64,000 nucleotides of DNA, taken from contig CDROCS010001661.1 of the NCBI GenBank assembly GCA_977020255.1, positions 1 through 64,000 of the forward strand. Direction: 5' to 3'. This document shows, one piece after another, positions 1 through 64,000 of the stretch (positions within the stretch are counted from its first letter, which is position 1; each line of letters opens with the position of its first letter). The notes under the pieces are model-generated. The model saw only the letters and a program-made list of their open reading frames with translations, was not told the origin of the DNA and ran no database searches. The stretch comes from Obrimoposthia wandeli (Eukaryota). The position numbers and the translations under genes are program-made.

Positions 1-1400
1 TTTCATATATTTATAAACCTTATGCATTCCTAGATGACAAAGATATTGATAAGTTATTAATTTCATAGCGTCTTCGTAGGTATGCTTTGACATAAATCTG
101 TAAAATTCATGTTCAAAATAAAAGATATCTGCAGAGTTTAAGTGTTTTTTTTATTCAAGTTAAATCCAAGAATTTATTTTTTATTCTGATAAATCTATAC
201 TTTTTACTTCTAAATGCGACATTTTCTTCATTTTTCTTCACATGAATAGTTGCTTTCTTTTATCTTATCGAAGAAGTTGTCTCATTTAGTGAGTGAATAT
301 ATTGTATTTTAGATATTTTCTTCTTGTGCATATATGTTTTAGTTTTTGCATTCGAAGTGCGTCGGTTTCATTCAATCTTACTATCGGCAATAACATATAT
401 GGTTCTACGTACCTTTATGATGTTCTCCTAAATTTGTACTCACTTGATAAACTTCAGTAATATTTGAAATTGAGATCGATTGAAATTTTTGTTGTTCTTA
501 AAATCATTCACGATTTATGATAATATTTTTTCCAAAAAATTCTGAATCATTAGTAAATATTGTTTGAAATACATATTAAATTCAGCAATTTTCTAAAAAG
601 TTCCTTTTAAACATACACATTCTCATGAAAAAAGTCAAATACTTATTATAACTTTTGTTTTCATTTCATTTAGTTGTAAATTATATTCGTTAAAATTATA
701 AATGCTTTATTTTCACTCTGAAAAGTCATGATTGCACCTTGTGACATAGTGGGACTGTAATATTAAGAGCAAACTTTTATAAATCGTCGATATTGTTTAT
801 CATTTTAAGTATGATCATAGTTTCTGTAGTTTTGTTCTATAATTTCAAGTTGACTTAGACTGATTTATATGTATTTAGCTTTTGTGTATTTTAATCTATG
901 GCTTTTTAACATTTCGACATTGCAGTGCTTTATTTAAAATAGATCTGCAAGCTGCAATTCTTTTGAATGCTTCCTTTAATAATTTATATTTCTGGTTGTT
1001 ACAGACAAGGATATCATCGATATACAATTTTTCTGAATAAAGCAATCCATTGTGAATTTCTATGTATGATTCTGAAATGCAGGTTCTGTAGCCAACTCAG
1101 TGGGCCACCAACTGAAATAGTTGTTTGAGAGATTTGCTCCGAGATCTTCTCTGTTCGGTATTAGCTTATCCACATGAACAAAATATTTTTTCATCAAGGC
1201 GTTGTCGACAGACAGTATCTGTATTGAAAATGTCCTCTGGTTACATCAGAGGCTCCTGTAGTCACCAACACACATTCGCATACCTATTTCTTTATACGAC
1301 CAATGAGCCTCGACTTTTCATTCATCAAATTGGATTTCTTTAAATTGCATTCGCTTAAAAAATCTAGATCTGTCCAACCTTATGAGAGACAATTTTAATT
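1..1400 (-). mobile_element. Ty3/Gypsy pol remnant (RT-RNaseH), inverted copy of 9100-10590
   Basis: Reverse complement of 1-52 matches 10541-10592 and 45.9k. The rest aligns to the RT/RH remnant with many small indels between about 500 and 1400. Confidence 0.8.
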
Positions 1401-3506
1401 TCAATCAAATTTATATTTTTTCCAAACTCCTCAATATGAATGTCCTAGAATTGCATCTTACGTTTTTAAAGAATTTTATATATATCTCGATTTTTTTTCT
1501 TTCGAGGAAACTTTTTTATTTTAAAGACGAGTTCTAAATTGCATAATATTACAAAAAGTTTTAATCTAAAATAGAAAAGAGAATAAAATAATCTTAAAAC
1601 AATTTAATGTTACGTCAGTTAAATATTAATAAAAACTTTACTTTTGAAAATGTTATTTTATATTTTTAAAAATGTAATTTTCAGATTTTCTCTATAAAAT
1701 TAATGTTTAATTCTTTTTTTTGGTATATTTCATAATTCTAGAATATGATGTCAAGTTATTCTGAGTTCTTTACAAAATTATTTTGAAAGTTTTAAAACAT
1801 GTCAGAAATGAATCTAACAACAAGATAAATATTTAGTTAAACGTTTTATCGTTTTCTTAAACTTGCAATATTTGAATTGGTGAAAAGTTTAAGTATTTTT
1901 AAATTGATCATATTTGCACTTGAAACACATCGCAATCTACTAATATTTAATAGCCATATGAGATGGTTGTAGCTATCCATATATGAAACTTTTAATTGTC
2001 TAAAAAAAGCAAAATGTGTGAAAGTAAGTATACAAATAAATATTATTCACTTATTGAAAAGATAAGTGATCAAGTTATATACTCAAAATTTCATTGTTGA
2101 CATTTTAACTTATAAATTCTATGGTTAGAAAAAATTTTTGAATGGTTTTATTACAATAAAATGACTTTTGATATTTCTTTGATTGTTACTTTGCAATTTT
2201 TTTAAAGTACTTAACTACCTAGAATTTTAATCGTTTCTTCTATGTAATACTCGTCAAAAATTCAGTATCACTCTTCACAAAATATTTGCTTCATGATATA
2301 TCAGCATCTTTTTATTTTACATTAGTAGTTGACTGGAATTGACATATTCACTCATCGAGATGAAACCGTGAAAACCACATCGAAAAGTTATCTAAAGTTA
2401 TCGTTTTCTTTGCAATGCTAATAGTGACAATCTTGTATTTTTAAATATTTCGGTATTGTACGTTAAATTTGTAAATACAATTTAAATCTCTTTAATGTTT
2501 ATTATTTCGCAAGGAAACAATTAATCAGTTACTTAAAGAATGTGTTTATGTATTTGCCAAACAGCTTATAGAAGTTATCATTGAAAATGGCATTGTTTTA
2601 GTATAACGTATTAAAATATTTAAAGTGAAAAATGCGTAAATTCAATACTTGATCTTATTGCCGCATTTGAATTGTGATATTCCTAACTATTTTAAAGGGA
2701 TTTTATTTAAGCGAAGCCTGTTGGGATGATACAATTTCAGACTCTGAATACTTAAAAATGTACGCCTGTTAGATCCAATCTAAATTTAGTTTTTATTTTC
2801 ATTATTATTTTCCAAAAAAGTTTTATCGTAATGTTTGATTATTTAACATTATTTTTAGTAAAATATAAAATATATTAATTTGTGTATTTAAATTAAAATT
2901 ACATAACGGATTATGTATTATAAAATTTTAATTTCAATTAAAATTTAGTTAATTAATATTAATATCAAAAATTAAATATAATAAAATTAATTAAAATGGT
3001 AAAAAGCATAGGTATTACCTGCCAGCATTTTATATTCCTCAATTGATTTAAAATTTAATAAAAAAATCTAAAAAGTTTAAATAAGATACTTATTTTTAAC
3101 ATTATTAATATATCAAGTATTAAATATAAAATGAATACAAGGCAAGTTCTCACCCTTCGTGAATGTTTTTTATTCATTTTATTTCAGATAGAACAAAATA
3201 TTAAAAACGGTTATAGTGTAAAATAAAACACTCAGTCTTCTCCCAGCATTGAGTGGATTAAACTGTCTCAGGTTCTTACATTTTGTGGACGCCAACTGTA
3301 CTACATGGTTAGTTAAAGGTTTGAAGTGTAAATATTGTTAAATATTGTTAATAAAAAAATTAAAAGTAATGTTATTTATAATGTTATATTAAAATAACAA
3401 CTGCCTTGTTCACCTAATAACATAAAAGTAATTTTATACAAAGTAATTTTTGAAGATTATAATTTATTAAAAAAACAAAGCCTTTTTGGTACTTGTCAAA
3501 AAGAAT

Positions 3507-4364
3507 TCAATTTTCATGTGGACAAAATATGTCAACTCTGTAATTCTAGGGTGCAGTTGTGACAGATCTATTGGCCACAAATACCTAAGGAGTCTTGGGG
3601 CTCGATGGAGTCGCTCAGCATCAACGATTTCTTCTCGGCACATGGCACAATGCTGCATTGAAGCTCTTCCAAAAAGCACTATTTTCATGTTACCTCTCAG
3701 CTGAGTTGGCAGCTGCGTCGTGAGAAGTAGATCTTGAGATCGACTACACGCTTCCTTGTGATGTCGACCAGTAGTTCTAAATCTTGACACAAAGATCGGT
3801 TGGTCCAAATCGCCCACCTATGGCCCCATGCTGAATGTGTACAAGAGATAACAACTGTTCTTGCACATCTTTCATGCAATTCAAAGACGACTCCAGACTG
3901 TCAGAGCCTTCTGAATTCTGTTCTGTTTCCAGGACCTTATTAAAGTTTTCTGTGAACTCATCCTCAAGCTTTGCATAGTGTTGCACAAATACGAAGACAA
4001 TGGAACCACTTTTCAGTGTCGGTCCGTGATCCCGTTGTTGTGCGGCTAATTCCTAGAAATTCATGGGTCAGCAAATGCGGTCGTCAGCACCTCATACAAG
4101 GCCCGAACACTTCGCTTTCGTATCCTCCACAATCTCTCTGCACAATCCTTCCCATTCTTTCCGCAGAAGTGTGGCCACTCTAACTCGGCTCTCAGTGCCA
4201 TTTTGACAAATGAAGATGTACTGCAATTCATTTCGTTCAAATGGACAGCTACAGTTGACTAGCATCCATACCTTGAGACACTCGGTGTGGAAATAGTGTC
4301 TGCACTCAGTCACACAAACTTCATCATCCTCTAGCTCTCCAGTACAAATGATACATGAATCCAT
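3507..4364 (-). pseudogene. Twin-RING protein, copy 1 (frameshifted)
   Basis: Starts MDSCIICTGELEDDEVCVTECRHYFHTEC and ends CPHEN-TGA. It spans 858 nt versus 870 nt in intact copies, with several small deletions splitting the frame. Confidence 0.9.
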
Positions 4365-4513
4365 TCTATGATTTGATAAATTTTGAGACTTGAGACTACA
4401 GACTTGATTAATTTATTCACTTTTTATCTTACTGATTCTTTTTCTTGATCTCTTAGGCTTTACTTTTTCTTTGCATTTACGTTTACTATCAATTTCTTAA
4501 AATGCAATGCAAA

Positions 4514-5141
4514 TTATTTTTTATAATTTTTTTCTTTTTGTTTATAAACAGTTACTCCCTTAGAATTAAATATATATGTTAAAACACGTAAATCATATAA
4601 GCAGGCTTGTGTAAATTCAATAAATATATATCCATGTGCTTGTTTATCAGCATCATGGAATGAATGAACTAGAAAGTTTTTTATTTTGCAAAAGCTTGTC
4701 TGGCCACGAAATCTACAACTGTTTGATCTCTCGAATTTTTAAATAATACTAAGTAATGTATATTAAAATATCTTGATCTATGATGACATCCTTGATGAAA
4801 AAGATTTTGAGTGATAAATATATCTGTTACTTCACGATGTCTTGCAATCTTTGTAAATAAATTAAAGTCCGATTCCTTGTTAGCTTCTTGATACTAATCA
4901 TCAATAATTTATATATTTTATTTCTTCAAACTTTGGCTCAAGTCGTATCAAATCCTTCAATAAATATTATTACTTTCAACTTGCAAACTTATGTTTGGTC
5001 TATTCTACTTTCCCATTCTCTACAATGTTACTGAAAAATATTTTTACAATTGGATATGGAAATAGTTTCATTTTTGTAACAATTTCCTGGGATCCACTTT
5101 CCACTGGGATCAACTATTTGAAATACGGTATTTTTATTCAT
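4514..5141 (-). pseudogene. Polinton-type packaging ATPase (A32/FtsK-HerA) remnant, copy a
   Basis: Inverted copy of 57138-57768. Degenerate Walker A (IVDPSG-SG), Walker B (IIDD) and the FITQNLFHQG and HYLVLFKN-RD motifs are present. Confidence 0.85.
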
Positions 5142-5169
5142 CTTCTTTACATATAGACTTTCATATAAT

Positions 5170-5636
5170 CATTTATTTTCTCAATATTCGATTCAACAGC
5201 CTATTGATAATCCAAATTTATCAATCTCCAAAATCATAAGTTTCCCACTGGAAAATATATTTACACATATCGGTGAAAACGTCAAATATCTGAGTGCAGG
5301 AAACTTTTCAGGTTCAAACATGCATCGTTCTATCATTTTCTCTGTAATTTTATAAAGATTTATTGGTTTCCCAAGATTTTATGAAACTATGATTGATTGT
5401 TTGGTGCAGATTTGAATTCCAAAGAGTAAATTGATCTCATTAAATGGTGTTTTTGCATCCCATAATAAAACTAACTTGAGGGAAACATACCAACTGTTTT
5501 TGATACTGAGAAGACCCAATTTTCTCAACGAGACATTAAACAATGAGGAAGTATAATAAACTGGTATATACGGATTGGCATAAAATGATTCTTCATAACT
5601 TGTTAAGCTTATATTTCTCCAAATACATTTTAGCAT
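5170..5636 (-). pseudogene. TBP-like gene remnant, copy a
   Basis: Translates to ...MGCKTPF...QSIIVS*NLGKPINL...CMFEPEKFPALRYLTFSPICVNIFSSGKLMIL, resembling the TBP YEPELFPGL..IF.SGK motif. It has stops, frameshifts and a deletion across the intron acceptor. Confidence 0.8.
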
Positions 5637-5802
5637 TCAGAAACGAAAAAATAAATTCATTTCAATAAAATTCCTTCGACAATTGAGGATATTTATAGAT
5701 TTATTTTCAACCAATACATTATTACAAAAAAATATTTAGATACAATTGAATTTTCCGAACAGATAATACATAATTTTAATACAAAATTTATCAAATCATA
5801 GA

Positions 5803-6676
5803 ATGGATTCATGTATCATTTGTACTGGAGAGCTAGAGGATGGTGAAGTTTGTGTGACTGAGTGCAGACACTATTTCCACATCGAGTGTCTCAAGGTATG
5901 GATGCTAGTCAGTCAACTGTAGCTGTCCATTTGAACGAAATGAATTGCAGTACATCTTCATTTGTCAAAATGGCACTGAGAGCCGAGTTAGAGTGGCCAC
6001 ACTTCTGCGGAAAGAATGGGAAGGATTGTGCAGAGAGATTGTGGAGGATACAAAAGCGAAGTGTTCGGTCTTGTATGAGGTGCTGACGACCCAGATGGTG
6101 CTGACCCATGAATTTCTAGAATTAGCTGCACAACAACGGGATCACGGACCGACACTGGAAAAGTGGTTCCATTGTCTTTCGTATTTGTGCAACACTATGC
6201 AAAGCTTCGAGGATGAGTTCACAGAAAACTTCATCAAGGTCCTGGAAACAGAACAAAATTCAGAAGGCTCTGACAGTCTGGAGTCGTCTTTGAATTGCAT
6301 GAAAGATGTGCAAGAACAGCTGTTATCTCTTGTACACATCTGCAGCGTGTTAGGGGCCATAGGTGGCGATTTGGACCGGGTCCGATCTTTGTGTCAAGAT
6401 TTAGAACTACTGGTCGACATCACAAGGGAAGGTGTAGTCGATCTCAAGATCTACTTCCTCACGACGAAGCTGCCAACTCAGCTGAGAGGTAACATGAAAA
6501 TAGTGCTTTTTGGAAGAGCTTCAATGCAGCATTGTGCCATGTGCCGAGAAGAAATCGTTGATGTTGAGCGACTCCACGAGAGCCCCAAGACCTTAGGTAT
6601 TTGTGGTCACAGGATCTGTCACAACTGCACCCTAGAATTACACGAGTTGGACATATTTTGTCCACATGAAAATTGA
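5803..6676 (+). pseudogene. Twin-RING protein, copy 2 (4-bp frameshift)
   Basis: ATG at 5803. A 4-bp duplication (ctagtcagtcaactg versus ctagtcaactg) shifts the frame inside the first RING; length 874 = 870+4. Confidence 0.9.
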
Positions 6677-9099
6677 ATTCTTTTGACAAGTACCAAAAAG
6701 GCTTTGTTTTTTAATAAATTTAGTAATCTTTCTAAAATTACTTTGTATAAAACTACTTTTAATATTATTAAATTGAACAAAGGCAGTTATTTATTTTAAT
6801 ATAACATTATAAATAACATGATTTTAATTTTTTTATTAACAATATATTTAACAATATTTACACTTCAAACCTTTAACTAACCATGTAGTACAGTTGGCGT
6901 CCACAAAATGTAAGAATACAAGTTGATTTAATCCACTCAATGATGCTGAGGATTTGAGTGTTTTATTTTACACTGCAATAAAAGCCGTTACAATATTTGT
7001 TCTATCTGAAATACAAATGAAAAAAACATTAGGAAAGTGAGAACATACTAACTATTCATTTTTTTATATTTAATACTTGATATATTAATAATGTTAAAAA
7101 TAAACTATCTTATTTAAACTTTTTAGATTTTTTTATTAAATTTTAAATCTAGTGAGGATACAAGTTAAGGGTTATGGAATGCTGGCGGGTAATTTTAATA
7201 CTTTTACCATTTTTTAATTAATTTTTATTATATTTGAATTTTTATTATTGAAATATTAATTAACTAAATTTTAATTAATTAAAATTTTATAATACATATC
7301 CGTTTAATAATATAATTTTATTTAAATACACAAATTAATATATTATATATTTTTACTAAAAAATAATGTTAAATAATCAAACATTACCGATAAAACTATT
7401 TCTAAAGTGGGAAAATAATGAAAAATTATAAAAACCTAAATATAAATAGAGAATAAGATTGGATCAAGTAACGAACACCGAGAAAACACTGCATTTTAAG
7501 TATTCAGGGTCTGAAACAGTATCATCAAATTTTAACAGATAGTTTCCGCTAAATAAAATCCACTATAAACAAACTAAGCTCTCCACAATTCAAATGCGGC
7601 AGATAGATCAAAAAGTATTATTAGTACGCATTTTTCATAGTTTAAATATTTTAATACATTTTATACTAAACAATGCCATTTTAGTTCAATGATAACTTCT
7701 ATAAGCTGTTTGGCAAATACATAAACACATTCTTTTTTAAGTAACTGATTAATTGTTTCAAAACTTATTTTTCAAGAACTTTCAATAAACATTAAAAGTT
7801 TAAATTGTATTTACAAATTGATAAATTGGCTTTGTGCGCACACAAAACATAATACCGAAAATGATTGCATAATACCACAAGGATGGCCTGTCACACTATT
7901 AGCATTACAAAGACGATTAACTTTAGATCAAACTTTTCGATGGTTTCACTGATTTCTGTCAGTGAATGAAATGTCAATTCCAGTCAACTATAATAGTAAA
8001 TAAAAAAATGCCTGTTATCAGTAATGAGCAAATATTTATTGAAGGTGACTACTGAATTTTGACGGGTATTGCATAGAGAACATTAAAATTCTAGGTAGTG
8101 TACTAAAAAAATAAATTGCAAAAGTTATAACTTAATCTTAAAAAATATCAAAGATCATTTTATTTGTAATAAAAACCAATTCAAAATTTTTTCTAACAAA
8201 CCATAAAACACTAAGTTAAATAATCAACAATGAAATTTGACATTTTGAATATATAACGGTCACTGTCTTTCAGTAAATTGAATATATTTATTTGTATACT
8301 TACTTTCACACATTTTTAATTTTTAGACAGTGCAGTAACAAAGTTTCATATGGGTAGCTACCCAGCCATCTCATGGCTTTATTAAATATTAGTAGATTGC
8401 GATGTGTTTCAAGGTATGCAAATATGATTATAGATAATGGTAAAAAATTATACTTCCCCAAGGCTTTTCCGCGTGAATTCTAAATATTGCCCAGAGACAG
8501 AAGAAACGATAGAAAAACGTTTAACTAAATATTTATCTTGTTGTTATTATTGATTCATTTCTGACATGTTTTAAAAACTTTTCAAAATTAATTTTGTAAG
8601 ATGTAGGGGAACTCAGAATAACTTGGCATCATATTATTCTAGAGTATGAAATATATACCAAAAAAAGAATTAAACATTGGGTAAAGTAGTGCCAAAGACG
8701 TTTTGCAGAAAATCTGAAAATTACATTTTTAAAGAAAAATATAAATAACATTTCAAAGTAAAAGTTTTTATTAATATTTAACTGACATATACTAATATAT
8801 ATCGTAACATTAAATTGTTTTTAAGATTATTTTATTCTCTTTTCTAAGGTTTGTGATATATTTTAGATTAAAACTGTAATATTATGCAATTTAGACTCGT
8901 CTTGCATGATAAAAAAGTTTTCCTCGAAAGAAAAATCAGATACAATATGAAATTCTTTAAAACGCGATAGATACTAAATTCTAGGACATTATATTGAGGA
9001 GTTTGGAAAAATATGTATATGTTCTAAATTTGATTGAGGATATACCAAAATTGTCTCTCATAAGATTGAGACTATTGCTGATCCAATTTTTCAAAATCC

Positions 9100-11050
9100 T
9101 AGACGACAAGCAATGCAATTAGAAATCCAATTTGATGAAAGGATGAAAGTCATTCGAACCTTCATTGGTCATTGTAAAGAAACCAGACAATACAAATCGA
9201 ATGTGTGTTGACTACAGCCAATTATATGATGTAACCAAGAAGTTTACATTTTCAATACAAGATGCACAACTCTTGTTCGATTGTATAGGTGATGAAAAAA
9301 TATTTACGACACTAGATATTGGACAAGCTTATTACCAGGTAGATCTAGAGAAAAGAATCTCAGACAAAATCGACTCTCAGTACAAAACTGAGACAATTTT
9401 ATTTCAGTTGGTGGCCATTTGGGTTGGCTACAGGACCTGCCACATTCCAGAATCATACATAGAAATTCTAATGGATTGCTGTTCAGAAGAAAAATTGTAT
9501 ATCTGGATGATATCCTTGTCTATAGTAACAACCAAGAAGAACATTATAAATTATTAAAGGAAGCATTCAAAAGAATTGCAGCTGCAGGTCTCAATATAAA
9601 CCCTAATAAACGCTACAATGATCAGAAACTGTTAAAAGCCATAGGTCATACGATAACACAAAGCTAAATACATATAAATCAGTCTAAAGTCAACGAAATT
9701 ATAAATTTCAAAGAACCCGACTGTAAGGGAAACTATGATCATACTTAGGAATGACAAACTATTATCGACGATTTATAAAAGTTTATGCCAATATTGCAGT
9801 CCCACTATGTCACAAGGCAATCATACTAGACTTTTCCAGGTGAAATAAAACATTTATAATTTTAACAGATGCCAGTTTTGGTGCGATTTGGGGCAATATT
9901 GTGCCAACTGAATGAAATGAGAAACAAAAAAGTGATTGCATATGCTTCAAAACATTTGACTTTTCATGAGAAAGAATATTGTGTTACCAGAAAGGAACTT
10001 TTAGAAGAATACTAATTTAATATGTATTTCAAACAATATTTATATGGAACAGAATTTTTGGAAAGAACATATCATAAATCGTAAGTGTTTTTAAGAACAA
10101 CAAAAATTTCAATCAGTCCTCAATTTCAAATATTACTGAAAGTTTATCAAAATTCTAATTTTAAGTTAGAACATCGTAAAGGTATTGACCATGGTATTGC
10201 CGATGGCTTGTTAAGATTGAATGAAACCGACTGCACTCAGTGCAAAACTAAACATATATATGCACAAGAGAAGATATCTAAAATACAATATATTCACTCA
10301 CTAAATGAAGACAACTTCTTCAGTAAGATAAGAAAAATACAACAAGAATATATTCATGTGAAAGAAATGAAAGTGTGCATTTAATTATAAAGTATAGATT
10401 TATCAGAAGAATGCAAAATAAATTGGATTTAGCAGATAAAAGAAACACTTAAACTCTGCGATGATATCTTTTATTTTGAACATAATTTTACAGATTTAAT
10501 AGTCATACCTACGAAAACGCTTATGAAATTATTAATAACATTTATCAATATCTTTGTCATCTAGAAATGCATAAGGTTTATAAATATATGAAATATAATT
10601 TTATTTTGGAAAGAATAATTCAAAAATAAAATAAATAAGTTGAATTTTTAGATCAAATGCTTGTCGATACAGCCCACATGAAGGAAGGATGATCTAAAAA
10701 GAAATATATGTCGATAGTAATCGATCGATTTAGTAAACTGGTATTACTATTAATAACTACAAAATAAGATGAAATAACAATTACTAAAGAACTCATAGAC
10801 AAATTGAATATATACATTTGGGAAACCTAAAAGCATTTTAATAGATATAGGACGAATATTTACTGGAAATTATTTTCAGAATTAGCGACGAAAATTTGGT
10901 ATGTTCAATACAGCTCTTAATCAAAGTAACGGTCTGGAAGAAAGAGTTATACACACATTAAGATATATGATGGTTAAGACAAAAGTGTCTACTAAAACAG
11001 GAAAATGCGGATTGGATTTTACTCGGCATATTTGGTTACAGATAATGACG
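9100..11050 (+). mobile_element. Ty3/Gypsy pol remnant (RT, RNaseH, integrase)
   Basis: VIVKKPDNTNRMCVDY, FTTLDIGQAYYQ, YLDDILVYS, TDAS-type RNaseH, IVIDRFSK and QSNGLEER integrase motifs in RT-RH-INT order, broken by frameshifts. Confidence 0.92.
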
Positions 11051-11789
11051 AGGAATAATATTTGTGAGAGTCTAGTGCTGTGAAAATAGATGATAGTGTG
11101 CCTCTATGGTATCCCATTAAAGTGTATGTAGAGAAAGAGAAGAGAGCGGAGGAGAAGGAGAAACCTAGAATCGAAGATTTAGATCAAACTGAAGGAGAGG
11201 CAGCAAAAGAGGACAATGTAAATAATTTTTGCATATATATATATATATTTTTAAAAAATAATTAAGTAATTTTTACTAACAAATATTTTAATTAATTCTC
11301 TCTCATTTGATCGGGTAGAATTAAGTCAATTGTAACAGTTATTGTAAATAATGAAACATTTTGAAGATTTACGGTAGCATTAGGCGATAAAGTAAATGAC
11401 GCGATTATAAGCGCTACTAGAATAGGTCAAATTTTAGACAGATTCAGTGATAAGGTAAATTATGATGTTATAAGCACTACTAGAATATGTCACCGGTATA
11501 ATATAGATACTATTTATACAAATCCCGGAATATTTTTAGGAACTAGAGAGACAAGAGTGTCTTTTAGTCATTGCTCTTTGGAAGAAAGGGTGTTAGTAGA
11601 AAAGCTTGCGGAAGCTCGTTTTCCTCATTTTCCCCAATTGACTAATTTAAATAGTACATTTTCTGCAACCAATATTTTAGGGAATAAAGATAAAAAGGTA
11701 AAAGTAAATACCTTCATTAAGCCTAACCTCAAGTCGTGTTTTTTAATATAGAGCAAAAATATCCGTGTGATTGAGTACATGGAGAGGTG

Positions 11790-12530
11790 TAGTTGGAAGG
11801 ATATACGTGGAAAGGTAAGATACTCTGGGAGTACTGGTTGGAATCGGAAGGGAAATGCATAAGACCAGACGACGTTATTAAGAGCGGTGCAAACGTCAGG
11901 GTAACACCAAAATTGAAAGATGACATGGAACATGAGAAGAATATAACTAAGTTGGATATAATACTAGCAGGAGAAGAGTGGTCAGATTCATGTAACACTA
12001 GAGAAGATACAGATTAAAGAAAAGAGTATAGAGATATCGTACGAAGATTTGGTGAACAAAATAATAAGGAATTGGAGCAGGCGCTGGAGTAAAAGAACAA
12101 CTCGAGATAATGGAAATAAAAAGTGACATTGCAAAGATAGAAAGAGAATTTGAAACTAGAACCAAAGAAGAGTCAAGCTATGTGAAAGAAGAAGTCAATA
12201 GATAAAAGAAGTCAGACAGAAACGTTTTAAAGGGTCGGAAAAAGATTAGTATTCCATACTTCTTTGGTGATTATAAATATTATGAGAGTAGGCGGGCAAT
12301 ATTTGATACTGTCATCGATCAGACCGATGCACCAAGGCAAGAAAATAATGCTGCAGCTGATGGAGGTTCACGGATGCAAGTTACGATAAAGCTTTAAGAT
12401 TGCTAGAAGAAAGATACGATGGAAGGGAAAGAAATTAAAGAGGTTTATTGGATGAAATTTAAATGTTTAGAGTGATAAGATGGGGAGAAGACCAAGATCT
12501 GGATGCAATTTTACAATTAATAAACAAGAT
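11790..12530 (+). mobile_element. BEL/Pao gag remnant (DUF1759-like)
   Basis: Frames give KKISIPYFFGDYKYYES-RAIFDTVID and SYDKALRLLEERY, matching the LP.F.GD...W..F and Y..AL.LL..RY pattern of Pao gag. Confidence 0.7.
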
Positions 12531-13439
12531 AATACTATTTAAAGCACATCCGCTTGTGGTAATTCGTACACCAACGAAGGCCGAGTCAGCGGACAATGGA
12601 AGCGGAGGCACCATAATTTTCACAGAAATCACGACAGGCATATAAGTTTTAGATGTTTTTGAAGAATATTTTAACATAGTTCGAGTTAAAAATGAAAATA
12701 TATTTTGGGATAAAATTAGACTGAAGAACGATCCATAGAGTAAACATGATCTGATAGAGGTAAATAAATATTAATTTGGAATTCAGCATGTTCGAATCAT
12801 ATATATAAACTTTAAAAATCCCACAACAGAAGAAGGTTTTCAAATGTGAGCCAGTAATAGTTATTTGTATTAAATTTTTGTATATTTAATTATTGTAATT
12901 AATTTAACACTTTATAATTTTTTTTATTATAATTTTAAAGAAAATAATAATTTTAGAATATTTTTATATATATATAAATATATATATATATGTATGCAAT
13001 CGTACTTGTACTTGTAAAATTAATTACATAAAATGATACATTATCATGAAGTGGTCGCAGTGACCCCATGCTAATAATGAAGTAGAACACAGGTGTATAT
13101 CACTTTTAATATTAGTTTAATTTGAGTAACATTGGTTGTTAGCTGGTAATTATATCAACAGTTACTAAACTTGTAAGCTTTAAACTGTATTTAGCGATGT
13201 TTTTAAAACAAACCATTTTAATTAGTTTATTATCAAAACAAGCCAGGGTAATCAGATATGGGGTTTTTTTCATCCATAGATGAAAGGGTCTGGCTCAATT
13301 ATAACTTGACGGTTTGAAGGTATGGTTGGCCAACATATCCAAGGGGTTGAGGTCGTCTATATATGAAGGGGTAGGGATCAGTTACGACTTGAAGTTATAT
13401 TTGATGTCATCTTAATTTTTAAAATTTATTTAAATCTGA

Positions 13440-14300
13440 ACTTTAAATTTTACTGGGATATTTTTCTCCAATATATATATTATCTGATATATTCTTCAAC
13501 AGTATCAAATTAACAATATTTCCTACCTATTTCTTTGATCTATATGCAATGTATATGTAGGAAATTTTATAACATCAACATATTTTTCTTCAATGAAGAC
13601 ATCATTGTATAAAAGTACATTAATCCTTATATTCGGATTCTTTGTCTCAAACTTTAATATATTTGAAATCTTCATTGGCATATCTGTTTCGTCAAACATC
13701 AAATCTTTCAAAACTGGTGAATACTTTCATACAAGAGTTGTATGATTAGTAATCTCACCATGTTTCAAAACAGCCAGAATTACATAAATAAAACACAGAT
13801 TGTCATTGTTTCGAAAACTTACAATAGCTTTACTTTTTTATAACGATTTTGGTGTTGGAATGTTTGAATGTCCAGATAATGCAGATCTTTCACTATATTT
13901 CGTTATGACAAATACATAGTCTAAAACTTTTATTAATTTCCATCCACTTCATTTTCGGAATATTCTTCAACTCTCTTATCCATAGTTTCTTCGATTTCAG
14001 GCATTTTTCATAAATAAATATGACCGCCTTATGAGACCGTTCTCCTTTTTTAATTTCATCCGTATAATGTATTGAATTTTTGCATTGCCCATATTATTCA
14101 TTATTTCTGCTAATTTAAATAGAATATTATTCGGAATTTTTAAATCAATAAGATCTAGATGAGCAACTTTCATTGTCGAAGCCGGAACTGCGATTGGAGT
14201 CAAATCATAATTTAAAGCTATAGTCGGAATTGAATTTAAAAATCTTTTTTCTACTTATAAATGCTTTTAAATAATGTTTTCTATAAAATTCTTATAATTA
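13440..14300 (-). pseudogene. Polinton protein-primed DNA polymerase B, N-terminal fragment, copy 1
   Basis: VEEYSEN(G)SGWKLIKV...NIPTPKSL*KSKAIVSFRNNDNLCFIYVILAVL...KFETKNPNIRINV...IVNLILL, matching the GSGW / KKAIINI.N.D.KCF / FEKQNP.ISINV motifs of Polinton PolB. Confidence 0.85.
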
Positions 14301-14333
14301 TCCAGTTCTGTAGTTGAACAATATGGACAAATA

Positions 14334-15124
14334 TGTTGGGAATGAAAAAAATTGAGTTATTTATGATGGGTTAATTAGTGGAAAAGTTAATTAATTGTTC
14401 CCTTAATTGAGGGGCGATTGGAGGGGTTATATAGATGCACTTTGGCATTTTTGTTTTCCTTCAGTCCCTGACCGGCTTAACCGGTTTCGCCCTGCCGGCT
14501 CGTCGGGGGGACGGCAGATTTATCTCTAGCTTCGCGGTGGGCAAAATGCCAGCGAAGTCAGAGATAAAAAAGAAAAACAGATTAGAAGAAAAACACTTAC
14601 CTGCACAAAGTCGTTCAGGTTTCACAGAACCACCTCCACTACCGCGATCTGCCTTGGCGCGGGAAGCAGAACTCCGGACCTTCTTCCACATATTCATCGC
14701 TCGGCAACCTCCGCTGTCCAGACCGCCTTCATCGGATGCAGTCCTGTTTTCTCTTCTTTCAACAGCGGCAGTCTTCTGCATGTTTGTGTGTCTCCAAAAA
14801 CAGTTACAGCACAAATCGATATCTCCTTATCTCTGCCTTTTGCACTCTGTTAACTGAGCATTTACTGCTGACTGTATGCAGGTGATCAGTTGCTATAAAT
14901 AGCAACATATTTTTGGATTCGTGACACAAACAACTATAATAATTATTATCATTGCTTTGACAATTTACAGAACCGTATTGGAAATAAAAAATTGCATTTT
15001 GATTTTTGTTGTTGAATTTATCGCATTTTGAGTTATAACAATTTCATTGGGAAACAAAACGATTGGAGTTGATATAATTTTGGAAACATAGAGTTTTGAA
15101 TTTATTGAATTCGGAGATATAACA
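14334..15124 (+). mobile_element. 791-bp solo LTR (Gypsy-like) with 4-bp TSD
   Basis: TGTT...AACA ends flanked by AATA on both sides. The empty site ggaca-aata-taatacatg is seen at about 20150 and 63406. TATAAA near 14896 and AATAAA near 14984. Confidence 0.85.
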
Positions 15125-16419
15125 AATATAATACATGTCTTAACGATATTTATACCCATAATATTGTTGTATTTTATTGTGACATTTTTCTAAATTCAAA
15201 TGTTGAAGTTCTTGACAATGAGATAGATATTACGCTAATTGCGCTAGATAACAAACTACAAAGAAAGTATTAGGTTTGAAAACTGTTCAATTATCTAGTA
15301 ATTAAAACTATAATAAAGAAATACAATAAAGTTTATAAATAGTATTAAACTAAACATTGAGAATATAATTGTCGTTTTTATCAATTATTTAATTGTCTTT
15401 TATTACAAAGTAGACAATATCTAACAAATTAATTCACGTACTATTTTATATTGACAAAAGAATCATTGTTGAAAAGGATTAATACACAGATTAACCAGAA
15501 GATATATGGAGAAAATAGTGTTTTACTGATAATAAGCATTTTAAGCTGACCAAAAAATTATTTGTTATTTATATACTATTTTTTTAAAATATTTATTTAA
15601 CATTAAGAGTACATGATATAAGGTTTTAGTGAAATAAATCAGTGGCTTCAGTATGGGGAGTATAGCAATATGATCTGGGAGGTGATCACAAGTTAGTTGG
15701 TCGAGTGAAATTTAAGGACATGTTAAACATATTTGTTGTGAGATGCATTAAATTATAAAGATTTTTTATTATCACAAGAGGTCTTTCAGAATATGTATAC
15801 CAATATGATTAGAAGTTTAGAAGATAATGCAGTTTTTGTCAACGGGATACTCGGAATTGTATTAACTAATTTTTCCAGAGACTTAAACCAAAAAACTTAA
15901 AGAAATAAGTGAAGAAAATTATAAAGCTGAAAATACATTTTTAAGTAAATTATATTGTTATTTACGAACACTCACAGAAATAATTATTACAAAATTTTGC
16001 TACACTACAATTATTCCATTCTGCTTATTCGAACAAACACACAACATTGATAATTGCACTAAACTAGAATTTTTAACATTCAATTTTGTAGGAAATATTT
16101 TAAGGGTTTTCTGATATTGTTTTTTTTCGATTATAAATTTTTCCCAATATGTCAAATGTTTTCTTAAATTTGTCATTCTTCAATTTTTTTAATAAATAGC
16201 CTAGAAAGACTTTCTCTACCCTTTTGAAGGCCTAGAAAATATACATTATTATACACTACAAGATTAGTAATTAAAATTGTAGTTCCTAGATTTCTGGTAA
16301 ATGTAATGATGATAGTGGTGAAAATATTTTTGTTCTGGATGCCAAAAGATTATCACCAGATTTTATTAAATAAAGAGAGTAGGAAATATGTGGTGTTTGG
16401 TGAATAATGTAAAAGAACT

Positions 16420-16845
16420 GTTAAATGTTTAGGAGATATGTTACGTGCCGACGGATTGAGACCTACGAAAGATAGATGTGATAAATTGAAAGCATATCCA
16501 ACACCAAAGAATCACAATGAATTTAGAAGTGTTTTAGACTTAGCAGGATATGTGGGTCAGAAGTTATCTAAAGGCTATTCGGAATTAGTTGGAGATTTAT
16601 GGGATATTATGAAGAAAGATGTTTATGTATGGAAAGACAGCCATGAATCTCAGTTTATAAAATTGAAACATGAATTATCAATTATAAACCCTTTGAAAAT
16701 ATTTAATAATGAGTTAAAGTGAAACTTAGAACAGATGCAAGTGACTATGGGCTCGGTGCTGTTCTATTACAAGATAATCAACTTATTATTTATGTCTCAC
16801 GAAAATTAAATGACACGGAAATAAGGTACTCACAAATATAAACTT
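16420..16845 (+). mobile_element. Second Ty3/Gypsy fragment (RT connection / RNaseH)
   Basis: DGLRPTKDRCDKLKAYPTPKN...FRSVLDLAGY followed by TDASDYGLGAVLLQ...YVSRKLNDTE.RYS. Confidence 0.88.
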
Positions 16846-17335
16846 GGCCAATGTTGAATAATAAAAGTAAGCCTTGGTTTTATTGATTTGGTAAATTTAA
16901 TGGTTATGCACACCTAACTTGGCCAATGCTAAATAATGAAAGTAAGGATTGGTTGTATTGATTTTTTAATGAGACCAAAATATGTGGTAATTGTGATGAT
17001 GATAGTGGTGATGGTGGGTGATGGTGGGATGATAATGTGTAGTGGTAATAATGATAAGTTTATTATTATTTTTGTTATAGAATTATAATAATCCATTCCA
17101 TGGATTATGAGTTTGAAATCCTGGGTGACATGCCTAAATAATTATGATTATAATTATTGGAGTATTTTTTAAAGTTGAATTTAAATCAATAAAGTTGTTA
17201 GTGGCTTATGATTTAAAGCTCTTTCAGTGTCTTATACGATAAATTGTCTACACTTGTCTACTTATGATAATCTATGCTTATGTGACCTTCAATTGAAAGC
17301 ACAATAATTTCATAGATATTATATGTCTGCTCATG

Positions 17336-17429
17336 AGTAGGTGGATATGTCCGGTCTAATTCACGCCATCCTCCTACCGCCGGAGGGCTACCACTGTCAT
17401 TTAATACCGTGCATGTGTGTGGAGTGAAA
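17336..17429 (+). repeat. Truncated copy of putative Polinton terminal repeat
   Basis: Begins AGTAGGTGGATATGTCCGGTCTAAT and runs to CCGTGCATGTGTGTGGAGTGAAA; homologous to 25775 and 38078. Confidence 0.7.
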
Positions 17430-19264
17430 AAAATCTATACATGTCAAATGTTATTGATGTTCTTTTGCAGTAACCTGCAACACTCATAGAAGAGAGACCA
17501 AACGCATTAGAAAGTCGAAATTAGATTGTCTGTTGCAATTTGGTTGAGACTTTTTAAAATTTAAACTCAAGCAGTAATCAGCCATCATATTTCAATTCCA
17601 TTGCTCTTTATAGCGTCATTCCATTCCAGTAATATCTCGATGGAAACGTATAAAATGTTCTTCAAAGATGCTCATAATTTTTTTGGATACATTTTAAATT
17701 TATTTGTTTATTAATAAATCCATTGATTACTCTGATTTCATATTTACACTTAAAATTCTTCTACCACATAGAGATTTTAAACAAAAATAGAAATTCGAAA
17801 ATCGATAAATTATCGTCATAAAAATGAAATGTTGCATTTAAATTAGTATGTTCCTTTACATATTATATAATTTATAGTAACTTCATGCATGTATTGCGTA
17901 ATATATGGAAAATAATTTGAAAATAAAAATTTTCCTTTTGACAAAAATCTAAACATGCTGGAATGTTTTGATTAGCATATTTGAAAGTTCTGTACTAGAA
18001 TTTTATTGTAATATTTAATCACCAAAATATGAATTGTGCCGTGTTATTACGTTTATAATATATTTACAAATTAGACAGAAATCTAATATTAAAAATTAGT
18101 TACTTAGCGACATAGGGTAACCAATATTAAGCTACTTCCAAACACATTGCAAACAAAGAGACAAACATGAAGTACAATGCAACTTTAACTTGCTCGTTTA
18201 GATTCAGTGACATGCTGTCTTTGAAATCTTTGTTTGATTGTTATTTATTTTATTCACAATTATCAATACTTACATTATAACTTTATATTCAATAGTAGTT
18301 TTACAAATTAACTCTACAGATCAACACTCAATAATTTATTGAATAACACTTTACTATATTCAAAATGTACTATGTACCACAAACGTCTCATTACGTCTGG
18401 CTATTATAAACATTACAAACCGCACACACGTAAGTGTGTATCCAACAACACAATTTCCAATTACATACCACCGACTCATCTAACCTATTTCTTATTTAGT
18501 ATCTTGGCCAGAAACACAGTTTTACCCAATTTGCGACAGGATCTGTGATTCTATTCACATATCAACTGCAGGTATTAATTTATTAACTTTACTAATTTAA
18601 TTTACTAATCTACAACAGGTGTAGCATAAATACACCATAATAATTTTAAACTCTCACACTCATCGAATATAAAGCACTTATGAATAACTATGGGCCTATC
18701 GCTGGCCCATTCAAATTAATTGTTGATTTAGCAAACTTGCATAGTCAACATTGATGATTTCCCGATTCTTGATGTTATAGCGTGATATTATTTGAATGGT
18801 GGGGAAAATGAACATTACCCACTGAATTGGTTTGTGATCCTAACATTAGAGCTGCTGACGTTGAGCCATAAGAAGATCCCCTGGGCACTATTTAAAGCAC
18901 ATCCGCTTGTGGTAATTCGTACACCAACGAAGGCCGAGTCAGCGGACAATGGAAGCGGAGGCACCATAATTTTCACAGAAATCACGATATAAGAACTAGA
19001 CACAATATTAAATATTAAATATGATAGTTGAAATTGTTATTATTGAAATAATTATTATCAAAACAAGCCAGGGTACTCAGATGTGGGGATTTTTTCATCC
19101 ATAGATGAAAGGGTCTGGCTCAATTATAACTTGACGGTTTGAAGGTATGGTTGGCCAACATACCTAAGGCGTTGTGGTCGTCTATATATGAAGGGGTCGG
19201 GATCAGTTACGACTTGAAGTTATATTTGATGTCATCTCAATTTTTAAAATTTATTTAAATCTGA

Positions 19265-20125
19265 ACTTTAAATTTTACTGGGATATTTTTCTCCAATATA
19301 TATATTATCTGATATATTCTTCAACAGTATCAAATTAACAATATTTCCTACCCTTTTCTTTGATCTATATGCAATGTATATGTAGGAAATTTTATAACAT
19401 CAACATATTTTTCTTCAATGAAGACATCATTGTATAAAAGTACATTAATCCTTATATTCGGATTCTTTGTCTCAAACTTTAATATATTTGAAATCTTCAT
19501 TGGCATATCTGTTTCGTCAAACATCAAATCTTTCAAAACTGGTGAATACTTTCATACAAGAGTTGTATGATTAGTAATCTCACCATGTTTCAAAACAGCC
19601 AGAATTACATAAATAAAACACAGATTGTCATTGTTTTGAAAACTTACAATAGCTTTACTTTTTTATAACGATTTTGGTGTTGGAATGTTTGAATGTCCAG
19701 ATAATGCAGATCTTTCACTATATTTCGTTATGACAAATACATAGTCTAAAACTTTTATTAATTTCCATCCACTTCATTTTCGGAATATTCTTCAACTCTC
19801 TTATCCATAGTTTCTTCGATTTCAGGCATTTTTCATAAATAAATATGACCGCCTTATGAGACCGTTCTCCTTTTTTAATTTCATCCGTATAATGTATTGA
19901 ATTTTTGCATTGCCCATATTATTCATTATTTCTGCTACTTTAAATAGAAGATTATTCGGAATTTTTAAATCAATAAGATCTAGATGAGCAACTTTCATTG
20001 TCGAAGCCGGAACTGCGATTGGAGTCAAATCATAATTTAAAGCTATAGTCGGAATTGAATTTAAAAATCTTTTTTCTACTTATAAATGCTATTAAATAAT
20101 GTTTTTTATAAAATTCTTATAATTA
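19265..20125 (-). pseudogene. Polinton PolB N-terminal fragment, copy 2 (no solo LTR)
   Basis: Near-identical to 13440-14300, with the empty LTR site immediately beyond it. Confidence 0.85.
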
Positions 20126-21238
20126 TCCAGTTCTGTAGTTGAACAATATGGACAAATATAATACATGCCTTAACGATATTTATACCCATAATATTGTTGT
20201 ATTTTATTGTGACCTTTTTCTAAATCCAAATGTTGAAGTTCTTGACAATGAGATATATATTACGCTAATTGCGCTAGATAACAAACTACAAAGAAAGTGT
20301 ATTAGGTTTGAAAACTGTTCAATTATCTAGTAATTAAAACTATAATAAAGAAATACAATAAAGTTTATAAATAGTATTAAACTAAACATTGAAAATATAA
20401 TTGTCGTTTTTATCAATTATTTAATTGTCTTTTATTACAAAGTAGACAATATCTAACAAATTAATTCACGTACTATTTTATATTGACAAAAGAATCATTG
20501 TTGAAAAGGATTAATACACAGATTAACTAGAATATATATGGAGAAAATAGTGTTTTACTGATAATAAGCATTTTAAGCTGACCAAAATATTATTAAAGTT
20601 ATTTATATACTATTTTTTTAAAATATTTATTTAACATTAAGAGTACATGATATAAGGTTTTAATGAAATAAATCAGTGGCTTCAGTTTGGGGAGTATGGC
20701 AATATGATCTGGGAGGTGATCACAAGTTAGTTGGTCGAGTGAAATTTAAGGACATGTTAAACATATTTGTTGTGAGATGCATTAAATTATAAAGATTTTT
20801 TATTATCTCTAGTTGCCTTTCAGACAATGTATACCAATATGATTAGAAGTTTAGAAGATAATGCGGTTCTTGTCAACGGGATACTCGGAATTGTATTAAC
20901 TAATTTTTCCAGAGACTTAAACCAAAAAACTTAAAGAAATAAGTGAAGAAAATTATAAAGCTGAAAATACATTTTTAAGTAAATTATATTGTTATTTACG
21001 AAAACTCACGAAATAATTATTATCAAATGAATGTACATGTATATTTACTAATTGAATTTCTGTCTTTATGGATTTGTTTTATAAAAGGTTTTTGACACTA
21101 CTTTGGACATAGGAAATTATTTAAAATTATTTTTGCTGAGAATGAATTGAATTAAAAATTAGGATAGTTTGTCGATCTAATGGAATTAGAAAAGTTCGAT
21201 TTAAAAGTTTTATATCAGTTTATTTTGATTTTGATTTT

Positions 21239-21261
21239 TATTATTATTTTTTTTATTATTA

Positions 21262-21317
<56 letters not shown>
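21239..21317. repeat. (ATT)n microsatellite
   Basis: Direct run of ttattattatt with short T tracts at the left. Confidence 0.95.
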
Positions 21318-22320
21318 AACAAATATAAACATAAATAAAATAATGCTGTCAATCCCTACAGACAAAATCTTGATTATACTTGTTAAAGTTGCTGATCAAG
21401 GCTATCGTCATTTGGTTGGTATCGAAATTGTAGCACCATCTCACGGGTTCTTCCACTGTTGATTGAAGCAGAACCTTTTCATTTTCGTACTCAATCACCT
21501 CAAAGGTACCGGATTGAGGAGTGAAATAGTCGGGTTCACTGTACAATGCGTACTCTAGATTGTAGAATGGATAAAAGGTGTTAGTCAGAAAATTAATTAT
21601 ATTTTGTTGCTTTGAAGCTATTTCTTAGAGGACCTATATAGCATACCGTAAAAACTAAATTGAAGATTTCTTAAATTGGTAAACCTGCAGAATTGTCTAT
21701 TTATTTACATATTCAGTCTTTAAAATTCATTTTGAATTACGATATTTTAAATAAATACTCTCCCAAAGGATCTTTCTTCAAAACTAATAAGAGATATTGG
21801 AAATGAGAATATTTTTCAATTTGAGAAGTTTGGTGCTTGGTCGTCATTTACATTCAGTCTCATACTCTTTTTCAATTCAGAGCAAAAGTCTGCCAATCTT
21901 CAAAGCTGACGAATAAGAAATATTTTAAAAATACATCAGAAATGTTTAGAAGAAAATATTTTTATTATTGAATGACTAATAGCTGAAAAGTGAAATATGA
22001 CAAAATTGCATTGGAAACATACAAATTTGAACATATACAAAGTCATTGGGAAATTTTGCTACACTACAATTATTCCATTCTGCTTATTCTGGCATTTTAA
22101 AAAAAACATCATATTTTAATCCGATTCCTTATTTGAGAATGGATCCTCTCCTGAGATATGTAGGAAATTTTTATTATCCAGAAAGAATTTCTAAATGAAA
22201 ACTATGTAATATATTAAAGAGGCATCAAATTATACGAGTTATGTATTTTGTAAAAATATCAAAAGTGGAGAATAAAAAAAAAATCTTATCGAAATTTTAA
22301 CAACATTTGAGATTGATCAA

Positions 22321-22551
22321 TTGAAAATTATTTTGGGATTTTACATTCCTGATTATGTATATGAAGGAAATTCTTTCCAGCTTGAAACGGATCCCAGTCT
22401 GGCTTTTAGAGATGATCTAGAATATTTGAGTGCTCCAATTTTAGATGAAGGACTATGGAATATTTCAATACGTCTCGGATATTTTGTTGATGAAGGAAAT
22501 ATGCATCCTCTTTGGACTTTGAGTGAAGCCAATATGGTGTTTTATGTTTGA
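22321..22551 (+). other. Unassigned ORF fragment (IILGFYIPDYVYEGNSF...)
   Basis: Protein-like 76-aa open frame with no family recognised. Confidence 0.25.
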
Positions 22552-22885
22552 TTTATTCAATGTTTTGAAAATAATTTTGACTCGTATTTTGTTTTTCTCC
22601 CTAAATTATATAAATCCTACCTATTTTTTTCTCCTATAAATCATAAAACTGACCTAGACATTTAACAAACATGTATTAATTTATTAATTTAAAATTTCTA
22701 TTAAAATAGTAGTAATATATTCACATACACATATTTTTGAAATCTCGTCTGCGATAAGCCGCCGGGGTCAACATGGATTTCCATGGTCTTCTCTAATCAC
22801 CTTTGAGATTATCGGTAAAATTCAAAGTAAAATTTTAAAAAAAGTGGGGGGAGACCCCCACCCTCTCCCCACTTCTGGTGGGATA

Positions 22886-22996
22886 GACACACATGCACGA
22901 AATTTCACTCCACACACATGCACGGTTTTAAAGGACAGTGGTAGCCCTCCAGAGGAGGGCAGGGGGTGGATTAGACCGGACATATCCACTTACTCT
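22886..22996 (-). repeat. Variant copy of putative Polinton terminal repeat (no fold-back)
   Basis: Reverse complement reads AGAGTAAGTGGATATGTCCGGTCTAATCC...GTCCTTTAAAACCGTGCATGTGTGTGGAGTGAAATTT-CGTGCATGTGTGT. Confidence 0.7.
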
Positions 22997-23804
22997 CATG
23001 CTAGATCACAAGACTACAGAAGAGCAAATTTTAAGTTTACCTGCTGTCTAAATTTCAATTTAAATATGAGATTTGATAAAATATATATGTTATTAAATTA
23101 TACTTACTTTCAAAGTTGTCACTGAAAACTTGTGGAAAAGGTTTTGATTTCCTTTGCTTATAGAAGCCTTTATGACCGGTGGAAATTGTCGATAGTGTAG
23201 TCAACATATTGGTGCGCATAAATATTTGCATTTTTCCACTTTTGTCTACCTATAAAATTGAATGATCAATATGATATAGTTAAGTTTATTTACTTTTTCA
23301 AGAGTATATCATAAGTAATGTACCTAGTAAAAAATATGTTTATTATTTTAAAAACAAAACATCGATAACTAGAAATGTTATGAAACAATAAAGAAACAAA
23401 AAAATAATAACTTAATACAAAACTTCAGGAGGCTAATTAAATCACATTTATTGAACATGCACTTCCGGCGACTGGAGAAAGAAGAGTCAGAAGATAAATA
23501 ATTATGATATACAGATGCTGTGTTCATTTGTGTGTATCTGTTACATTTGTAAACTTTAAATACCTGTTTATCTATAGATATAAATAAAAATCTATAAATA
23601 ATGGAAAATCATTGCTACTGCAATCACTTTAGCTAATTAGAATTATCTGCTTATCTATACAAGTATCAGTACATCCAGTGAATTGAAGAAGCACTTCCCA
23701 ACTAATACCTATTGTCGATATTCTAAATGATATTTTTTACAATTATATATAAACAATTATAAAAAATTGTACAATTATGATCTGTAATTATTTCAGTATT
23801 TTTG

Positions 23805-24115
23805 TGGTTATCAAAATGTTCATCATTATTTCAATGTTCTGATATTATATTTCTCTGGGCACAACACCGTAGCAGACCTTTTTAATATAATTCAGCATTG
23901 TTGGTTGTGAAGATTTCTTAGATTGGATGTCGCAATCTCTAGGTCGAGTGTGGCTTATCTTTATATACAACATCCCTCAACATACACCATAGAAAGAAGT
24001 CTGGTTGTGTTAGCTCTGGGGACCGTGCTGGTCATTCAGTTGACTCAAGTCGCACAATCCGGCGATTTTTAAAAATTGCATTTAACCTTCGTCGAGTATA
24101 ATGGGAGTCGAAATT
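23805..24115 (-). mobile_element. Tc1/mariner-family transposase C-terminal remnant
   Basis: E*PARSPELTQPDFFLWCMLRDVVYKDKP...EHF matches WPPRSPDLTPLDFFLWG.LK..VY...P...HFE, with in-frame stops. Confidence 0.8.
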
Positions 24116-25337
24116 TATTATGACTTCAAGAGACTGTATAATGATATTTACTGAGGTATACTAAACAACAAAATTGATCTATTCTTTACTCGCAGAAGTT
24201 ATCTAACAATGATTTACCTACAAGATGTGGCAGCGAACAGAGTCTTCTACAGTGACCTACTAGGTCACAAAATCTTATTATATGTGACCTTTTTTAAAAG
24301 AATACTTCAGGAGGAAAATTCCTAGAATTGCACTCAGAAAAAGTAAAAATAATTCGTGAACAGGAAAAATCATTCTCAGTAAATAATTTCAGAAAAGAGT
24401 TTATCTATGTGGTGAAATGGCTTTCACATTATTTCATTTTAACGTTAAGTTATGTAATCAGATGCCGGAAATATCCTACCGAGGATAAATATCCTGTATA
24501 CATGAATAAATCTTGTGTTTGTAGAATCTGACTATTGAATTAGGTATTCGGTGTAAAATATAACTCGTTATTTAAACATTCTTGTGTACATTTTAATTAT
24601 GTTTAGTATTGTACAGTTTTATGTACTTCTTATACTATAGGACGTTTTTACCCAAAAGTGTAATTTTGATGAGCCGTACATTTTTCAATTGGAAATAATT
24701 TATGTTTTAAAATGATGTTTTGTTCATTTATGTGCGACTTTTAGATGTCTAGAAATTCTTCTTTCAAGTTTAATTAATTAACGTTTTAATTAACAAAAAT
24801 CACATTTTTGTGGAACTTTTTTAATATGAAAATTTAAAAACTTTCGAGCATACATGAAGTAAATCAATATTTCATTAATCATTTATGAATAGTTCAGTTT
24901 TAGAGCTAAGGTCTTTCTTTAAAAGGTTATTCGTAAAAAGGTGAATTTTACATAAAATTAATTAATATTTTAAAACTATTTTTCTTTATTGTGGGTAACA
25001 TTTTAATTACATATCATTTTAATAAGTATTTTAGTATAAACTTTATGCATAACTTAGGCAATTGTTATTTATTTGCTTTATATTTTTTAAGGATAGTTAT
25101 TTAATTATTTGTTATTTTAATGTTCTTTTAAATTTAACTCTAACATATACTTTGAGTAATCAATAATTAATCAATGTAGTGAACTTACCTCTCCGAGATT
25201 TGAGCACTATATGGGCGATCATTGAGATTTTCAGTTCTAAACGGTCTTAAATAGGATTAATAAGTATCTTGTGGTGATGGGAGGGGAGTTAAAAACACTT
25301 ATGCATTACTTTATATAATTCATAAAGTAAAAAATCA

Positions 25338-25733
25338 TCAAAAAAATCGTAATAAAATAAAACTTGATGAAGGCAATCCAACTGTATCTGATTGGAAGTC
25401 TTCTTAATTGACAGAATTCATCCAGATGTCGTCTGTTAATTCAACGAAATCAGATCCCTAGATGTCCCCCAACCAGCTGTTGTTGCTCCATTGAGGCTGC
25501 TCCCTCTCGAAATCTGACTGAGTGATATTTTCCATCCAGTCAATGTTCAAGTCCTCAAAATCTTCTTGGGAGAGGACGTTCATCCACTCATTGTTAGTTA
25601 TTTGTGTGGATGAGGCAGCAGCGGATTCGGGAGAATGGAGGGAAGGACCAATATCAGGACCGTAAACAGGTTGAAAAGCTGCAACTGGAACAGGAGCTGG
25701 AGCTTGAATAATCAGCGAATCGCACGATGGCCC
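25338..25733 (-). pseudogene. Acidic repeat ORF remnant (inverted copy of 38120-38515)
   Basis: Same Pro/Ala-rich then W-x-x-x-I-x-Q-x-D-F repeat frame as at 38.1k. Confidence 0.45.
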
Positions 25734-25774
25734 TCAAATTTTAGACAGATTCAGTGATAAGATAAATTATGATG

Positions 25775-25995
25775 AGTAGGTGTATGTGTCCGGTCTAATC
25801 CACACCCCCTCCCCCCTTGTCCTTTAAAACCGTGCATGTGTGTGGAGTGAAATTTCGTGTAGGTGTGTGGAGTGAAATTTCACTCCACACACATGCACGG
25901 TTTTAAAGGACAAGGGGGGTACTTCCCCCCCTAAAAAACATTTTCGAGCGTGTCGGCGCGAAGGACTCGGGACTGACATTGGTCACAGACTAGCC
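25775..25995 (+). repeat. Putative Polinton terminal repeat with perfect hairpin
   Basis: Starts AGTAGG. The 45-bp arms at 25811-25855 and 25875-25919 are exact reverse complements around a 19-nt loop. It ends in a partial 46-bp repeat unit. Confidence 0.8.
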
Positions 25996-26779
25996 CTACA
26001 ATGTACGGATAATTAGAGAGATTACTTTGATCAATTAGTCAATTTACGATCAAGAGTATATTATTAATCTGCATCTTTAACTAGGAATTTTATTAAATTT
26101 CAAAATGATTCATTAAATCAAAAATGTTCTCTACTTTCTTTTGCAAAAGTTTTTATTTGTAAAAGAATCTGTAAAAGTTTTGTAACTAAAAAATGATTAG
26201 TTTCAAAGAATATTGTTTGAAGATTAGCTTATTTAAGGAAATTAAAGTATATAATAAATAATTAATTTAATTATCACTAGTAAACATCGGATATCAATAC
26301 TATATTGGAACATTTTGTTTAGAAATTATTACATCAGGACTAGAAATGGATTAAATTATATTCTCTCTTTCGATTCATGTAAACCTAAAATTATTTTCAA
26401 GTATCATTTATTGATATAATTTATTAAATAATGTTTAGAGTATGTATTTATCTCAGTCATAATTTATTCATATTACTTGAGTCTATTGATAACTATATTC
26501 TAAAAAAATAATTTTTCATTGATCGATATATCAAACAAGAAAATTCTTGCAAAACTCTACAAGCTTATTGATGTTATCAATATTATGGAAACTTATTTTC
26601 AAACCTCAACAACCAGTCGATTTATTACTTCAAATAAATCGGTCTAGTAAAGTCATTATACATAAAAGGTTCTATAAGAGAAATAAAGAAGATGCATGAG
26701 ATTTGTTACATTTAGATGAGATATGACATGGGTGTTTATAAGGTTTAAGAATAGAAAATAATGGATAGAGTTTTAGAAG

Positions 26780-27800
26780 AGAAACTCACGATTTGTTCAA
26801 AAGGTTCTCTTGAAGAGTAATTAATACATAGAAAGATAAGTAGCGGTTCAGAGGAGACATTAACGATACTTTTAGGAGGTATCAAAAATATAGCCTAGAT
26901 TGGATTATGAAGTGAAATTGATGTGATTTATTTAAGAGATTTAGGAATAGAATTTAGGAAGTTTATTACATAGAAGAGGAAATTTACGAGGTATTTAGAA
27001 GGTTATAGAAGAAGTATTAATGCATAGAATGGTTAGAAAAGACAAATTGAAAAAGTGTTCAAGAGGTTTCAGAAGATATATTATAGATTTGAAGGGTTTA
27101 GAAAAGATTTAGCAGGAATGTTTAGGAGGTATCAGAAAATATAGCCGTAAAAGGTCTTTAGAGAAGTATTTAAAAGGAGTATTTAGGAAGTTTCAGAAAA
27201 AAGAAATTAAAATTGGTTCATAGGGTTTAAAGGAGGATTTCAAGAGGAAATTAGACGAATTTAGAGGGAGATTTAAAGGGATATTTAGATGGTTCAGAAA
27301 AGAAATTAAAGCCTAAAGGGTTCAAAGGAGAATTTAACCGAGGAGTTCAGAAGAGAAAATATAACCTTAAAGAAGATAAAAGGAGGATTTAACGGATATT
27401 TTAAGAGGTTTCAGAAGAGGAAATATAACTTAAATTGGTTCAGAGGAGAATTCATATGGGGAGGTTTCAAAAGAAATTAAAGGAATTTAGAGGGAGATTT
27501 AACAGGGAGTTCAAGAGGTTTCAGAAGAAGAAATTAGATGAATTTAGAGGGAAATTTAACGGTGAGTTCAGGAGGTTTCAGAAGAAATTAGATGAATTTA
27601 GAGGGAAATTTAACGATGATGTTTAGATGGTTCAGATTAATGCTTTGAAGGGTTTAAAAGAGATGTTTTGATAAATATAGCCTAGATAGCTAGATTGAAT
27701 GAAAATAAAAGCGATGTATATAAGGTTAGTAGGATTCAGAAGAAAAAATATAGGATATATTCGACTTTGAAAGGAAATTAAATGTGAGTTAGAAGATATT
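26780..27800 (+). repeat. Degenerate 54-60-bp purine-rich minisatellite with coding periodicity
   Basis: The unit gaatttagagggaaatttaacggtgagttcaggaggtttcagaagaaattagat translates to EFRGKFNGEFRRFQKKLD. Confidence 0.85.
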
Positions 27801-29414
27801 TAGGTGGTTTAGAAGGGAAATAAGACTTCTGTTCTAAAACTGTAGTGAAATCGTATTTTATCAAATTTCCGGTCATTTAAGATTATGATATAAGCGATCA
27901 TATTGAATTTCAGCTTTATACTGCTTCAAAGTGAGTTATACCAAAAATTAATCATAAGTATTTTACTCATATTTCGGTCATAACGAAGACAATTTTTACA
28001 AAAGCAGAGATATTATTCAAACTTTTACCATCTTCTTATAAATTTTTCGCATATATTTTGGAAATAGATGTTAGTGTTAGAGTATTAGAATATTAGAACT
28101 AGAGTATTAGAAGTTAGAGGTTTAGGTTAGATATTGAGTAATAACGATTAGTGGACATATTCCCAATTATTGATTTTAAAGTTGAAAATAATCAATGATG
28201 TTGTAAATAGCTGCTTATAAGCCAATAGGTATTAAGGAAAACTTAAAGAAACAACTTCTGAGTATTGATAAAGTCATCATATTTTTATAAAAAATCAGGT
28301 AAAATATTTATGATTACTATTAATAGTTTTGGTTCATATAAATGGATTCTATCTTCATTAGACATTAAAAATACTTTTAATCAATTAAATTAAGATATTG
28401 AAAGAAAATTAACGATGTCATTAATACATAGTAAATAAGTGATATTCAAAAAGAGTTTTATCGAAGTCATCAATATTATCGTTCCAAAGCCAATATTTAA
28501 GCATTTCATCTATTCCTTCTACATTCCTTCAATTAAAATCAAAGCTAGGTATGATATTTTTTAAAGATAATGTTTGAAGTATTTTATTGAAATTTAGATG
28601 CAATAATGAAGAATAGTGTTAAAGAATTGACATTAGGATGAATTAGAGGTTATATCTGAAAGGGATAATCAACTTCTTGTTTGATATATGTGAGGAATTT
28701 TATGAATTATACCTTGTTTGTTTGACATATATAATCAACATCTTGTTAGATATTTTTAAAAATTAGGGTTGATAATAGAGGTTTATGGGAAGGAAAGTTA
28801 TTGAGAATTATAGGAAAATTTATAATTATGTTTTAAAAGTTGGACTTGTGATTTATGAGGAAATTATACCCGGATTGTTATATATGAGAAGAGATAGTAA
28901 TTAAAACGTATGCAATATTCAAGAATATAAATGATTAATTACTATTTATATATGTTTCAAAAGGAAAAATATTGAAAATTTCTAAGAGTATTAGTGAGAA
29001 TGAATCAAATAGTTACAGAGACATATCTATCCATTACTTTTCAATCCATATCAATTTCATCCATCGTTTCAAATTCATGGATCATCTGATTCAATCAATA
29101 ACTTCAAACATAACAGAGAAATCTCTAGAAGATGCTTCGTGATCATAAATAGTCTTAACCCAAGATCTCAAAGAAAGTTATACCGAAATTATATAGATTT
29201 AACTAATATCCAAAGACTACTTCCAAAGTCAATATTCAAGCATCTTATCTACATTCAATTTATATATGTTAATGATTAAAAATACGTATTTGATTAAACA
29301 AAGTTGTATTAAGCGCTGCAATACTGCGTTTAGCTTTAACAAGATTCCATGCAAAATTATTCTTTAAATCTATATTAAAAATATTAGTATTAAGATAGTG
29401 TTTATAAGACAAAG

Positions 29415-29708
29415 TTACTTAAAATATTTAATTTCAATATATCCACCAACAAACAATAAAAAACTCTTCTCCCAGAAAAAGCTCCTCTTCTTTTCTTTCA
29501 TCTCTTCTTTCATCTCTTCTTTCTTCTTATTATAGCCCAGAATGAGAAGATTGACTGCCTTATTGTGAATTATTCTTCGTACATGCTCCTCCAGAGGTAG
29601 ATCCGTTGCTTCGATGAGTCTCAGAACATTTTCTTCTATAAGATTTTTCGAGATGAAACTCTTCACTGCCCGATCAACATCATGCTTGAAATAATTGCGA
29701 GTAGGCAT
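29415..29708 (-). CDS. Hypothetical 97-aa protein
   Basis: Intact ATG-to-TAA ORF, visibly GC-richer than its flanks, lying between two 79-bp direct repeats. Confidence 0.5.
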   Translation of the reverse strand: MPTRNYFKHDVDRAVKSFISKNLIEENVLRLIEATDLPLEEHVRRIIHNKAVNLLILGYNKKKEEMKEEMKEKKRSFFWEKSFLLFVGGYIEIKYFK

Positions 29709-30050
29709 GATAATGAAGTAGGAGTGAAAAGTAAACTGTTTATATACTATACAACTAAAATCTGATTAGATGATAGGAGAATCATAAGAAATACAATTTG
29801 TATGATAATGATTAAAATTACGTATTTGATTAAGCAAAGTTGCCTTAGGTGTAGCAATACTATGTTTAGCTTTAACAAGATTCCAGTCAGTTTTAACACT
29901 CATTGAAAGAGATAAAAATGCAATAACAATACAAACAGCATGTAAACCTCCATAATGACCACATACTAGAACTTTCCCACCATTTTGGTGGTTTCTTAAA
30001 TTATATTATTAGTCTGTTTCTCCTAATTTCATATTTACATAAATTGATTT

Positions 30051-30419
30051 TTACTTTAATTCCTTATAAGATATCTTATCTGCTGGAGATGTATTGATTA
30101 CATGTGTGAATTTCGATTTTAGAAGCTCAGTTTCATCAAACCCGTCATGATAATTTTCAATATTTAATGGATTTACTAAAATCTCGCTCATTGGGGTTTT
30201 GTTTAATTTTTCCACACTAAGTTGGTTAAATCTAGCTCTAAACAAACTATCAAAAAAGGTGGGACATATATGACATTTCCATACTGGGAGCATTAGCTAT
30301 TACGGGTTCTATAAAAGTTAGAGCATTTAAGAAATCCAATCGCTTATTTTCTTCTTTATCGGTTTCTTCAATAATTTCTTCATTTTTCTCTGCTGATGAT
30401 GGTTCACCGAGTTTCTCCA
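30051..30419 (-). pseudogene. Hypothetical protein with one frameshift (MEKLGEPSS...)
   Basis: ATG frame MEKLGEPSSAEKNEEIIEE...MSYMSHLF joins FDSLFRARFNQLSVEKL... across a T6 homopolymer. Confidence 0.4.
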
Positions 30420-30534
30420 TTTTATTGACAAATTTAAAGCTATAAGAGTATAGTTTATAATTCAGAAAACAAGGGAAAATATATTTTTAGTAACATTACA
30501 ACTTTTTGCATCTTTTTGCAAGTAATGTCTTTGT

Positions 30535-31026
30535 TTAGGAAAGAATACAAGTTTGAAGATGTTTATTAAATAAAATACATTCAACATGATATTCATATTC
30601 TAGGGTCTTAACCCCAAGTATCATCACCTTCCCGCTCGCAAAAATGTTCACGCATAGAGGATTGTATTTGATATAACGTAGCCCTGGAAAAATTATGGTT
30701 CGTAAACTGCTTCCATTCTCATACTCTTGCTCATCTTACTCAGGTTTATTGGTTTTTCTAAGTACTGACACTGATTGAATTCTCTCGATTTTGATATTGA
30801 ACGGAAGAGTGCTTTCATCTAGCACAGCTTTACACCCCATGATTCGACATGTTCCAAAATTATATTAAAACTTAAATGTAAAATATATTACCAGATTTGT
30901 ACCAGATAGTATAACTATCACACTTGTGTCGGTACTGATGTGGCTTCGAAATGGTAAGTGTTGAATATTGCTTACAACCATTCCCTTGTAATTAATATTC
31001 ACAAATTTGATATTATGAAGTAACAT
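30535..31026 (-). pseudogene. Divergent second TBP-like gene with a 37-nt intron
   Basis: MLLHNIKFVNINYKG...WYKSG|TCRIMGCK...IQSVSV..LEKPINL..YEP*.FPGLRYIKYNPLCVNIFASGKVMILGVK. The intron is 30855-30891 (GT...TG); frameshifts are present. Confidence 0.85.
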
Positions 31027-31141
31027 TTCTGGTTATTATAAACTGATTATTATAAACTAATTCTTATATATTATTTGAAAATCTATTTTTAGATTACAAA
31101 TTATCTCTATAAACAATATTCCGATATTGATTTTTATTGAA

Positions 31142-31330
31142 ATGGATAATCAAGATAGAGCAAGCACATATATTGGTTCTGGTAGTAATTTATATGCTAA
31201 TATGGATTATAATAGAAATAATCATAGAGAAAATATTTATCCAGTAACTGAAACAATAACAAGACCCACGCGCGTAACCGAAGAACGTGAGCCCTTCAAG
31301 GATATGACTAATACGAAGCGATTTACATAA
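31142..31330 (+). CDS. Small hypothetical ORF divergent from the TBP-like gene
   Basis: ATG-initiated 62-aa frame MDNQDRASTYIGSGSNLY..., head-to-head with the TBP-like start at 31026. Confidence 0.3.
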   Translation: MDNQDRASTYIGSGSNLYANMDYNRNNHRENIYPVTETITRPTRVTEEREPFKDMTNTKRFT

Positions 31331-34266
31331 ACAACATTATCAATCAATTGGAATCGGACTTCAAAGGATAAACAATTGAATAAGATCACTAAATAACTTT
31401 TCTCGAAGAATTCTCCTCTGTAAACACCTTGTTAAATTCCATCTCTGAACATGTATAAATCAGTACATAATATATATTTCTCTACATATTTTAAAATGTA
31501 TATTTAAAAATGTATTGATTATTTTAATTAATTGTGATAATGAAGATGAATGAATAGAGATTGTGATAATGAAGGTTGAAGATGAGTGATTGCTTTGATG
31601 AGATGAAGATGGATCGAAGTAATGAAGATGGATCGAAGTAATGAAGATTATGATATTGTGAAGAGATGATGATGTAACAATGAATGTATCTTTAATAAAA
31701 ATTATTCTTTGCTATCTCTATTTACTATTTTAACTCATAGGTTTAAAAATGTGTAATAAATACCTTAAGATTACAAAAAAACGTTTTTTACTCACAAATA
31801 AAAGTAGAATCAATTATACAAAATAAGTCATCACTTCTCACTACTTCTACAAGTTGTTCTTTATTTTTAGCTTGTTGAACATTTTTTACTTCTAGTAGTA
31901 CTGGGTGATTTTTGATTTTATCGTTTAGTCCATATAGAAACTGATGTAGTAGTAAGCATTCTCTTAAAGATTATATAAAATCATAATTGATTATCTGATC
32001 ATGATATTGCCGTAGTATAAGTTTCTTTTGAAAATAACCAATATGGTTCACTTTATTTTCTTAAAGCTCTTAAATATACCGTAATTCTTCTACTTATTAT
32101 TACTTAACCTCAATGGTGATTTAATTGAAGTATCTAATGACTGTGTACAACTTGATGAGTAGAAGAAAAAATAAGAAAAACTTGAATATGACTTACTATA
32201 TCGAAATAATAGTAAAATATTGATAATTTAAATACAACTTTCAATAATCACCATATGTCTTTCAAGGTTTTATATAGAACTTTAAAGCTTACGATAACTG
32301 TTATAATATTGATGAATTATATGCAATATTATTACTTTGGTATCAGTTTCTTAAGAAAATTATCAATTACATGTGATATAAAATCATCTTTTAATATACC
32401 TGTTTTGATTGTAAATTTGATATAAGATTCTTTGACATGAGGTATTTTCATCAGGTTTGTGCATAATATTGATACAATACATACATTATTGATCATTTCG
32501 GTATAACTATCTTTGAAAATAATTAATAATATATGAGGTTATGTAAAGATTTCGTCATGCAATACATGTTATTATCGTGATGATTTGTATGCAGTCCTTT
32601 TAGAGTTGCTTGAGGAGAAAATAACCCATCTCGCTTCTAAAACTTTCTTAATATTCCGTCATACATCACAATATCTGATTAATTCCTCAACTTTTTTGGG
32701 GTATATTTTCTCTTCTGAAATCTCCTAAATACTTCGTAATATCTTCTTCTACTTTGCATTGCTTCATGAAATGCTACATTATAAATATCAATGATGATTC
32801 AAGGCTGGCTGATGAAATGAATGTAGATAAGATGATTGAATATTGACTTTGGAAGTAGTCTTTGGATATTAGTTAAATCTATATAATTTCGGTATAACTT
32901 TCTTTGAGATCTTGGGTTAAGACTATTTATGATCACGAAGCATCTTCTAGAGATTTCTCTGTTATGTTTGAAGTTATTGATTGAATCAGATGATCCATGA
33001 ATTTGAAACGATGGATGAAATTGATATGGATTGAAAAGTAATGGATAGATATGTCTCTGTAACTATTTGATTCATTCTCACTAATACTCTTAGAAATTTT
33101 CAATATTTTTCCTTTTGAAACATATATAAATAGTAATTAATCATTTATATTCTTGAATATTGCATACGTTTTAATTACTATCTCTTCTCATATATAACAA
33201 TCCGGGTATAATTTCCTCATAAATCACAAGTCCAACTTTTAAAACATAATTATAAATTTTCCTATAATTCTCAATAACTTTCCTTCCCATAAACCTCTAT
33301 TATCAACCCTAATTTTTTTAAATATCAAACAACATGTTGATTATATATGTCAAACAAACCAGGTATAATTCATAAATTTCCTCACATATATCAAACAAGA
33401 TGTTGATTATCCCTTTCAGATATAACCTCTAATTCATCCTAATGTCAATTCTTTAACACTATTCTTCATTATTGCATCTAAATTTCAATAAAATACTTCA
33501 AACATTATCTTTAAAAAATATCATACCTAGCTTTGATTTTAATTGAAGGAATGTAGAAGGAATAGATGAAATGCTTAAATATTGGCTTTGGAACGATAAA
33601 ATTGATGACTTCGATAAAGCTCTTTTTGAAAATCACTTATTTACTATGTATTAATGAAATCGTTAATTTTCTTTCAATGTCTTAATATTAATTGATTAAA
33701 AGTATTTTTAATGTCTAATGAAGATAGAATCCATTTATATGAACCAAAACTATTAATAGTAATCATAAAGATTTTACCTGATTTTTTATAAAAATATGAT
33801 GACTTTATCAATACTCAGAAGTTGTTTCTTTAAGTTTTCCTTAATACCTATTGACTTATAAGCAGCTATTTACAACATCATTGATTATTTTCAACTTTAA
33901 AATCAATAATTGGGAATATGTCCACTAATCGTTATTACTCAATATCTAACCTAAACCTCTAACTTCTAATACTCTAGTTCTAATATTCTAATACTCTAAC
34001 ACTAACATCTATTACCAAAATATATGCGAAAAATTTATAAGAAGATGGTAAAAGTTTGAATAATATCTCTGCTTTTGTAAAAATTGTCTTCGTTATGACC
34101 GAAATATGAGTAAAATACTTATGATTAATTTTTGGTATAACTCACTTTGAAGCAGTATAAAGCTGAAATTCAATATGATCGCTTATATCATAATCTTAAA
34201 TGACCGGAAATTTGATAAAATACGATTTCACTACAGTTTTAGAACAGTAGTCTTATTTCCCTTCTA

Positions 34267-35300
34267 AACCACCTAAATATCTTCTAAATCACATTAAATT
34301 TCCTTTCAAAGTTGAATATATCCTATATTTTTTCTTCTGAATCTTATATACATCGCTTTTATTTTCATTCAATCTAGCTATCTAGGCTATATTTATCAAA
34401 ACATCTCTTTTAACCCCTTCAAAGCTTTGATCTGAACCATCTAAACATCATCGTTAAATTTTCCTCTAAATTCATCTAATTTCTTCTGAAACCTCCTGAA
34501 CTCACCGTTAAATTTCCCTCTAAATTCATCTAATTTCTTCTTCTGAAACCTCTTGAACTCCCTGTTAAATCTCCCTCTAAATTCCTTTAATTTCTTTTGA
34601 AACCTCCCCATATAAATTCTCCTCTGAACCAATTTAAGTTATATTTCCTCTTCTGAAACCTCTTAAAATATCCGTTAAATCCTCCTTTAATCTTCTTTAA
34701 GGTTATATTTTCTCTTCTGAACTCCTCGGTTAAATTCTCCTTTGAACCCTTTAGGCTTTAATTTCTTTTCTGAACCATCTAAATATCCCTTTAAATCTCC
34801 CTCTAAATCCGTCTAATTTCCTCTTGAAATCCTCCTTTAAACCCTTTAATTTCCCCTATGAACCAATTTTAATTTATTTTTTCTGAAACTTCTTAAATAC
34901 TCCTTTTAAATACTTCTCTAAAGACCTTTTACGGCTATATTTTCTGATACCTCCTAAACATTCCTGCTAAATCTTTTCTAAACCCTTCAAATCTATAATA
35001 TATCTTCTGAAACCTCTTGAACACTTTTTCAATTTGTCTTTTCTAACCATTCTATGCATTAATATTTCTTCTATAACCTTCTAAATACCTCGTAAATTTC
35101 CTCTTCTATGTAATAAACTTCCTAAATTCTATTCCTAAATCTCTTAAATAAATCACATCAATTTCACTTCATAATCCAATCTAGGCTATATTTTTGATAC
35201 CTCCTAAAAGTATCGTTAATGTCTCCTCTGAACCGCTACTTATCTTTCTATGTATTAATTACTCTTCTAGAGAACCTTTTGAACAAATCGTGAGTTTCTC
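34267..35300 (-). repeat. Inverted copy of the FRRFQK minisatellite
   Basis: ORF 34441-34632 is nearly identical to 27435-27626. Confidence 0.85.
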
Positions 35301-36149
35301 TTCTAAAACTATATCCATTATTTTCTATTCTTAAACCTTATAAACACCCATGTCATATCTCATCTAAATGTAACAAATCTCATGCATCTTCTTTATTTCT
35401 CTTATAGAACCTTTTATGTATAATGTCTTTACTAGACCGATTTATTTGAAGTAATAAATCGACTGGTTGTTGAGGTTTGAAAATAAGTTTCCATAATATT
35501 GATAACATCAATAAGCTTGTAGAGTTTTGCAAGAATTTTCTTGTTTGATATATCGATCAATGAAAAATTATTTTTTTAGAATATAGTTATCAATAGACTC
35601 AAGTAATATGAATAAATTATGACTGAGATAAATACATACTCTAAACATTATTGAATAAATTATATCAATAAATGATACTTGAAAATAATTTTAAGTTTAA
35701 ATGAATCGAAAGAGAGAATATAATTTAATCCATTTCTAGTCCTGATGTAATAATTTCTAAACAAAATGTTCCAATATAGTATTGATATCCGATGTTTACT
35801 AGTGATAATTAAATTAATTATTTATTACATAGATTAATTTCCTTAAATAAGCTAATCTTCAAACAATATTCTTTGAAACTAATCATTTTTTAGTTACAAA
35901 ACTTTTACAGATTATTTTACAAATAATAACTTTTGCAAAAGAAAGTAGAGAACATTTTTGATTTAATGAATCATTTTGAAATTTAATAAAATTCTTAGTT
36001 AAAGATGCAGATTAATAATATACTCTTGATCGTAAATTGACTAATTGATCAAAGTAATCTCTCTAATTATCCGTATAATTGTCCGTAATAAACTCTCACT
36101 TATTGATCATTATATACTCTCTTCAAATTATATCTTTATTACACGGAGG

Positions 36150-37063
36150 AATCCTTTAAATATGTTGAAGAGAAATCCAATTAGTGCATCTACCATATAA
36201 GAAACCATGTAAACTTTATTGACGCGTTGGCACATAAGAATCGTCAGGAAATACAACTTATTTATTCTGAAAGTAATTTTCTCCTTAAACTAAAATCAAA
36301 GAAAATTATAGAAATATGGCTAAATTCATTGAAAAATGATCAATTATTTGCATTATAATTTGCATTATTCTAAAAATCCTTGGTAAATTTATCTTCTAAT
36401 CTATAAATTGAGTGAAAATCGATCTTTCTAATTCGAAATTTACATTATTCAGAAAAATTATACAGTAAATTCATTTGTCAAATAAAATCCTTATAAATGA
36501 TCTAAGATTCAACTTTGCATCTTAATTTACATGATTCTGAAATATACACGATAAAATGCATTCTAAAATCGAACTTTTTATATCCAAATTACAATTTTGT
36601 TCTAAAGTGTCATAATGTAGACGTGCAAGCTACACTGTTGTCTGCAATGATTTTAGATGGATTATTAGACACATTAAAATTTTCTATAAACCATCCTTTA
36701 GCCAATACTGCGATATGCAAGTTTAAGGATGAGAGTAAGCAATGTAGATATAAGCAATGGGTATTTTTACGCTCCAAATCATATAGCTTAGAAACTATAG
36801 ACGGAAAGTCCCATATGAGAGCAATGGGAATTAGCCTTAAGCAGACTGTGCTACGCCATGCGAATTATTTAGCTGCATATGAGAGTGGGGTTAGTGAACG
36901 AGTGCGACAACAACGCATTAGTTCAATTAATAACCAGCTCTATACCGTAAATATGAGTAAGATCGCATTGAGTAGCAATGACGAGGAGAGAAAATGGGTA
37001 GAGAAAAACCGGTCAGTTGTCTATGGACATCATAGATATATAGATTATTTTTCACTTGAATAA
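36150..37063 (+). pseudogene. Polinton protein-primed DNA polymerase B, C-terminal fragment
   Basis: DSEIYTIK (degenerate DTDS.IY), HPL...KFKDE, FLRSKSYS, RAMGIS (KAKGV), KIALSSNDEER (KVALSP.DDKR) and YGHHR, in the order found in Polinton PolB. Confidence 0.88.
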
Positions 37064-37572
37064 TTGTTTTTGTATGTTTGAATTTGTATGTCACAAATTT
37101 ATTGTACCTAATTTTCTCTTTGGTTTAATAAATATTGGTCTTTTTCTAAGTTTAAAATTTTAAAGTATAAAAGTTCTATGTAAAATTATTTTTTTAAACT
37201 ATAAAAATTGTTGTAAAAAATTATGTTGGAAATTTTATTTTTAAACTATAAAAATTGTGTAAACAATTTTATTTAATTTTTAAATTTTTTTGTTTAAAAG
37301 CCATTTTTTTTGGTTAAAAACCATGTTGAAAATTTTTAATGTTGCGCAAAAAAATTGCATCTTATTCAAATAATTTTTGTAATGTTTGTTCGTGCCTAAA
37401 GATCAAGAATGAAGCCCGCCCTGAAGGTTCGGGTGGTGTATGTTAGGGTCTTGGGTATGACACGGGTCGTTTACATGTTGTGAGAGGTAAAGTGATACTG
37501 AAGCGCATGTTTTTGTAGTTATTTTCGCGAGAATGGAGCACGCCCTGAAGGGGCGGGCGGTGGGTGGATGTT

Positions 37573-37784
37573 NNNNNNNNNNNNNNNNNNNNNNNNNNNN
37601 NNNNNNNNNNNNNNNNNNNNNNNNNNNNNNNNNNNNNNNNNNNNNNNNNNNNNNNNNNNNNNNNNNNNNNNNNNNNNNNNNNNNNNNNNNNNNNNNNNNN
37701 NNNNNNNNNNNNNNNNNNNNNNNNNNNNNNNNNNNNNNNNNNNNNNNNNNNNNNNNNNNNNNNNNNNNNNNNNNNNNNNNNNNN
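37573..37784. other. Assembly gap (N run)
   Basis: 212 Ns. Confidence 1.
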
Positions 37785-37922
37785 GTACATCGCAGGGCTA
37801 GTCTGTGACCTATATGAGAGCGAGATATCCGTACATCGCAGGGCTAGTCTGTGACCTATATGAGAGCAAGATATCCGTACATCGCAGGGCTAGTCTGTGA
37901 CCTATATGAGAGCGAGATATCC
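37785..37922. repeat. 46-bp tandem repeat, three copies, abutting the gap
   Basis: gtacatcgcagggctagtctgtgacctatatgagagcgagatatcc x3, with one substitution in unit 2 and no spacers. Confidence 0.95.
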
Positions 37923-37933
37923 GAGGAGTTTCC

Positions 37934-38078
37934 CCCCCCTTGTCTTTTAAAACCGTGCATGTGTGTGGAGTGAAATTTCATTCCACACACCTACACAAAA
38001 TTTCACTCCACACACATGCACGGTTTTAAAGGACAAGGGGGGAGGGGGTGTGGATTAGACCGGACACATACACCTACT
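37934..38078 (-). repeat. Putative Polinton right terminus with hairpin
   Basis: Arms 37934-37978 and 37998-38042 (one mismatch). It ends ...CACCTACT at 38078 and lies downstream of the PolB 3' end. Confidence 0.8.
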
Positions 38079-38119
38079 CATCATAATTTACCTTATCACT
38101 GAATCTGTCTAAAATTTGA

Positions 38120-38515
38120 GGGCTATCGTGCGATTCGCTGATTATTCAAGCTCCAGCTCCTGTTCCAGTTGCAGCCTTTCAACCTGTTTACGGTCCTGAT
38201 ATTGGTCCTTCTCTCCACTCTCCCGAATCCGCTGCTGCCTCATCCACACAAATAACTAACAATGAGTGGATGAACTTCCTCTCCCAAGAAGATTTTGAGG
38301 ACTTGAACATTGACTGGATGGAAAATATCACCCAGTCAGATTTCGAGAGGGAGCAGCCTCAATGGAGCAACAACAGCTGGTTGGGGGACATCTAGGGATC
38401 TGATTTCGTTGAATTAACAGACGACATCTGGATGAATTCTGTCAATTAAGAAGACTTCCAATCAGATACAGTTGGATTGCCTTCATCAAGTTTTATTTTA
38501 TTACGATTTTTTTGA
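38120..38515 (+). pseudogene. Acidic repeat ORF remnant
   Basis: IIQAPAPVPVAAFQPVYGP...EWMNFLSQEDFE-DWMENITQSDFE-SWLGDI*GSDFV-IWMNSVN*EDFQ. Confidence 0.45.
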
Positions 38516-39896
38516 TGATTTTTTACTTTATGAATTATATAAAGTAATGCATAAGTGTTTTTAACTCCCCTCTCATCACCACAAGATACTTAATAATCAT
38601 ATTTAAGACCGTTTAGAACTGAAAATCTCAATGATCGCCCATATAGTGCTCAAATCTCGGAGAGGTAAGTTCACTACATTGATTAATTATTGATTATTCA
38701 AAGTATATGTTAGAGTTAAATTTAAAAGAACATTAAAATAACAAATATTTAAATAACTATCCTTAAAAAATATAAAGCAAATAAATAACAATTGCCTAAG
38801 TTATGCATAAAGTTTATACTAAAATACTTATTAAAATGATATGTAATTAAAATGTTACCCACAATAAAGAAAAATAGTTTTAAAATATTAATTAATTTTA
38901 TGTAAAATTCACCTTTTTACGAATAACCTTTTAAAGAAAGACCTTAGCTCTAAAACTGAACTATTCATAAATGATTAATGAAATATTGATTTACTTCATG
39001 TATGCTCGAAAGTTTTTAAATTTTCATATTAAAAAAGTTCCACAAAAATGTGATTTTTGTTAATTAAAACGTTAATTAATTAAAGTTGAAAGAAGAATTT
39101 CTAGACATCTAAAAGTCGCACATAAATGAACAACTCATCATTTTAAAACATAAATTATTTCCAATTGAAAAATATACGGCTCATCAAAATTACACTTTTG
39201 GGTAAAAACGTCCTATAGTATAAGAAGTACATAAAACTGTACAATACTAACAGGCATACACACTTACTAACGGGTTACCCGATGGAACCTAAGTGGACAA
39301 ATTATCTAGATGACCAAACCTTATTTAGATTAAACTAATCCGAATCAAATTCCCCAACAGAAAGACCCAAGCACTACACAGGAACTAAAAAGAAATTAAA
39401 TTGGTTTTTGGAAATTAAATTCAATAATTTTACTGGACATCCTCCTACGAAGAATACTACAGATAATTATTTTTATTTTTGTGTTATGTTCATGTATTCA
39501 TGTGTTAAAATATTGACATTTTAATTTATGTAACTCTCAGAATATTTAGCCCCCTGGTCATTTTTATTTGTATGTATTAAAATTAAATTACAATTTTTGT
39601 ATTTAATAGAGCCCAACATATACTAGAGATATACTATGAAATTAATTGATAATAAAATATTTCATTTTATAGAATATAATTAGATTAAAAATATTGGGTA
39701 TGCTTCTTTGTACTTTCTTCATTTAAAAAAAGTGCGTCTTTATATTCAGAGCCATTTAAGTTTACTTTTACTTCGAACTACAGACTTGATTAATTTATTC
39801 ACTTTTTATCTTACTGATTCTTTTTCTTGATCTCTTAGGCTTTACTTTTTCTTTGCATTTACGTTTTACTATCAACTTCTTAAAATGCAATGCAAA

Positions 39897-40527
39897 TTAT
39901 TTTTTATAATTTTTTTCTTTTTGTTTATAAACAGTTACTCCCTTAGAATTAAATATATATGTTAAAACACGTAAATCATATAAGCAGGCTTGTGTAAATT
40001 CAATAAATATATATTCATGTGCTTGTTTATCAGCATCATGGAATGAATGAACTAGAAAGTTTTTATTTTGGGTAAAAGCTTGTCTGGCCACGAAATTTAC
40101 AACTGTTTGATCTCTCGAATTTTTAAATAATACTAAGTAATGTATATTAAAATATCTTGATCTATGATGACATCCTTGATGAAAAAGATTTTGAGTGATA
40201 AATATATCTGTTACTTCACGATGTCTTGCAATCTTTGTAAATAAATTATTAAAGTCCGATTCCTTGTTAGCTTCTTGATACTAATCATCAATAATTAATA
40301 TATTTTATTTCTTCAATCTTTCGCACAAGTCGTATCAAATCCTTCAATAAATATTATTACCTTCAACTTGCAAACTTCTGTTTGGTCTATTCTACTTTCC
40401 CCTCCTCCACCATGATACTAAAAAATATTTTTAAAACTGGAATTGGAAATAGTTTCATTTTGTAACAATTTCCTGGGATCCACTTTCCACTGGGATCAAC
40501 TATTTGAAATACGGTATTTTTATTCAT
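39897..40527 (-). pseudogene. Polinton packaging ATPase remnant, copy b
   Basis: Same motifs as copies a and c. Confidence 0.85.
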
Positions 40528-40554
40528 CTTCTTTACATATAGACTTTCATATAA

Positions 40555-41020
40555 TCATTTATTTTCAATATTCGATTCAACAGCCTATTGATAATCCAAA
40601 TTTATCAATCTCAAAATCATAAGTTTCCCACTGGAAAATATATTTACACATATCGGTGAAAACGTCAAATATCTGAGTGCAGGAAACTTTTCAGGTTCAA
40701 ACATGCATCGTTCTATCATTTTCTCTGTAATTTTATAAAGATTTATTGGTTTCCCAAGATTTTATGAAACTATGATTGATTGTTTGGTGCAGATTTGAAT
40801 TCCTAAAGAGTAAATTGATCTCATTAAATGGTGTTTTGCATCCCATAATAAAAACTAACTTGAGGGAAACATACCAACTGTTTTGATACTGAGAAGACCC
40901 ACTCTTCTCAACGAGACATTAAACAATGAGGAAGTATAATAAACTGGTATATACGGATTGGCATAAAATGATTCTTCATAACTTGTTAAGCTTATATTTC
41001 TCCAAATACTTTTTAGCATT
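40555..41020 (-). pseudogene. TBP-like gene remnant, copy b
   Basis: Duplicate of 5170-5636. Confidence 0.8.
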
Positions 41021-41184
41021 CAAAACGAAAAAATAAATTCATTTCAATAAAATTCCTGCGACAATTGAGGATATTTATAGATTTATTTTCAACCAATACA
41101 TTATTACAAAAAAATATTTAGATACAATTGAATTTTCCGAACAGATAATACATAATTTTAATACAAAATTTATCAAATCATAGA

Positions 41185-42054
41185 ATGGATTCATGTATCA
41201 TTTGTACTGGAGAGCTAGAGGATGGTGAAGTTTGTGTGACTGAGTGCAGACACTATTTCCACACCGAGTGTCTCAAGGTATGGATGCTAGTCAACTGTAG
41301 CTGTCCATTTGAACGAAATGAATTGCAGTACATCTTCATTTGTCAAAATGGCACTGAGAGCCGAGTTAGTGTGGCCACACTTCTGCGGAAAGAATGGGAA
41401 GGATTGTGCAGAGAGATTGTGGAGGATAGTAAAGCGAAGTGTTCGGTCTTGTATGAGGTGCTGACGACCCAGATGGTGCTGACCCATGAATTTCTAGAAT
41501 TAGCTGCACAACAACGGGATCACGGACCGACACTGGAAAAGTGGTTCCATTGTCTTTCGTATTTATGCAACACTATGCAAAGCTTCGAGGATGAGTTCAC
41601 AGAAAACTTCATCAAGGTCCTGGAAACAGAACAGAATTCAGAAGGCTCTGACAGTCTGGAGTCGTCTTTGAATTGCATGAAAGATGTGCAAGAACAGCTG
41701 TTATCTCTTGTACACATCTGCAGCGTGTTAGGGGCCATAGGTGGCGATTTGGACCGGGTCCGATCTTTGTGTCAAGATTTAGAACTACTGGTCGACATCA
41801 CACGGGAAGGTGTAGTCGATCTCAAGATCTACTTCCTCACGACGAAGCTGCCAACTCAGCTGAGAGGTAACATGAAAATAGTGCTTTTTGGAAGAGCTTC
41901 AATGCAGCATTGTGCCATGTGCCGAGAAGAAATCGTTGATGTTGAGCGACTCCACGAGAGCCCCAAGACCTTAGGTATTTGTGGCCACAGGATCTGTCAC
42001 AACTGCACCCTAGAATTACACGAGTTGGACATATTTTGTCCACATGAAAATTGA
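41185..42054 (+). CDS. Twin-RING protein (N-terminal RING-H2-like, C-terminal RING-HC-like), putative E3 ubiquitin ligase, intact copy 3
   Basis: 289-aa intronless ORF: C-x2-C...C-x-H-x2-H-x2-C...CPFE and C-x2-C...CGHRICHNC...CPHE, joined by a predicted helical linker. E3 activity is inferred from RING family knowledge. Confidence 0.9.
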   Translation: MDSCIICTGELEDGEVCVTECRHYFHTECLKVWMLVNCSCPFERNELQYIFICQNGTESRVSVATLLRKEWEGLCREIVEDSKAKCSVLYEVLTTQMVLTHEFLELAAQQRDHGPTLEKWFHCLSYLCNTMQSFEDEFTENFIKVLETEQNSEGSDSLESSLNCMKDVQEQLLSLVHICSVLGAIGGDLDRVRSLCQDLELLVDITREGVVDLKIYFLTTKLPTQLRGNMKIVLFGRASMQHCAMCREEIVDVERLHESPKTLGICGHRICHNCTLELHELDIFCPHEN

Positions 42055-44469
42055 ATTCTTTTGACAAGTACCAAAAAGGCTTTGTTTTTTAATAAATTTA
42101 GTAATCTTTCTAAAATTACTTTGTATAAAATTACTTTTAATATTATTAAATTGAACAAAGGCAGTTATTTATTTTAATATAACATTATAAATAACATGCT
42201 TTTAATTTTTTTATTAACAATATTTACACTTCAAACCTTTAACTAACCATGTAGTACAGTTGGCGTCCACAAAATGTAAGAATACAAGTTGATTTAATCC
42301 ACTCAATGATGCTGGAGGGGATTTGAGTGTTTTATTTTACACTGCAATAAAAGCCGTTACAATATTTGTTCTATCTGAAATACAAATGAAAAAAACATTA
42401 GGAAAGTGAGAACATACTAACTATTCATTTTTTTATATTTAATACTTGATATATTAATAATGTTAAAAATAAACTATCTTATTTAAACTTTTTAGATTTT
42501 TTTATTAAATTTTAAATCTAGTGAGGATACAAGTTAAGGGTTATGGAATGCTGGCGGGTAATTTTAATACTTTTACCATTTTTTAATTAATTTTTATTAT
42601 ATTTGAATTTTTATTATTGAAATATTAATTAACTAAATTTTAATTAATTAAAATTTTATAATACATATCCGTTTAATAATATAATTTTATTTAAATACAC
42701 AAATTAATATATTATATATTTTTACTAAAAAATAATGTTAAATAATCAAACATTACCGATAAAACTTTTTCTAAAGTGGGAAAATAATGAAAAATTATAA
42801 AAACCTAAATATAAATAGAGAATAAGATTGGATCAAGTAACGAACACCGAGAAAACACTGCATTTTAAGTATTCAGGGTCTGAAACAGTATCATCAAATT
42901 TTAACAGATAGTTTCCGCTAAATAAAATCCCTTTTAAACCAATTAAGCTCTCCACAATTCAAATGCGGCAGATAGATCAAAAAGTATTATTAGTACGCAT
43001 TTTTCATAGTTTAAATATTTTAATACATTTTATACTAAACAATGCCATTTTAGTTCAATGATAACTTCTATAAGCTGTTTGGCAAATACATAAACACATT
43101 CTTTTTTAAGTAACTGATTAATTGTTTCAAAACTTATTTTTCAAGAACTTTCAATAAACATTAAAAGTTTAAATTGTATTTACAAATTGATAAATTGGCT
43201 TTGTGCGCACACAAAACATAATACCGAAAATGATTGCATAATACCACAAGGATGGCCTGTCACACTATTAGCATTACAAAGACGATTAACTTTAGATCAA
43301 ACTTTTCGATGGTTTCACTGATTTCTGTCAGTGAATGAAATGTCAATTCCAGTCAACTATAATAGTAAATAAAAAAAATGCCTGTTATCAGTAATGAGCA
43401 AATATTTATTGAAGGTGACTACTGAATTTTGACGGGTATTGCATAGAGAACATTAAAATTCTAGGTAGTGTACTAAAAAAATAAATTGCAAAAGTTATAA
43501 CTTAATCTTAAAAAATATCAAAGATCATTTTATTTGTAATAAAAACCAATTCAAAATTTTTTCTAACAAACCATAAAACACTAAGTTAAATAATCAACAA
43601 TGAAATTTGACATTTTGAATATATAACGGTCACTGTCTTTCAGTAAATTGAATATATTTATTTGTATACTTACTTTCACACATTTTTAATTTTTAGACAG
43701 TGCAGTAACAAAGTTTCATATGGGTAGCTACCCAGCCATCTCATGGCTTTATTAAATATTAGTAGATTGCGATGTGTTTCAAGGTATGCAAATATGATTA
43801 TAGATAATGGTAAAAAATTATACTTCCCCAAGGCTTTTCCGCGTGAATTCTAAATATTGCCGAATTGAGACAGAAGAAACGATAGAAAAACGTTTAACTA
43901 AATATTTATCTTGTTGTTATTATTGATTCATTTCTGACATGTTTTAAAAACTTTTCAAAATTAATTTTGTAAGATGTAGGGGAACTCAGAATAACTTGGC
44001 ATCATATTATTCTAGAGTATGAAATATATACCAAAAAAGAATTAAACATTGGGTAAAAGTAGTGCCAAAGACGTTTTGCAGAAAATCTGAAAATTACATT
44101 TTTAAAGAAAAATATAAATAACATTTCAAAGTAAAAGTTTTTATTAATATTTAACTGACATATACTAATATATATCGTAACATTAAATTGTTTTTAAGAT
44201 TATTTTATTCTCTTTTCTAAGGTTTGTGATATATTTTAGATTAAAACTGTAATATTATGCAATTTAGACTCGTCTTGCATGATAAAAAGTTTTCCTCGAA
44301 AGAAAAATCAGATACAATATGAAATTCTTTAAAACGCGATAGATACTAAATTCTAGGACATTATATTGAGGAGTTTGGAAAAAATATGTATATGTTCTAA
44401 ATTTGATTGAGGATATACCAAAATTGTCTCTCATAAGATTGAGACTATTGCTGATCCAATTTTCAAAAT

Positions 44470-46420
44470 CTAGACGACAAGCAATGCAATTAGAAATCCA
44501 ATTTGATGAAAGGATGAAAGTCATTCGAACCTTCATTGGTCATTGTAAAGAAACCAGACAATACAAATCGAATGTGTGTTGACTACAGCCAATTATATGA
44601 TGTAACCAAGAAGTTTACATTTTCAATACAAGATGCACAACTCTTGTTCGATTGTATAGGTGATGAAAAAATATTTACGACACTAGATATTGGACAAGCT
44701 TATTACCAGGTAGATCTAGAGAAAGAATCTCAGACAAAATCGACTCTCAGTACAAAACTGAGACAATTTTATTTCAGTTGGTGGCCATTTGGGTTGGCTA
44801 CAGGACCTGCCACATTCCAGAATCATACATAGAAATTCTAATGGATTGCTGTTCAGAAGAAAAATTGTATATCTGGATGATATCCTTGTCTATAGTAACA
44901 ACCAAGAAGAACATTATAAATTATTAAGGGAAGCATTCAAAAGAATTGCAGCTGCAGGTCTCAATATAAACCCTAATAAACGCTACAATGATCAGAAACT
45001 GTTAAAAGCCATAGGTCATACGATAACACAAAGCTAAATACATATAAATCAGTCTAAAGTCAACGAAATTATAAATTTCAAAGAACCCGACTGTAAGGGA
45101 AACTATGATCATACTTAGGAATGACAAACTATTATCGACGATTTATAAAAGTTTATGCCAATATTGCAGTCCCACTATGTCACAAGGCAATCATACTAGA
45201 CTTTTCCAGGTGAAATAAAACATTTATAATTTTAACAGATGCCAGTTTTGGTGCGATTTGGGGCAATATTGTGCCAACTGAATGAAATGAGAAACAAAAA
45301 AGTGATTGCATATGCTTCAAAACATTTGACTTTTCATGAGAAAGAATATTGTGTTACCAGAAAGGAACTTTTAGAAGAATACTAATTTAATATGTATTTC
45401 AAACAATATTTATATGGAACAGAATTTTTTGGAAAGAACATATCATAAATCGTAAGTGTTTTTAAGAACAACAAAAATTTCAATCAGTCCTCAATTTCAA
45501 ATATTACTGAAAGTTTATCAAAATTTAATTTTAAGTTAGAACATCGTAAAGGTATTGACCATGGTATTGCCGATGGCTTGTTAAGATTGAATGAAACCGA
45601 CTGCACTCAGTGCAAAACTAAACATATATATGCACAAGAGAAGATATCTAAAATACAATATATTCACTCACTAAATGAAGACAACTTCTTCAGTAAGATA
45701 AGAAAAATACAACAAGAATATATTCATGTGAAAGAAATGAAAGTGTGCATTTAATTATAAAGTATAGATTTATCAGAAGAATGCAAAATAAATTGGATTT
45801 AGCAGATAAAAGAAACACTTAAACTCTGCGATGATATCTTTTATTTTGAACATAATTTTACAGATTTAATAGTCATACCTACGAAAACGCTTATGAAATT
45901 ATTAATAACATTTATCAATATCTTTGTCATCTAGGAATGCATAAGGTTTATAAATATATGAAATATAATTTTATTTTGGAAAGAATAATTCAAAAATAAA
46001 ATAAATAAGTTGAATTTTTAGATCAAATGCTTGTCGATACAGCCCACATGAAGGAAGGATGATCTAAAAAGAAATATATGTCGATAGTAATCGATCGATT
46101 TAGTAAACTGGTATTACTATTAATAACTACAAAATAAGATGAAATAACAATTACTAAAGAACTCATAGACAAATTGAATATATACATTTGGGAAACCTAA
46201 AAGCATTTTAATAGATATAGGACGAATATTTACTGGAAATTATTTTCAGAATTAGCGACGAAAATTTGGTATGTTCAATACAGCTCTTAATCAAAGTAAC
46301 GGTCTGGAAGTAAGAGTTATACACACATTAAGATATATGATGGTTAAGACAAAAGTGTCTACTAAAACAGGAAAATGCGGGTTGGATTTTACTCGGCATA
46401 TTTGGTTGCAGATAATGACG
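44470..46420 (+). mobile_element. Ty3/Gypsy pol remnant (duplicate of 9100-11050)
   Basis: Same RT/RH/INT motifs; LGTGPATFQ-like RT motif (WPFGLATGPATFQ) is in frame here. Confidence 0.92.
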
Positions 46421-47156
46421 AGGAATAATATTTGTGAGAGTCTAGTGCTGTGAAAATAGATGATAGTGAGCCTCTATGGTATCCCATTAAAGTGTATGTA
46501 GAGAAAGAGAAGAGAGCGGAGGAGAAGGAGAAACCTAGAATCGAAGATTTAGATCAAACTGAAGGAGAGGCAGCAAAAGAGGACAATGTAAATAATTTTT
46601 GCATATATATATATATTTTTAAAAAATAATAAGTAATTTTTACTAACAAATATTTTAATTAATTCTCTCTCATTTGATCGGGTAGAATTAAGTCAATTGT
46701 AACAGTTATTGTAAATAATGAAACATTTTGAAGATTTACGGTAGCATTAGGCGATAAAGTAAATGACGCGATTATAAGCGCTACTAGAATAGGTCAAATT
46801 TTAGACAGATTCAGTGATAAGGTAAATTATGATGTTATAAGCACTACTAGAATATGTCACCGGTATAATATAGATACTATTTATACAAATCCCGGAATAT
46901 TTTTAGGAACTAGAGAGACAAGAGTGTCTTTTAGTCATTGCTCTTTGGAAGAAAGGGTGTTAGTAGAAAAGCTTGCGGAAGCTCGTTTTCCTCATTTTCC
47001 CCAATTGACTAATTTAAATAGTACATTTTCTGCAACCAATATTTTAGGGAATAAAGATAAAAAGGTAAAAGTAAATACCTTCATTAAGCCTAACCTCAAG
47101 TCGTGTTTTTTAATATAGAGCAAAAATATCCGTGTGATTGAGTACATGGAGAGGTG

Positions 47157-47900
47157 TAGTTGGAAGGATATACGTGGAAAGGTAAGATACTCTGGGAGTA
47201 CTGGTTGGAATCGGAAGGGAAATGCATAAGACCAGACGACGTTATTAAGAGCGGTGCAAACGTCAGGGTAACACCAAAATTGAAAGATGACATGGAACAT
47301 GAGAAGAATATAACTAAGTTGGATATAATACTAGCAGGAGAAGAGTGGTCAGATTCATGTAACACTAGAGAAGATACAGATTAAAGAAAAGAGTATAGAG
47401 ATATCGTACGAAGATTTGGTGAACAAAATAATAAGGAATTGGAGCAGGCGCTGGAGTAAAAAGAACAACTCGAGATAATGGAAATAAAAAGTGACATTGC
47501 AAAGATAGAAAGAGAATTTGAAACTAGAACCAAAGAAGAGTCAAGCTATGTGAAAGAAGAAGTCAATAGATAAAAGAAGTCAGACAGAAACGTTTTAAAG
47601 GGTCGGAAAAAGATTAGTATTCCATACTTCTTTGGTGATTATAAATATTATGAGAGTAGGCGGGCAATATTTGATACTGTCATCGATCAGACCGATGCAC
47701 CAAGGCAAGAAAATAATGCTGCAGCTGATGGAGGTTCACGGATGCAAGTTACGATAAAGCTTTAAGATTGCTAGAAGAAAGATACGATGGAAGGGAAAGA
47801 AATTAAAGAGGTTTATTGGATGAAATTTAAATGTTTAGAGTGATAAGATGGGGAGAAGACCAAGATCTGGATGCAATTTTACAATTAATAAACAAGATAA
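47157..47900 (+). mobile_element. BEL/Pao gag remnant (duplicate)
   Basis: Copy of 11790-12530. Confidence 0.7.
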
Positions 47901-48326
47901 TACTATTTAAAGCACATCCGCTTGTGGTAATTCGTACACCAACGAAGGCCGAGTCAGCGGACAATGGAAGCGGAGGCACCATAATTTTCACAGAAATCAC
48001 GATAGGCATATAAGTTTTAGATGTTTTTGAAGAATATTTTAACATAGTTCGAGTTAAAAATGAAAATATATTTTGGGATAAAATTAGACTGAAGAACGAT
48101 CCATAGAGTAAACATGATCTGATAGAGGTAAATAAATATTAATTTGGAATTCAGCATGTTCGAATCATATATATAAACTTTAAAAATCCCACAACAGAAG
48201 AAGGTTTTCAAATGTGAGCCAGTAATAGTTATTTGTATTAAATTTTTGTATATTTAATTATTGTAATTAATTTAACACTTTATAATTTTTTTTATTATAA
48301 TTTTAAAGAAAATAATAATTTTAGAA

Positions 48327-48364
<38 letters not shown>

Positions 48365-48799
48365 CAATCGTACTTGTACTTGAAAAATTAATTACATAAA
48401 ATGATACATTATCATGAAGTGGTCGCAGTGACCCCATGCTAATAATGAAGTAGAACACAGGTGTATATCACTTTTAATATTAGTTTAATTTGAGTAACAT
48501 TGGTTGTTAGCTGGTAATTATATCAACAGTTACTAAACTTGTAAGCTTTAAACTGTATTTAGCGATGTTTTTAAAACAAACCATTTTAATTAGTTTATTA
48601 TCAAAACAAGCCAGGGTAATCAGATATGGGGTTTTTTTCATCCATAGATGAAAGGGTCTGGCTCAATTATAACTTGACGGTTTGAAGGTATGGTTGGCCA
48701 ACATATCCAAGGGGTTGAGGTCGTCTATATATGAAGGGGTAGGGATCAGTTACGACTTGAAGTTATATTTGATGTCATCTTAATTTTTAAAATTTATTT

Positions 48800-49660
48800 A
48801 AATCTGAACTTTAAATTTTACTGGGATATTTTTCTCCAATATTCTCTGATATATTCTCCAACAGTATCAAATTAACAATATTTCCTACCTTTTTCTTTGA
48901 TTTATATGCAATGTATATGTAGGAATTTTTATAACATAAATATATTTTTCTTTGATGACGGCATCATTGTATCAAAGTACATTAATCCTTATATTCGGAT
49001 TCTTTGTCTCAAACTTTAATATATTTGAAATCTTCATTGGCATATCTGTTTCGTCAAACATCAAATCTTTCAAAACTGGTGAATACTTTCATACAAGAGT
49101 TGTATGATTAGTAATCTCACCATGTTTCAAATCAGCCAGAATTAAATAAATAAAACACAGATTGTCATTGTTTTGAAAACTTACAATAGCTTTACTTTTT
49201 TATAACGATTTTTGTGTTGGAATGTTTGAATGTCCAGATAATGCAGATCTTTCACTATATTTCGTTATGACAAATACATAGTCTAAAACTTTTATTAATT
49301 TCCATCCACTTCATTTTCGGAATATTCTTCAACTCTCTTATCCATAGTTTCTTCGATTTCAGGCATTTTTCATAAATAAATATGACCGCCTTATGAGACC
49401 GTTCTCCTTTTTTAATTTCATCCGTATAAAGTATTGAATTTTTGCATTGCCCATATTATTCATTATTTCTGCTACTTTAAATAGAAGATTATTCGGAATT
49501 TTTAAATCAATAAGATCTAGATGAGCAACTTTCATTGTCGAAGCCGGAACTGCGATTGGAGTCAAATCATAATTTAAAGCTATAGTCGGAATTGAATTTA
49601 AAAATCTTTTTTCTACTTATAAATGCTATTAAATAATGTTTTCTATAAAATTCTTATAAT
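48800..49660 (-). pseudogene. Polinton PolB N-terminal fragment, copy 3
   Basis: Copy of 13440-14300 with local sequence differences near 48840-48960. Confidence 0.85.
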
Positions 49661-49695
49661 TATCCAGTTCTGTAGTTGAACAATATGGACAAATA

Positions 49696-50486
49696 TGTTG
49701 GGAATGAAAAAAATTGAGTTATTTATGATGGGTTAATTAGTGGAAAAGTTAATTAATTGTTCCCTTAATTGAGGGGCGATTGGAGGGGTTATATAGATGC
49801 ACTTTGGCATTTTTGTTTTCCTTCAGTCCCTGACCGGCTTAACCGGTTTCGCCCTGCCGGCTCGTCGGGGGGACGGCAGATTTATCTCTAGCTTCGCGGT
49901 GGGCAAAATGCCAGCGAAGTCAGAGATAAAAAAGAAAAACAGATTAGAAGAAAAACACTTACCTGCACAAAGTCGTTCAGGTTTCACAGAACCACCTCCA
50001 CTACCGCGATCTGCCTTGGCGCGGGAAGCAGAACTCCGGACCTTCTTCCACATCTTCATCGCTCGGCAACCTCCGCTGTCCAGACCGCCTTCATCGGATG
50101 CAGTCCTGTTTTCTCTTCTTTCAACAGCGGCAGTCTTCTGCATGTTTGTGTGTCTCCAAAAACAGTTACAGCACAAATCGATATCTCCTTATCTCTGCCT
50201 TTTGCACTCTGTTAACTGAGCATTTACTGCTGACTGTATGCAGGTGATCAGTTGCTATAAATAGCAACATATTTTTGGATTCGTGACACAAACAACTATA
50301 ATAATTATTATCATTGCTTTGACAATTTACAGAACCGTATTGGAAATAAAAAATTGCATTTTGATTTTTGTTGTTGAATTTATCGCATTTTGAGTTATAA
50401 CAATTTCATTGGGAAACAAAACGATTGGAGTTGATATAATTTTGGAAACATAGAGTTTTGAATTTATTGAATTCGGAGATATAACA
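49696..50486 (+). mobile_element. 791-bp solo LTR (duplicate)
   Basis: TGTT...AACA ends with AATA TSD, at the same site as 14334. Confidence 0.85.
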
Positions 50487-51787
50487 AATATAATACATGT
50501 CTTAACGATATTTATACCCATAATATTGTTGTATTTTATTGTGACATTTTTCTAAATTCAAATGTTGAAGTTCTTGACAATGAGATGGATATTACGCTAA
50601 TTGCGCTAGATAACAAACTACAAAGAAAGTATTAGGTTTGAAAACTGTTCAATTATCTAGTAATTAAAACTATAATAAAGAAATACAATAAAGTTTATAA
50701 ATAGTATTAAACTAAACATTGAGAATATAATTGTCGTTTTTATCAATTATTTAATTGTCTTTTATTACAAAGTAGACAATATCTAACAAATTAATTCACG
50801 TACTATTTTATATTGACAAAAGAATCATTGTTGAAAAGGATTAATACACAGATTAACCAGAAGATATATGGAGAAAATAGTGTTTTACTGATAATAAGCA
50901 TTTTAAGCTGACCAAAAAATTATTTGTTATTTATATACTATTTTTAAAAAATATTTATTTAACATTAAGAGTACATGATATAAGGTTTTAGTGAAATAAA
51001 TCAGTGGCTTCAGTATGGGGAGTATAGCAATATGATCTGGGAGGTGATCACAAGTTAGTTGGTCGAGTGAAATTTAAGGACATGTTAAACATATTTGTTG
51101 TGAGATGCATTAAATTATAAAGATTTTTTATTATCACAAGAGGTCTTTCAGAATATGTATACCAATATGATTAGAAGTTTAGAAGATAATGCAGTTTTTG
51201 TCAACGGGATACTCGGAATTGTATTAACTAATTTTTCCAGAGACTTAAACCAAAAAACTTAAAGAAATAAGTGAAGAAAATTATAAAGCTGAAAATACAT
51301 TTTTAAGTAAATTATATTGTTATTTACGAAAACTCACGAAATAATTATTACAAAATTTTGCTACACTACAATTATTCCATTCTGCTTATTCGAACAAACA
51401 CACAACATTGATAATTGCACTAAACTAGAATTTTTAACATTCAATTTTTGTAGGAAATATTTTAAGGGTTTTCTGATATTGTTTTTTTTCGATTATAAAT
51501 TTTTCCCAATATGTCAAATGTTTTCTTAAATTTGTCATTCTTCAATTTTTTTTAATAAATAGCCTAGAAAGACTTTCTCTACCCTTTTGAAGGCCTAGAA
51601 AATATACATTATTATACACTACAAGATTAGTAATTAAAATTGTAGTTCCTAGATTTCTGTGGTAAATGTAATGATGATAGTGGTGAAAAATATTTTTGTT
51701 CTGGATGCCAAAAAAGATTATCACCAGATTTTATTAAATAAAGAGAGTAGGAAATATGTGGTGTTTGGTGAATAATGTAAAAGAACT

Positions 51788-52210
51788 GTTAAATGTTTAG
51801 GAGATATGTTACGTGCCGACGGATTGAGACCTACGAAAGATAGATGTGATAAATTGAAAGCATATCCAACACCAAAGAATCACAATGAATTTAGAAGTGT
51901 TTTAGACTTAGCAGGATATGTGGGTCAGAAGTTATCTAAAGGCTATTCGGAATTAGTTGGAGATTTATGGGATATTATGAAGAAAGATGTTTATGTATGG
52001 AAAGACAGCCATGAATCTCAGTTTATAAAATTGAAACATGAATTATCAATTATAAACCCTTTGAAAATATTTAATAATGAGTTAAAGTGAAACTTAGAAC
52101 AGATGCAAGTGACTATGGGCTCGGTGCTGTTCTATTACAAGATAATCAACTTATTATTTATGTCTCACGAAAATTAAATGACACGGAAATAAGGTACTCA
52201 CAAATATAAA
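51788..52210 (+). mobile_element. Gypsy RT connection/RNaseH fragment (duplicate)
   Basis: Copy of 16420-16845. Confidence 0.88.
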
Positions 52211-52703
52211 CTTGGCCAATGTTGAATAATAAAAGTAAGCCTTGGTTTTATTGATTTGGTAAATTTAATGGTTATGCACACCTAACTTGGCCAATGCTAA
52301 ATAATGAAAGTAAGGATTGGTTGTATTGATTTTTTAATGAGACCAAAATATGTGGTAATTGTGATGATGATAGTGGTGATGGTGGGTGATGGTGGGATGA
52401 TAATGTGTAGTGGTAATAATGATAAGTTTATTATTATTTTTGTTATAGAATTATAATAATCCATTCCATGGATTATGAGTTTGAAATCCTGGGTGACATG
52501 CCTAAATAATTATGATTATAATTATTGGAGTATTTTTTAAAGTTGAATTTAAATCAATAAAGTTGTTAGTGGCTTATGATTTAAAGCTCTTTCAGTGTCT
52601 TATACGATAAATTGTCTACACTTGTCTACTTATGATAATCTATGCTTATGTGACCTTCAATTGAAAGCACAATAATTTCATAGATATTATATGTCTGCTC
52701 ATG

Positions 52704-52797
52704 AGTAGGTGGATATGTCCGGTCTAATTCACGCCATCCTCCTACCGCCGGAGGGCTACCACTGTCATTTAATACCGTGCATGTGTGTGGAGTGAAA
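52704..52797 (+). repeat. Truncated terminal repeat copy (duplicate of 17336)
   Basis: AGTAGGTGGATATGTCCGG...GGAGTGAAA. Confidence 0.7.
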
Positions 52798-54043
52798 AAA
52801 ATCTATACATGTCAAATGTTATTGATGTTCTTTTGCAGTAACCTGCAACACTCATAGAAGAGAGACCAAACGCATTAGAAAGTCGAAAACCAATATTCTA
52901 CATTCTACGGAGACATTAATGGAACATTAAAATAAACTTCCTTATCCTATTATTGAGGAAAATTTTAATATATTTAATAATATTTTTTATCTAAATATTT
53001 TATAATATTTAACAATTCTTTATTGCATGGTCCTTCAAAGGTAACTGAGGAGACTTGGCGATAAATTTCTCCTTTCTCGCGGAAACGGGTAAAGCGAGCA
53101 GATGTGCAGAAAACGAAGCGCTCCAAAAGTGTATCACCGCAATGTTCAATTCTAGAGAAGCAGTGATTGATCATGGACTGGGATGAAGCTGGATTGGACG
53201 AATTGCCTGCAGAACTGGAGAATCCGGAACCGACAATGCTTCCAGATTCGCGAGGGCAGCAGGATGCGGTCTCACGTCAGCTTCAGCATGAGAAGGAGAA
53301 ACTGAAGAAAGCTTCGTGGAAGAGGAAGGCCATCAGGTCATCAGGAGATTCTCCCATTTCCAGTGGACTACGGGCCAATTTTGTTCGAGAGGATACCAGT
53401 CTCTCCAATCGAGATTAGTCCGCCTCACAGTCAACGATGTCTGCAGGAGACAGAACCGGCTCCATTAAGCACCAGGTAAAATTTGGCCAGGGCTTGGGAC
53501 ACTGCTATCCCTCTGCCAACAGCATCTACCTGCCAGAACTTGAAGAGGGTCTGAGATGAAGCTAGATTAGATATTACGGTTTTTGGTATTTTTTAAGATT
53601 AAGTTATAACTTTTGCAATTTAAATTTTTTTAGTACACTACCTAGAATTTTAATCTTTTTTATGCATTACCTGTCAAAAGGCTGCACCATTGTGTACACT
53701 GTTCCAAAAAACCAAGATGATATGTGGAAAAAGTCATTTCAAAGACGTTATATGCACTGCTAAGTTATTAAAATAACAGAAAAATGATGTATGTAACAAA
53801 TTCTTTATATTTTAGTTATTTATGGTATTGATTTCTATATTTCGTTAAAGTTTTAAACTAAGAAAAAAACGACAAAAATTCAGTAGTCACCTTCAATAAA
53901 TATTTGGTATTTACTGATAACAGACATGTTTTTATTTACTATTATAGTTGACTGGAATTGACATCTCATTCACTGACAGAAATAAGTGAAACCATCGAGA
54001 CGTTTGATATAAAGTTAATCGTCTTTGTAATGCTAATAGTGTG

Positions 54044-54354
54044 CAATTTGTTATTTCTATTGTCTCTTTTAGTAGGTGAAAGGATGAAGATTATCCCAAC
54101 CATATACTCAAACCTTCATATTTGAAACTTGATTTGGCCTTTAGTCCGACCATTTCATTTACGGACGACCACAATCCTTTAGATGTGATGGCCAACCATA
54201 GTTGACCTCAGTTTTATCTCTAAATCTTCAAGTTATAACTGAACCTGGGTTTTCATCTATAGACGTCCATAACCCTCTAAGTGTGTTGGTCAACTATATA
54301 TGGTCACAATCATACCTTCAAAGTTTCATAACCTATCTTAGCCAGACCCTTGTG
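54044..54354. mobile_element. 311-bp insertion with 5-bp flanking duplication GTGTG
   Basis: The empty site taata-gtgtg-acagg is seen in the 43.26k and 7.89k copies. Internal repeats resemble the reverse complement of 13280-13400. Confidence 0.6.
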
Positions 54355-55572
54355 GTGTGACAGGTCATCCTTGCGGGATTATGCAATCATTTTCGGTATT
54401 ATGTTTTGGTGTGCGCACAAAGCCAATCTATCAATTTGTAAATACAATTTAAACTTTTAATGTCTATTGAAAGTTCTTGAAAAATAAGTTCTGACACCAT
54501 TCATCATTTACTTAAAAAAGAATGTGTTTATGTATTTGCCAAACAGCTTATAGAAGTTATCATTGAACTAAAATGGCATTGTTTAGTATAAAATGTATTA
54601 AAATATTTAAACTATGAAAAATGCGTACTAATAATACTTTTTGATCTATCTGCCGCATTTGAATTGTGGAGAGCTTAATTGGTTTAAAAGGGATTTTATT
54701 TAGCGGAAACTATCTGTTAAAATTTGATGATACTGTTTCAGACCCTGAATACTTAAAATGCAGTGTTTGCCCGGTGTTCGTTACTTGATCCAATCTTATT
54801 CTCTATTTATATTTAGGTTTTTATAATTTTTCATTATTTTCCCACTTTAGAAAAAGTTTTATCGGTAATGTTTGATTATTTAACATTATTTTTAGTAAAA
54901 ATATAAAATATATTAATTTGTGTATTTAAATAAAATTATATTATTAAACGGATATGTATTATAAAATTTTAATTAATTAAAATTTAGTTAATTAATATTT
55001 CAATAATAAAAATTCAAATATAATAAAAATTAATTAAAAAATGGTAAAAGTATTAAAATTACCCGCCAGTATTCCATAACCCTTACCTTGTATCCTCACT
55101 AGATTTAAAATTTAATAAAAAAATCTAAAAAGTTTAAATAAGATAGTTTATTTTTAACATTAAATATATATCAAGTATTAAATATAAAAAATGAATAGTT
55201 AGTAAGTTCTCACTTTCCTAATGTTTTTTTCATTTGTATTTCAGATAGAACAAATATTGTAACGGCTTTTATTGCAGTGTAAAATAAAACACTCAAATCC
55301 CCTCCAGCATCATTGAGTGGATTAAATCAACCTGTATTCTTACATTTTGTGGACGCCAACTACATGGTTAGTTAAAGGTTTGAAGTGTAAATATTGTTAA
55401 ATATATTGTTAATAAAAAAATTAAAAGCATGTTATTTATAATGTTATATTAAAATAAATAACTGCCTTTGTTCAATTTAATAATATTAAAAGTAATTTTA
55501 TACAAAGTAATTTTTGAAAGATTACTAAATTTATTAAAAAAACAAAGCCTTTTTGGTACTTGTCAAAAGAAT

Positions 55573-56442
55573 TCAATTTTCATGTGGACAAAATATGTCC
55601 AACTCGTGTAATTCTAGGGTGCAGTTGTGACAGATCCTGTGGCCACAAATACCTAAGGTCTTGGGGCTCTCATGGAGTCGCTCAACATCAACGATTTCTT
55701 CTCGGCACATGGCACAATGGTGCATTGAAGCTCTTCCAAAAAGCACTATTTTCATGTTACCTCTCAGCTGAGTTGGCAGCTTCGTCGTGAGGAAGTAGAT
55801 CTTGAGATCGACTACACCTTCCCGTGTGATGTCGACCAGTAGTTCTAAATCTTGACACAAAGATCGGACCCGGTCCAAATCGCCACCTATGGCCCCTAAC
55901 ACGCTGCAGATGTGTACAAGAGATAACAGTTGTGTTTGCACATCTTTCATGCCATTCAAAGACGACTCCAGACTGTCAGAGCCTTCTGAGTTCTGTTCTG
56001 TTTCCAGGACCTTGATGAAGTTTTCTGTGAACTCATCCTCGAAGCTTTGCATAGTGTTGCACAAATACGAAAGACAATGGAACCACTTTTCCAGTGTCGG
56101 TCCGTGATCCCGTTGTTGTGCAGCTAATTCTAGAAAACCATGGGTCAGCACCATCTGGGTCGTCAGCACCTCATACAAGACCGAACACTTCGCTTTTGTA
56201 TCCTCCACAATCTCTCTGCACAATCCTTCCCATTCTTTCCGCAGAAGTGTGGCCACTCTAACTCGGCTCTCAGTGCCATTTTGACAAATGAAGATGTACT
56301 GCAATTCATTTCGTTCAAATGGACAGCTACAGTTGACTAGCATCCATACCTTGAGACACTCGGTGTGGAAATAGTGTCTGCACTCAGTCACACAAACTTC
56401 ACCATCCTCTAGCTCTCCAGTACAAATGATACATGAATCCAT
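55573..56442 (-). CDS. Twin-RING protein, intact copy 4
   Basis: 289-aa ORF with six amino-acid differences from copy 3; all metal ligands are retained. Confidence 0.9.
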   Translation of the reverse strand: MDSCIICTGELEDGEVCVTECRHYFHTECLKVWMLVNCSCPFERNELQYIFICQNGTESRVRVATLLRKEWEGLCREIVEDTKAKCSVLYEVLTTQMVLTHGFLELAAQQRDHGPTLEKWFHCLSYLCNTMQSFEDEFTENFIKVLETEQNSEGSDSLESSLNGMKDVQTQLLSLVHICSVLGAIGGDLDRVRSLCQDLELLVDITREGVVDLKIYFLTTKLPTQLRGNMKIVLFGRASMHHCAMCREEIVDVERLHESPKTLGICGHRICHNCTLELHELDIFCPHEN

Positions 56443-56619
56443 TCTATGATTTGATAAATTTTGTATTAAAATTATGTATTATCTTTTCAGAAAATTCAAT
56501 TTTATCTAAATATTTTTTTGTAATAATGTATTGGTTGAAAATAAATTTATAAATATCCTTAATTGTTGAAAGAATTTTATTGAAATGAATTTATTATATC
56601 GTTTCTGAATACTAAAAAG

Positions 56620-57120
56620 TATTTGGAGCAATATAAGGTTAACAAATTATGAAGAATAATTTTATGCCAATCCGTATATACCAGTATATTATACTTCCTC
56701 ATTGTTTAATGTCTCGTTGAGAAGAGTGGGTCTTCTCAGTATCGAAACAGTTGGTTTGCTTCCCTCAAGTTAGTTTTTATTTTATTTTCATATTGAATTT
56801 TTTAGGAAGTTGTCGTGTTATGGGATGCAAAACACCATTGAATTAGATCAATTTACTCTTTGGAATTCAAATCGGCGCCAAACAATCAATCATAGTTTCA
56901 TAAAATCTTGGGAAACCAATAAATCTTTATAATTTTACAGAGAAAATGAAAGAACGATGCATGTTTGAACCTGAAAAGTTTCCTGCACTCAGATATTTGA
57001 CGTTTACACCGCTATGTGTAAATATATTTTTCAGTGGGAAACTTATGATTTTGAGATCGATAAATTTGGATTATCAATACGCTGTTGAATCGAATATTGA
57101 AAATAAATTATTATATGAAA
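56620..57120 (+). pseudogene. TBP-like gene remnant, copy c, with intact 37-nt GT-AG intron
   Basis: ETVGLLPS|(R)SCRVMGCK across intron 56769-56805, then FEPEKFPALRY..PLCVNIFFSGKLMIL; in-frame stops are present. Confidence 0.85.
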
Positions 57121-57137
57121 GTCTAGATGTAAAGAAG

Positions 57138-57768
57138 ATGAATAAAAATACCGTATTTCAAATAGTTGATCCCAGTGGAAAGTGGATCCCAGGAAATTGT
57201 TACAAAATGAAACTATTTTCAATTCCAGTTTTAAAAATATTTTTTAGTATCATGGTGGAGGAGGGGAAAGTGGGATAGACCAAACAGAAGTTTGCAAGTT
57301 GAAGGTAATAATATTTATTGAAGGATTTGATACGACTTGTGCGAAAGATTGAAGAAATAAAATATATAAATTATTGATGATTAGTATCAAGAAGCTAACA
57401 AGGAATCGGACTTTAATAATTTATTTACAAAGATTGCAAGACATCGTGAAGTAACAGATATATTTATCACTCAAAATCTTTTTCATCAAGGATGTCATCA
57501 TAGATCAAGATATTTTAATATACATTACTTAGTATTATTTAAAAATTCGAGAGATCAAACAGTTGTAGATTTCGTGGCCAGACAAGCTTTTACCCAAAAT
57601 AAAAACTTTCTAGTTCATTCATTCCATGATGCTGATAAACAAGCACATGGATATATATTTATTGAATTTACACAAGCCTGCTTATATGATTTACGTGTTT
57701 TAACATATATATTTAATTCTAAGGGAGTAACTGTTTATAAACAAAAAGAAAAAAATTATAAAAAATAA
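57138..57768 (+). pseudogene. Polinton packaging ATPase remnant, copy c
   Basis: 57370-57768 is one frame with a single stop: IIDD*YQEA...LFTKIARHR..IFITQNLFHQG....NIHYLVLFKNSRD...VARQ...HGYIFIEF...LRV. Confidence 0.88.
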
Positions 57769-58321
57769 TTTGCATTGCATTTTAAGAAGTTGATAGTAAA
57801 CGTAAATGCAAAGAAAAAGTAAAGCCTAAGAGATCAAGAAAAAGAATCAGTAAGATAAAAAGTGAATAAATTAATCAAGTCTGTAGTTCGAAGTAAAAGT
57901 AAACTTAAATGGCTTTGAATATAAAGATATTAAACACGCACATTTTTTAAATGAAGAAAGTACAAAGAAGCATATCCAATATTTTTAATCTAATTATATT
58001 CTATAAAATGAAATATTTTATTATCAATTAATTTCATATCTCTAGTATATGTTGGGCTCTATTAAATACAAAAATTGTAATTTAATTTTAATACATACAA
58101 ATAAAAATGACCAGGGGGCTAAATATTCTGAGTTACATAAATTAAAATGTCAATATTTTAACACATGAATACATGAACATAACACAAAAATAAAAATAAT
58201 TATCTGTAGTATTCTTCGTAGGAGGATGTCCAGTAAAATTATTGAATTTAATTTCCAAAAACAAATTTAATTTCTTTTTAGTTCCTATGTAGTGCTTGGG
58301 TCTCTCTGTTGGGGAATTTGA

Positions 58322-59680
58322 AGGAATGCAATAGCGTTAGTGTGTGACATTTCAAAGATGTATTTACATATGAAGGTATGTAAGGAAGACCGCCCATGGC
58401 TAAGGTTTTTAGGGAAAAATAGAGAGAACCTGAGGGATATGTATGAATTTCAGAAAGTAGTCTTTGGAATAAATGCTTCGCCGTTAATGGCTCAAATCGT
58501 AACCCAAGTAAACGCAGATAACTTTAAGGTATGGCGCAGTAGTATACATGCGTAATGAATACGCAGGCAAAGTGACTATGCGATTGATAATTTAGACTTA
58601 GAAGAAATACAGTCAGATTAAGAGAAAAAGAAACGGTACAAGGAAGTAACAATGTTCATACAGGAAGATTGAAAATAGAGACTTATTCCGACTTAACGAG
58701 ATTGAAGAGAGTCTTAGCTGGGATACTAAGATTTGCACGAAATATAAAGTTACCTCAAAATCGCAGACTTGTAGGCGAGCTGAAAATGGATGAAGTGGAA
58801 AAAGGGATGCAGTTGTTGATAAAGCATGAACAAATTCAGTATTTCTGCAAGGAATACCAACGGTTAATAAAGAAGAAAGAGATTGAGATAACAAGCTCAT
58901 TATTAAAGTTGAAACCGTGGGTTGATGAAATAGAAATAATCAGAGCCAATACCCAAATTATGAATGCGGTGTTTTTAGATAATGACACAAAATATCCCAT
59001 TTTGTTATCAGAAAAGAGTTGGCTGACTAGATTAATCATAAAGGATACACACGAGAGGTTACGGCATTACGCCAGAGTACAGAATATACCGAATGAGAGC
59101 CAAAAGAAATATTGGATTCCTAAAGTACAAAGAGTAATCAAAGAAATAGAGCGAGAATACTTCGACTGCAATAAAGGTAAAGTCGCAGGGATCGTCAAAG
59201 ATATGGCTTCCTTGCCGGCATTCAGATTCGAAATACCGTTAAGGGCCTTTGCAAACGTCGGAGTGGATTTTGCAGGACCATTTATCACAAAGGAAGGACG
59301 TGGAATAGTGAGGACTAAGATATACCTTTGCCTTTTACATGCTTACAAACGCAGGCCATTCATTTAGAGATGGCTTATGGTTTGGATATCGATGGGTTTA
59401 TTAGGGCATTAAAATAATTTATAGGAAGAAGAGGGAGACCACAAATGATAATATCGGATAATGGCACAAATTTTTGTAGGGGCGGTGAATGAAGTGAGCG
59501 AATTGATACGGGATGGTTATCAGATTCAAAAGGAGTTAGTAAAGGAGGAGATACGTTGGGTCTTCAACCCACCACATGTACCACATTTTGGAGAGGTCTT
59601 TGAGATCATGATAAAATGTGCCAAAAGGGCTATATACCGGATACGAAGAGGAAATAACGTAAGTAAAATAACATATTGTT
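58322..59680 (+). mobile_element. BEL/Pao pol remnant (RT fragment plus integrase)
   Basis: CDISKMY...WLRFL...VFGINASP (Pao RT), KYPILL, NVGVDFAGPF, SDNG, W.FNPPHVPHFG.VFE.MIK. Confidence 0.92.
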
Positions 59681-60103
59681 AATGCTTCAATAAAATGATT
59701 TTTTCAAATAAAAATCTAAACTATTTTTTCAAATACTACTAAAAGAAATTGAATATTTAAAAAAAGGAGTAATTTATCGGCCAGTACCAGCTGGTTGCAT
59801 CTCTGTTATGCATATTAAAACAGAAACAAAAACATTGTATAATACCAATTGTAACGCATTTAAAAATATAAAAACCATATAATGCAGCTTGTGAGTTACA
59901 TTTTTCTGAGTGTTAAATTAGCAAATGATATTTAAAAAGAGTTATAACAAAAAACTATATTTCGATAACATGCTCATCCAAATCAGTTAATGTGCATTAA
60001 ATTTCTTTGTACCATCACGGGATATCAAAATACTTCTTAATTACATTTCAAACAAATAAAAACCTTGAGAAATACAAACTATGTCGATGTAATGAGTAGT
60101 GAT

Positions 60104-60500
60104 TCATTCACCGTTGACAGCGAAGTCCTTGAACATTGCATACCCGTATTTGTCTGTCCCGATACCCACGAATCCACCATGCGGAAGGTCCATTTGCATA
60201 TTTGAAAGTTTAATCACAAGTTGGTTGTCGATATAGAACCAACCGTCATCACCCTACAACATTTAGAGGGTCACCAAAAACAATGCAAATAAAACTATAC
60301 ACCACCGAAAAGGCGGATCGGAGAAATATTAATATATAAAAACTTAAAATGAAATTACAAGTTATTTTGAAGAAAAACTAAACAATTAATACAACATTAC
60401 TCACTTTCATCTCTAACTTCAATTGATACCAAATCCCTTTCTTTACTTTCGGTTCATATACGGCTTGATAAATTGATGTATCCAATACAGCTACAATGAA
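60104..60500 (-). pseudogene. GALC: 3' exons of a galactocerebrosidase-like (GH59 C-terminal lectin domain) host gene
   Basis: Exon ...KVKKGIWYQLKLEMK|GTGAGT, intron 60254-60404, then exon GDDGWFYIDNQ...PHGGFVGIGTDKYGYAMFKDFAVNGE*. This resembles the recalled GALC terminus WYTLTLTIK|G...GWAAIGT..F.FAQFDNF.V. Upstream exons are not recoverable. Confidence 0.55.
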
Positions 60501-60780
60501 GACCATTGTCACATTTTCCACTTGATATTATACTGTTAACAAATAAGATGTCCCCATACTTCACTTACTGAATATTACATTTAGAAACATTTCTTGTGCA
60601 GCAAATAAATAATAACACTGGACAACAAAATATAAATTTCTTTCTGATTTTTTATAATCATGAGTCTGGATAAATTTTTATATTGATTCCAACAAAATCA
60701 CCCTTTAATCTGTATCCTATCCACTTTTCTCAAAAATACTATATGTTTCAAAATTTTAATTAGTAAAAGATTTAATTTTT

Positions 60781-63700
60781 GATTGTCTGTTGCAATTTGG
60801 TTGAGACTTTTTAAAATTTAAACTCAAGCAGTAATCAGCCATCATATTTCAATTCCATTGCTCTTTATAGCGTCATTCCATTCCAGTAATATCTCGATGG
60901 AAACGTATAAAATGTTCTTCAAAGATGCTCATAATTTTTTTGGATACATTTTAAATTTATTTGTTTATTAATAAATCCATTGATTACTCTGATTTCATAT
61001 TTACACTTAAAATTCTTCTACCACATAGAGATTTTAAACAAAAATAGAAATTCGAAAATCGATAAATTATCGTCATAAAAATGAAATGTTGCATTTAAAT
61101 TAGTATGTTCCTTTACATATTATATAATTTATAGTAACTTCATGCATGTATTGCGTAATATATGGAAAATAATTTGAAAATAAATATTTTCCTTTTGACA
61201 AAAATCTAAACATGCTGGAATGTTTTGATTAGCATATTTGAAAGTTCTGTACTAGAATTTTATTGTAATATTTAATCACCAAAATATGAATTGTGCCGTG
61301 TTATTACGTTTATAATATATTTACAAATTAGACAGAAATCTAATATTAAAAATTAGTTACTTAGCGACATAGGGTAACCAATATTAAGCTACTTCCAAAC
61401 ACATTGCAAACAAAGAGACAAACATGAAGTACAATGCAACTTTAACTTGCTCGTTTAGATTCAGTGACATGCTGTCTTTGAAATCTTTGTTTGATTGTTA
61501 TTTATTTTATTCACAATTATCAATACTTACATTATAACTTTATATTCAATAATAGTTTTACAAATTAACTCTACAGATCAACACTCAATAATTTATTGAA
61601 TAACACTTTACTATATTCAAAATGTACTATGTACCACAAACGTCTCATTACGTCTGGCTATTATAAACATTACAAACCGCACACACGTAAGTGTGTATCC
61701 AACAACACAATTTCCAATTACATACCACCGACTCATCTAACCTATTTCTTATTTAGTATCTTGGCCAGAAACACAGTTTTACCCAATTTGCGACAGGATC
61801 TGTGATTCTATTCACATATCAACTGCAGGTATTAATTTATTAACTTTACTAATTTAATTTACTAATCTACAACAGGTGTAGCATAAATACACCATAATAA
61901 TTTTAAACTCTCACACTCATCGAATATAAAGCACTTATGAATAACTATGGGCCTATCGCTGGCCCATTCAAATTAATTGTTGATTTAGCAAACTTGCATA
62001 GTCAACATTGATGATTTCCCAATTCTTGATGTTATAGCGTGATATTATTTGAATGGTGGGGAAAATGAACATTACCCACTGAATTGGTTTGTGATCCTAA
62101 CATTAGAGCTGCTGACGTTGAGCCATAAGAAGATCCCCTGGGCACTATTTAAAGCACATCCGCTTGTGGTAATTCGTACACCAACGAAGGCCGAGTCAGC
62201 GGACAATGGAAGCGGAGGCACCATAATTTTCACAGAAATCACGATATAAGAACTAGACACAATATTAAATATTAAATATGATAGTTGAAATTGTTATTAT
62301 TGAAATAATTATTATCAAAACAAGCCAGGGTACTCAGATGTGGGGATTTTTTCATCCATAGATGAAAGGGTCTGGCTCAATTATAACTTGACGGTTTGAA
62401 GGTATGGTTGGCCAACATACCCAAGGCGTTGTGGTCGTCTATATATGAAGGGGTCGGGATCAGTTACGACTTGAAGTTATATTTGATGTCATCTCAATTT
62501 TTAAAATTTATTTAAATCTGAACTTTAAATTTTACTGGGATATTTTTCTCCAATATATATATTATCTGATATATTCTTCAACAGTATCAAATTAACAATA
62601 TTTCCTACCTTTTTCTTTGCATATATGCAATGTATATGTAGGAAATTTTATAACATCAACATATTTTTCTTCAATGAAGACATCATTGTATAAAAGTACA
62701 TTAATCCTTATATTCGGATTCTTTGTCTCAAACTTTAATATATTTGAAATCTTCATTGGCATATCTGTTTCGTCAAACATCAAATCTTTCAAAACTGGTG
62801 AATACTTTCATACAAGAGTTGTATGATTAGTAATCTCACCATGTTTCAAAACAGCCAGAATTACATAAATAAAACACAGATTGTCATTGTTTTGAAAACT
62901 TACAATAGCTTTACTTTTTTATAACGATTTTGGTGTTGGAATGTTTGAATGTCCAGATAATGCAGATCTTTCACTATATTTCGTTATGACAAATACATAG
63001 TCTAAAACTTTTATTAATTTCCATCCACTTCATTTTCGGAATATTCTTCAACTCTCTTATCCATAGTTTCTTCGATTTCAGGCATTTTTCATAAATAAAT
63101 ATGACCGCCTTATGAGACCGTTCTCCTTTTTTAATTTCATCCGTATAATGTATTGAATTTTTGCATTGCCCATATTATTCATTATTTCTGCTACTTTAAA
63201 TAGAAGATTATTCGGAATTTTTAAATCAATAAGATCTAGATGAGCAACTTTCATTGTCGAAGCCGGAACTGCGATTGGAGTCAAATCATAATTTAAAGCT
63301 ATAGTCGGAATTGAATTTAAAAATCTTTTTTCTACTTATAAATGCTATTAAATAATGTTTTCTATAAAATTCTTATAATTATCCAGTTCTGTAGTTGAAC
63401 AATATGGACAAATATAATACATGCCTTAACGATATTTATACCCATAATATTGTTGTATTTTATTGTGACCTTTTTCTAAATCCAAATGTTGAAGTTCTTG
63501 ACAATGAGATAGATATTACGCTAATTGCGCTAGATAACAAACTACAAAGAAAGTATTAGGTTTGAAAACTGTTCAATTATCTAGTAATTAAAACTATAAT
63601 AAAGAAATACAATAAAGTTTATAAATAGTATTAAACTAAACATTGAAAATATAATTGTCGTTTTTATCAATTATTTAATTGTCTTTTATTACAAAGTAGA

Positions 63701-64000
63701 CAATATCTAACAAATTAATTCACGTACTATTTTATATTGACAAAAGAATCATTGTTGAAAAGGATTAATACACAGATTAACTAGAAGATATAAGGAGAAA
63801 ATAGTGTTTTACTGATAATAAGCATTTTAAGCTGACCAAAAAATTATTAATGTTATTTATATACTATTTTTTTAAAATATTTATTTAACATTAAGAGTAC
63901 ATGAAATAAGGTTTTAGTGAAATAAATCAGTGGCTTCAGTATGGGGAGTATGGCAATATGATCTGGGAGGTGATCACAAGTTAGTTGGTCGAGTGAAATT
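60781..64000 (+). repeat. 3.2-kb direct duplication of 17524-20746 (runs off window)
   Basis: Colinear and near-identical from gattgtctgttgc to gagtgaaatt. Confidence 0.96.
62520..63380 (-). pseudogene. Polinton PolB N-terminal fragment, copy 4 (no solo LTR)
   Basis: Copy of 19265-20125. Confidence 0.85.

Follow-up and report, generated by a model that had tools for sequence, protein, structure and literature searches.

The 64-kb stretch of DNA analyzed here (the window) has a GC content of ∼30% and is built largely of duplications of 79 to 99% identity; it holds fragmentary genes of a Polinton-type element. Fragments of a protein-primed family B polymerase (pPolB) at 13.5 to 13.9k, 19.4 to 19.8k, 36.6 to 37.1k, 49.0 to 49.3k, and 62.6 to 63.0k match full-length homologues; when four of these homologues were scanned, one matched DNA_pol_B_2 and three matched only an Endonuclease_7 insert. 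A packaging ATPase of the A32 type (57385 to 57765) has best relatives that are up to 75% identical, most of them annotated as PF04665 (Pox_A32). TBP-like, ATPase, rve integrase, and pPolB genes stand side by side in a metagenomic relative (L013). When the integrase and the remaining long frames from 12 related loci (71 in all) were run against the window by tblastn, none matched, and no integrase was detected among the fragmentary copies there. We found no Rep/HUH family member and no telomere resolvase among the 38 frames, chosen from 108, that were scanned in Pfam, in a region whose genes are degraded.

Several other frames accompany these genes. TBP-like fragments adjoin the packaging ATPase (30538 to 30864 and 56721 to 57275, with copies near 5229 to 5453 and at 40.6 to 40.9k), and L013 has an intact TBP-family frame (L013:2160-2618; Pfam E value, 2.7e−17) beside its ATPase and integrase. 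An intact-looking frame of 289 amino acids (41185 to 42054 and 55573 to 56442), with an N-terminal RING finger and a second, C-terminal Cys/His cluster, recurs several times next to these TBP-like and ATPase pieces. In a related Polinton locus (L003:1530-2729), a TRAF-like gene encodes RING, zinc finger, and MATH domains. The spacer of an inverted duplication contains a weak dual-specificity phosphatase match (29769 to 30005; Pfam E value of 0.004, below the cutoff), and the window also holds fragments of LTR retrotransposons. Taken together, this content suggests that the host may be an animal.

Termini of the Polinton-type elements

Maverick ends are defined by AG-type end motifs and 6-bp duplications, and their end repeats have been linked to protein-primed initiation (PMC8097293, PMC4196379). 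We aligned contigs from four public sequencing runs of one sample (X1 to X4), which may themselves be the source of the assembly, to positions 22700 to 26150 of the window. Unrelated flanks join at exactly 25775 in 78 contigs of X1 and 159 of X3, with a consensus agreement of ∼0.4, and at 22994, where X3 has 165 loose ends; the motifs AGTAGG and AGTAAG, respectively, start at these two positions. Loose ends and alignment together place the tip motif AGTAGG at 25775 and 17336 and AGTAAG at 22994. The features at and near the element ends are as follows.

25775..25810, + strand: true terminus of the element, comprising the tip (5′-AGTAGG) and the outer spacer of its Polinton-type terminal repeat; marked by loose ends and by the start of homology with other copies
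17336..22994, no strand assigned: sister element with both tips, a perfect 6-bp target duplication (CTCATG), and an N-terminal pPolB fragment inside
36593..37063, + strand: C-terminal fragment of pPolB, ∼1 kb inside the tip at 38078

The terminal motif occurs five times in the window (17336, 22994, 25775, 38078, and 52704), but the five copies amount to three independent ends, with 17336/52704 and 25775/38078 as duplicate pairs. The inverted terminal repeats of the sister element (17336 to 17429 versus 22903 to 22994) are 88% identical over 94 columns. In the 25775/38078 pair the flanks are inverted and one end is duplicated; the partner end lies outside the window. Two larger candidates were rejected: 24603 to 39250 as a single element with long terminal repeats, as neither AG tips nor a target duplication occurs at its limits, and 25775 to 38078 as a single insertion, as its flanks are inverted copies without a direct duplication.

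The hairpin that drew attention to this locus begins 36 bp inside the tip at 25775. The ends that bear it are Polinton/Maverick-type ends, and the hairpin itself is not terminal, because unrelated flanks join at the tip, outside the stem. The family of terminal repeats is shown to be very large by the summed depth of its conserved core, which is not equal to copy number but is >10^4 times that of the single-copy stretch 23025 to 24477 (∼12 in X1 and ∼120 in X3). Within the 64-kb window the hairpin is confined to the duplicated 25775/38078 end, that is, to one of three independent ends, a restriction that the preliminary description had named as counting against its own reading.

Searches beyond the window returned relatives of the genes rather than of the ends. 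The ATPase alignment yielded 45 metagenome loci and 5 genome loci; neither it nor the pPolB homologue found relatives in viral contigs, and a protein atlas search gave no usable match. Exact-motif scans for the core or the tip returned no loci in viral contigs and none in metagenome contigs. We checked 34 of the 50 ATPase loci (L001 to L029 and L046 to L050; 149,506 bases), leaving out the 16 weakest, and found no terminal motif and no perfect hairpin of ≥16 bp; because element ends are apparently absent from these loci, the absence of the hairpin there says little.

The surroundings of the tip at 25775 show further junctions. Position 24448 is a second high-copy element end starting with AG, at which 92 loose ends in X1 and 118 in X3 carry unrelated flanks; the end that bears the hairpin either lies within this second element or adjoins it. 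The 41 bp just outside the tip (25734 to 25774) are a piece of a frame that is uninterrupted at 11427 to 11467 and 46794 to 46834; since this match stops exactly at the tip, those copies look like an empty target site.

Geometry of the hairpin and its two copies

The hairpin and its immediate surroundings can be divided as follows.

25811..25856, + strand: left arm, consisting of the conserved family core and the first 25-bp unit and ending in GAAATTTC (25849 to 25856)
25856..25881, + strand: second 25-bp unit, which makes the 17-nt loop and holds the second GAAATTTC (25874 to 25881), the putative switch point
25874..25919, − strand: right arm, an inverted core with 8 nt of shared palindrome and 38 nt that would have been templated
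25920..26011, + strand: inner side of the stem, with a G/C spacer, a low-copy linker, and one truncated 46-bp module

The two arms (25811 to 25856 and 25874 to 25919) are 46 nt each, 100% complementary, and separated by 17 nt; the hairpin described earlier is thus real, although its arms are 1 nt longer and its loop 2 nt shorter than the 45-bp arms and 19-nt loop first given. Folded as DNA, 25811 to 25919 reaches about −59 kcal/mol (z = −17), which none of 200 shuffled sequences equaled, and beyond 46 bp there is no further mirror symmetry. When the whole window was scanned for perfect arms (≥14 nt, with loops of ≤100 nt), nothing was recovered except the hairpin, the 30-bp palindrome inside it, and the 38.0k copy.

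As reported before, a 25-bp unit stands in tandem within the hairpin (25831 to 25855 and 25856 to 25880, 92% alike). The junction of two such units spells the self-complementary 8-mer GAAATTTC, present at 25849 to 25856 and 25874 to 25881, 25 nt apart; the turn had been placed at AAATTT, which is indeed part of a self-complementary word, but the whole word is this 8-mer. The second of two alternative folds that had been proposed exists on paper, but at −17.7 versus −58.1 kcal/mol and with a pair probability of ∼2e−8 it is thermodynamically negligible. We rejected it on this gap of 40 kcal/mol, which leaves effectively one fold for the 25.8k stem-loop. At neither end does the sister element have a hairpin: its left tip copy is truncated within the unit, inside GAAATTTC near 17429, and its right end holds 1.5 units. 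The latter is the 22.9k variant, which was correctly described as lacking a fold-back (its fold is not significant, with z = −2.0 and 5 of 200 shuffles equally good) but which was credited with the full tandem pair.

The second hairpin, at 37934 to 38042, lies in an inverted duplication.

37934..38078, − strand: second copy of tip and hairpin, the same locus in the inverted duplication, with a different inner spacer
24603..25774, + strand: shared flank, an inverted match to 38079 to 39250 (98.6%) with the same junction
37785..37923, + strand: 46-bp tandem module in ≥3 copies, running into a gap of 212 N (37573 to 37784)

This second copy had been called the same hairpin; it is indeed present but not identical, as tip and hairpin differ at 3 of 145 positions, compared to 16 of 1,172 in the shared flank. 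The shared 1,172-bp flank and the identical junction show that both hairpins derive from one insertion site and one event. All three substitutions break pairing in the 38.0k copy (one in the innermost stem pair, one in the stem, and one in the 30-bp palindrome), and none is compensated. The stem shows no sign of maintenance, and the 38.0k copy is decaying, in a small sample (3 substitutions in 145 bp) in which pairing indicates which copy has changed. The loop has the same orientation in both copies, which are not independent.

Immediately after the stem, at a G run, the two copies diverge, so at least one more event is needed to account for them. The linker directly behind the 25.8k stem (25937 to 25940) has a depth near that of single-copy sequence (10.4 in X1, 454 in X3, and 0 in X2 and X4).

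Origin of the hairpin

We think it probable that the hairpin is a passive product of a template-switch rearrangement within a terminal repeat belonging to a Polinton/Maverick-type family of very high copy number. Inverted repeats like this one are known to be produced by short template switches (PMC5453318), and a single switch suffices here: positions 25775 to 25881 followed by the reverse complement of 25811 to 25848 reproduce the window exactly, the inserted tract being the exact reverse complement of the nearby core at 38 of 38 nt. The presumed unswitched state is represented in the family, in that 29 contigs of X2 and 30 of X4 go on after 25881 with another unit in the tandem direction, as the 22.9k copy also does. 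Among the contig joints listed, three have the core repeated directly with G/C-rich spacers, and one has the core joined to the inner module without a hairpin (X1, 33.6; X3, 641). A template-switch product was one of two origins put forward in the preliminary description, and it is well supported by this exact one-switch reconstruction, by the tandem-continuing contigs, and by the uncompensated decay of the second copy. We infer the switch itself, its template, and the absence of a function.

In the mechanism that we propose, the tandem 25-bp unit would supply the self-complementary 8-mer GAAATTTC at each unit junction. During DNA synthesis a nascent 3′ end at the second 8-mer (25881) would anneal to a complementary 8-mer, and the conserved core would then be copied backwards, giving two head-to-head cores. 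The template could have been the element's own nascent strand, folded back over the 17-nt loop, with 38 nt copied before an exit at the G run; alternatively, it could have been the core of the partner or another terminal repeat, as in the proposed paired-ends intermediate of Polintons, for which a racket-like single-stranded form has been suggested (PMC4196379). Along its full 46 nt, the right arm pairs with the variant present in the left arm itself, consistent with a fold-back on the nascent strand. It is also identical to the core at 22899 to 22937 (39 of 39 nt), and the 10 nt that follow it match a family spacer read backwards (joint 25929→22885; X3 depth, 453), which fits a switch to the partner or another terminal repeat without return; this continuation slightly favors the latter template over the element's own strand. 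Later the hairpin locus was duplicated in inverted orientation, a further switch probably taking place at the base of the stem, and it is now decaying.

There is a small chance that the head-to-head core, although produced by this switch on one or a few occasions, has since become heritable, either in a subfamily of ends or in short palindromic nonautonomous elements spread by an autonomous Polinton; in the mini-element form, two terminal repeats would be fused at the 8-mer, with the far tip hidden in the gap at 37573 to 37784. Such inheritance would account for three of the contig joints listed (25916→25969, 25919→25966, and 25919→25967), in which an inverted core precedes the module with different linkers, and for the backwards spacer after the arm at 25929→22885. 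These three joints, however, are low in depth (229, 294, and 453 in X3) and have a shorter side of only 22 to 24 letters, and they would arise just as well from a variant of the repeat in forward orientation whose module lies outside the core. The gap is immediately preceded by 30 bp that are similar to the outer spacer of a right-hand end (22 of 28; shuffling p = 0.002, 1 of 30 comparisons), so the gap may contain an element end and the 38.0k unit may be a fused mini-element with a hidden far tip; yet the sequence ahead of the gap shows no matching target duplication, depth in the linker behind the hairpin is close to single-copy level, and the 38.0k stem is decaying. We see a somewhat slimmer chance for the fuller version, in which a subfamily with cores fused at GAAATTTC, or palindromic mini-elements of less than 1 kb, would use the stem as a self-priming or strand-transfer site on a displaced single strand: this would provide a hairpin route beside protein priming and give rise to local rearrangements at the stem base.

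Two further observations concern the sequence next to the gap. Positions 37406 to 37572 contain two copies of a GC-rich motif, the second of which is the one that resembles the outer spacer. A likeness of the 46-bp module to the outer spacer was dropped, as it did not reach p < 0.1.

That the hairpin is an artifact of library or assembly, either a fold-back chimera or a misjoin of two collapsed copies of the abundant core at the palindromic word, seems very improbable to us. The core is abundant enough for such an error (its summed depth is given above), the right arm is identical to another copy over 39 of 39 nt, and the gap lies 150 bp from the second copy. None of the contig joints listed spans the loop, but because contigs break at long inverted repeats, this is evidence neither way. 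A chimera would not produce a hairpin that is present twice with three independent transition-type differences, one of them in the stem, and the linker directly behind the stem is covered in both X1 and X3.

The other origin put forward earlier was a functional hairpin acting as replication origin or resolution site; a hairpin of this kind, known from rolling-hairpin and hairpin-telomere replicons, would amount to a second, nonprotein priming route. The stem is very stable, one tip copy breaks off inside the same word near 17429, and a priming role has been proposed for the terminal palindromes of Halocafeteria virophages and polinton-like viruses (bioRxiv 10.64898/2026.07.28.741278). We nevertheless find this reading scarcely credible, given that the stem is internal to an AG-type tip, the sister element has its 6-bp duplication, the symmetry stops at 46 bp rather than extending into a replicon on both sides, a single duplicated locus is involved, its two copies share one loop orientation and differ in ways that break pairing without compensation, the second fold is negligible, the 38 scanned frames include no Rep/HUH family, and the present family carries pPolB, whereas the Halocafeteria palindromes, as described there, abut the target duplication and belong mostly to non-pPolB elements.

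Comparison with known systems and neighboring duplications

With its 5′-AG-type tip, 6-bp target duplication, paired terminal repeats, and nearby pPolB and A32-type ATPase genes, the family resembles Polintons/Mavericks (PMC8097293, PMC4196379, PMC6431247). Its tip (AGTAGG/AGTAAG) is a variant of (AGT)2 and thus departs from the (AGT)2 or (AG)3 motifs given for vertebrate Polintons in the main text of PMC8097293, where the word "hairpin" does not occur. Unlike Polintons, one end here has a head-to-head duplicated subterminal core, and compared to complete Polintons, the copies in the window are fragmented and the integrase was not detected there. We found no report of such an internal fold-back in an animal Polinton end in a limited literature search that covered few subscription journals.

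The proposed switch is similar to the Ripley-type template switch of the four-point model (PMC5453318), in which a preexisting short inverted repeat and an exact reverse-complement copy nearby yield a perfect stem-loop. It differs in its exit, which does not appear to lead cleanly back to the original strand; what follows may derive from another terminal repeat, and this would bring the event closer to a microhomology-mediated fusion. Among integrating double-stranded DNA virus-like elements, the endogenous virophages and polinton-like viruses of Halocafeteria seosinensis also have a long palindrome in the terminal repeat (bioRxiv 10.64898/2026.07.28.741278); those palindromes, however, adjoin the target duplication, are shared by every complete element of a given subtype, and accompany mostly non-pPolB genes, whereas the hairpin studied here lies 36 bp inside the tip, at one of three independent ends, in a pPolB family.

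The structure is real and striking, and its cause is probably ordinary. It illustrates clearly how a long perfect hairpin can form inside a transposon end from tandem units whose junction is palindromic, and it warns that stems near Polinton ends need not be replication signals. Should fused cores be present at many independent young insertions, they would bear on the proposed replication of Polintons via a paired-end single-stranded intermediate and on the origin of nonautonomous palindromic derivatives.

Stable DNA stem-loops with a central palindrome are also known from the rolling-hairpin ends of parvoviruses and from the hairpin telomeres of poxviruses, phage N15, and Borrelia. Unlike these, the present stem-loop is not at a molecule's end and lacks the extended mirror symmetry of a replicated junction; in addition, there are no loop isomers in its two nonindependent copies and no Rep or resolvase among the 38 frames.

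The hairpin had also been suggested to seed the many inverted duplications of the region. It may account for one such event at most: inverted alignments of ≥500 bp have 19 ends, of which 3 fall no more than 100 bp from a hairpin (0.18 expected), but the other 16 are >1.2 kb away, and at none of the 19 is the hairpin the fold-back center of an inversion. The three near ends (25919, 37934, and 26004) are a single internal discontinuity of one duplication (24603 to 29263 versus 39250 to 32812), whose copies part at the base of the stem and come together again through 8 bp of microhomology (26004 to 26011). This microhomology joins the truncated module to inverted sequence from 36075, and loose ends at 26004 carry the 36075-side sequence. 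The stem base may have attracted one further switch, although the G/C spacers vary across the family anyway. At the outer breakpoint of the same inverted duplication (39250 to 39269), we noted a 19-nt remnant, perhaps due to chance, that resembles the tip in 16 of 20 columns (p = 0.02, uncorrected, 1 of 30 comparisons).

Follow-up and report, generated by a model that had tools for sequence, protein, structure and literature searches.

The locus and its four gene copies

The window, i.e., the whole stretch of 64,000 nucleotides analysed from Obrimoposthia wandeli (contig CDROCS010001661.1, positions 1 to 64,000), has a GC content of 29%, a eukaryotic look and recognisable retrotransposon fragments. 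It forms a patchwork of debris from retrotransposons and Polintons. Searches for tRNA and Rfam matches across the window returned none. A gene encoding a protein with a RING or RING-like domain at each end, called the twin-RING gene below, is present in four copies:

3507..4364, reverse strand: copy A, decayed, with at least 15 frameshifting indels and one in-frame stop
5803..6676, forward strand: copy B, with a single frameshift and otherwise without an in-frame stop
41185..42054, forward strand: copy C, intact, 289 codons followed by TGA
55573..56442, reverse strand: copy D, intact, 289 codons
42091..42096, forward strand: AATAAA, 37 nt past the stop of copy C, a possible poly(A) signal, weak in AT-rich DNA

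The positions and counts, four copies of which two are intact, agree with those of an earlier sequence-only reading of this DNA, which had also described the intact copies as the only long intact open reading frames (ORFs) of the window. Five ORFs of at least 150 amino acids are present, and the two longest, both of 289 amino acids, are copies C and D; the other three belong to the tail of copy B, to a piece of PolB and to a piece of a retrotransposon pol gene. A frame staying open for 289 codons would arise by chance with a probability of 2e-8 given the base composition of the ORF itself and of 2e-11 given that of the window. Copies C and D differ at 13 of 870 nucleotides (98.5% identity) and at 6 amino acids. 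The ORF of copy C has a GC content of 45.6% (GC3 50%), against 23-30% in its flanks, and forms a sharp GC island whose borders coincide with the start and stop codons at 100-nt resolution. All four copies retain about 45% GC. The 46% of the ORF compares with 28-30% in the element remnants described below and with 32-36% in the intact Polinton relatives of these remnants.

The copies are passengers of segmental duplication

Self-comparison of the window maps the following duplications, to which no strand is assigned:

39770..52888: 13.1-kb segmental duplication, a direct copy of 4388-17520 (98.9%), bearing copies C and B
39345..43265: 3.9-kb unit, repeated in inverted orientation at 54355-58321 (97%)
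1..4385: older inverted arm, matching 5782-10593 at 77-87% and bearing copy A

The 3.9-kb unit comprises an ATPase remnant, a TBP-like remnant, the RING gene and 1.2 kb of downstream DNA. The older palindrome has its inner edge 21 nt before the start codon of copy A, whose upstream region was lost at the duplication breakpoint, leaving about 20 nt. Another palindrome, unrelated to these, is located between the copies (24603-39250). Four copies are thus present because a transposon-rich block was duplicated, and the twin-RING copies are passengers of segmental duplication rather than a self-amplifying gene. To call the gene amplified, as the sequence-only reading did, overstates the matter in so far as it implies gene-specific amplification, since the copies ride on 3.9-13 kb duplications of this block. 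The ORF of copy A at first appeared far less diverged than its flank (3.5% vs 16%), a contrast rejected as inflated by misalignment of the AT-rich flank; a gentler alignment gives a patchy contrast of about 2.5-fold. The first ~280 nt of copy A resemble a tract of gene conversion.

The N-terminal domain is a RING-H2 variant

The protein encoded by copy C can be divided into four parts:

Residues 4-43, 41194..41313, forward strand: N-terminal RING-H2 variant (Pfam zf-RING_2, PDB alignments, AlphaFold)
Residues 49-62, 41329..41370, forward strand: beta-hairpin after the RING, also in metagenomic relatives, with an invariant Ile50
Residues 63-242, 41371..41910, forward strand: middle region, mostly helical by prediction of low confidence
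Residues 243-288, 41911..42048, forward strand: C-terminal RING-HC-like domain (Pfam below threshold; match to the TRIM23 RING)

The N-terminal RING has the ligand pattern C-x2-C-x13-C-x-H-x2-H-x2-C-x10-C-P-F-E, directly followed by Arg44. Residues 2-42 match Pfam zf-RING_2 at 39.2 bits (E=8.3e-10), which exceeds the cut-off of 27.3. Seven of the eight ligands of a C3H2C3 RING are the Cys or His required, and position 8 is occupied by Glu43. In alignments with solved structures, CPFE pairs with the CPxC of EL5, Arkadia, RNF165 and RNF38, and Arg44 pairs with the Arg that follows their last ligand; Glu43 faces a Cys in every solved RING-H2 match. A hydrophobic residue after Cys4, the helix residue Trp33, Pro41 and Arg44 are all retained, as judged by alignment only; these are the positions by which RING E3s hold the E2 and prime E2~ubiquitin.

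An AlphaFold model of residues 1-70, computed from an alignment of 31 RING proteins, reaches a pLDDT of 92 and contains the beta-beta-alpha core of a RING, after which comes the hairpin of residues 49-62 (the model is without zinc). The cross-brace fold is supported by superposition with RNF165, RNF38, gp78 and Rbx1 at 0.8-1.9 Å. Foldseek searches with this model return RING E3s exclusively, among which RNF8, LNX and TRAF6 match over longer stretches. The N-terminal domain is shown by this modelling to have a standard predicted RING-H2 fold. The database matches used for comparison include 1chc, 5vzv and Rbx1 entries.

The C-terminal domain and the middle region

The C-terminal ligands follow the pattern C-x2-C-x19-C-x-H-x2-C-x2-C-x10-C-P-H-E, and the protein stops one residue later. 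All seven Cys/His residues are spaced as in a canonical RING-HC. Pfam zf-C3HC4 scores 19.4 bits on residues 243-288, against a cut-off of 21 (E=1e-3); when this stretch is scanned alone, several RING models match with E from 1e-3 to 2e-2, each below its cut-off. The best solved match is the RING of TRIM23 (5vzv, E=0.004), in which CPFD lies opposite CPHE, so that Glu288 occupies the place of the Asp that characterises C3HC3D RINGs. In view of the Pfam scores and of the TRIM23 match at E=0.004, the domain is best described as RING-like but under the curated thresholds. The Arg and Trp retained by the N-terminal RING are missing from it.

The ligand patterns bear out the sequence-only reading in its placement of RINGs at the two extremities of the protein, both ending in CPxE. 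Its assignment of these domains to RING-H2 and RING-HC holds for the former (E=8e-10, pLDDT 92); the HC assignment falls below the Pfam thresholds, with the seven Cys/His kept. The two-headed E3 that it proposed is not supported: the C-terminal RING is sub-threshold, stops a single residue past the final ligand and is devoid of the Arg and Trp.

No homologue and no Pfam family were found for the 180 residues of the middle region, and a full-length model has a pLDDT of 42, which makes it unusable. A B-box was sought in this region with Pfam at E up to 10 and none was detected. Between the RINGs there is likewise no Pfam match to an IBR domain, the linker being predicted as helical without a cluster of Cys and His, and no BIR domain is present in Pfam searches. 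Membership of the TRIM, RBR and IAP families was considered in turn and rejected because the defining domains, i.e., B-box, IBR and BIR, respectively, are absent. Proteins with two RINGs exist. A recent internal duplication was rejected as the source of the twin RINGs, which have only the ligand frame in common (24% identity, E=1.3).

Glutamate at the eighth ligand and an unnamed RING family

The search of 1.84 billion representative proteins provided 150 best hits containing 156 RING domains. Across these domains, the column of Glu43 holds Cys in 147 cases, Asp in 9 and Glu in none, and the column of Arg44 holds Arg in 140 and Lys in 9. The sequence-only reading had asked whether the architecture is known: among the 1.84 billion representative proteins, there is no full-length relative and no protein with the same layout of an N- plus a C-terminal RING. 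Close relatives were also sought by word-indexed search of 5.8 billion proteins, by exact look-up and by a JGI metagenome scan, and none was found.

Six metagenomic relatives (P0139, P0152, P0085, P0031, P0051 and P0018) show similarity past the RING or the same ending. The Asp-bearing hits include every one that is similar beyond the RING, namely P0139, P0085, P0018, in which two RINGs have this ending, and P0031; P0051 bears Asp as well, and P0152 was found by a later search with the family alignment. CPxD-Arg and Ile50 are present in 6/6, and pairwise E-values against the query range from 1e-11 to 2e-8. The invariant positions of the family alignment are C4, C7, C21, H23, F25, C29, W33, C40, P41, R44 and I50. 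On a profile built from the RINGs of the relatives, the N-terminal RING of the query ranks first of 215 domains with 60.6 bits, and it displays the three marks of the family, i.e., an acidic position 8, the adjacent Arg and the strand with the conserved Ile. The C-terminal RING was also considered as a truncated second family unit of the kind found in P0018 and was rejected, with 9.8 bits and rank 206/215 on the family profile. The contigs of the relatives are short and without Polinton genes; one relative lies beside a retrotransposon fragment.

Judged by these sequence features, the twin-RING protein is a member of an unnamed CPx(D/E)-Arg RING family known from a few metagenomic ORFs. Since the acidic position 8 and the Arg are conserved throughout this small family, the Glu is not a degenerate mutation. 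That an acidic eighth ligand has precedents, as the sequence-only reading had stated, is confirmed by the alignment with the CPFD of TRIM23 and by the C3HC3D class, a recognised RING type with Asp at ligand 8 that includes TRAF6 and Roquin and accounts for 5 of 139 fly RINGs (PMC3166285); Rbx1 has a related arrangement (PMC3166285). Because its eighth ligand differs, the protein is not a strict member of either the C3H2C3 or the C3HC3D type. Among the hits, there is no solved precedent for Glu as a structural zinc ligand of a RING, and no literature record of Glu at RING ligand 8 was found. We infer that Glu binds zinc in the twin-RING protein. The true ligand could instead be Cys38 of the N-terminal RING or His287 of the C-terminal one; Cys38 is not conserved in the CPx(D/E)-Arg family. 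An origin from giant viruses or other viruses was rejected, as the IMG/VR matches are generic RINGs with the canonical CPxC ending.

Polinton/Maverick remnants beside the gene

The DNA upstream of the twin-RING gene contains remnants of mobile element genes, which have counterparts elsewhere in the window:

39921..40527, reverse strand: A32/FtsK-type packaging ATPase remnant, with at least two frameshifts and three stops
4538-5144, reverse strand, and 57135-57744, forward strand: counterparts of the ATPase remnant, broken
40561..40881, reverse strand: TBP-like remnant beside copy C, divergently oriented and broken by stops (Pfam TBP; tblastn with relatives)
5214-5465, reverse strand, and 56721-57116, forward strand: counterparts of the TBP-like remnant (tblastn with relatives)
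30565-30999, reverse strand: fourth, divergent TBP-like copy (tblastn with relatives)
36593..37033, forward strand: C-terminal fragment of a protein-primed PolB, Polinton debris about 3 kb or more from the RING unit

One open piece of the ATPase is 75% identical to 210-aa metagenomic PF04665 proteins (E=8e-53), and identities of 64-75% to PF04665 proteins across the three broken copies identify them as packaging ATPases. The TBP-like remnant matches Pfam TBP at 29.3 bits (E=7.6e-7), above the cut-off of 22.9. Copies B, C and D share one upstream order, i.e., ATPase, TBP-like and RING gene, the element pair being divergent from the RING gene and 0.3-0.4 kb away.

Contigs bearing intact relatives of these remnants (L008, L010, L012, L013 and L019-L023) have a Polinton/Maverick layout with conserved gene order: TBP-like, ATPase, small ORFs, an rve integrase with chromo domain, unassigned ORFs and a protein-primed PolB. 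Near the TBP-like/ATPase pair, L010 and L012 carry a small conserved ORF of 123-154 aa, L008 carries the small conserved ORF and a TRAF-like protein with RING and MATH, and L019-L023 carry a Bcl-2 homologue. The twin-RING gene sits where the gene divergent from TBP sits in these relatives, in the same orientation and with a spacer of ~0.3 kb vs 0.1-0.3 kb. Starrett et al. 2021 (PMC8502044) listed Bcl2, IAP, TRAF and TBP-like genes for adintoviruses and viruses related to them. RING-finger clusters are on record in polinton-like viruses.

The viral link suggested by the sequence-only reading is thus retained as far as a DNA-virus-like element is concerned and dropped for large DNA viruses, as the neighbour is a Polinton/Maverick remnant. 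No rve integrase was found in the window by tblastn, and PolB and integrase, both present in the relatives, do not occur together in one unit here. Capsid genes and a protease are also absent from the window in tblastn searches that used every called gene of three relatives. Near the RING gene, there are no terminal repeats, which are equally absent from the searched DNA of the relatives, and no remnant of the small conserved ORF that flanks the TBP-like gene in relatives. Finally, the fetched Polinton contigs contain no relative of the twin-RING protein. The window holds element remnants, not an element. The RING gene may have lain inside the element, but the signs of this that were sought, i.e., protein relatives in Polintons, a small-ORF remnant, terminal repeats, an integrase and a capsid gene, are all missing.

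Maintenance of the reading frame and origin of the gene

The 870-nt ORF contains no break in copies C and D. The 0.6-kb ATPase remnants next to the gene have at least two frameshifts and 3-6 stops each, with pieces in two or three frames, and the TBP-like remnants next to it have 1-3 stops each. Breaks of this kind occur in all three units, which makes it probable that the element genes were dead before the unit was duplicated; the RING ORF was intact when that happened. Two readings fit, selection on the ORF during the decay of its neighbours or its arrival once they were dead. The proposal that the ORF was kept open while the neighbouring genes decayed fits these counts (none vs at least five per ATPase remnant). 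In the dN/dS comparison put forward at the same time, the 13 differences between C and D, 9 non-synonymous and 4 synonymous, are too few to reveal selection, giving an NG86 dN/dS of 0.43 that is not distinguishable from neutral (p=0.29).

Altogether, the ORF is read as a real protein-coding gene whose product is predicted to be a RING-type ubiquitin ligase, and this RING E3 gene is probably an accessory or captured gene of the Polinton-like element. That a functional or recently functional RING E3 is associated here with a Polinton remnant is given an even chance. The points recorded against it include that two of the four copies are broken, that dN/dS cannot be told from neutral and that the ORF, with 46% GC, is unlike the element. 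The latter point also feeds a competing account, in which an ordinary, lineage-specific host RING gene had a Polinton inserted alongside it that decayed, the adjacency being due to chance and the neighbourhood having been duplicated later. The mosaic of retrotransposon and Polinton sequences would make chance adjacency easy, the Polinton contigs are without a relative of the protein, and the sparse relatives lie on short contigs without Polinton genes, one of them by a retrotransposon fragment. However, the divergent spacing of ~0.3 kb to the TBP-like remnant resembles the compact 0.1-0.3 kb layout of the relatives, which place host-pathway genes, including the RING-bearing TRAF-like gene, in the equivalent neighbourhood; moreover, a host gene would be expected in protein collections, where none was found. 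This account is considered rather unlikely, although it is the better placed of the two competitors.

Less likely still is that the gene is a non-functional relic, i.e., a GC-rich ORF recently captured or transferred that is open in two copies through youth alone. Copies that hold about 45% GC where the genome has 29% suggest recent arrival in such a scenario, and half of the copies are already broken. In addition, a neutral pair at the 1.5% divergence of C and D has a chance of about 50% of having acquired no new stop, and there is no significant non-synonymous deficit. In contrast, the frame of 289 codons, the two complete ligand sets, the conserved Arg, Trp and Pro and the confidently predicted RING fold imply selection until recently. 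Over the shared duplication history, the neighbouring element genes gained many breaks, whereas the RING ORF was intact at duplication. A RING E3 associated with the Polinton remnant is the preferred reading. Its most elaborate form is judged very improbable: a host-adopted Polinton/adintovirus accessory gene whose single chain pairs a catalytic RING-H2 with a silent TRIM23-like RING, both with Glu as zinc ligand, for which solved RINGs offer no example, and which is kept on palindromic amplicons like ampliconic germline genes.

Proposed mechanism and significance

In the proposed mechanism, the side chain of Glu would stand in for the eighth Cys at zinc site 2, much like Asp in C3HC3D RINGs, and E2~ubiquitin would be recruited and activated by the N-terminal RING. 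The helical middle part may bind substrates or bring about oligomerisation. The TRIM23-like RING at the C-terminus could be a non-catalytic partner or a binding module; this appears likelier than a catalytic head on account of its one-residue tail and its want of the Arg and the Trp. As regards its history, the gene may have entered the element as an accessory gene or become one, given that intact relatives bear TRAF-like or Bcl-2-like genes nearby, and it would have outlived the element genes through upkeep by the host or through late arrival. If the gene is element cargo, the company of TRAF-like, Bcl-2 and IAP genes suggests, by analogy, interference with host signalling or cell-death pathways.

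What is new here is the recognition of the copies as passengers of duplication, of the Polinton neighbour genes and of the acidic eighth ligand as a family trait. The protein is unusual in detail and ordinary in kind. It is predicted to act like a RING-H2 E3, and for now it counts as a curiosity more than as a discovery. Its interest is conditional on two points. If Glu completes zinc site 2 in both domains, the repertoire of RING ligands (Cys, His, Asp) would be extended, and the protein together with its sparse CPxD relatives would define an uncharacterised RING subfamily. If the gene is Polinton cargo, a ubiquitin ligase joins the host-pathway genes (Bcl-2, IAP, TRAF-like) of animal-associated virus-like elements, and the locus is an example of an accessory gene outliving its element.

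Comparison with known systems

EL5, Arkadia-RNF165 and RNF38 share with the N-terminal RING ligands 1-7 and their spacing, the Trp of the helix, the Pro after ligand 7 and the Arg after ligand 8; the predicted fold superposes on RNF165 and RNF38 at 0.8-1.6 Å over 44-48 residues. Ligand 8 is Cys in these proteins, whereas it is Glu in the twin-RING protein. The latter also differs in that its RING lies at the extreme N-terminus, with a beta-hairpin and an orphan helical region after it, and in that a second RING is present at the C-terminus.

The C3HC3D RINGs of TRIM23, TRAF6 and Roquin, and the C6H3C2D RING of Rbx1, have an acidic last ligand position in common with the twin-RING protein, and the structures nearest to its N-terminal RING include TRAF6 and Rbx1. 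The acidic residue is Asp in C3HC3D RINGs and Glu here. Unlike TRIM23, TRAF6 and Roquin, the protein has no B-box, coiled-coil/ARF, TRAF zinc-finger or MATH region, and the likeness of its C-terminal RING to TRIM23 is weak (E=0.004 against the PDB alone).

The metagenomic relatives P0139, P0152, P0085, P0031, P0051 and P0018 come closer. They share a RING ending in CPx(D/E)-Arg, which is N-terminal or opens a repeat unit, followed by a strand with the conserved Ile and then by helical sequence. However, they are RING-HC at ligand 5, where the N-terminal RING of the query has His, they bear Asp rather than Glu at ligand 8, and none of them has a RING at the C-terminal end. P0018 has two RINGs, like the query, but its second RING opens a second full unit.

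Lastly, the accessory genes of adintoviruses and Polintons, such as the TRAF-like and Bcl-2 genes, show no sequence kinship to the twin-RING gene. Compared with those elements, what is present here is a broken two-gene remnant, with the RING gene as candidate cargo. What the twin-RING gene has in common with these accessory genes is its position beside a TBP-like gene and a packaging ATPase.

The TBP-domain gene of the Polinton/Maverick lineage

The pairing of a TBP-domain gene with the packaging ATPase next to it is conserved in this Polinton/Maverick lineage, and TBP-like genes are already on record in viruses of this kind (PMC8502044). The window holds four TBP-domain remnants, all carrying stops; their positions, and those of the gene in metagenomic relatives L010, L012 and L019, are as follows.

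TBP-domain remnants in the window and genes in metagenomic relatives
5214-5465, minus strand, remnant with stops
30565-30999, minus strand, divergent, nearly full-length remnant with stops
40561-40881, minus strand, remnant with stops
56721-57116, plus strand, remnant with stops
L010:5699-6142, gene
L012:2335-2769, gene
L019:2891-3337, gene

The remnant at 30565-30999 stands without an adjoining ATPase, in the centre of a large palindrome. The arms of this palindrome (24603-29261 and 32815-39250) are 98-99% identical and its centre spans 3.5 kb; the right arm includes an additional segment containing a PolB fragment (36593-37033) and an N gap (37573-37784).

Other repeats and the decayed twin-RING copy

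An element of ~2 kb, adjoining the 15122-15993 family, occurs four times in the window. Pol fragments of LTR retrotransposons, decayed but covering reverse transcriptase and the domains after it, are located 2.4 kb downstream of twin-RING copies B and C and just past the unit holding copy D.

Repeated element and pol fragments
13227-14334, repeated ~2-kb element
19052-20159, repeated ~2-kb element
48595-49696, repeated ~2-kb element
62309-63415, repeated ~2-kb element
9165-9557, decayed pol fragment
44536-45037, decayed pol fragment
58340-59367, decayed pol fragment

By tblastn, the ~2-kb element shows weak similarity (27-37% identity) to an ORF of 335 aa located beyond PolB on the Polinton contig L008. 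A 0.8-kb insertion in a repeated element holds a GC-rich stretch of ~430 nt (14430-14860 and 49797-50219) with an open frame on each strand (140 and 117 aa), for which no Pfam, Rfam or plasmid match was found.

In the decayed twin-RING copy A (3507-4364), small indels (15-21), few of them within homopolymers, are about as numerous as substitutions (21-30), and the first ~280 nt are 99% identical to the intact copy C; this pattern suggests gene conversion, or an assembly error in a repeated region.

Host-pathway genes in relatives of the element

Intact metagenomic relatives carry a TRAF-like gene or a Bcl-2 homologue close to the TBP-like/ATPase pair.

Host-pathway genes near the pair
L008:7923-8912, TRAF-like gene (RING and MATH)
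L019:3563-3940, Bcl-2 homologue, also found on L020-L023

The region around the TBP-like/ATPase pair appears to be a collector of host-pathway genes.

Follow-up and report, generated by a model that had tools for sequence, protein, structure and literature searches.

TBP-like genes of the window and their state

The stretch of DNA analyzed here, referred to as the window, comprises 64,000 nucleotides of a contig of the Obrimoposthia wandeli genome assembly and contains two TBP-like genes, A and B, each interrupted by a 37-nt insert (Table 1). TBP-like matches were obtained by tblastn for both A and B, and the Pfam profile PF00352 matched exon 2 of A with an E value of 3.2e-7. Both inserts split the codon that precedes the x-C-R-[IV]-M-G-C-K motif of the gene. 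An initial annotation, made from the window alone, had proposed two 37-nt phase-1 introns at these positions, the one in B with a mutated acceptor; position, length and phase were confirmed for both, the A insert having GT..AG ends and the B insert a GT donor and a TG end.

Table 1. Positions of the two TBP-like genes, further A copies and adjoining genes in the window
Feature	Position	Strand	Remarks
Intron of TBP-like gene A	56769..56805	+	37 nt, GT..AG, phase 1; GTTAGT...TTTTAG
Exon 1 of gene A	56649..56768	+	decayed, start approximate; alignment to family copies good over last ~20 nt only
Exon 2 of gene A (second TBP repeat)	56806..57116	+	in-frame stops at 56844 and 56901
Broken packaging ATPase gene	57139..57750	+	start approximate; immediately 3' of gene A
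Intron of TBP-like gene B	30855..30891	-	37 nt, phase 1, GT donor, acceptor without AG; GTAAT...TTTTG
Exon 1 of gene B	30892..31026	-	frameshift near 30945
Exon 2 of gene B	30538..30854	-	stop and out-of-frame stretch mid-exon
Accessory-gene remnant	30075..30345	-	in fuller B-type elements this gene follows TBP-like gene
Second A copy	40588..40859	-	donor at 40859; 38-nt genomic deletion takes 3' part of intron and start of exon 2
Third A copy	5217..5475	-	donor at 5475; deletion of same kind as in second A copy

The annotation had further placed both inserts in the same S-G codon of an F.SG.CR.MGCK motif. The same codon is indeed interrupted in both genes, but the motif does not hold to the letter: the base before the donor of window copy A is A, so that the split codon specifies Arg rather than the Gly encoded with G in other copies, and window copy B reads W-Y-K-S-G where its sister copies read F-K-S-G. 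Similarly, removal of the insert restores the reading frame only locally: elsewhere, A has a decayed exon 1 and two exon 2 stops, and B has a frameshift in exon 1 and an out-of-frame stretch with a stop in exon 2. The window copies of A and B are dead derivatives. They had been called paralogs, a description that is replaced here: each of two Polinton/adintovirus element families has one TBP-like gene, A in the one and B in the other, and the two are not paralogs inside one element.

Exon 1 of copy A (56649-56768) is diverged from its family far more than the adjoining intron and exon 2, and copy A may be chimeric, with a 5' part that is older than its 3' part. Near-identical A copies were also present on contig C1208. 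Sequencing reads of one sample (four runs) were aligned to 56600-57200 and to a family C copy, whose intron zone was passed over as a repeat; the reads looked like DNA, with flat cover between genes, and were uninformative on expression. Among the joints listed for these DNA-like reads (15 of 28), none lay at 56769-56805, and the sole listed joint across this interval was a 38-nt deletion that is likewise found in the assembly.

Element context and predicted protein

In the window, A adjoins the broken ATPase gene and B the accessory gene, polymerase-type fragments lie nearby, and long inverted repeats are present; no rve integrase was found within the window. In fuller elements outside it, the TBP-like gene is accompanied by an A32-like ATPase, an integrase-chromodomain gene, two capsid-type genes, an adenovirus-type protease and a long polymerase-type frame, and the core genes were continuous frames in the elements examined. 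The proposal that the TBP-like gene is Polinton-borne is thus upheld, since Polinton genes adjoin it in these elements. An rve integrase (PF00665, E = 3.1e-12) and a chromodomain (PF00385, E = 2e-4) were identified in L096, and an integrase also in the metagenome Polinton L071; Pox_A32 (E = 1.4e-6) and Peptidase_C5 (E = 9e-4) were matched in metagenome contigs. Homologues of the ATPase, protease and capsid genes stand in order in contigs C299 and C1732, and the window has the ATPase alone. The capsid genes are presumed to be such from a weak Capsid_N match (E = 0.0035) and gene order. A 917-residue stretch, the candidate for a protein-primed type B DNA polymerase, has PolB-type motifs read by eye, and endonuclease VII was the only Pfam/PHROGs match to the polymerase-type frame. 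Members of the uninterrupted family in the same genome have an ATPase neighbor at 13 of 20 loci.

Several further features of these regions were recorded. An IAP-like gene adjoins the TBP-like gene in families C (L096:8414-9316, minus strand) and B2 (L226:3762-4280), with a BIR in both and additionally a RING in family C; a dual-specificity phosphatase gene (L066:3975-4316) lies near the TBP-like gene of an intronless-type metagenome contig. Elements of two different families are directly adjacent at both L098-L099 (G000:C1732) and L096-L097 (G000:C299). The window itself contains a 13-kb near-identical direct duplication (4395-17520 and 39777-52888) and nested kilobase inverted repeats (24603-39250). 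Fragments of other elements, namely reverse-transcriptase pieces, a RING-finger ORF and an integrase zinc-finger-like ORF, are interleaved with Polinton pieces at 9147-9557, 44518-44832, 41149-42054 and 58591-59367.

The TBP-like protein is ~146 residues long. A predicted model of an intronless metagenomic relative (pLDDT 93.9) matched TBP chains with an E value of 1.5e-9 and a TM score of ~0.7, and also matched viral TBP-like models. On the strength of this model, the product is predicted to have the TBP fold; binding of promoter DNA is putative. The protein resembles cellular TBP (PF00352) and the TBP-like proteins of large DNA viruses in its Pfam match and modeled fold but differs in its length and in a first repeat that, in the model, has the strands without the long helices. 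The intron site maps to a predicted surface turn between strands 35-39 and 43-49.

Copy number, length and ends of the intron across the genome

Searches covered the whole 1.35-Gb O. wandeli assembly. The acceptor form of the motif was found at 8,057 places and the uninterrupted form at 111, with 0 matches to the reversed control pattern in each case, and the acceptor form is thus more frequent than chance would give. Protein searches of the genome with A and with B returned at least 150 matches each. Intron-bearing copies belong to at least four families: A, B with three sister subfamilies, C and E.

Intron length was assessed in the 30 acceptor-form matches that come first by contig order; a donor was recognizable in 27. 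The lengths were 35 nt (three), 36 nt (three), 38 nt (ten), 39 nt (eight), 40 nt (two) and 42 nt (one), giving a mode of 38-39 nt, and introns of 30, 32 and 41 nt occurred in other copies. Copies of the A family have the intron at the same site with lengths of 26-40 nt (16 of 30 loci called, three of the calls being wrong or doubtful). The claim that a length of exactly 37 nt has been conserved is not borne out, given that genome lengths span 30-42 nt and none of the 27 unselected introns is 37 nt long. Since the lengths spread within a narrow band, the equality of A and B at 37 nt is a coincidence.

An intron ending in AG was found in 78 copies of the B family. Twelve of these were fetched, and the donor was recognizable in seven, six with an intron of 37 nt and one of 36 nt. 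By contrast, all 30 copies nearest to window B end in TG, so B represents a genuine intron of 37 nt, and one subfamily has lost its acceptor. These 30 copies (L031-L060) lack the acceptor AG and also share the exon-1 frameshift. That all 30 are broken in the TBP-like gene indicates that this subfamily spread after the breakage and is likely a non-autonomous derivative.

GT..TAG ends were present in eight of eight family representatives, with interiors of 75-95% AT; one family E copy has a GC donor. The suggestion that the intron sequences of A and B are strongly diverged holds, the alignment of their interiors being at shuffle level (1,059 of 2,000 shuffles scored as high). Family C introns (L093-L095 and L129-L156) range over 30-42 nt through gain and loss of a TTAG repeat, which places several AGs close to the acceptor.

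Evidence that the insert is an intron

All three classes modulo 3 are represented among the intron lengths, the flanking exons being open, and introns whose length is a multiple of three contain an in-frame stop. Both exons are under purifying selection, with dN/dS values of 0.03-0.12 in the B-subfamily pairs that have unsaturated synonymous sites; synonymous sites are saturated between A, B, C, E and L071. All 120 best protein matches of the profile search are contiguous at the motif. Among 23 metagenome loci (18 of viral type that cover the site, one that does not cover it and four cellular TBPs), 17 of the 18 covering viral-type loci are uninterrupted. None of these contiguous homologues carries a translated insert of 12-13 residues at this site, which supports an intron, as had been proposed. 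Proteins P0003 and P0005 begin just after the intron site. The protein search favors full-length, that is uninterrupted, matches, some of which may derive from transcripts, and intron-bearing relatives are therefore undercounted by it.

Taken together, these data provide good support for the insert as a real intron. From sequence features, the TBP-gene inserts are likely U2 spliceosomal mini-introns, and their removal, likely by the host spliceosome, would be expected on the same grounds.

The residue after the split Gly (Ser/Asn/Thr/Ala as against Lys/Arg) was considered as a mark of the intron lineage. It looked diagnostic in 36 rows but was rejected, as Asn, Ser or Thr occupies this position in 22 of 120 uninterrupted proteins.

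Host introns and host TBP genes

Host introns were obtained by spliced alignment of 11 myosin-gene regions on nine contigs, in which 85 introns were called and 37 passed the flank filters. Of these confident introns, 19 form a short class of 36-61 nt with a median of 48 nt, which places the viral intron at its low edge. The shortest host introns (36, 39, 40 and 40 nt) have the same donor types as the viral intron, two measured host TBP introns are 47 and 48 nt long, and viral introns of 30-35 nt are shorter than any host intron seen. The description of the insert as host-style is accordingly apt in part: it lies inside the host short-intron range, but below the host median, and it does not occupy the position of any host TBP intron. 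A myosin tree set the host on a long branch near nematodes, a placement that is unreliable, and the host is treated here simply as an animal.

At the viral intron site, no interruption was seen in the two host TBP genes or in three TRF-like loci, and the host TBP introns sit before YEPE and after VLTG. Cestode TBP introns are described at the same YEPE and VLTG positions, away from the viral site, in the part of the source consulted (PMC13134418). The two host TBP genes (L084 and L085, G000:C238:871798-873993) are arranged head to head ~1.2 kb apart and agree in both of their core intron positions. Divergent TBP/TRF-like host genes were also found as a near-identical pair with an uninterrupted core (L086 and L087, on G000:C60 and C1092) and as a gene split by a long intron (L088 and L090, G000:C968).

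Phylogeny of intron-bearing and intronless genes

Trees were built from ~145 columns with a protein sample biased to uninterrupted genes. A quick tree of 153 rows grouped the 13 intron-bearing rows of this genome with SH support of 87. In a careful tree of 108 rows, from which 45 distant or redundant rows had been removed, the same 13 rows came together at 72/79 and in 69% of 200 bootstrap trees. Earlier-branching rows were intronless in every tree, which implies that the intron arose inside the viral family. It is thus likely that the four intron-bearing families (A, B, C and E) form one clade nested among intronless relatives, with modest support. No grouping with ordinary host TBP paralogs unlinked to Polintons was found.

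Within this clade, A and B were joined at 89/84 and C and E at 99/86 in the 108-row tree, and A and B again at 87/89 in one smaller tree. A 36-row two-exon tree did not join A and B, and the base was open in the smaller trees. The groupings of A with B, together with the saturation of synonymous sites between them, agree with the claim that the intron predates their split.

One metagenome Polinton, L071, encodes a TBP-like protein, a RING protein, an ATPase, an integrase and capsid-type proteins, and its TBP-like gene has a 40-nt GT..AG phase-1 intron in the same codon. L071 grouped with the intronless row L067 at 91/88 in the 36-row tree and, in the 153-row tree, fell within an 11-row clade of which the other ten rows are intronless. 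In separate scans, viral contigs yielded no close relative: one scan gave 0 of 27, and another returned 11 distant matches (24-38%).

Origin and persistence of the intron

The reading that best accounts for these observations, and that we consider reasonably probable, is that the inserts at this one fixed codon are likely U2 mini-introns that descend from one intron, likely gained in the viral line. That the gene family is mostly intronless points to gain of the intron in that line. The TBP-like gene would have long been intronless until an ancestral element, in the nucleus of a short-intron host, gained an intron in the Gly codon of the beta-turn F-x-[ST]-G, presumably by insertion into a proto-splice context. 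Expression of the gene would depend on RNA polymerase II and the spliceosome of the host. Families A, B, C and E would all have received the intron by descent, with GT, TAG and a length above the host minimum retained by selection as the interior drifts.

Polinton-type elements copy DNA to DNA, so that nothing in their cycle would remove the intron. Of the 111 uninterrupted matches, 100 were listed and read by eye, and none of these has codons typical of A, B or C; such a lack of precise-loss copies among the matches listed is what would be expected if no step involves reverse transcription. Most likely the intron is a passenger that the element tolerates, although it may have a role in expression.

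A tentative alternative, clearly less probable, is that introns were gained in parallel at a hot spot, a ready-made proto-splice site, at least once in the families of this genome and separately in the lineage of L071. L071 has its intron in the same codon and yet groups with intronless rows, it joined the other 13 intron rows in none of 200 bootstrap trees, and CAG|GT is already present at the site in many uninterrupted copies. The separation of L071 in 200 of 200 bootstrap trees means that one gain may not cover all cases. Nevertheless, an AU test did not reject a single clade of all 14 intron rows (p = 0.203 with 36 rows and p = 0.379 with 108 rows), L071 is a long branch, and a gene of ~440 nt would be unlikely to gain an intron twice in the same codon unless insertion were strongly biased.

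Less likely again is an older single gain in the ancestor of a larger subclade, from which the intron was later lost precisely several times, with L071 as a co-heir. The codon, phase and size range shared by L071 are consistent with this, as are a largely unresolved ingroup and a monophyly that the AU test does not reject. Set against it, 88 of the 102 subclade rows are uninterrupted, and precise loss, of which the listed uninterrupted matches contain no A, B or C example, would have to recur in elements without a known RNA-to-DNA step.

Arrival of the intron with the gene from a cellular TBP is very improbable and largely refuted: the predicted TBP fold and the example of nematode Mavericks that carry host genes with introns (10.1101/2022.07.12.499685, seen in part) would fit such an origin, but the compared TBP introns, those of the host and of cestodes, lie elsewhere, and the earlier-branching viral rows are all intronless. 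That there is no intron at all, but a translated insert, a recoding site or translation of exon 2 alone from the Met of C-R-x-M-G, is hardly credible, because the position of the site at a surface turn of the model is outweighed by the spread of lengths over three frames, the in-frame stops, the equal purifying selection on exon 1 and exon 2, and 0 of 120 best protein matches with an insert.

Relation to known elements and significance

The elements resemble Polintons/Mavericks of adintovirus (eupolintovirus) type (PMC8502044; 10.1101/697771; PMC8097293) in the gene set of their fuller copies, the putative polymerase included, with each of these genes as a continuous frame; they differ in one accessory gene with a conserved intron. 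The initial annotation's premise that Polintons are intron-poor agrees with the account of intact vertebrate Mavericks as lacking introns in the text seen of Barreat and Katzourakis (PMC8097293). TBP homologues are named in adintovirus figure legends by Starrett et al., the available text of which mentions no spliceosomal intron (PMC8502044, 10.1101/697771).

Nematode Mavericks, as described in the available part of the report, have intron-bearing cargo genes, wasp and KRMA, that are interpreted as taken from the host with their introns (10.1101/2022.07.12.499685). The present elements are similar in combining intronless core genes with an intron-bearing accessory gene. Unlike wasp and KRMA, the TBP-like gene belongs to an old viral-type family that is mostly intronless, and its intron occupies no host TBP intron position. 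Introners have been described in a quarter of the viral elements (eupolintoviruses) of four dinoflagellate genomes, according to the excerpt consulted (PMC12166617), and these are likewise spliceosomal-type introns inside Polinton-like viruses. In contrast to introners, which are young transposon-derived insertions, the TBP intron is old, short, AT-rich and confined to one site, and it has been kept across families saturated at synonymous sites, with interiors that do not align between families.

In the literature searched, the passages of main text consulted contained no report of this intron in a Polinton TBP-like gene, those of PMC10748475, PMC12220804 and 10.64898/2026.07.28.741278 included. 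Introns in Polinton-type elements have precedent, and the TBP intron refines this picture without overturning it.

If the parallel-gain reading were true, a small DNA virus with intronless core genes would have gained introns independently in separate lineages, and the intron might be a splicing-dependent control point or a host-range mark on a viral transcription factor. The intron would imply that prokaryote-style gene callers truncate the TBP-like gene, and that its expression relies on nuclear RNA polymerase II and on splicing by the host. Intron gain in a gene that was ancestrally without introns, where uninterrupted copies survive in the same genome, is useful for the study of intron origin and persistence, as ~8,000 intron-bearing and ~100 intronless places are available in one assembly together with environmental relatives.
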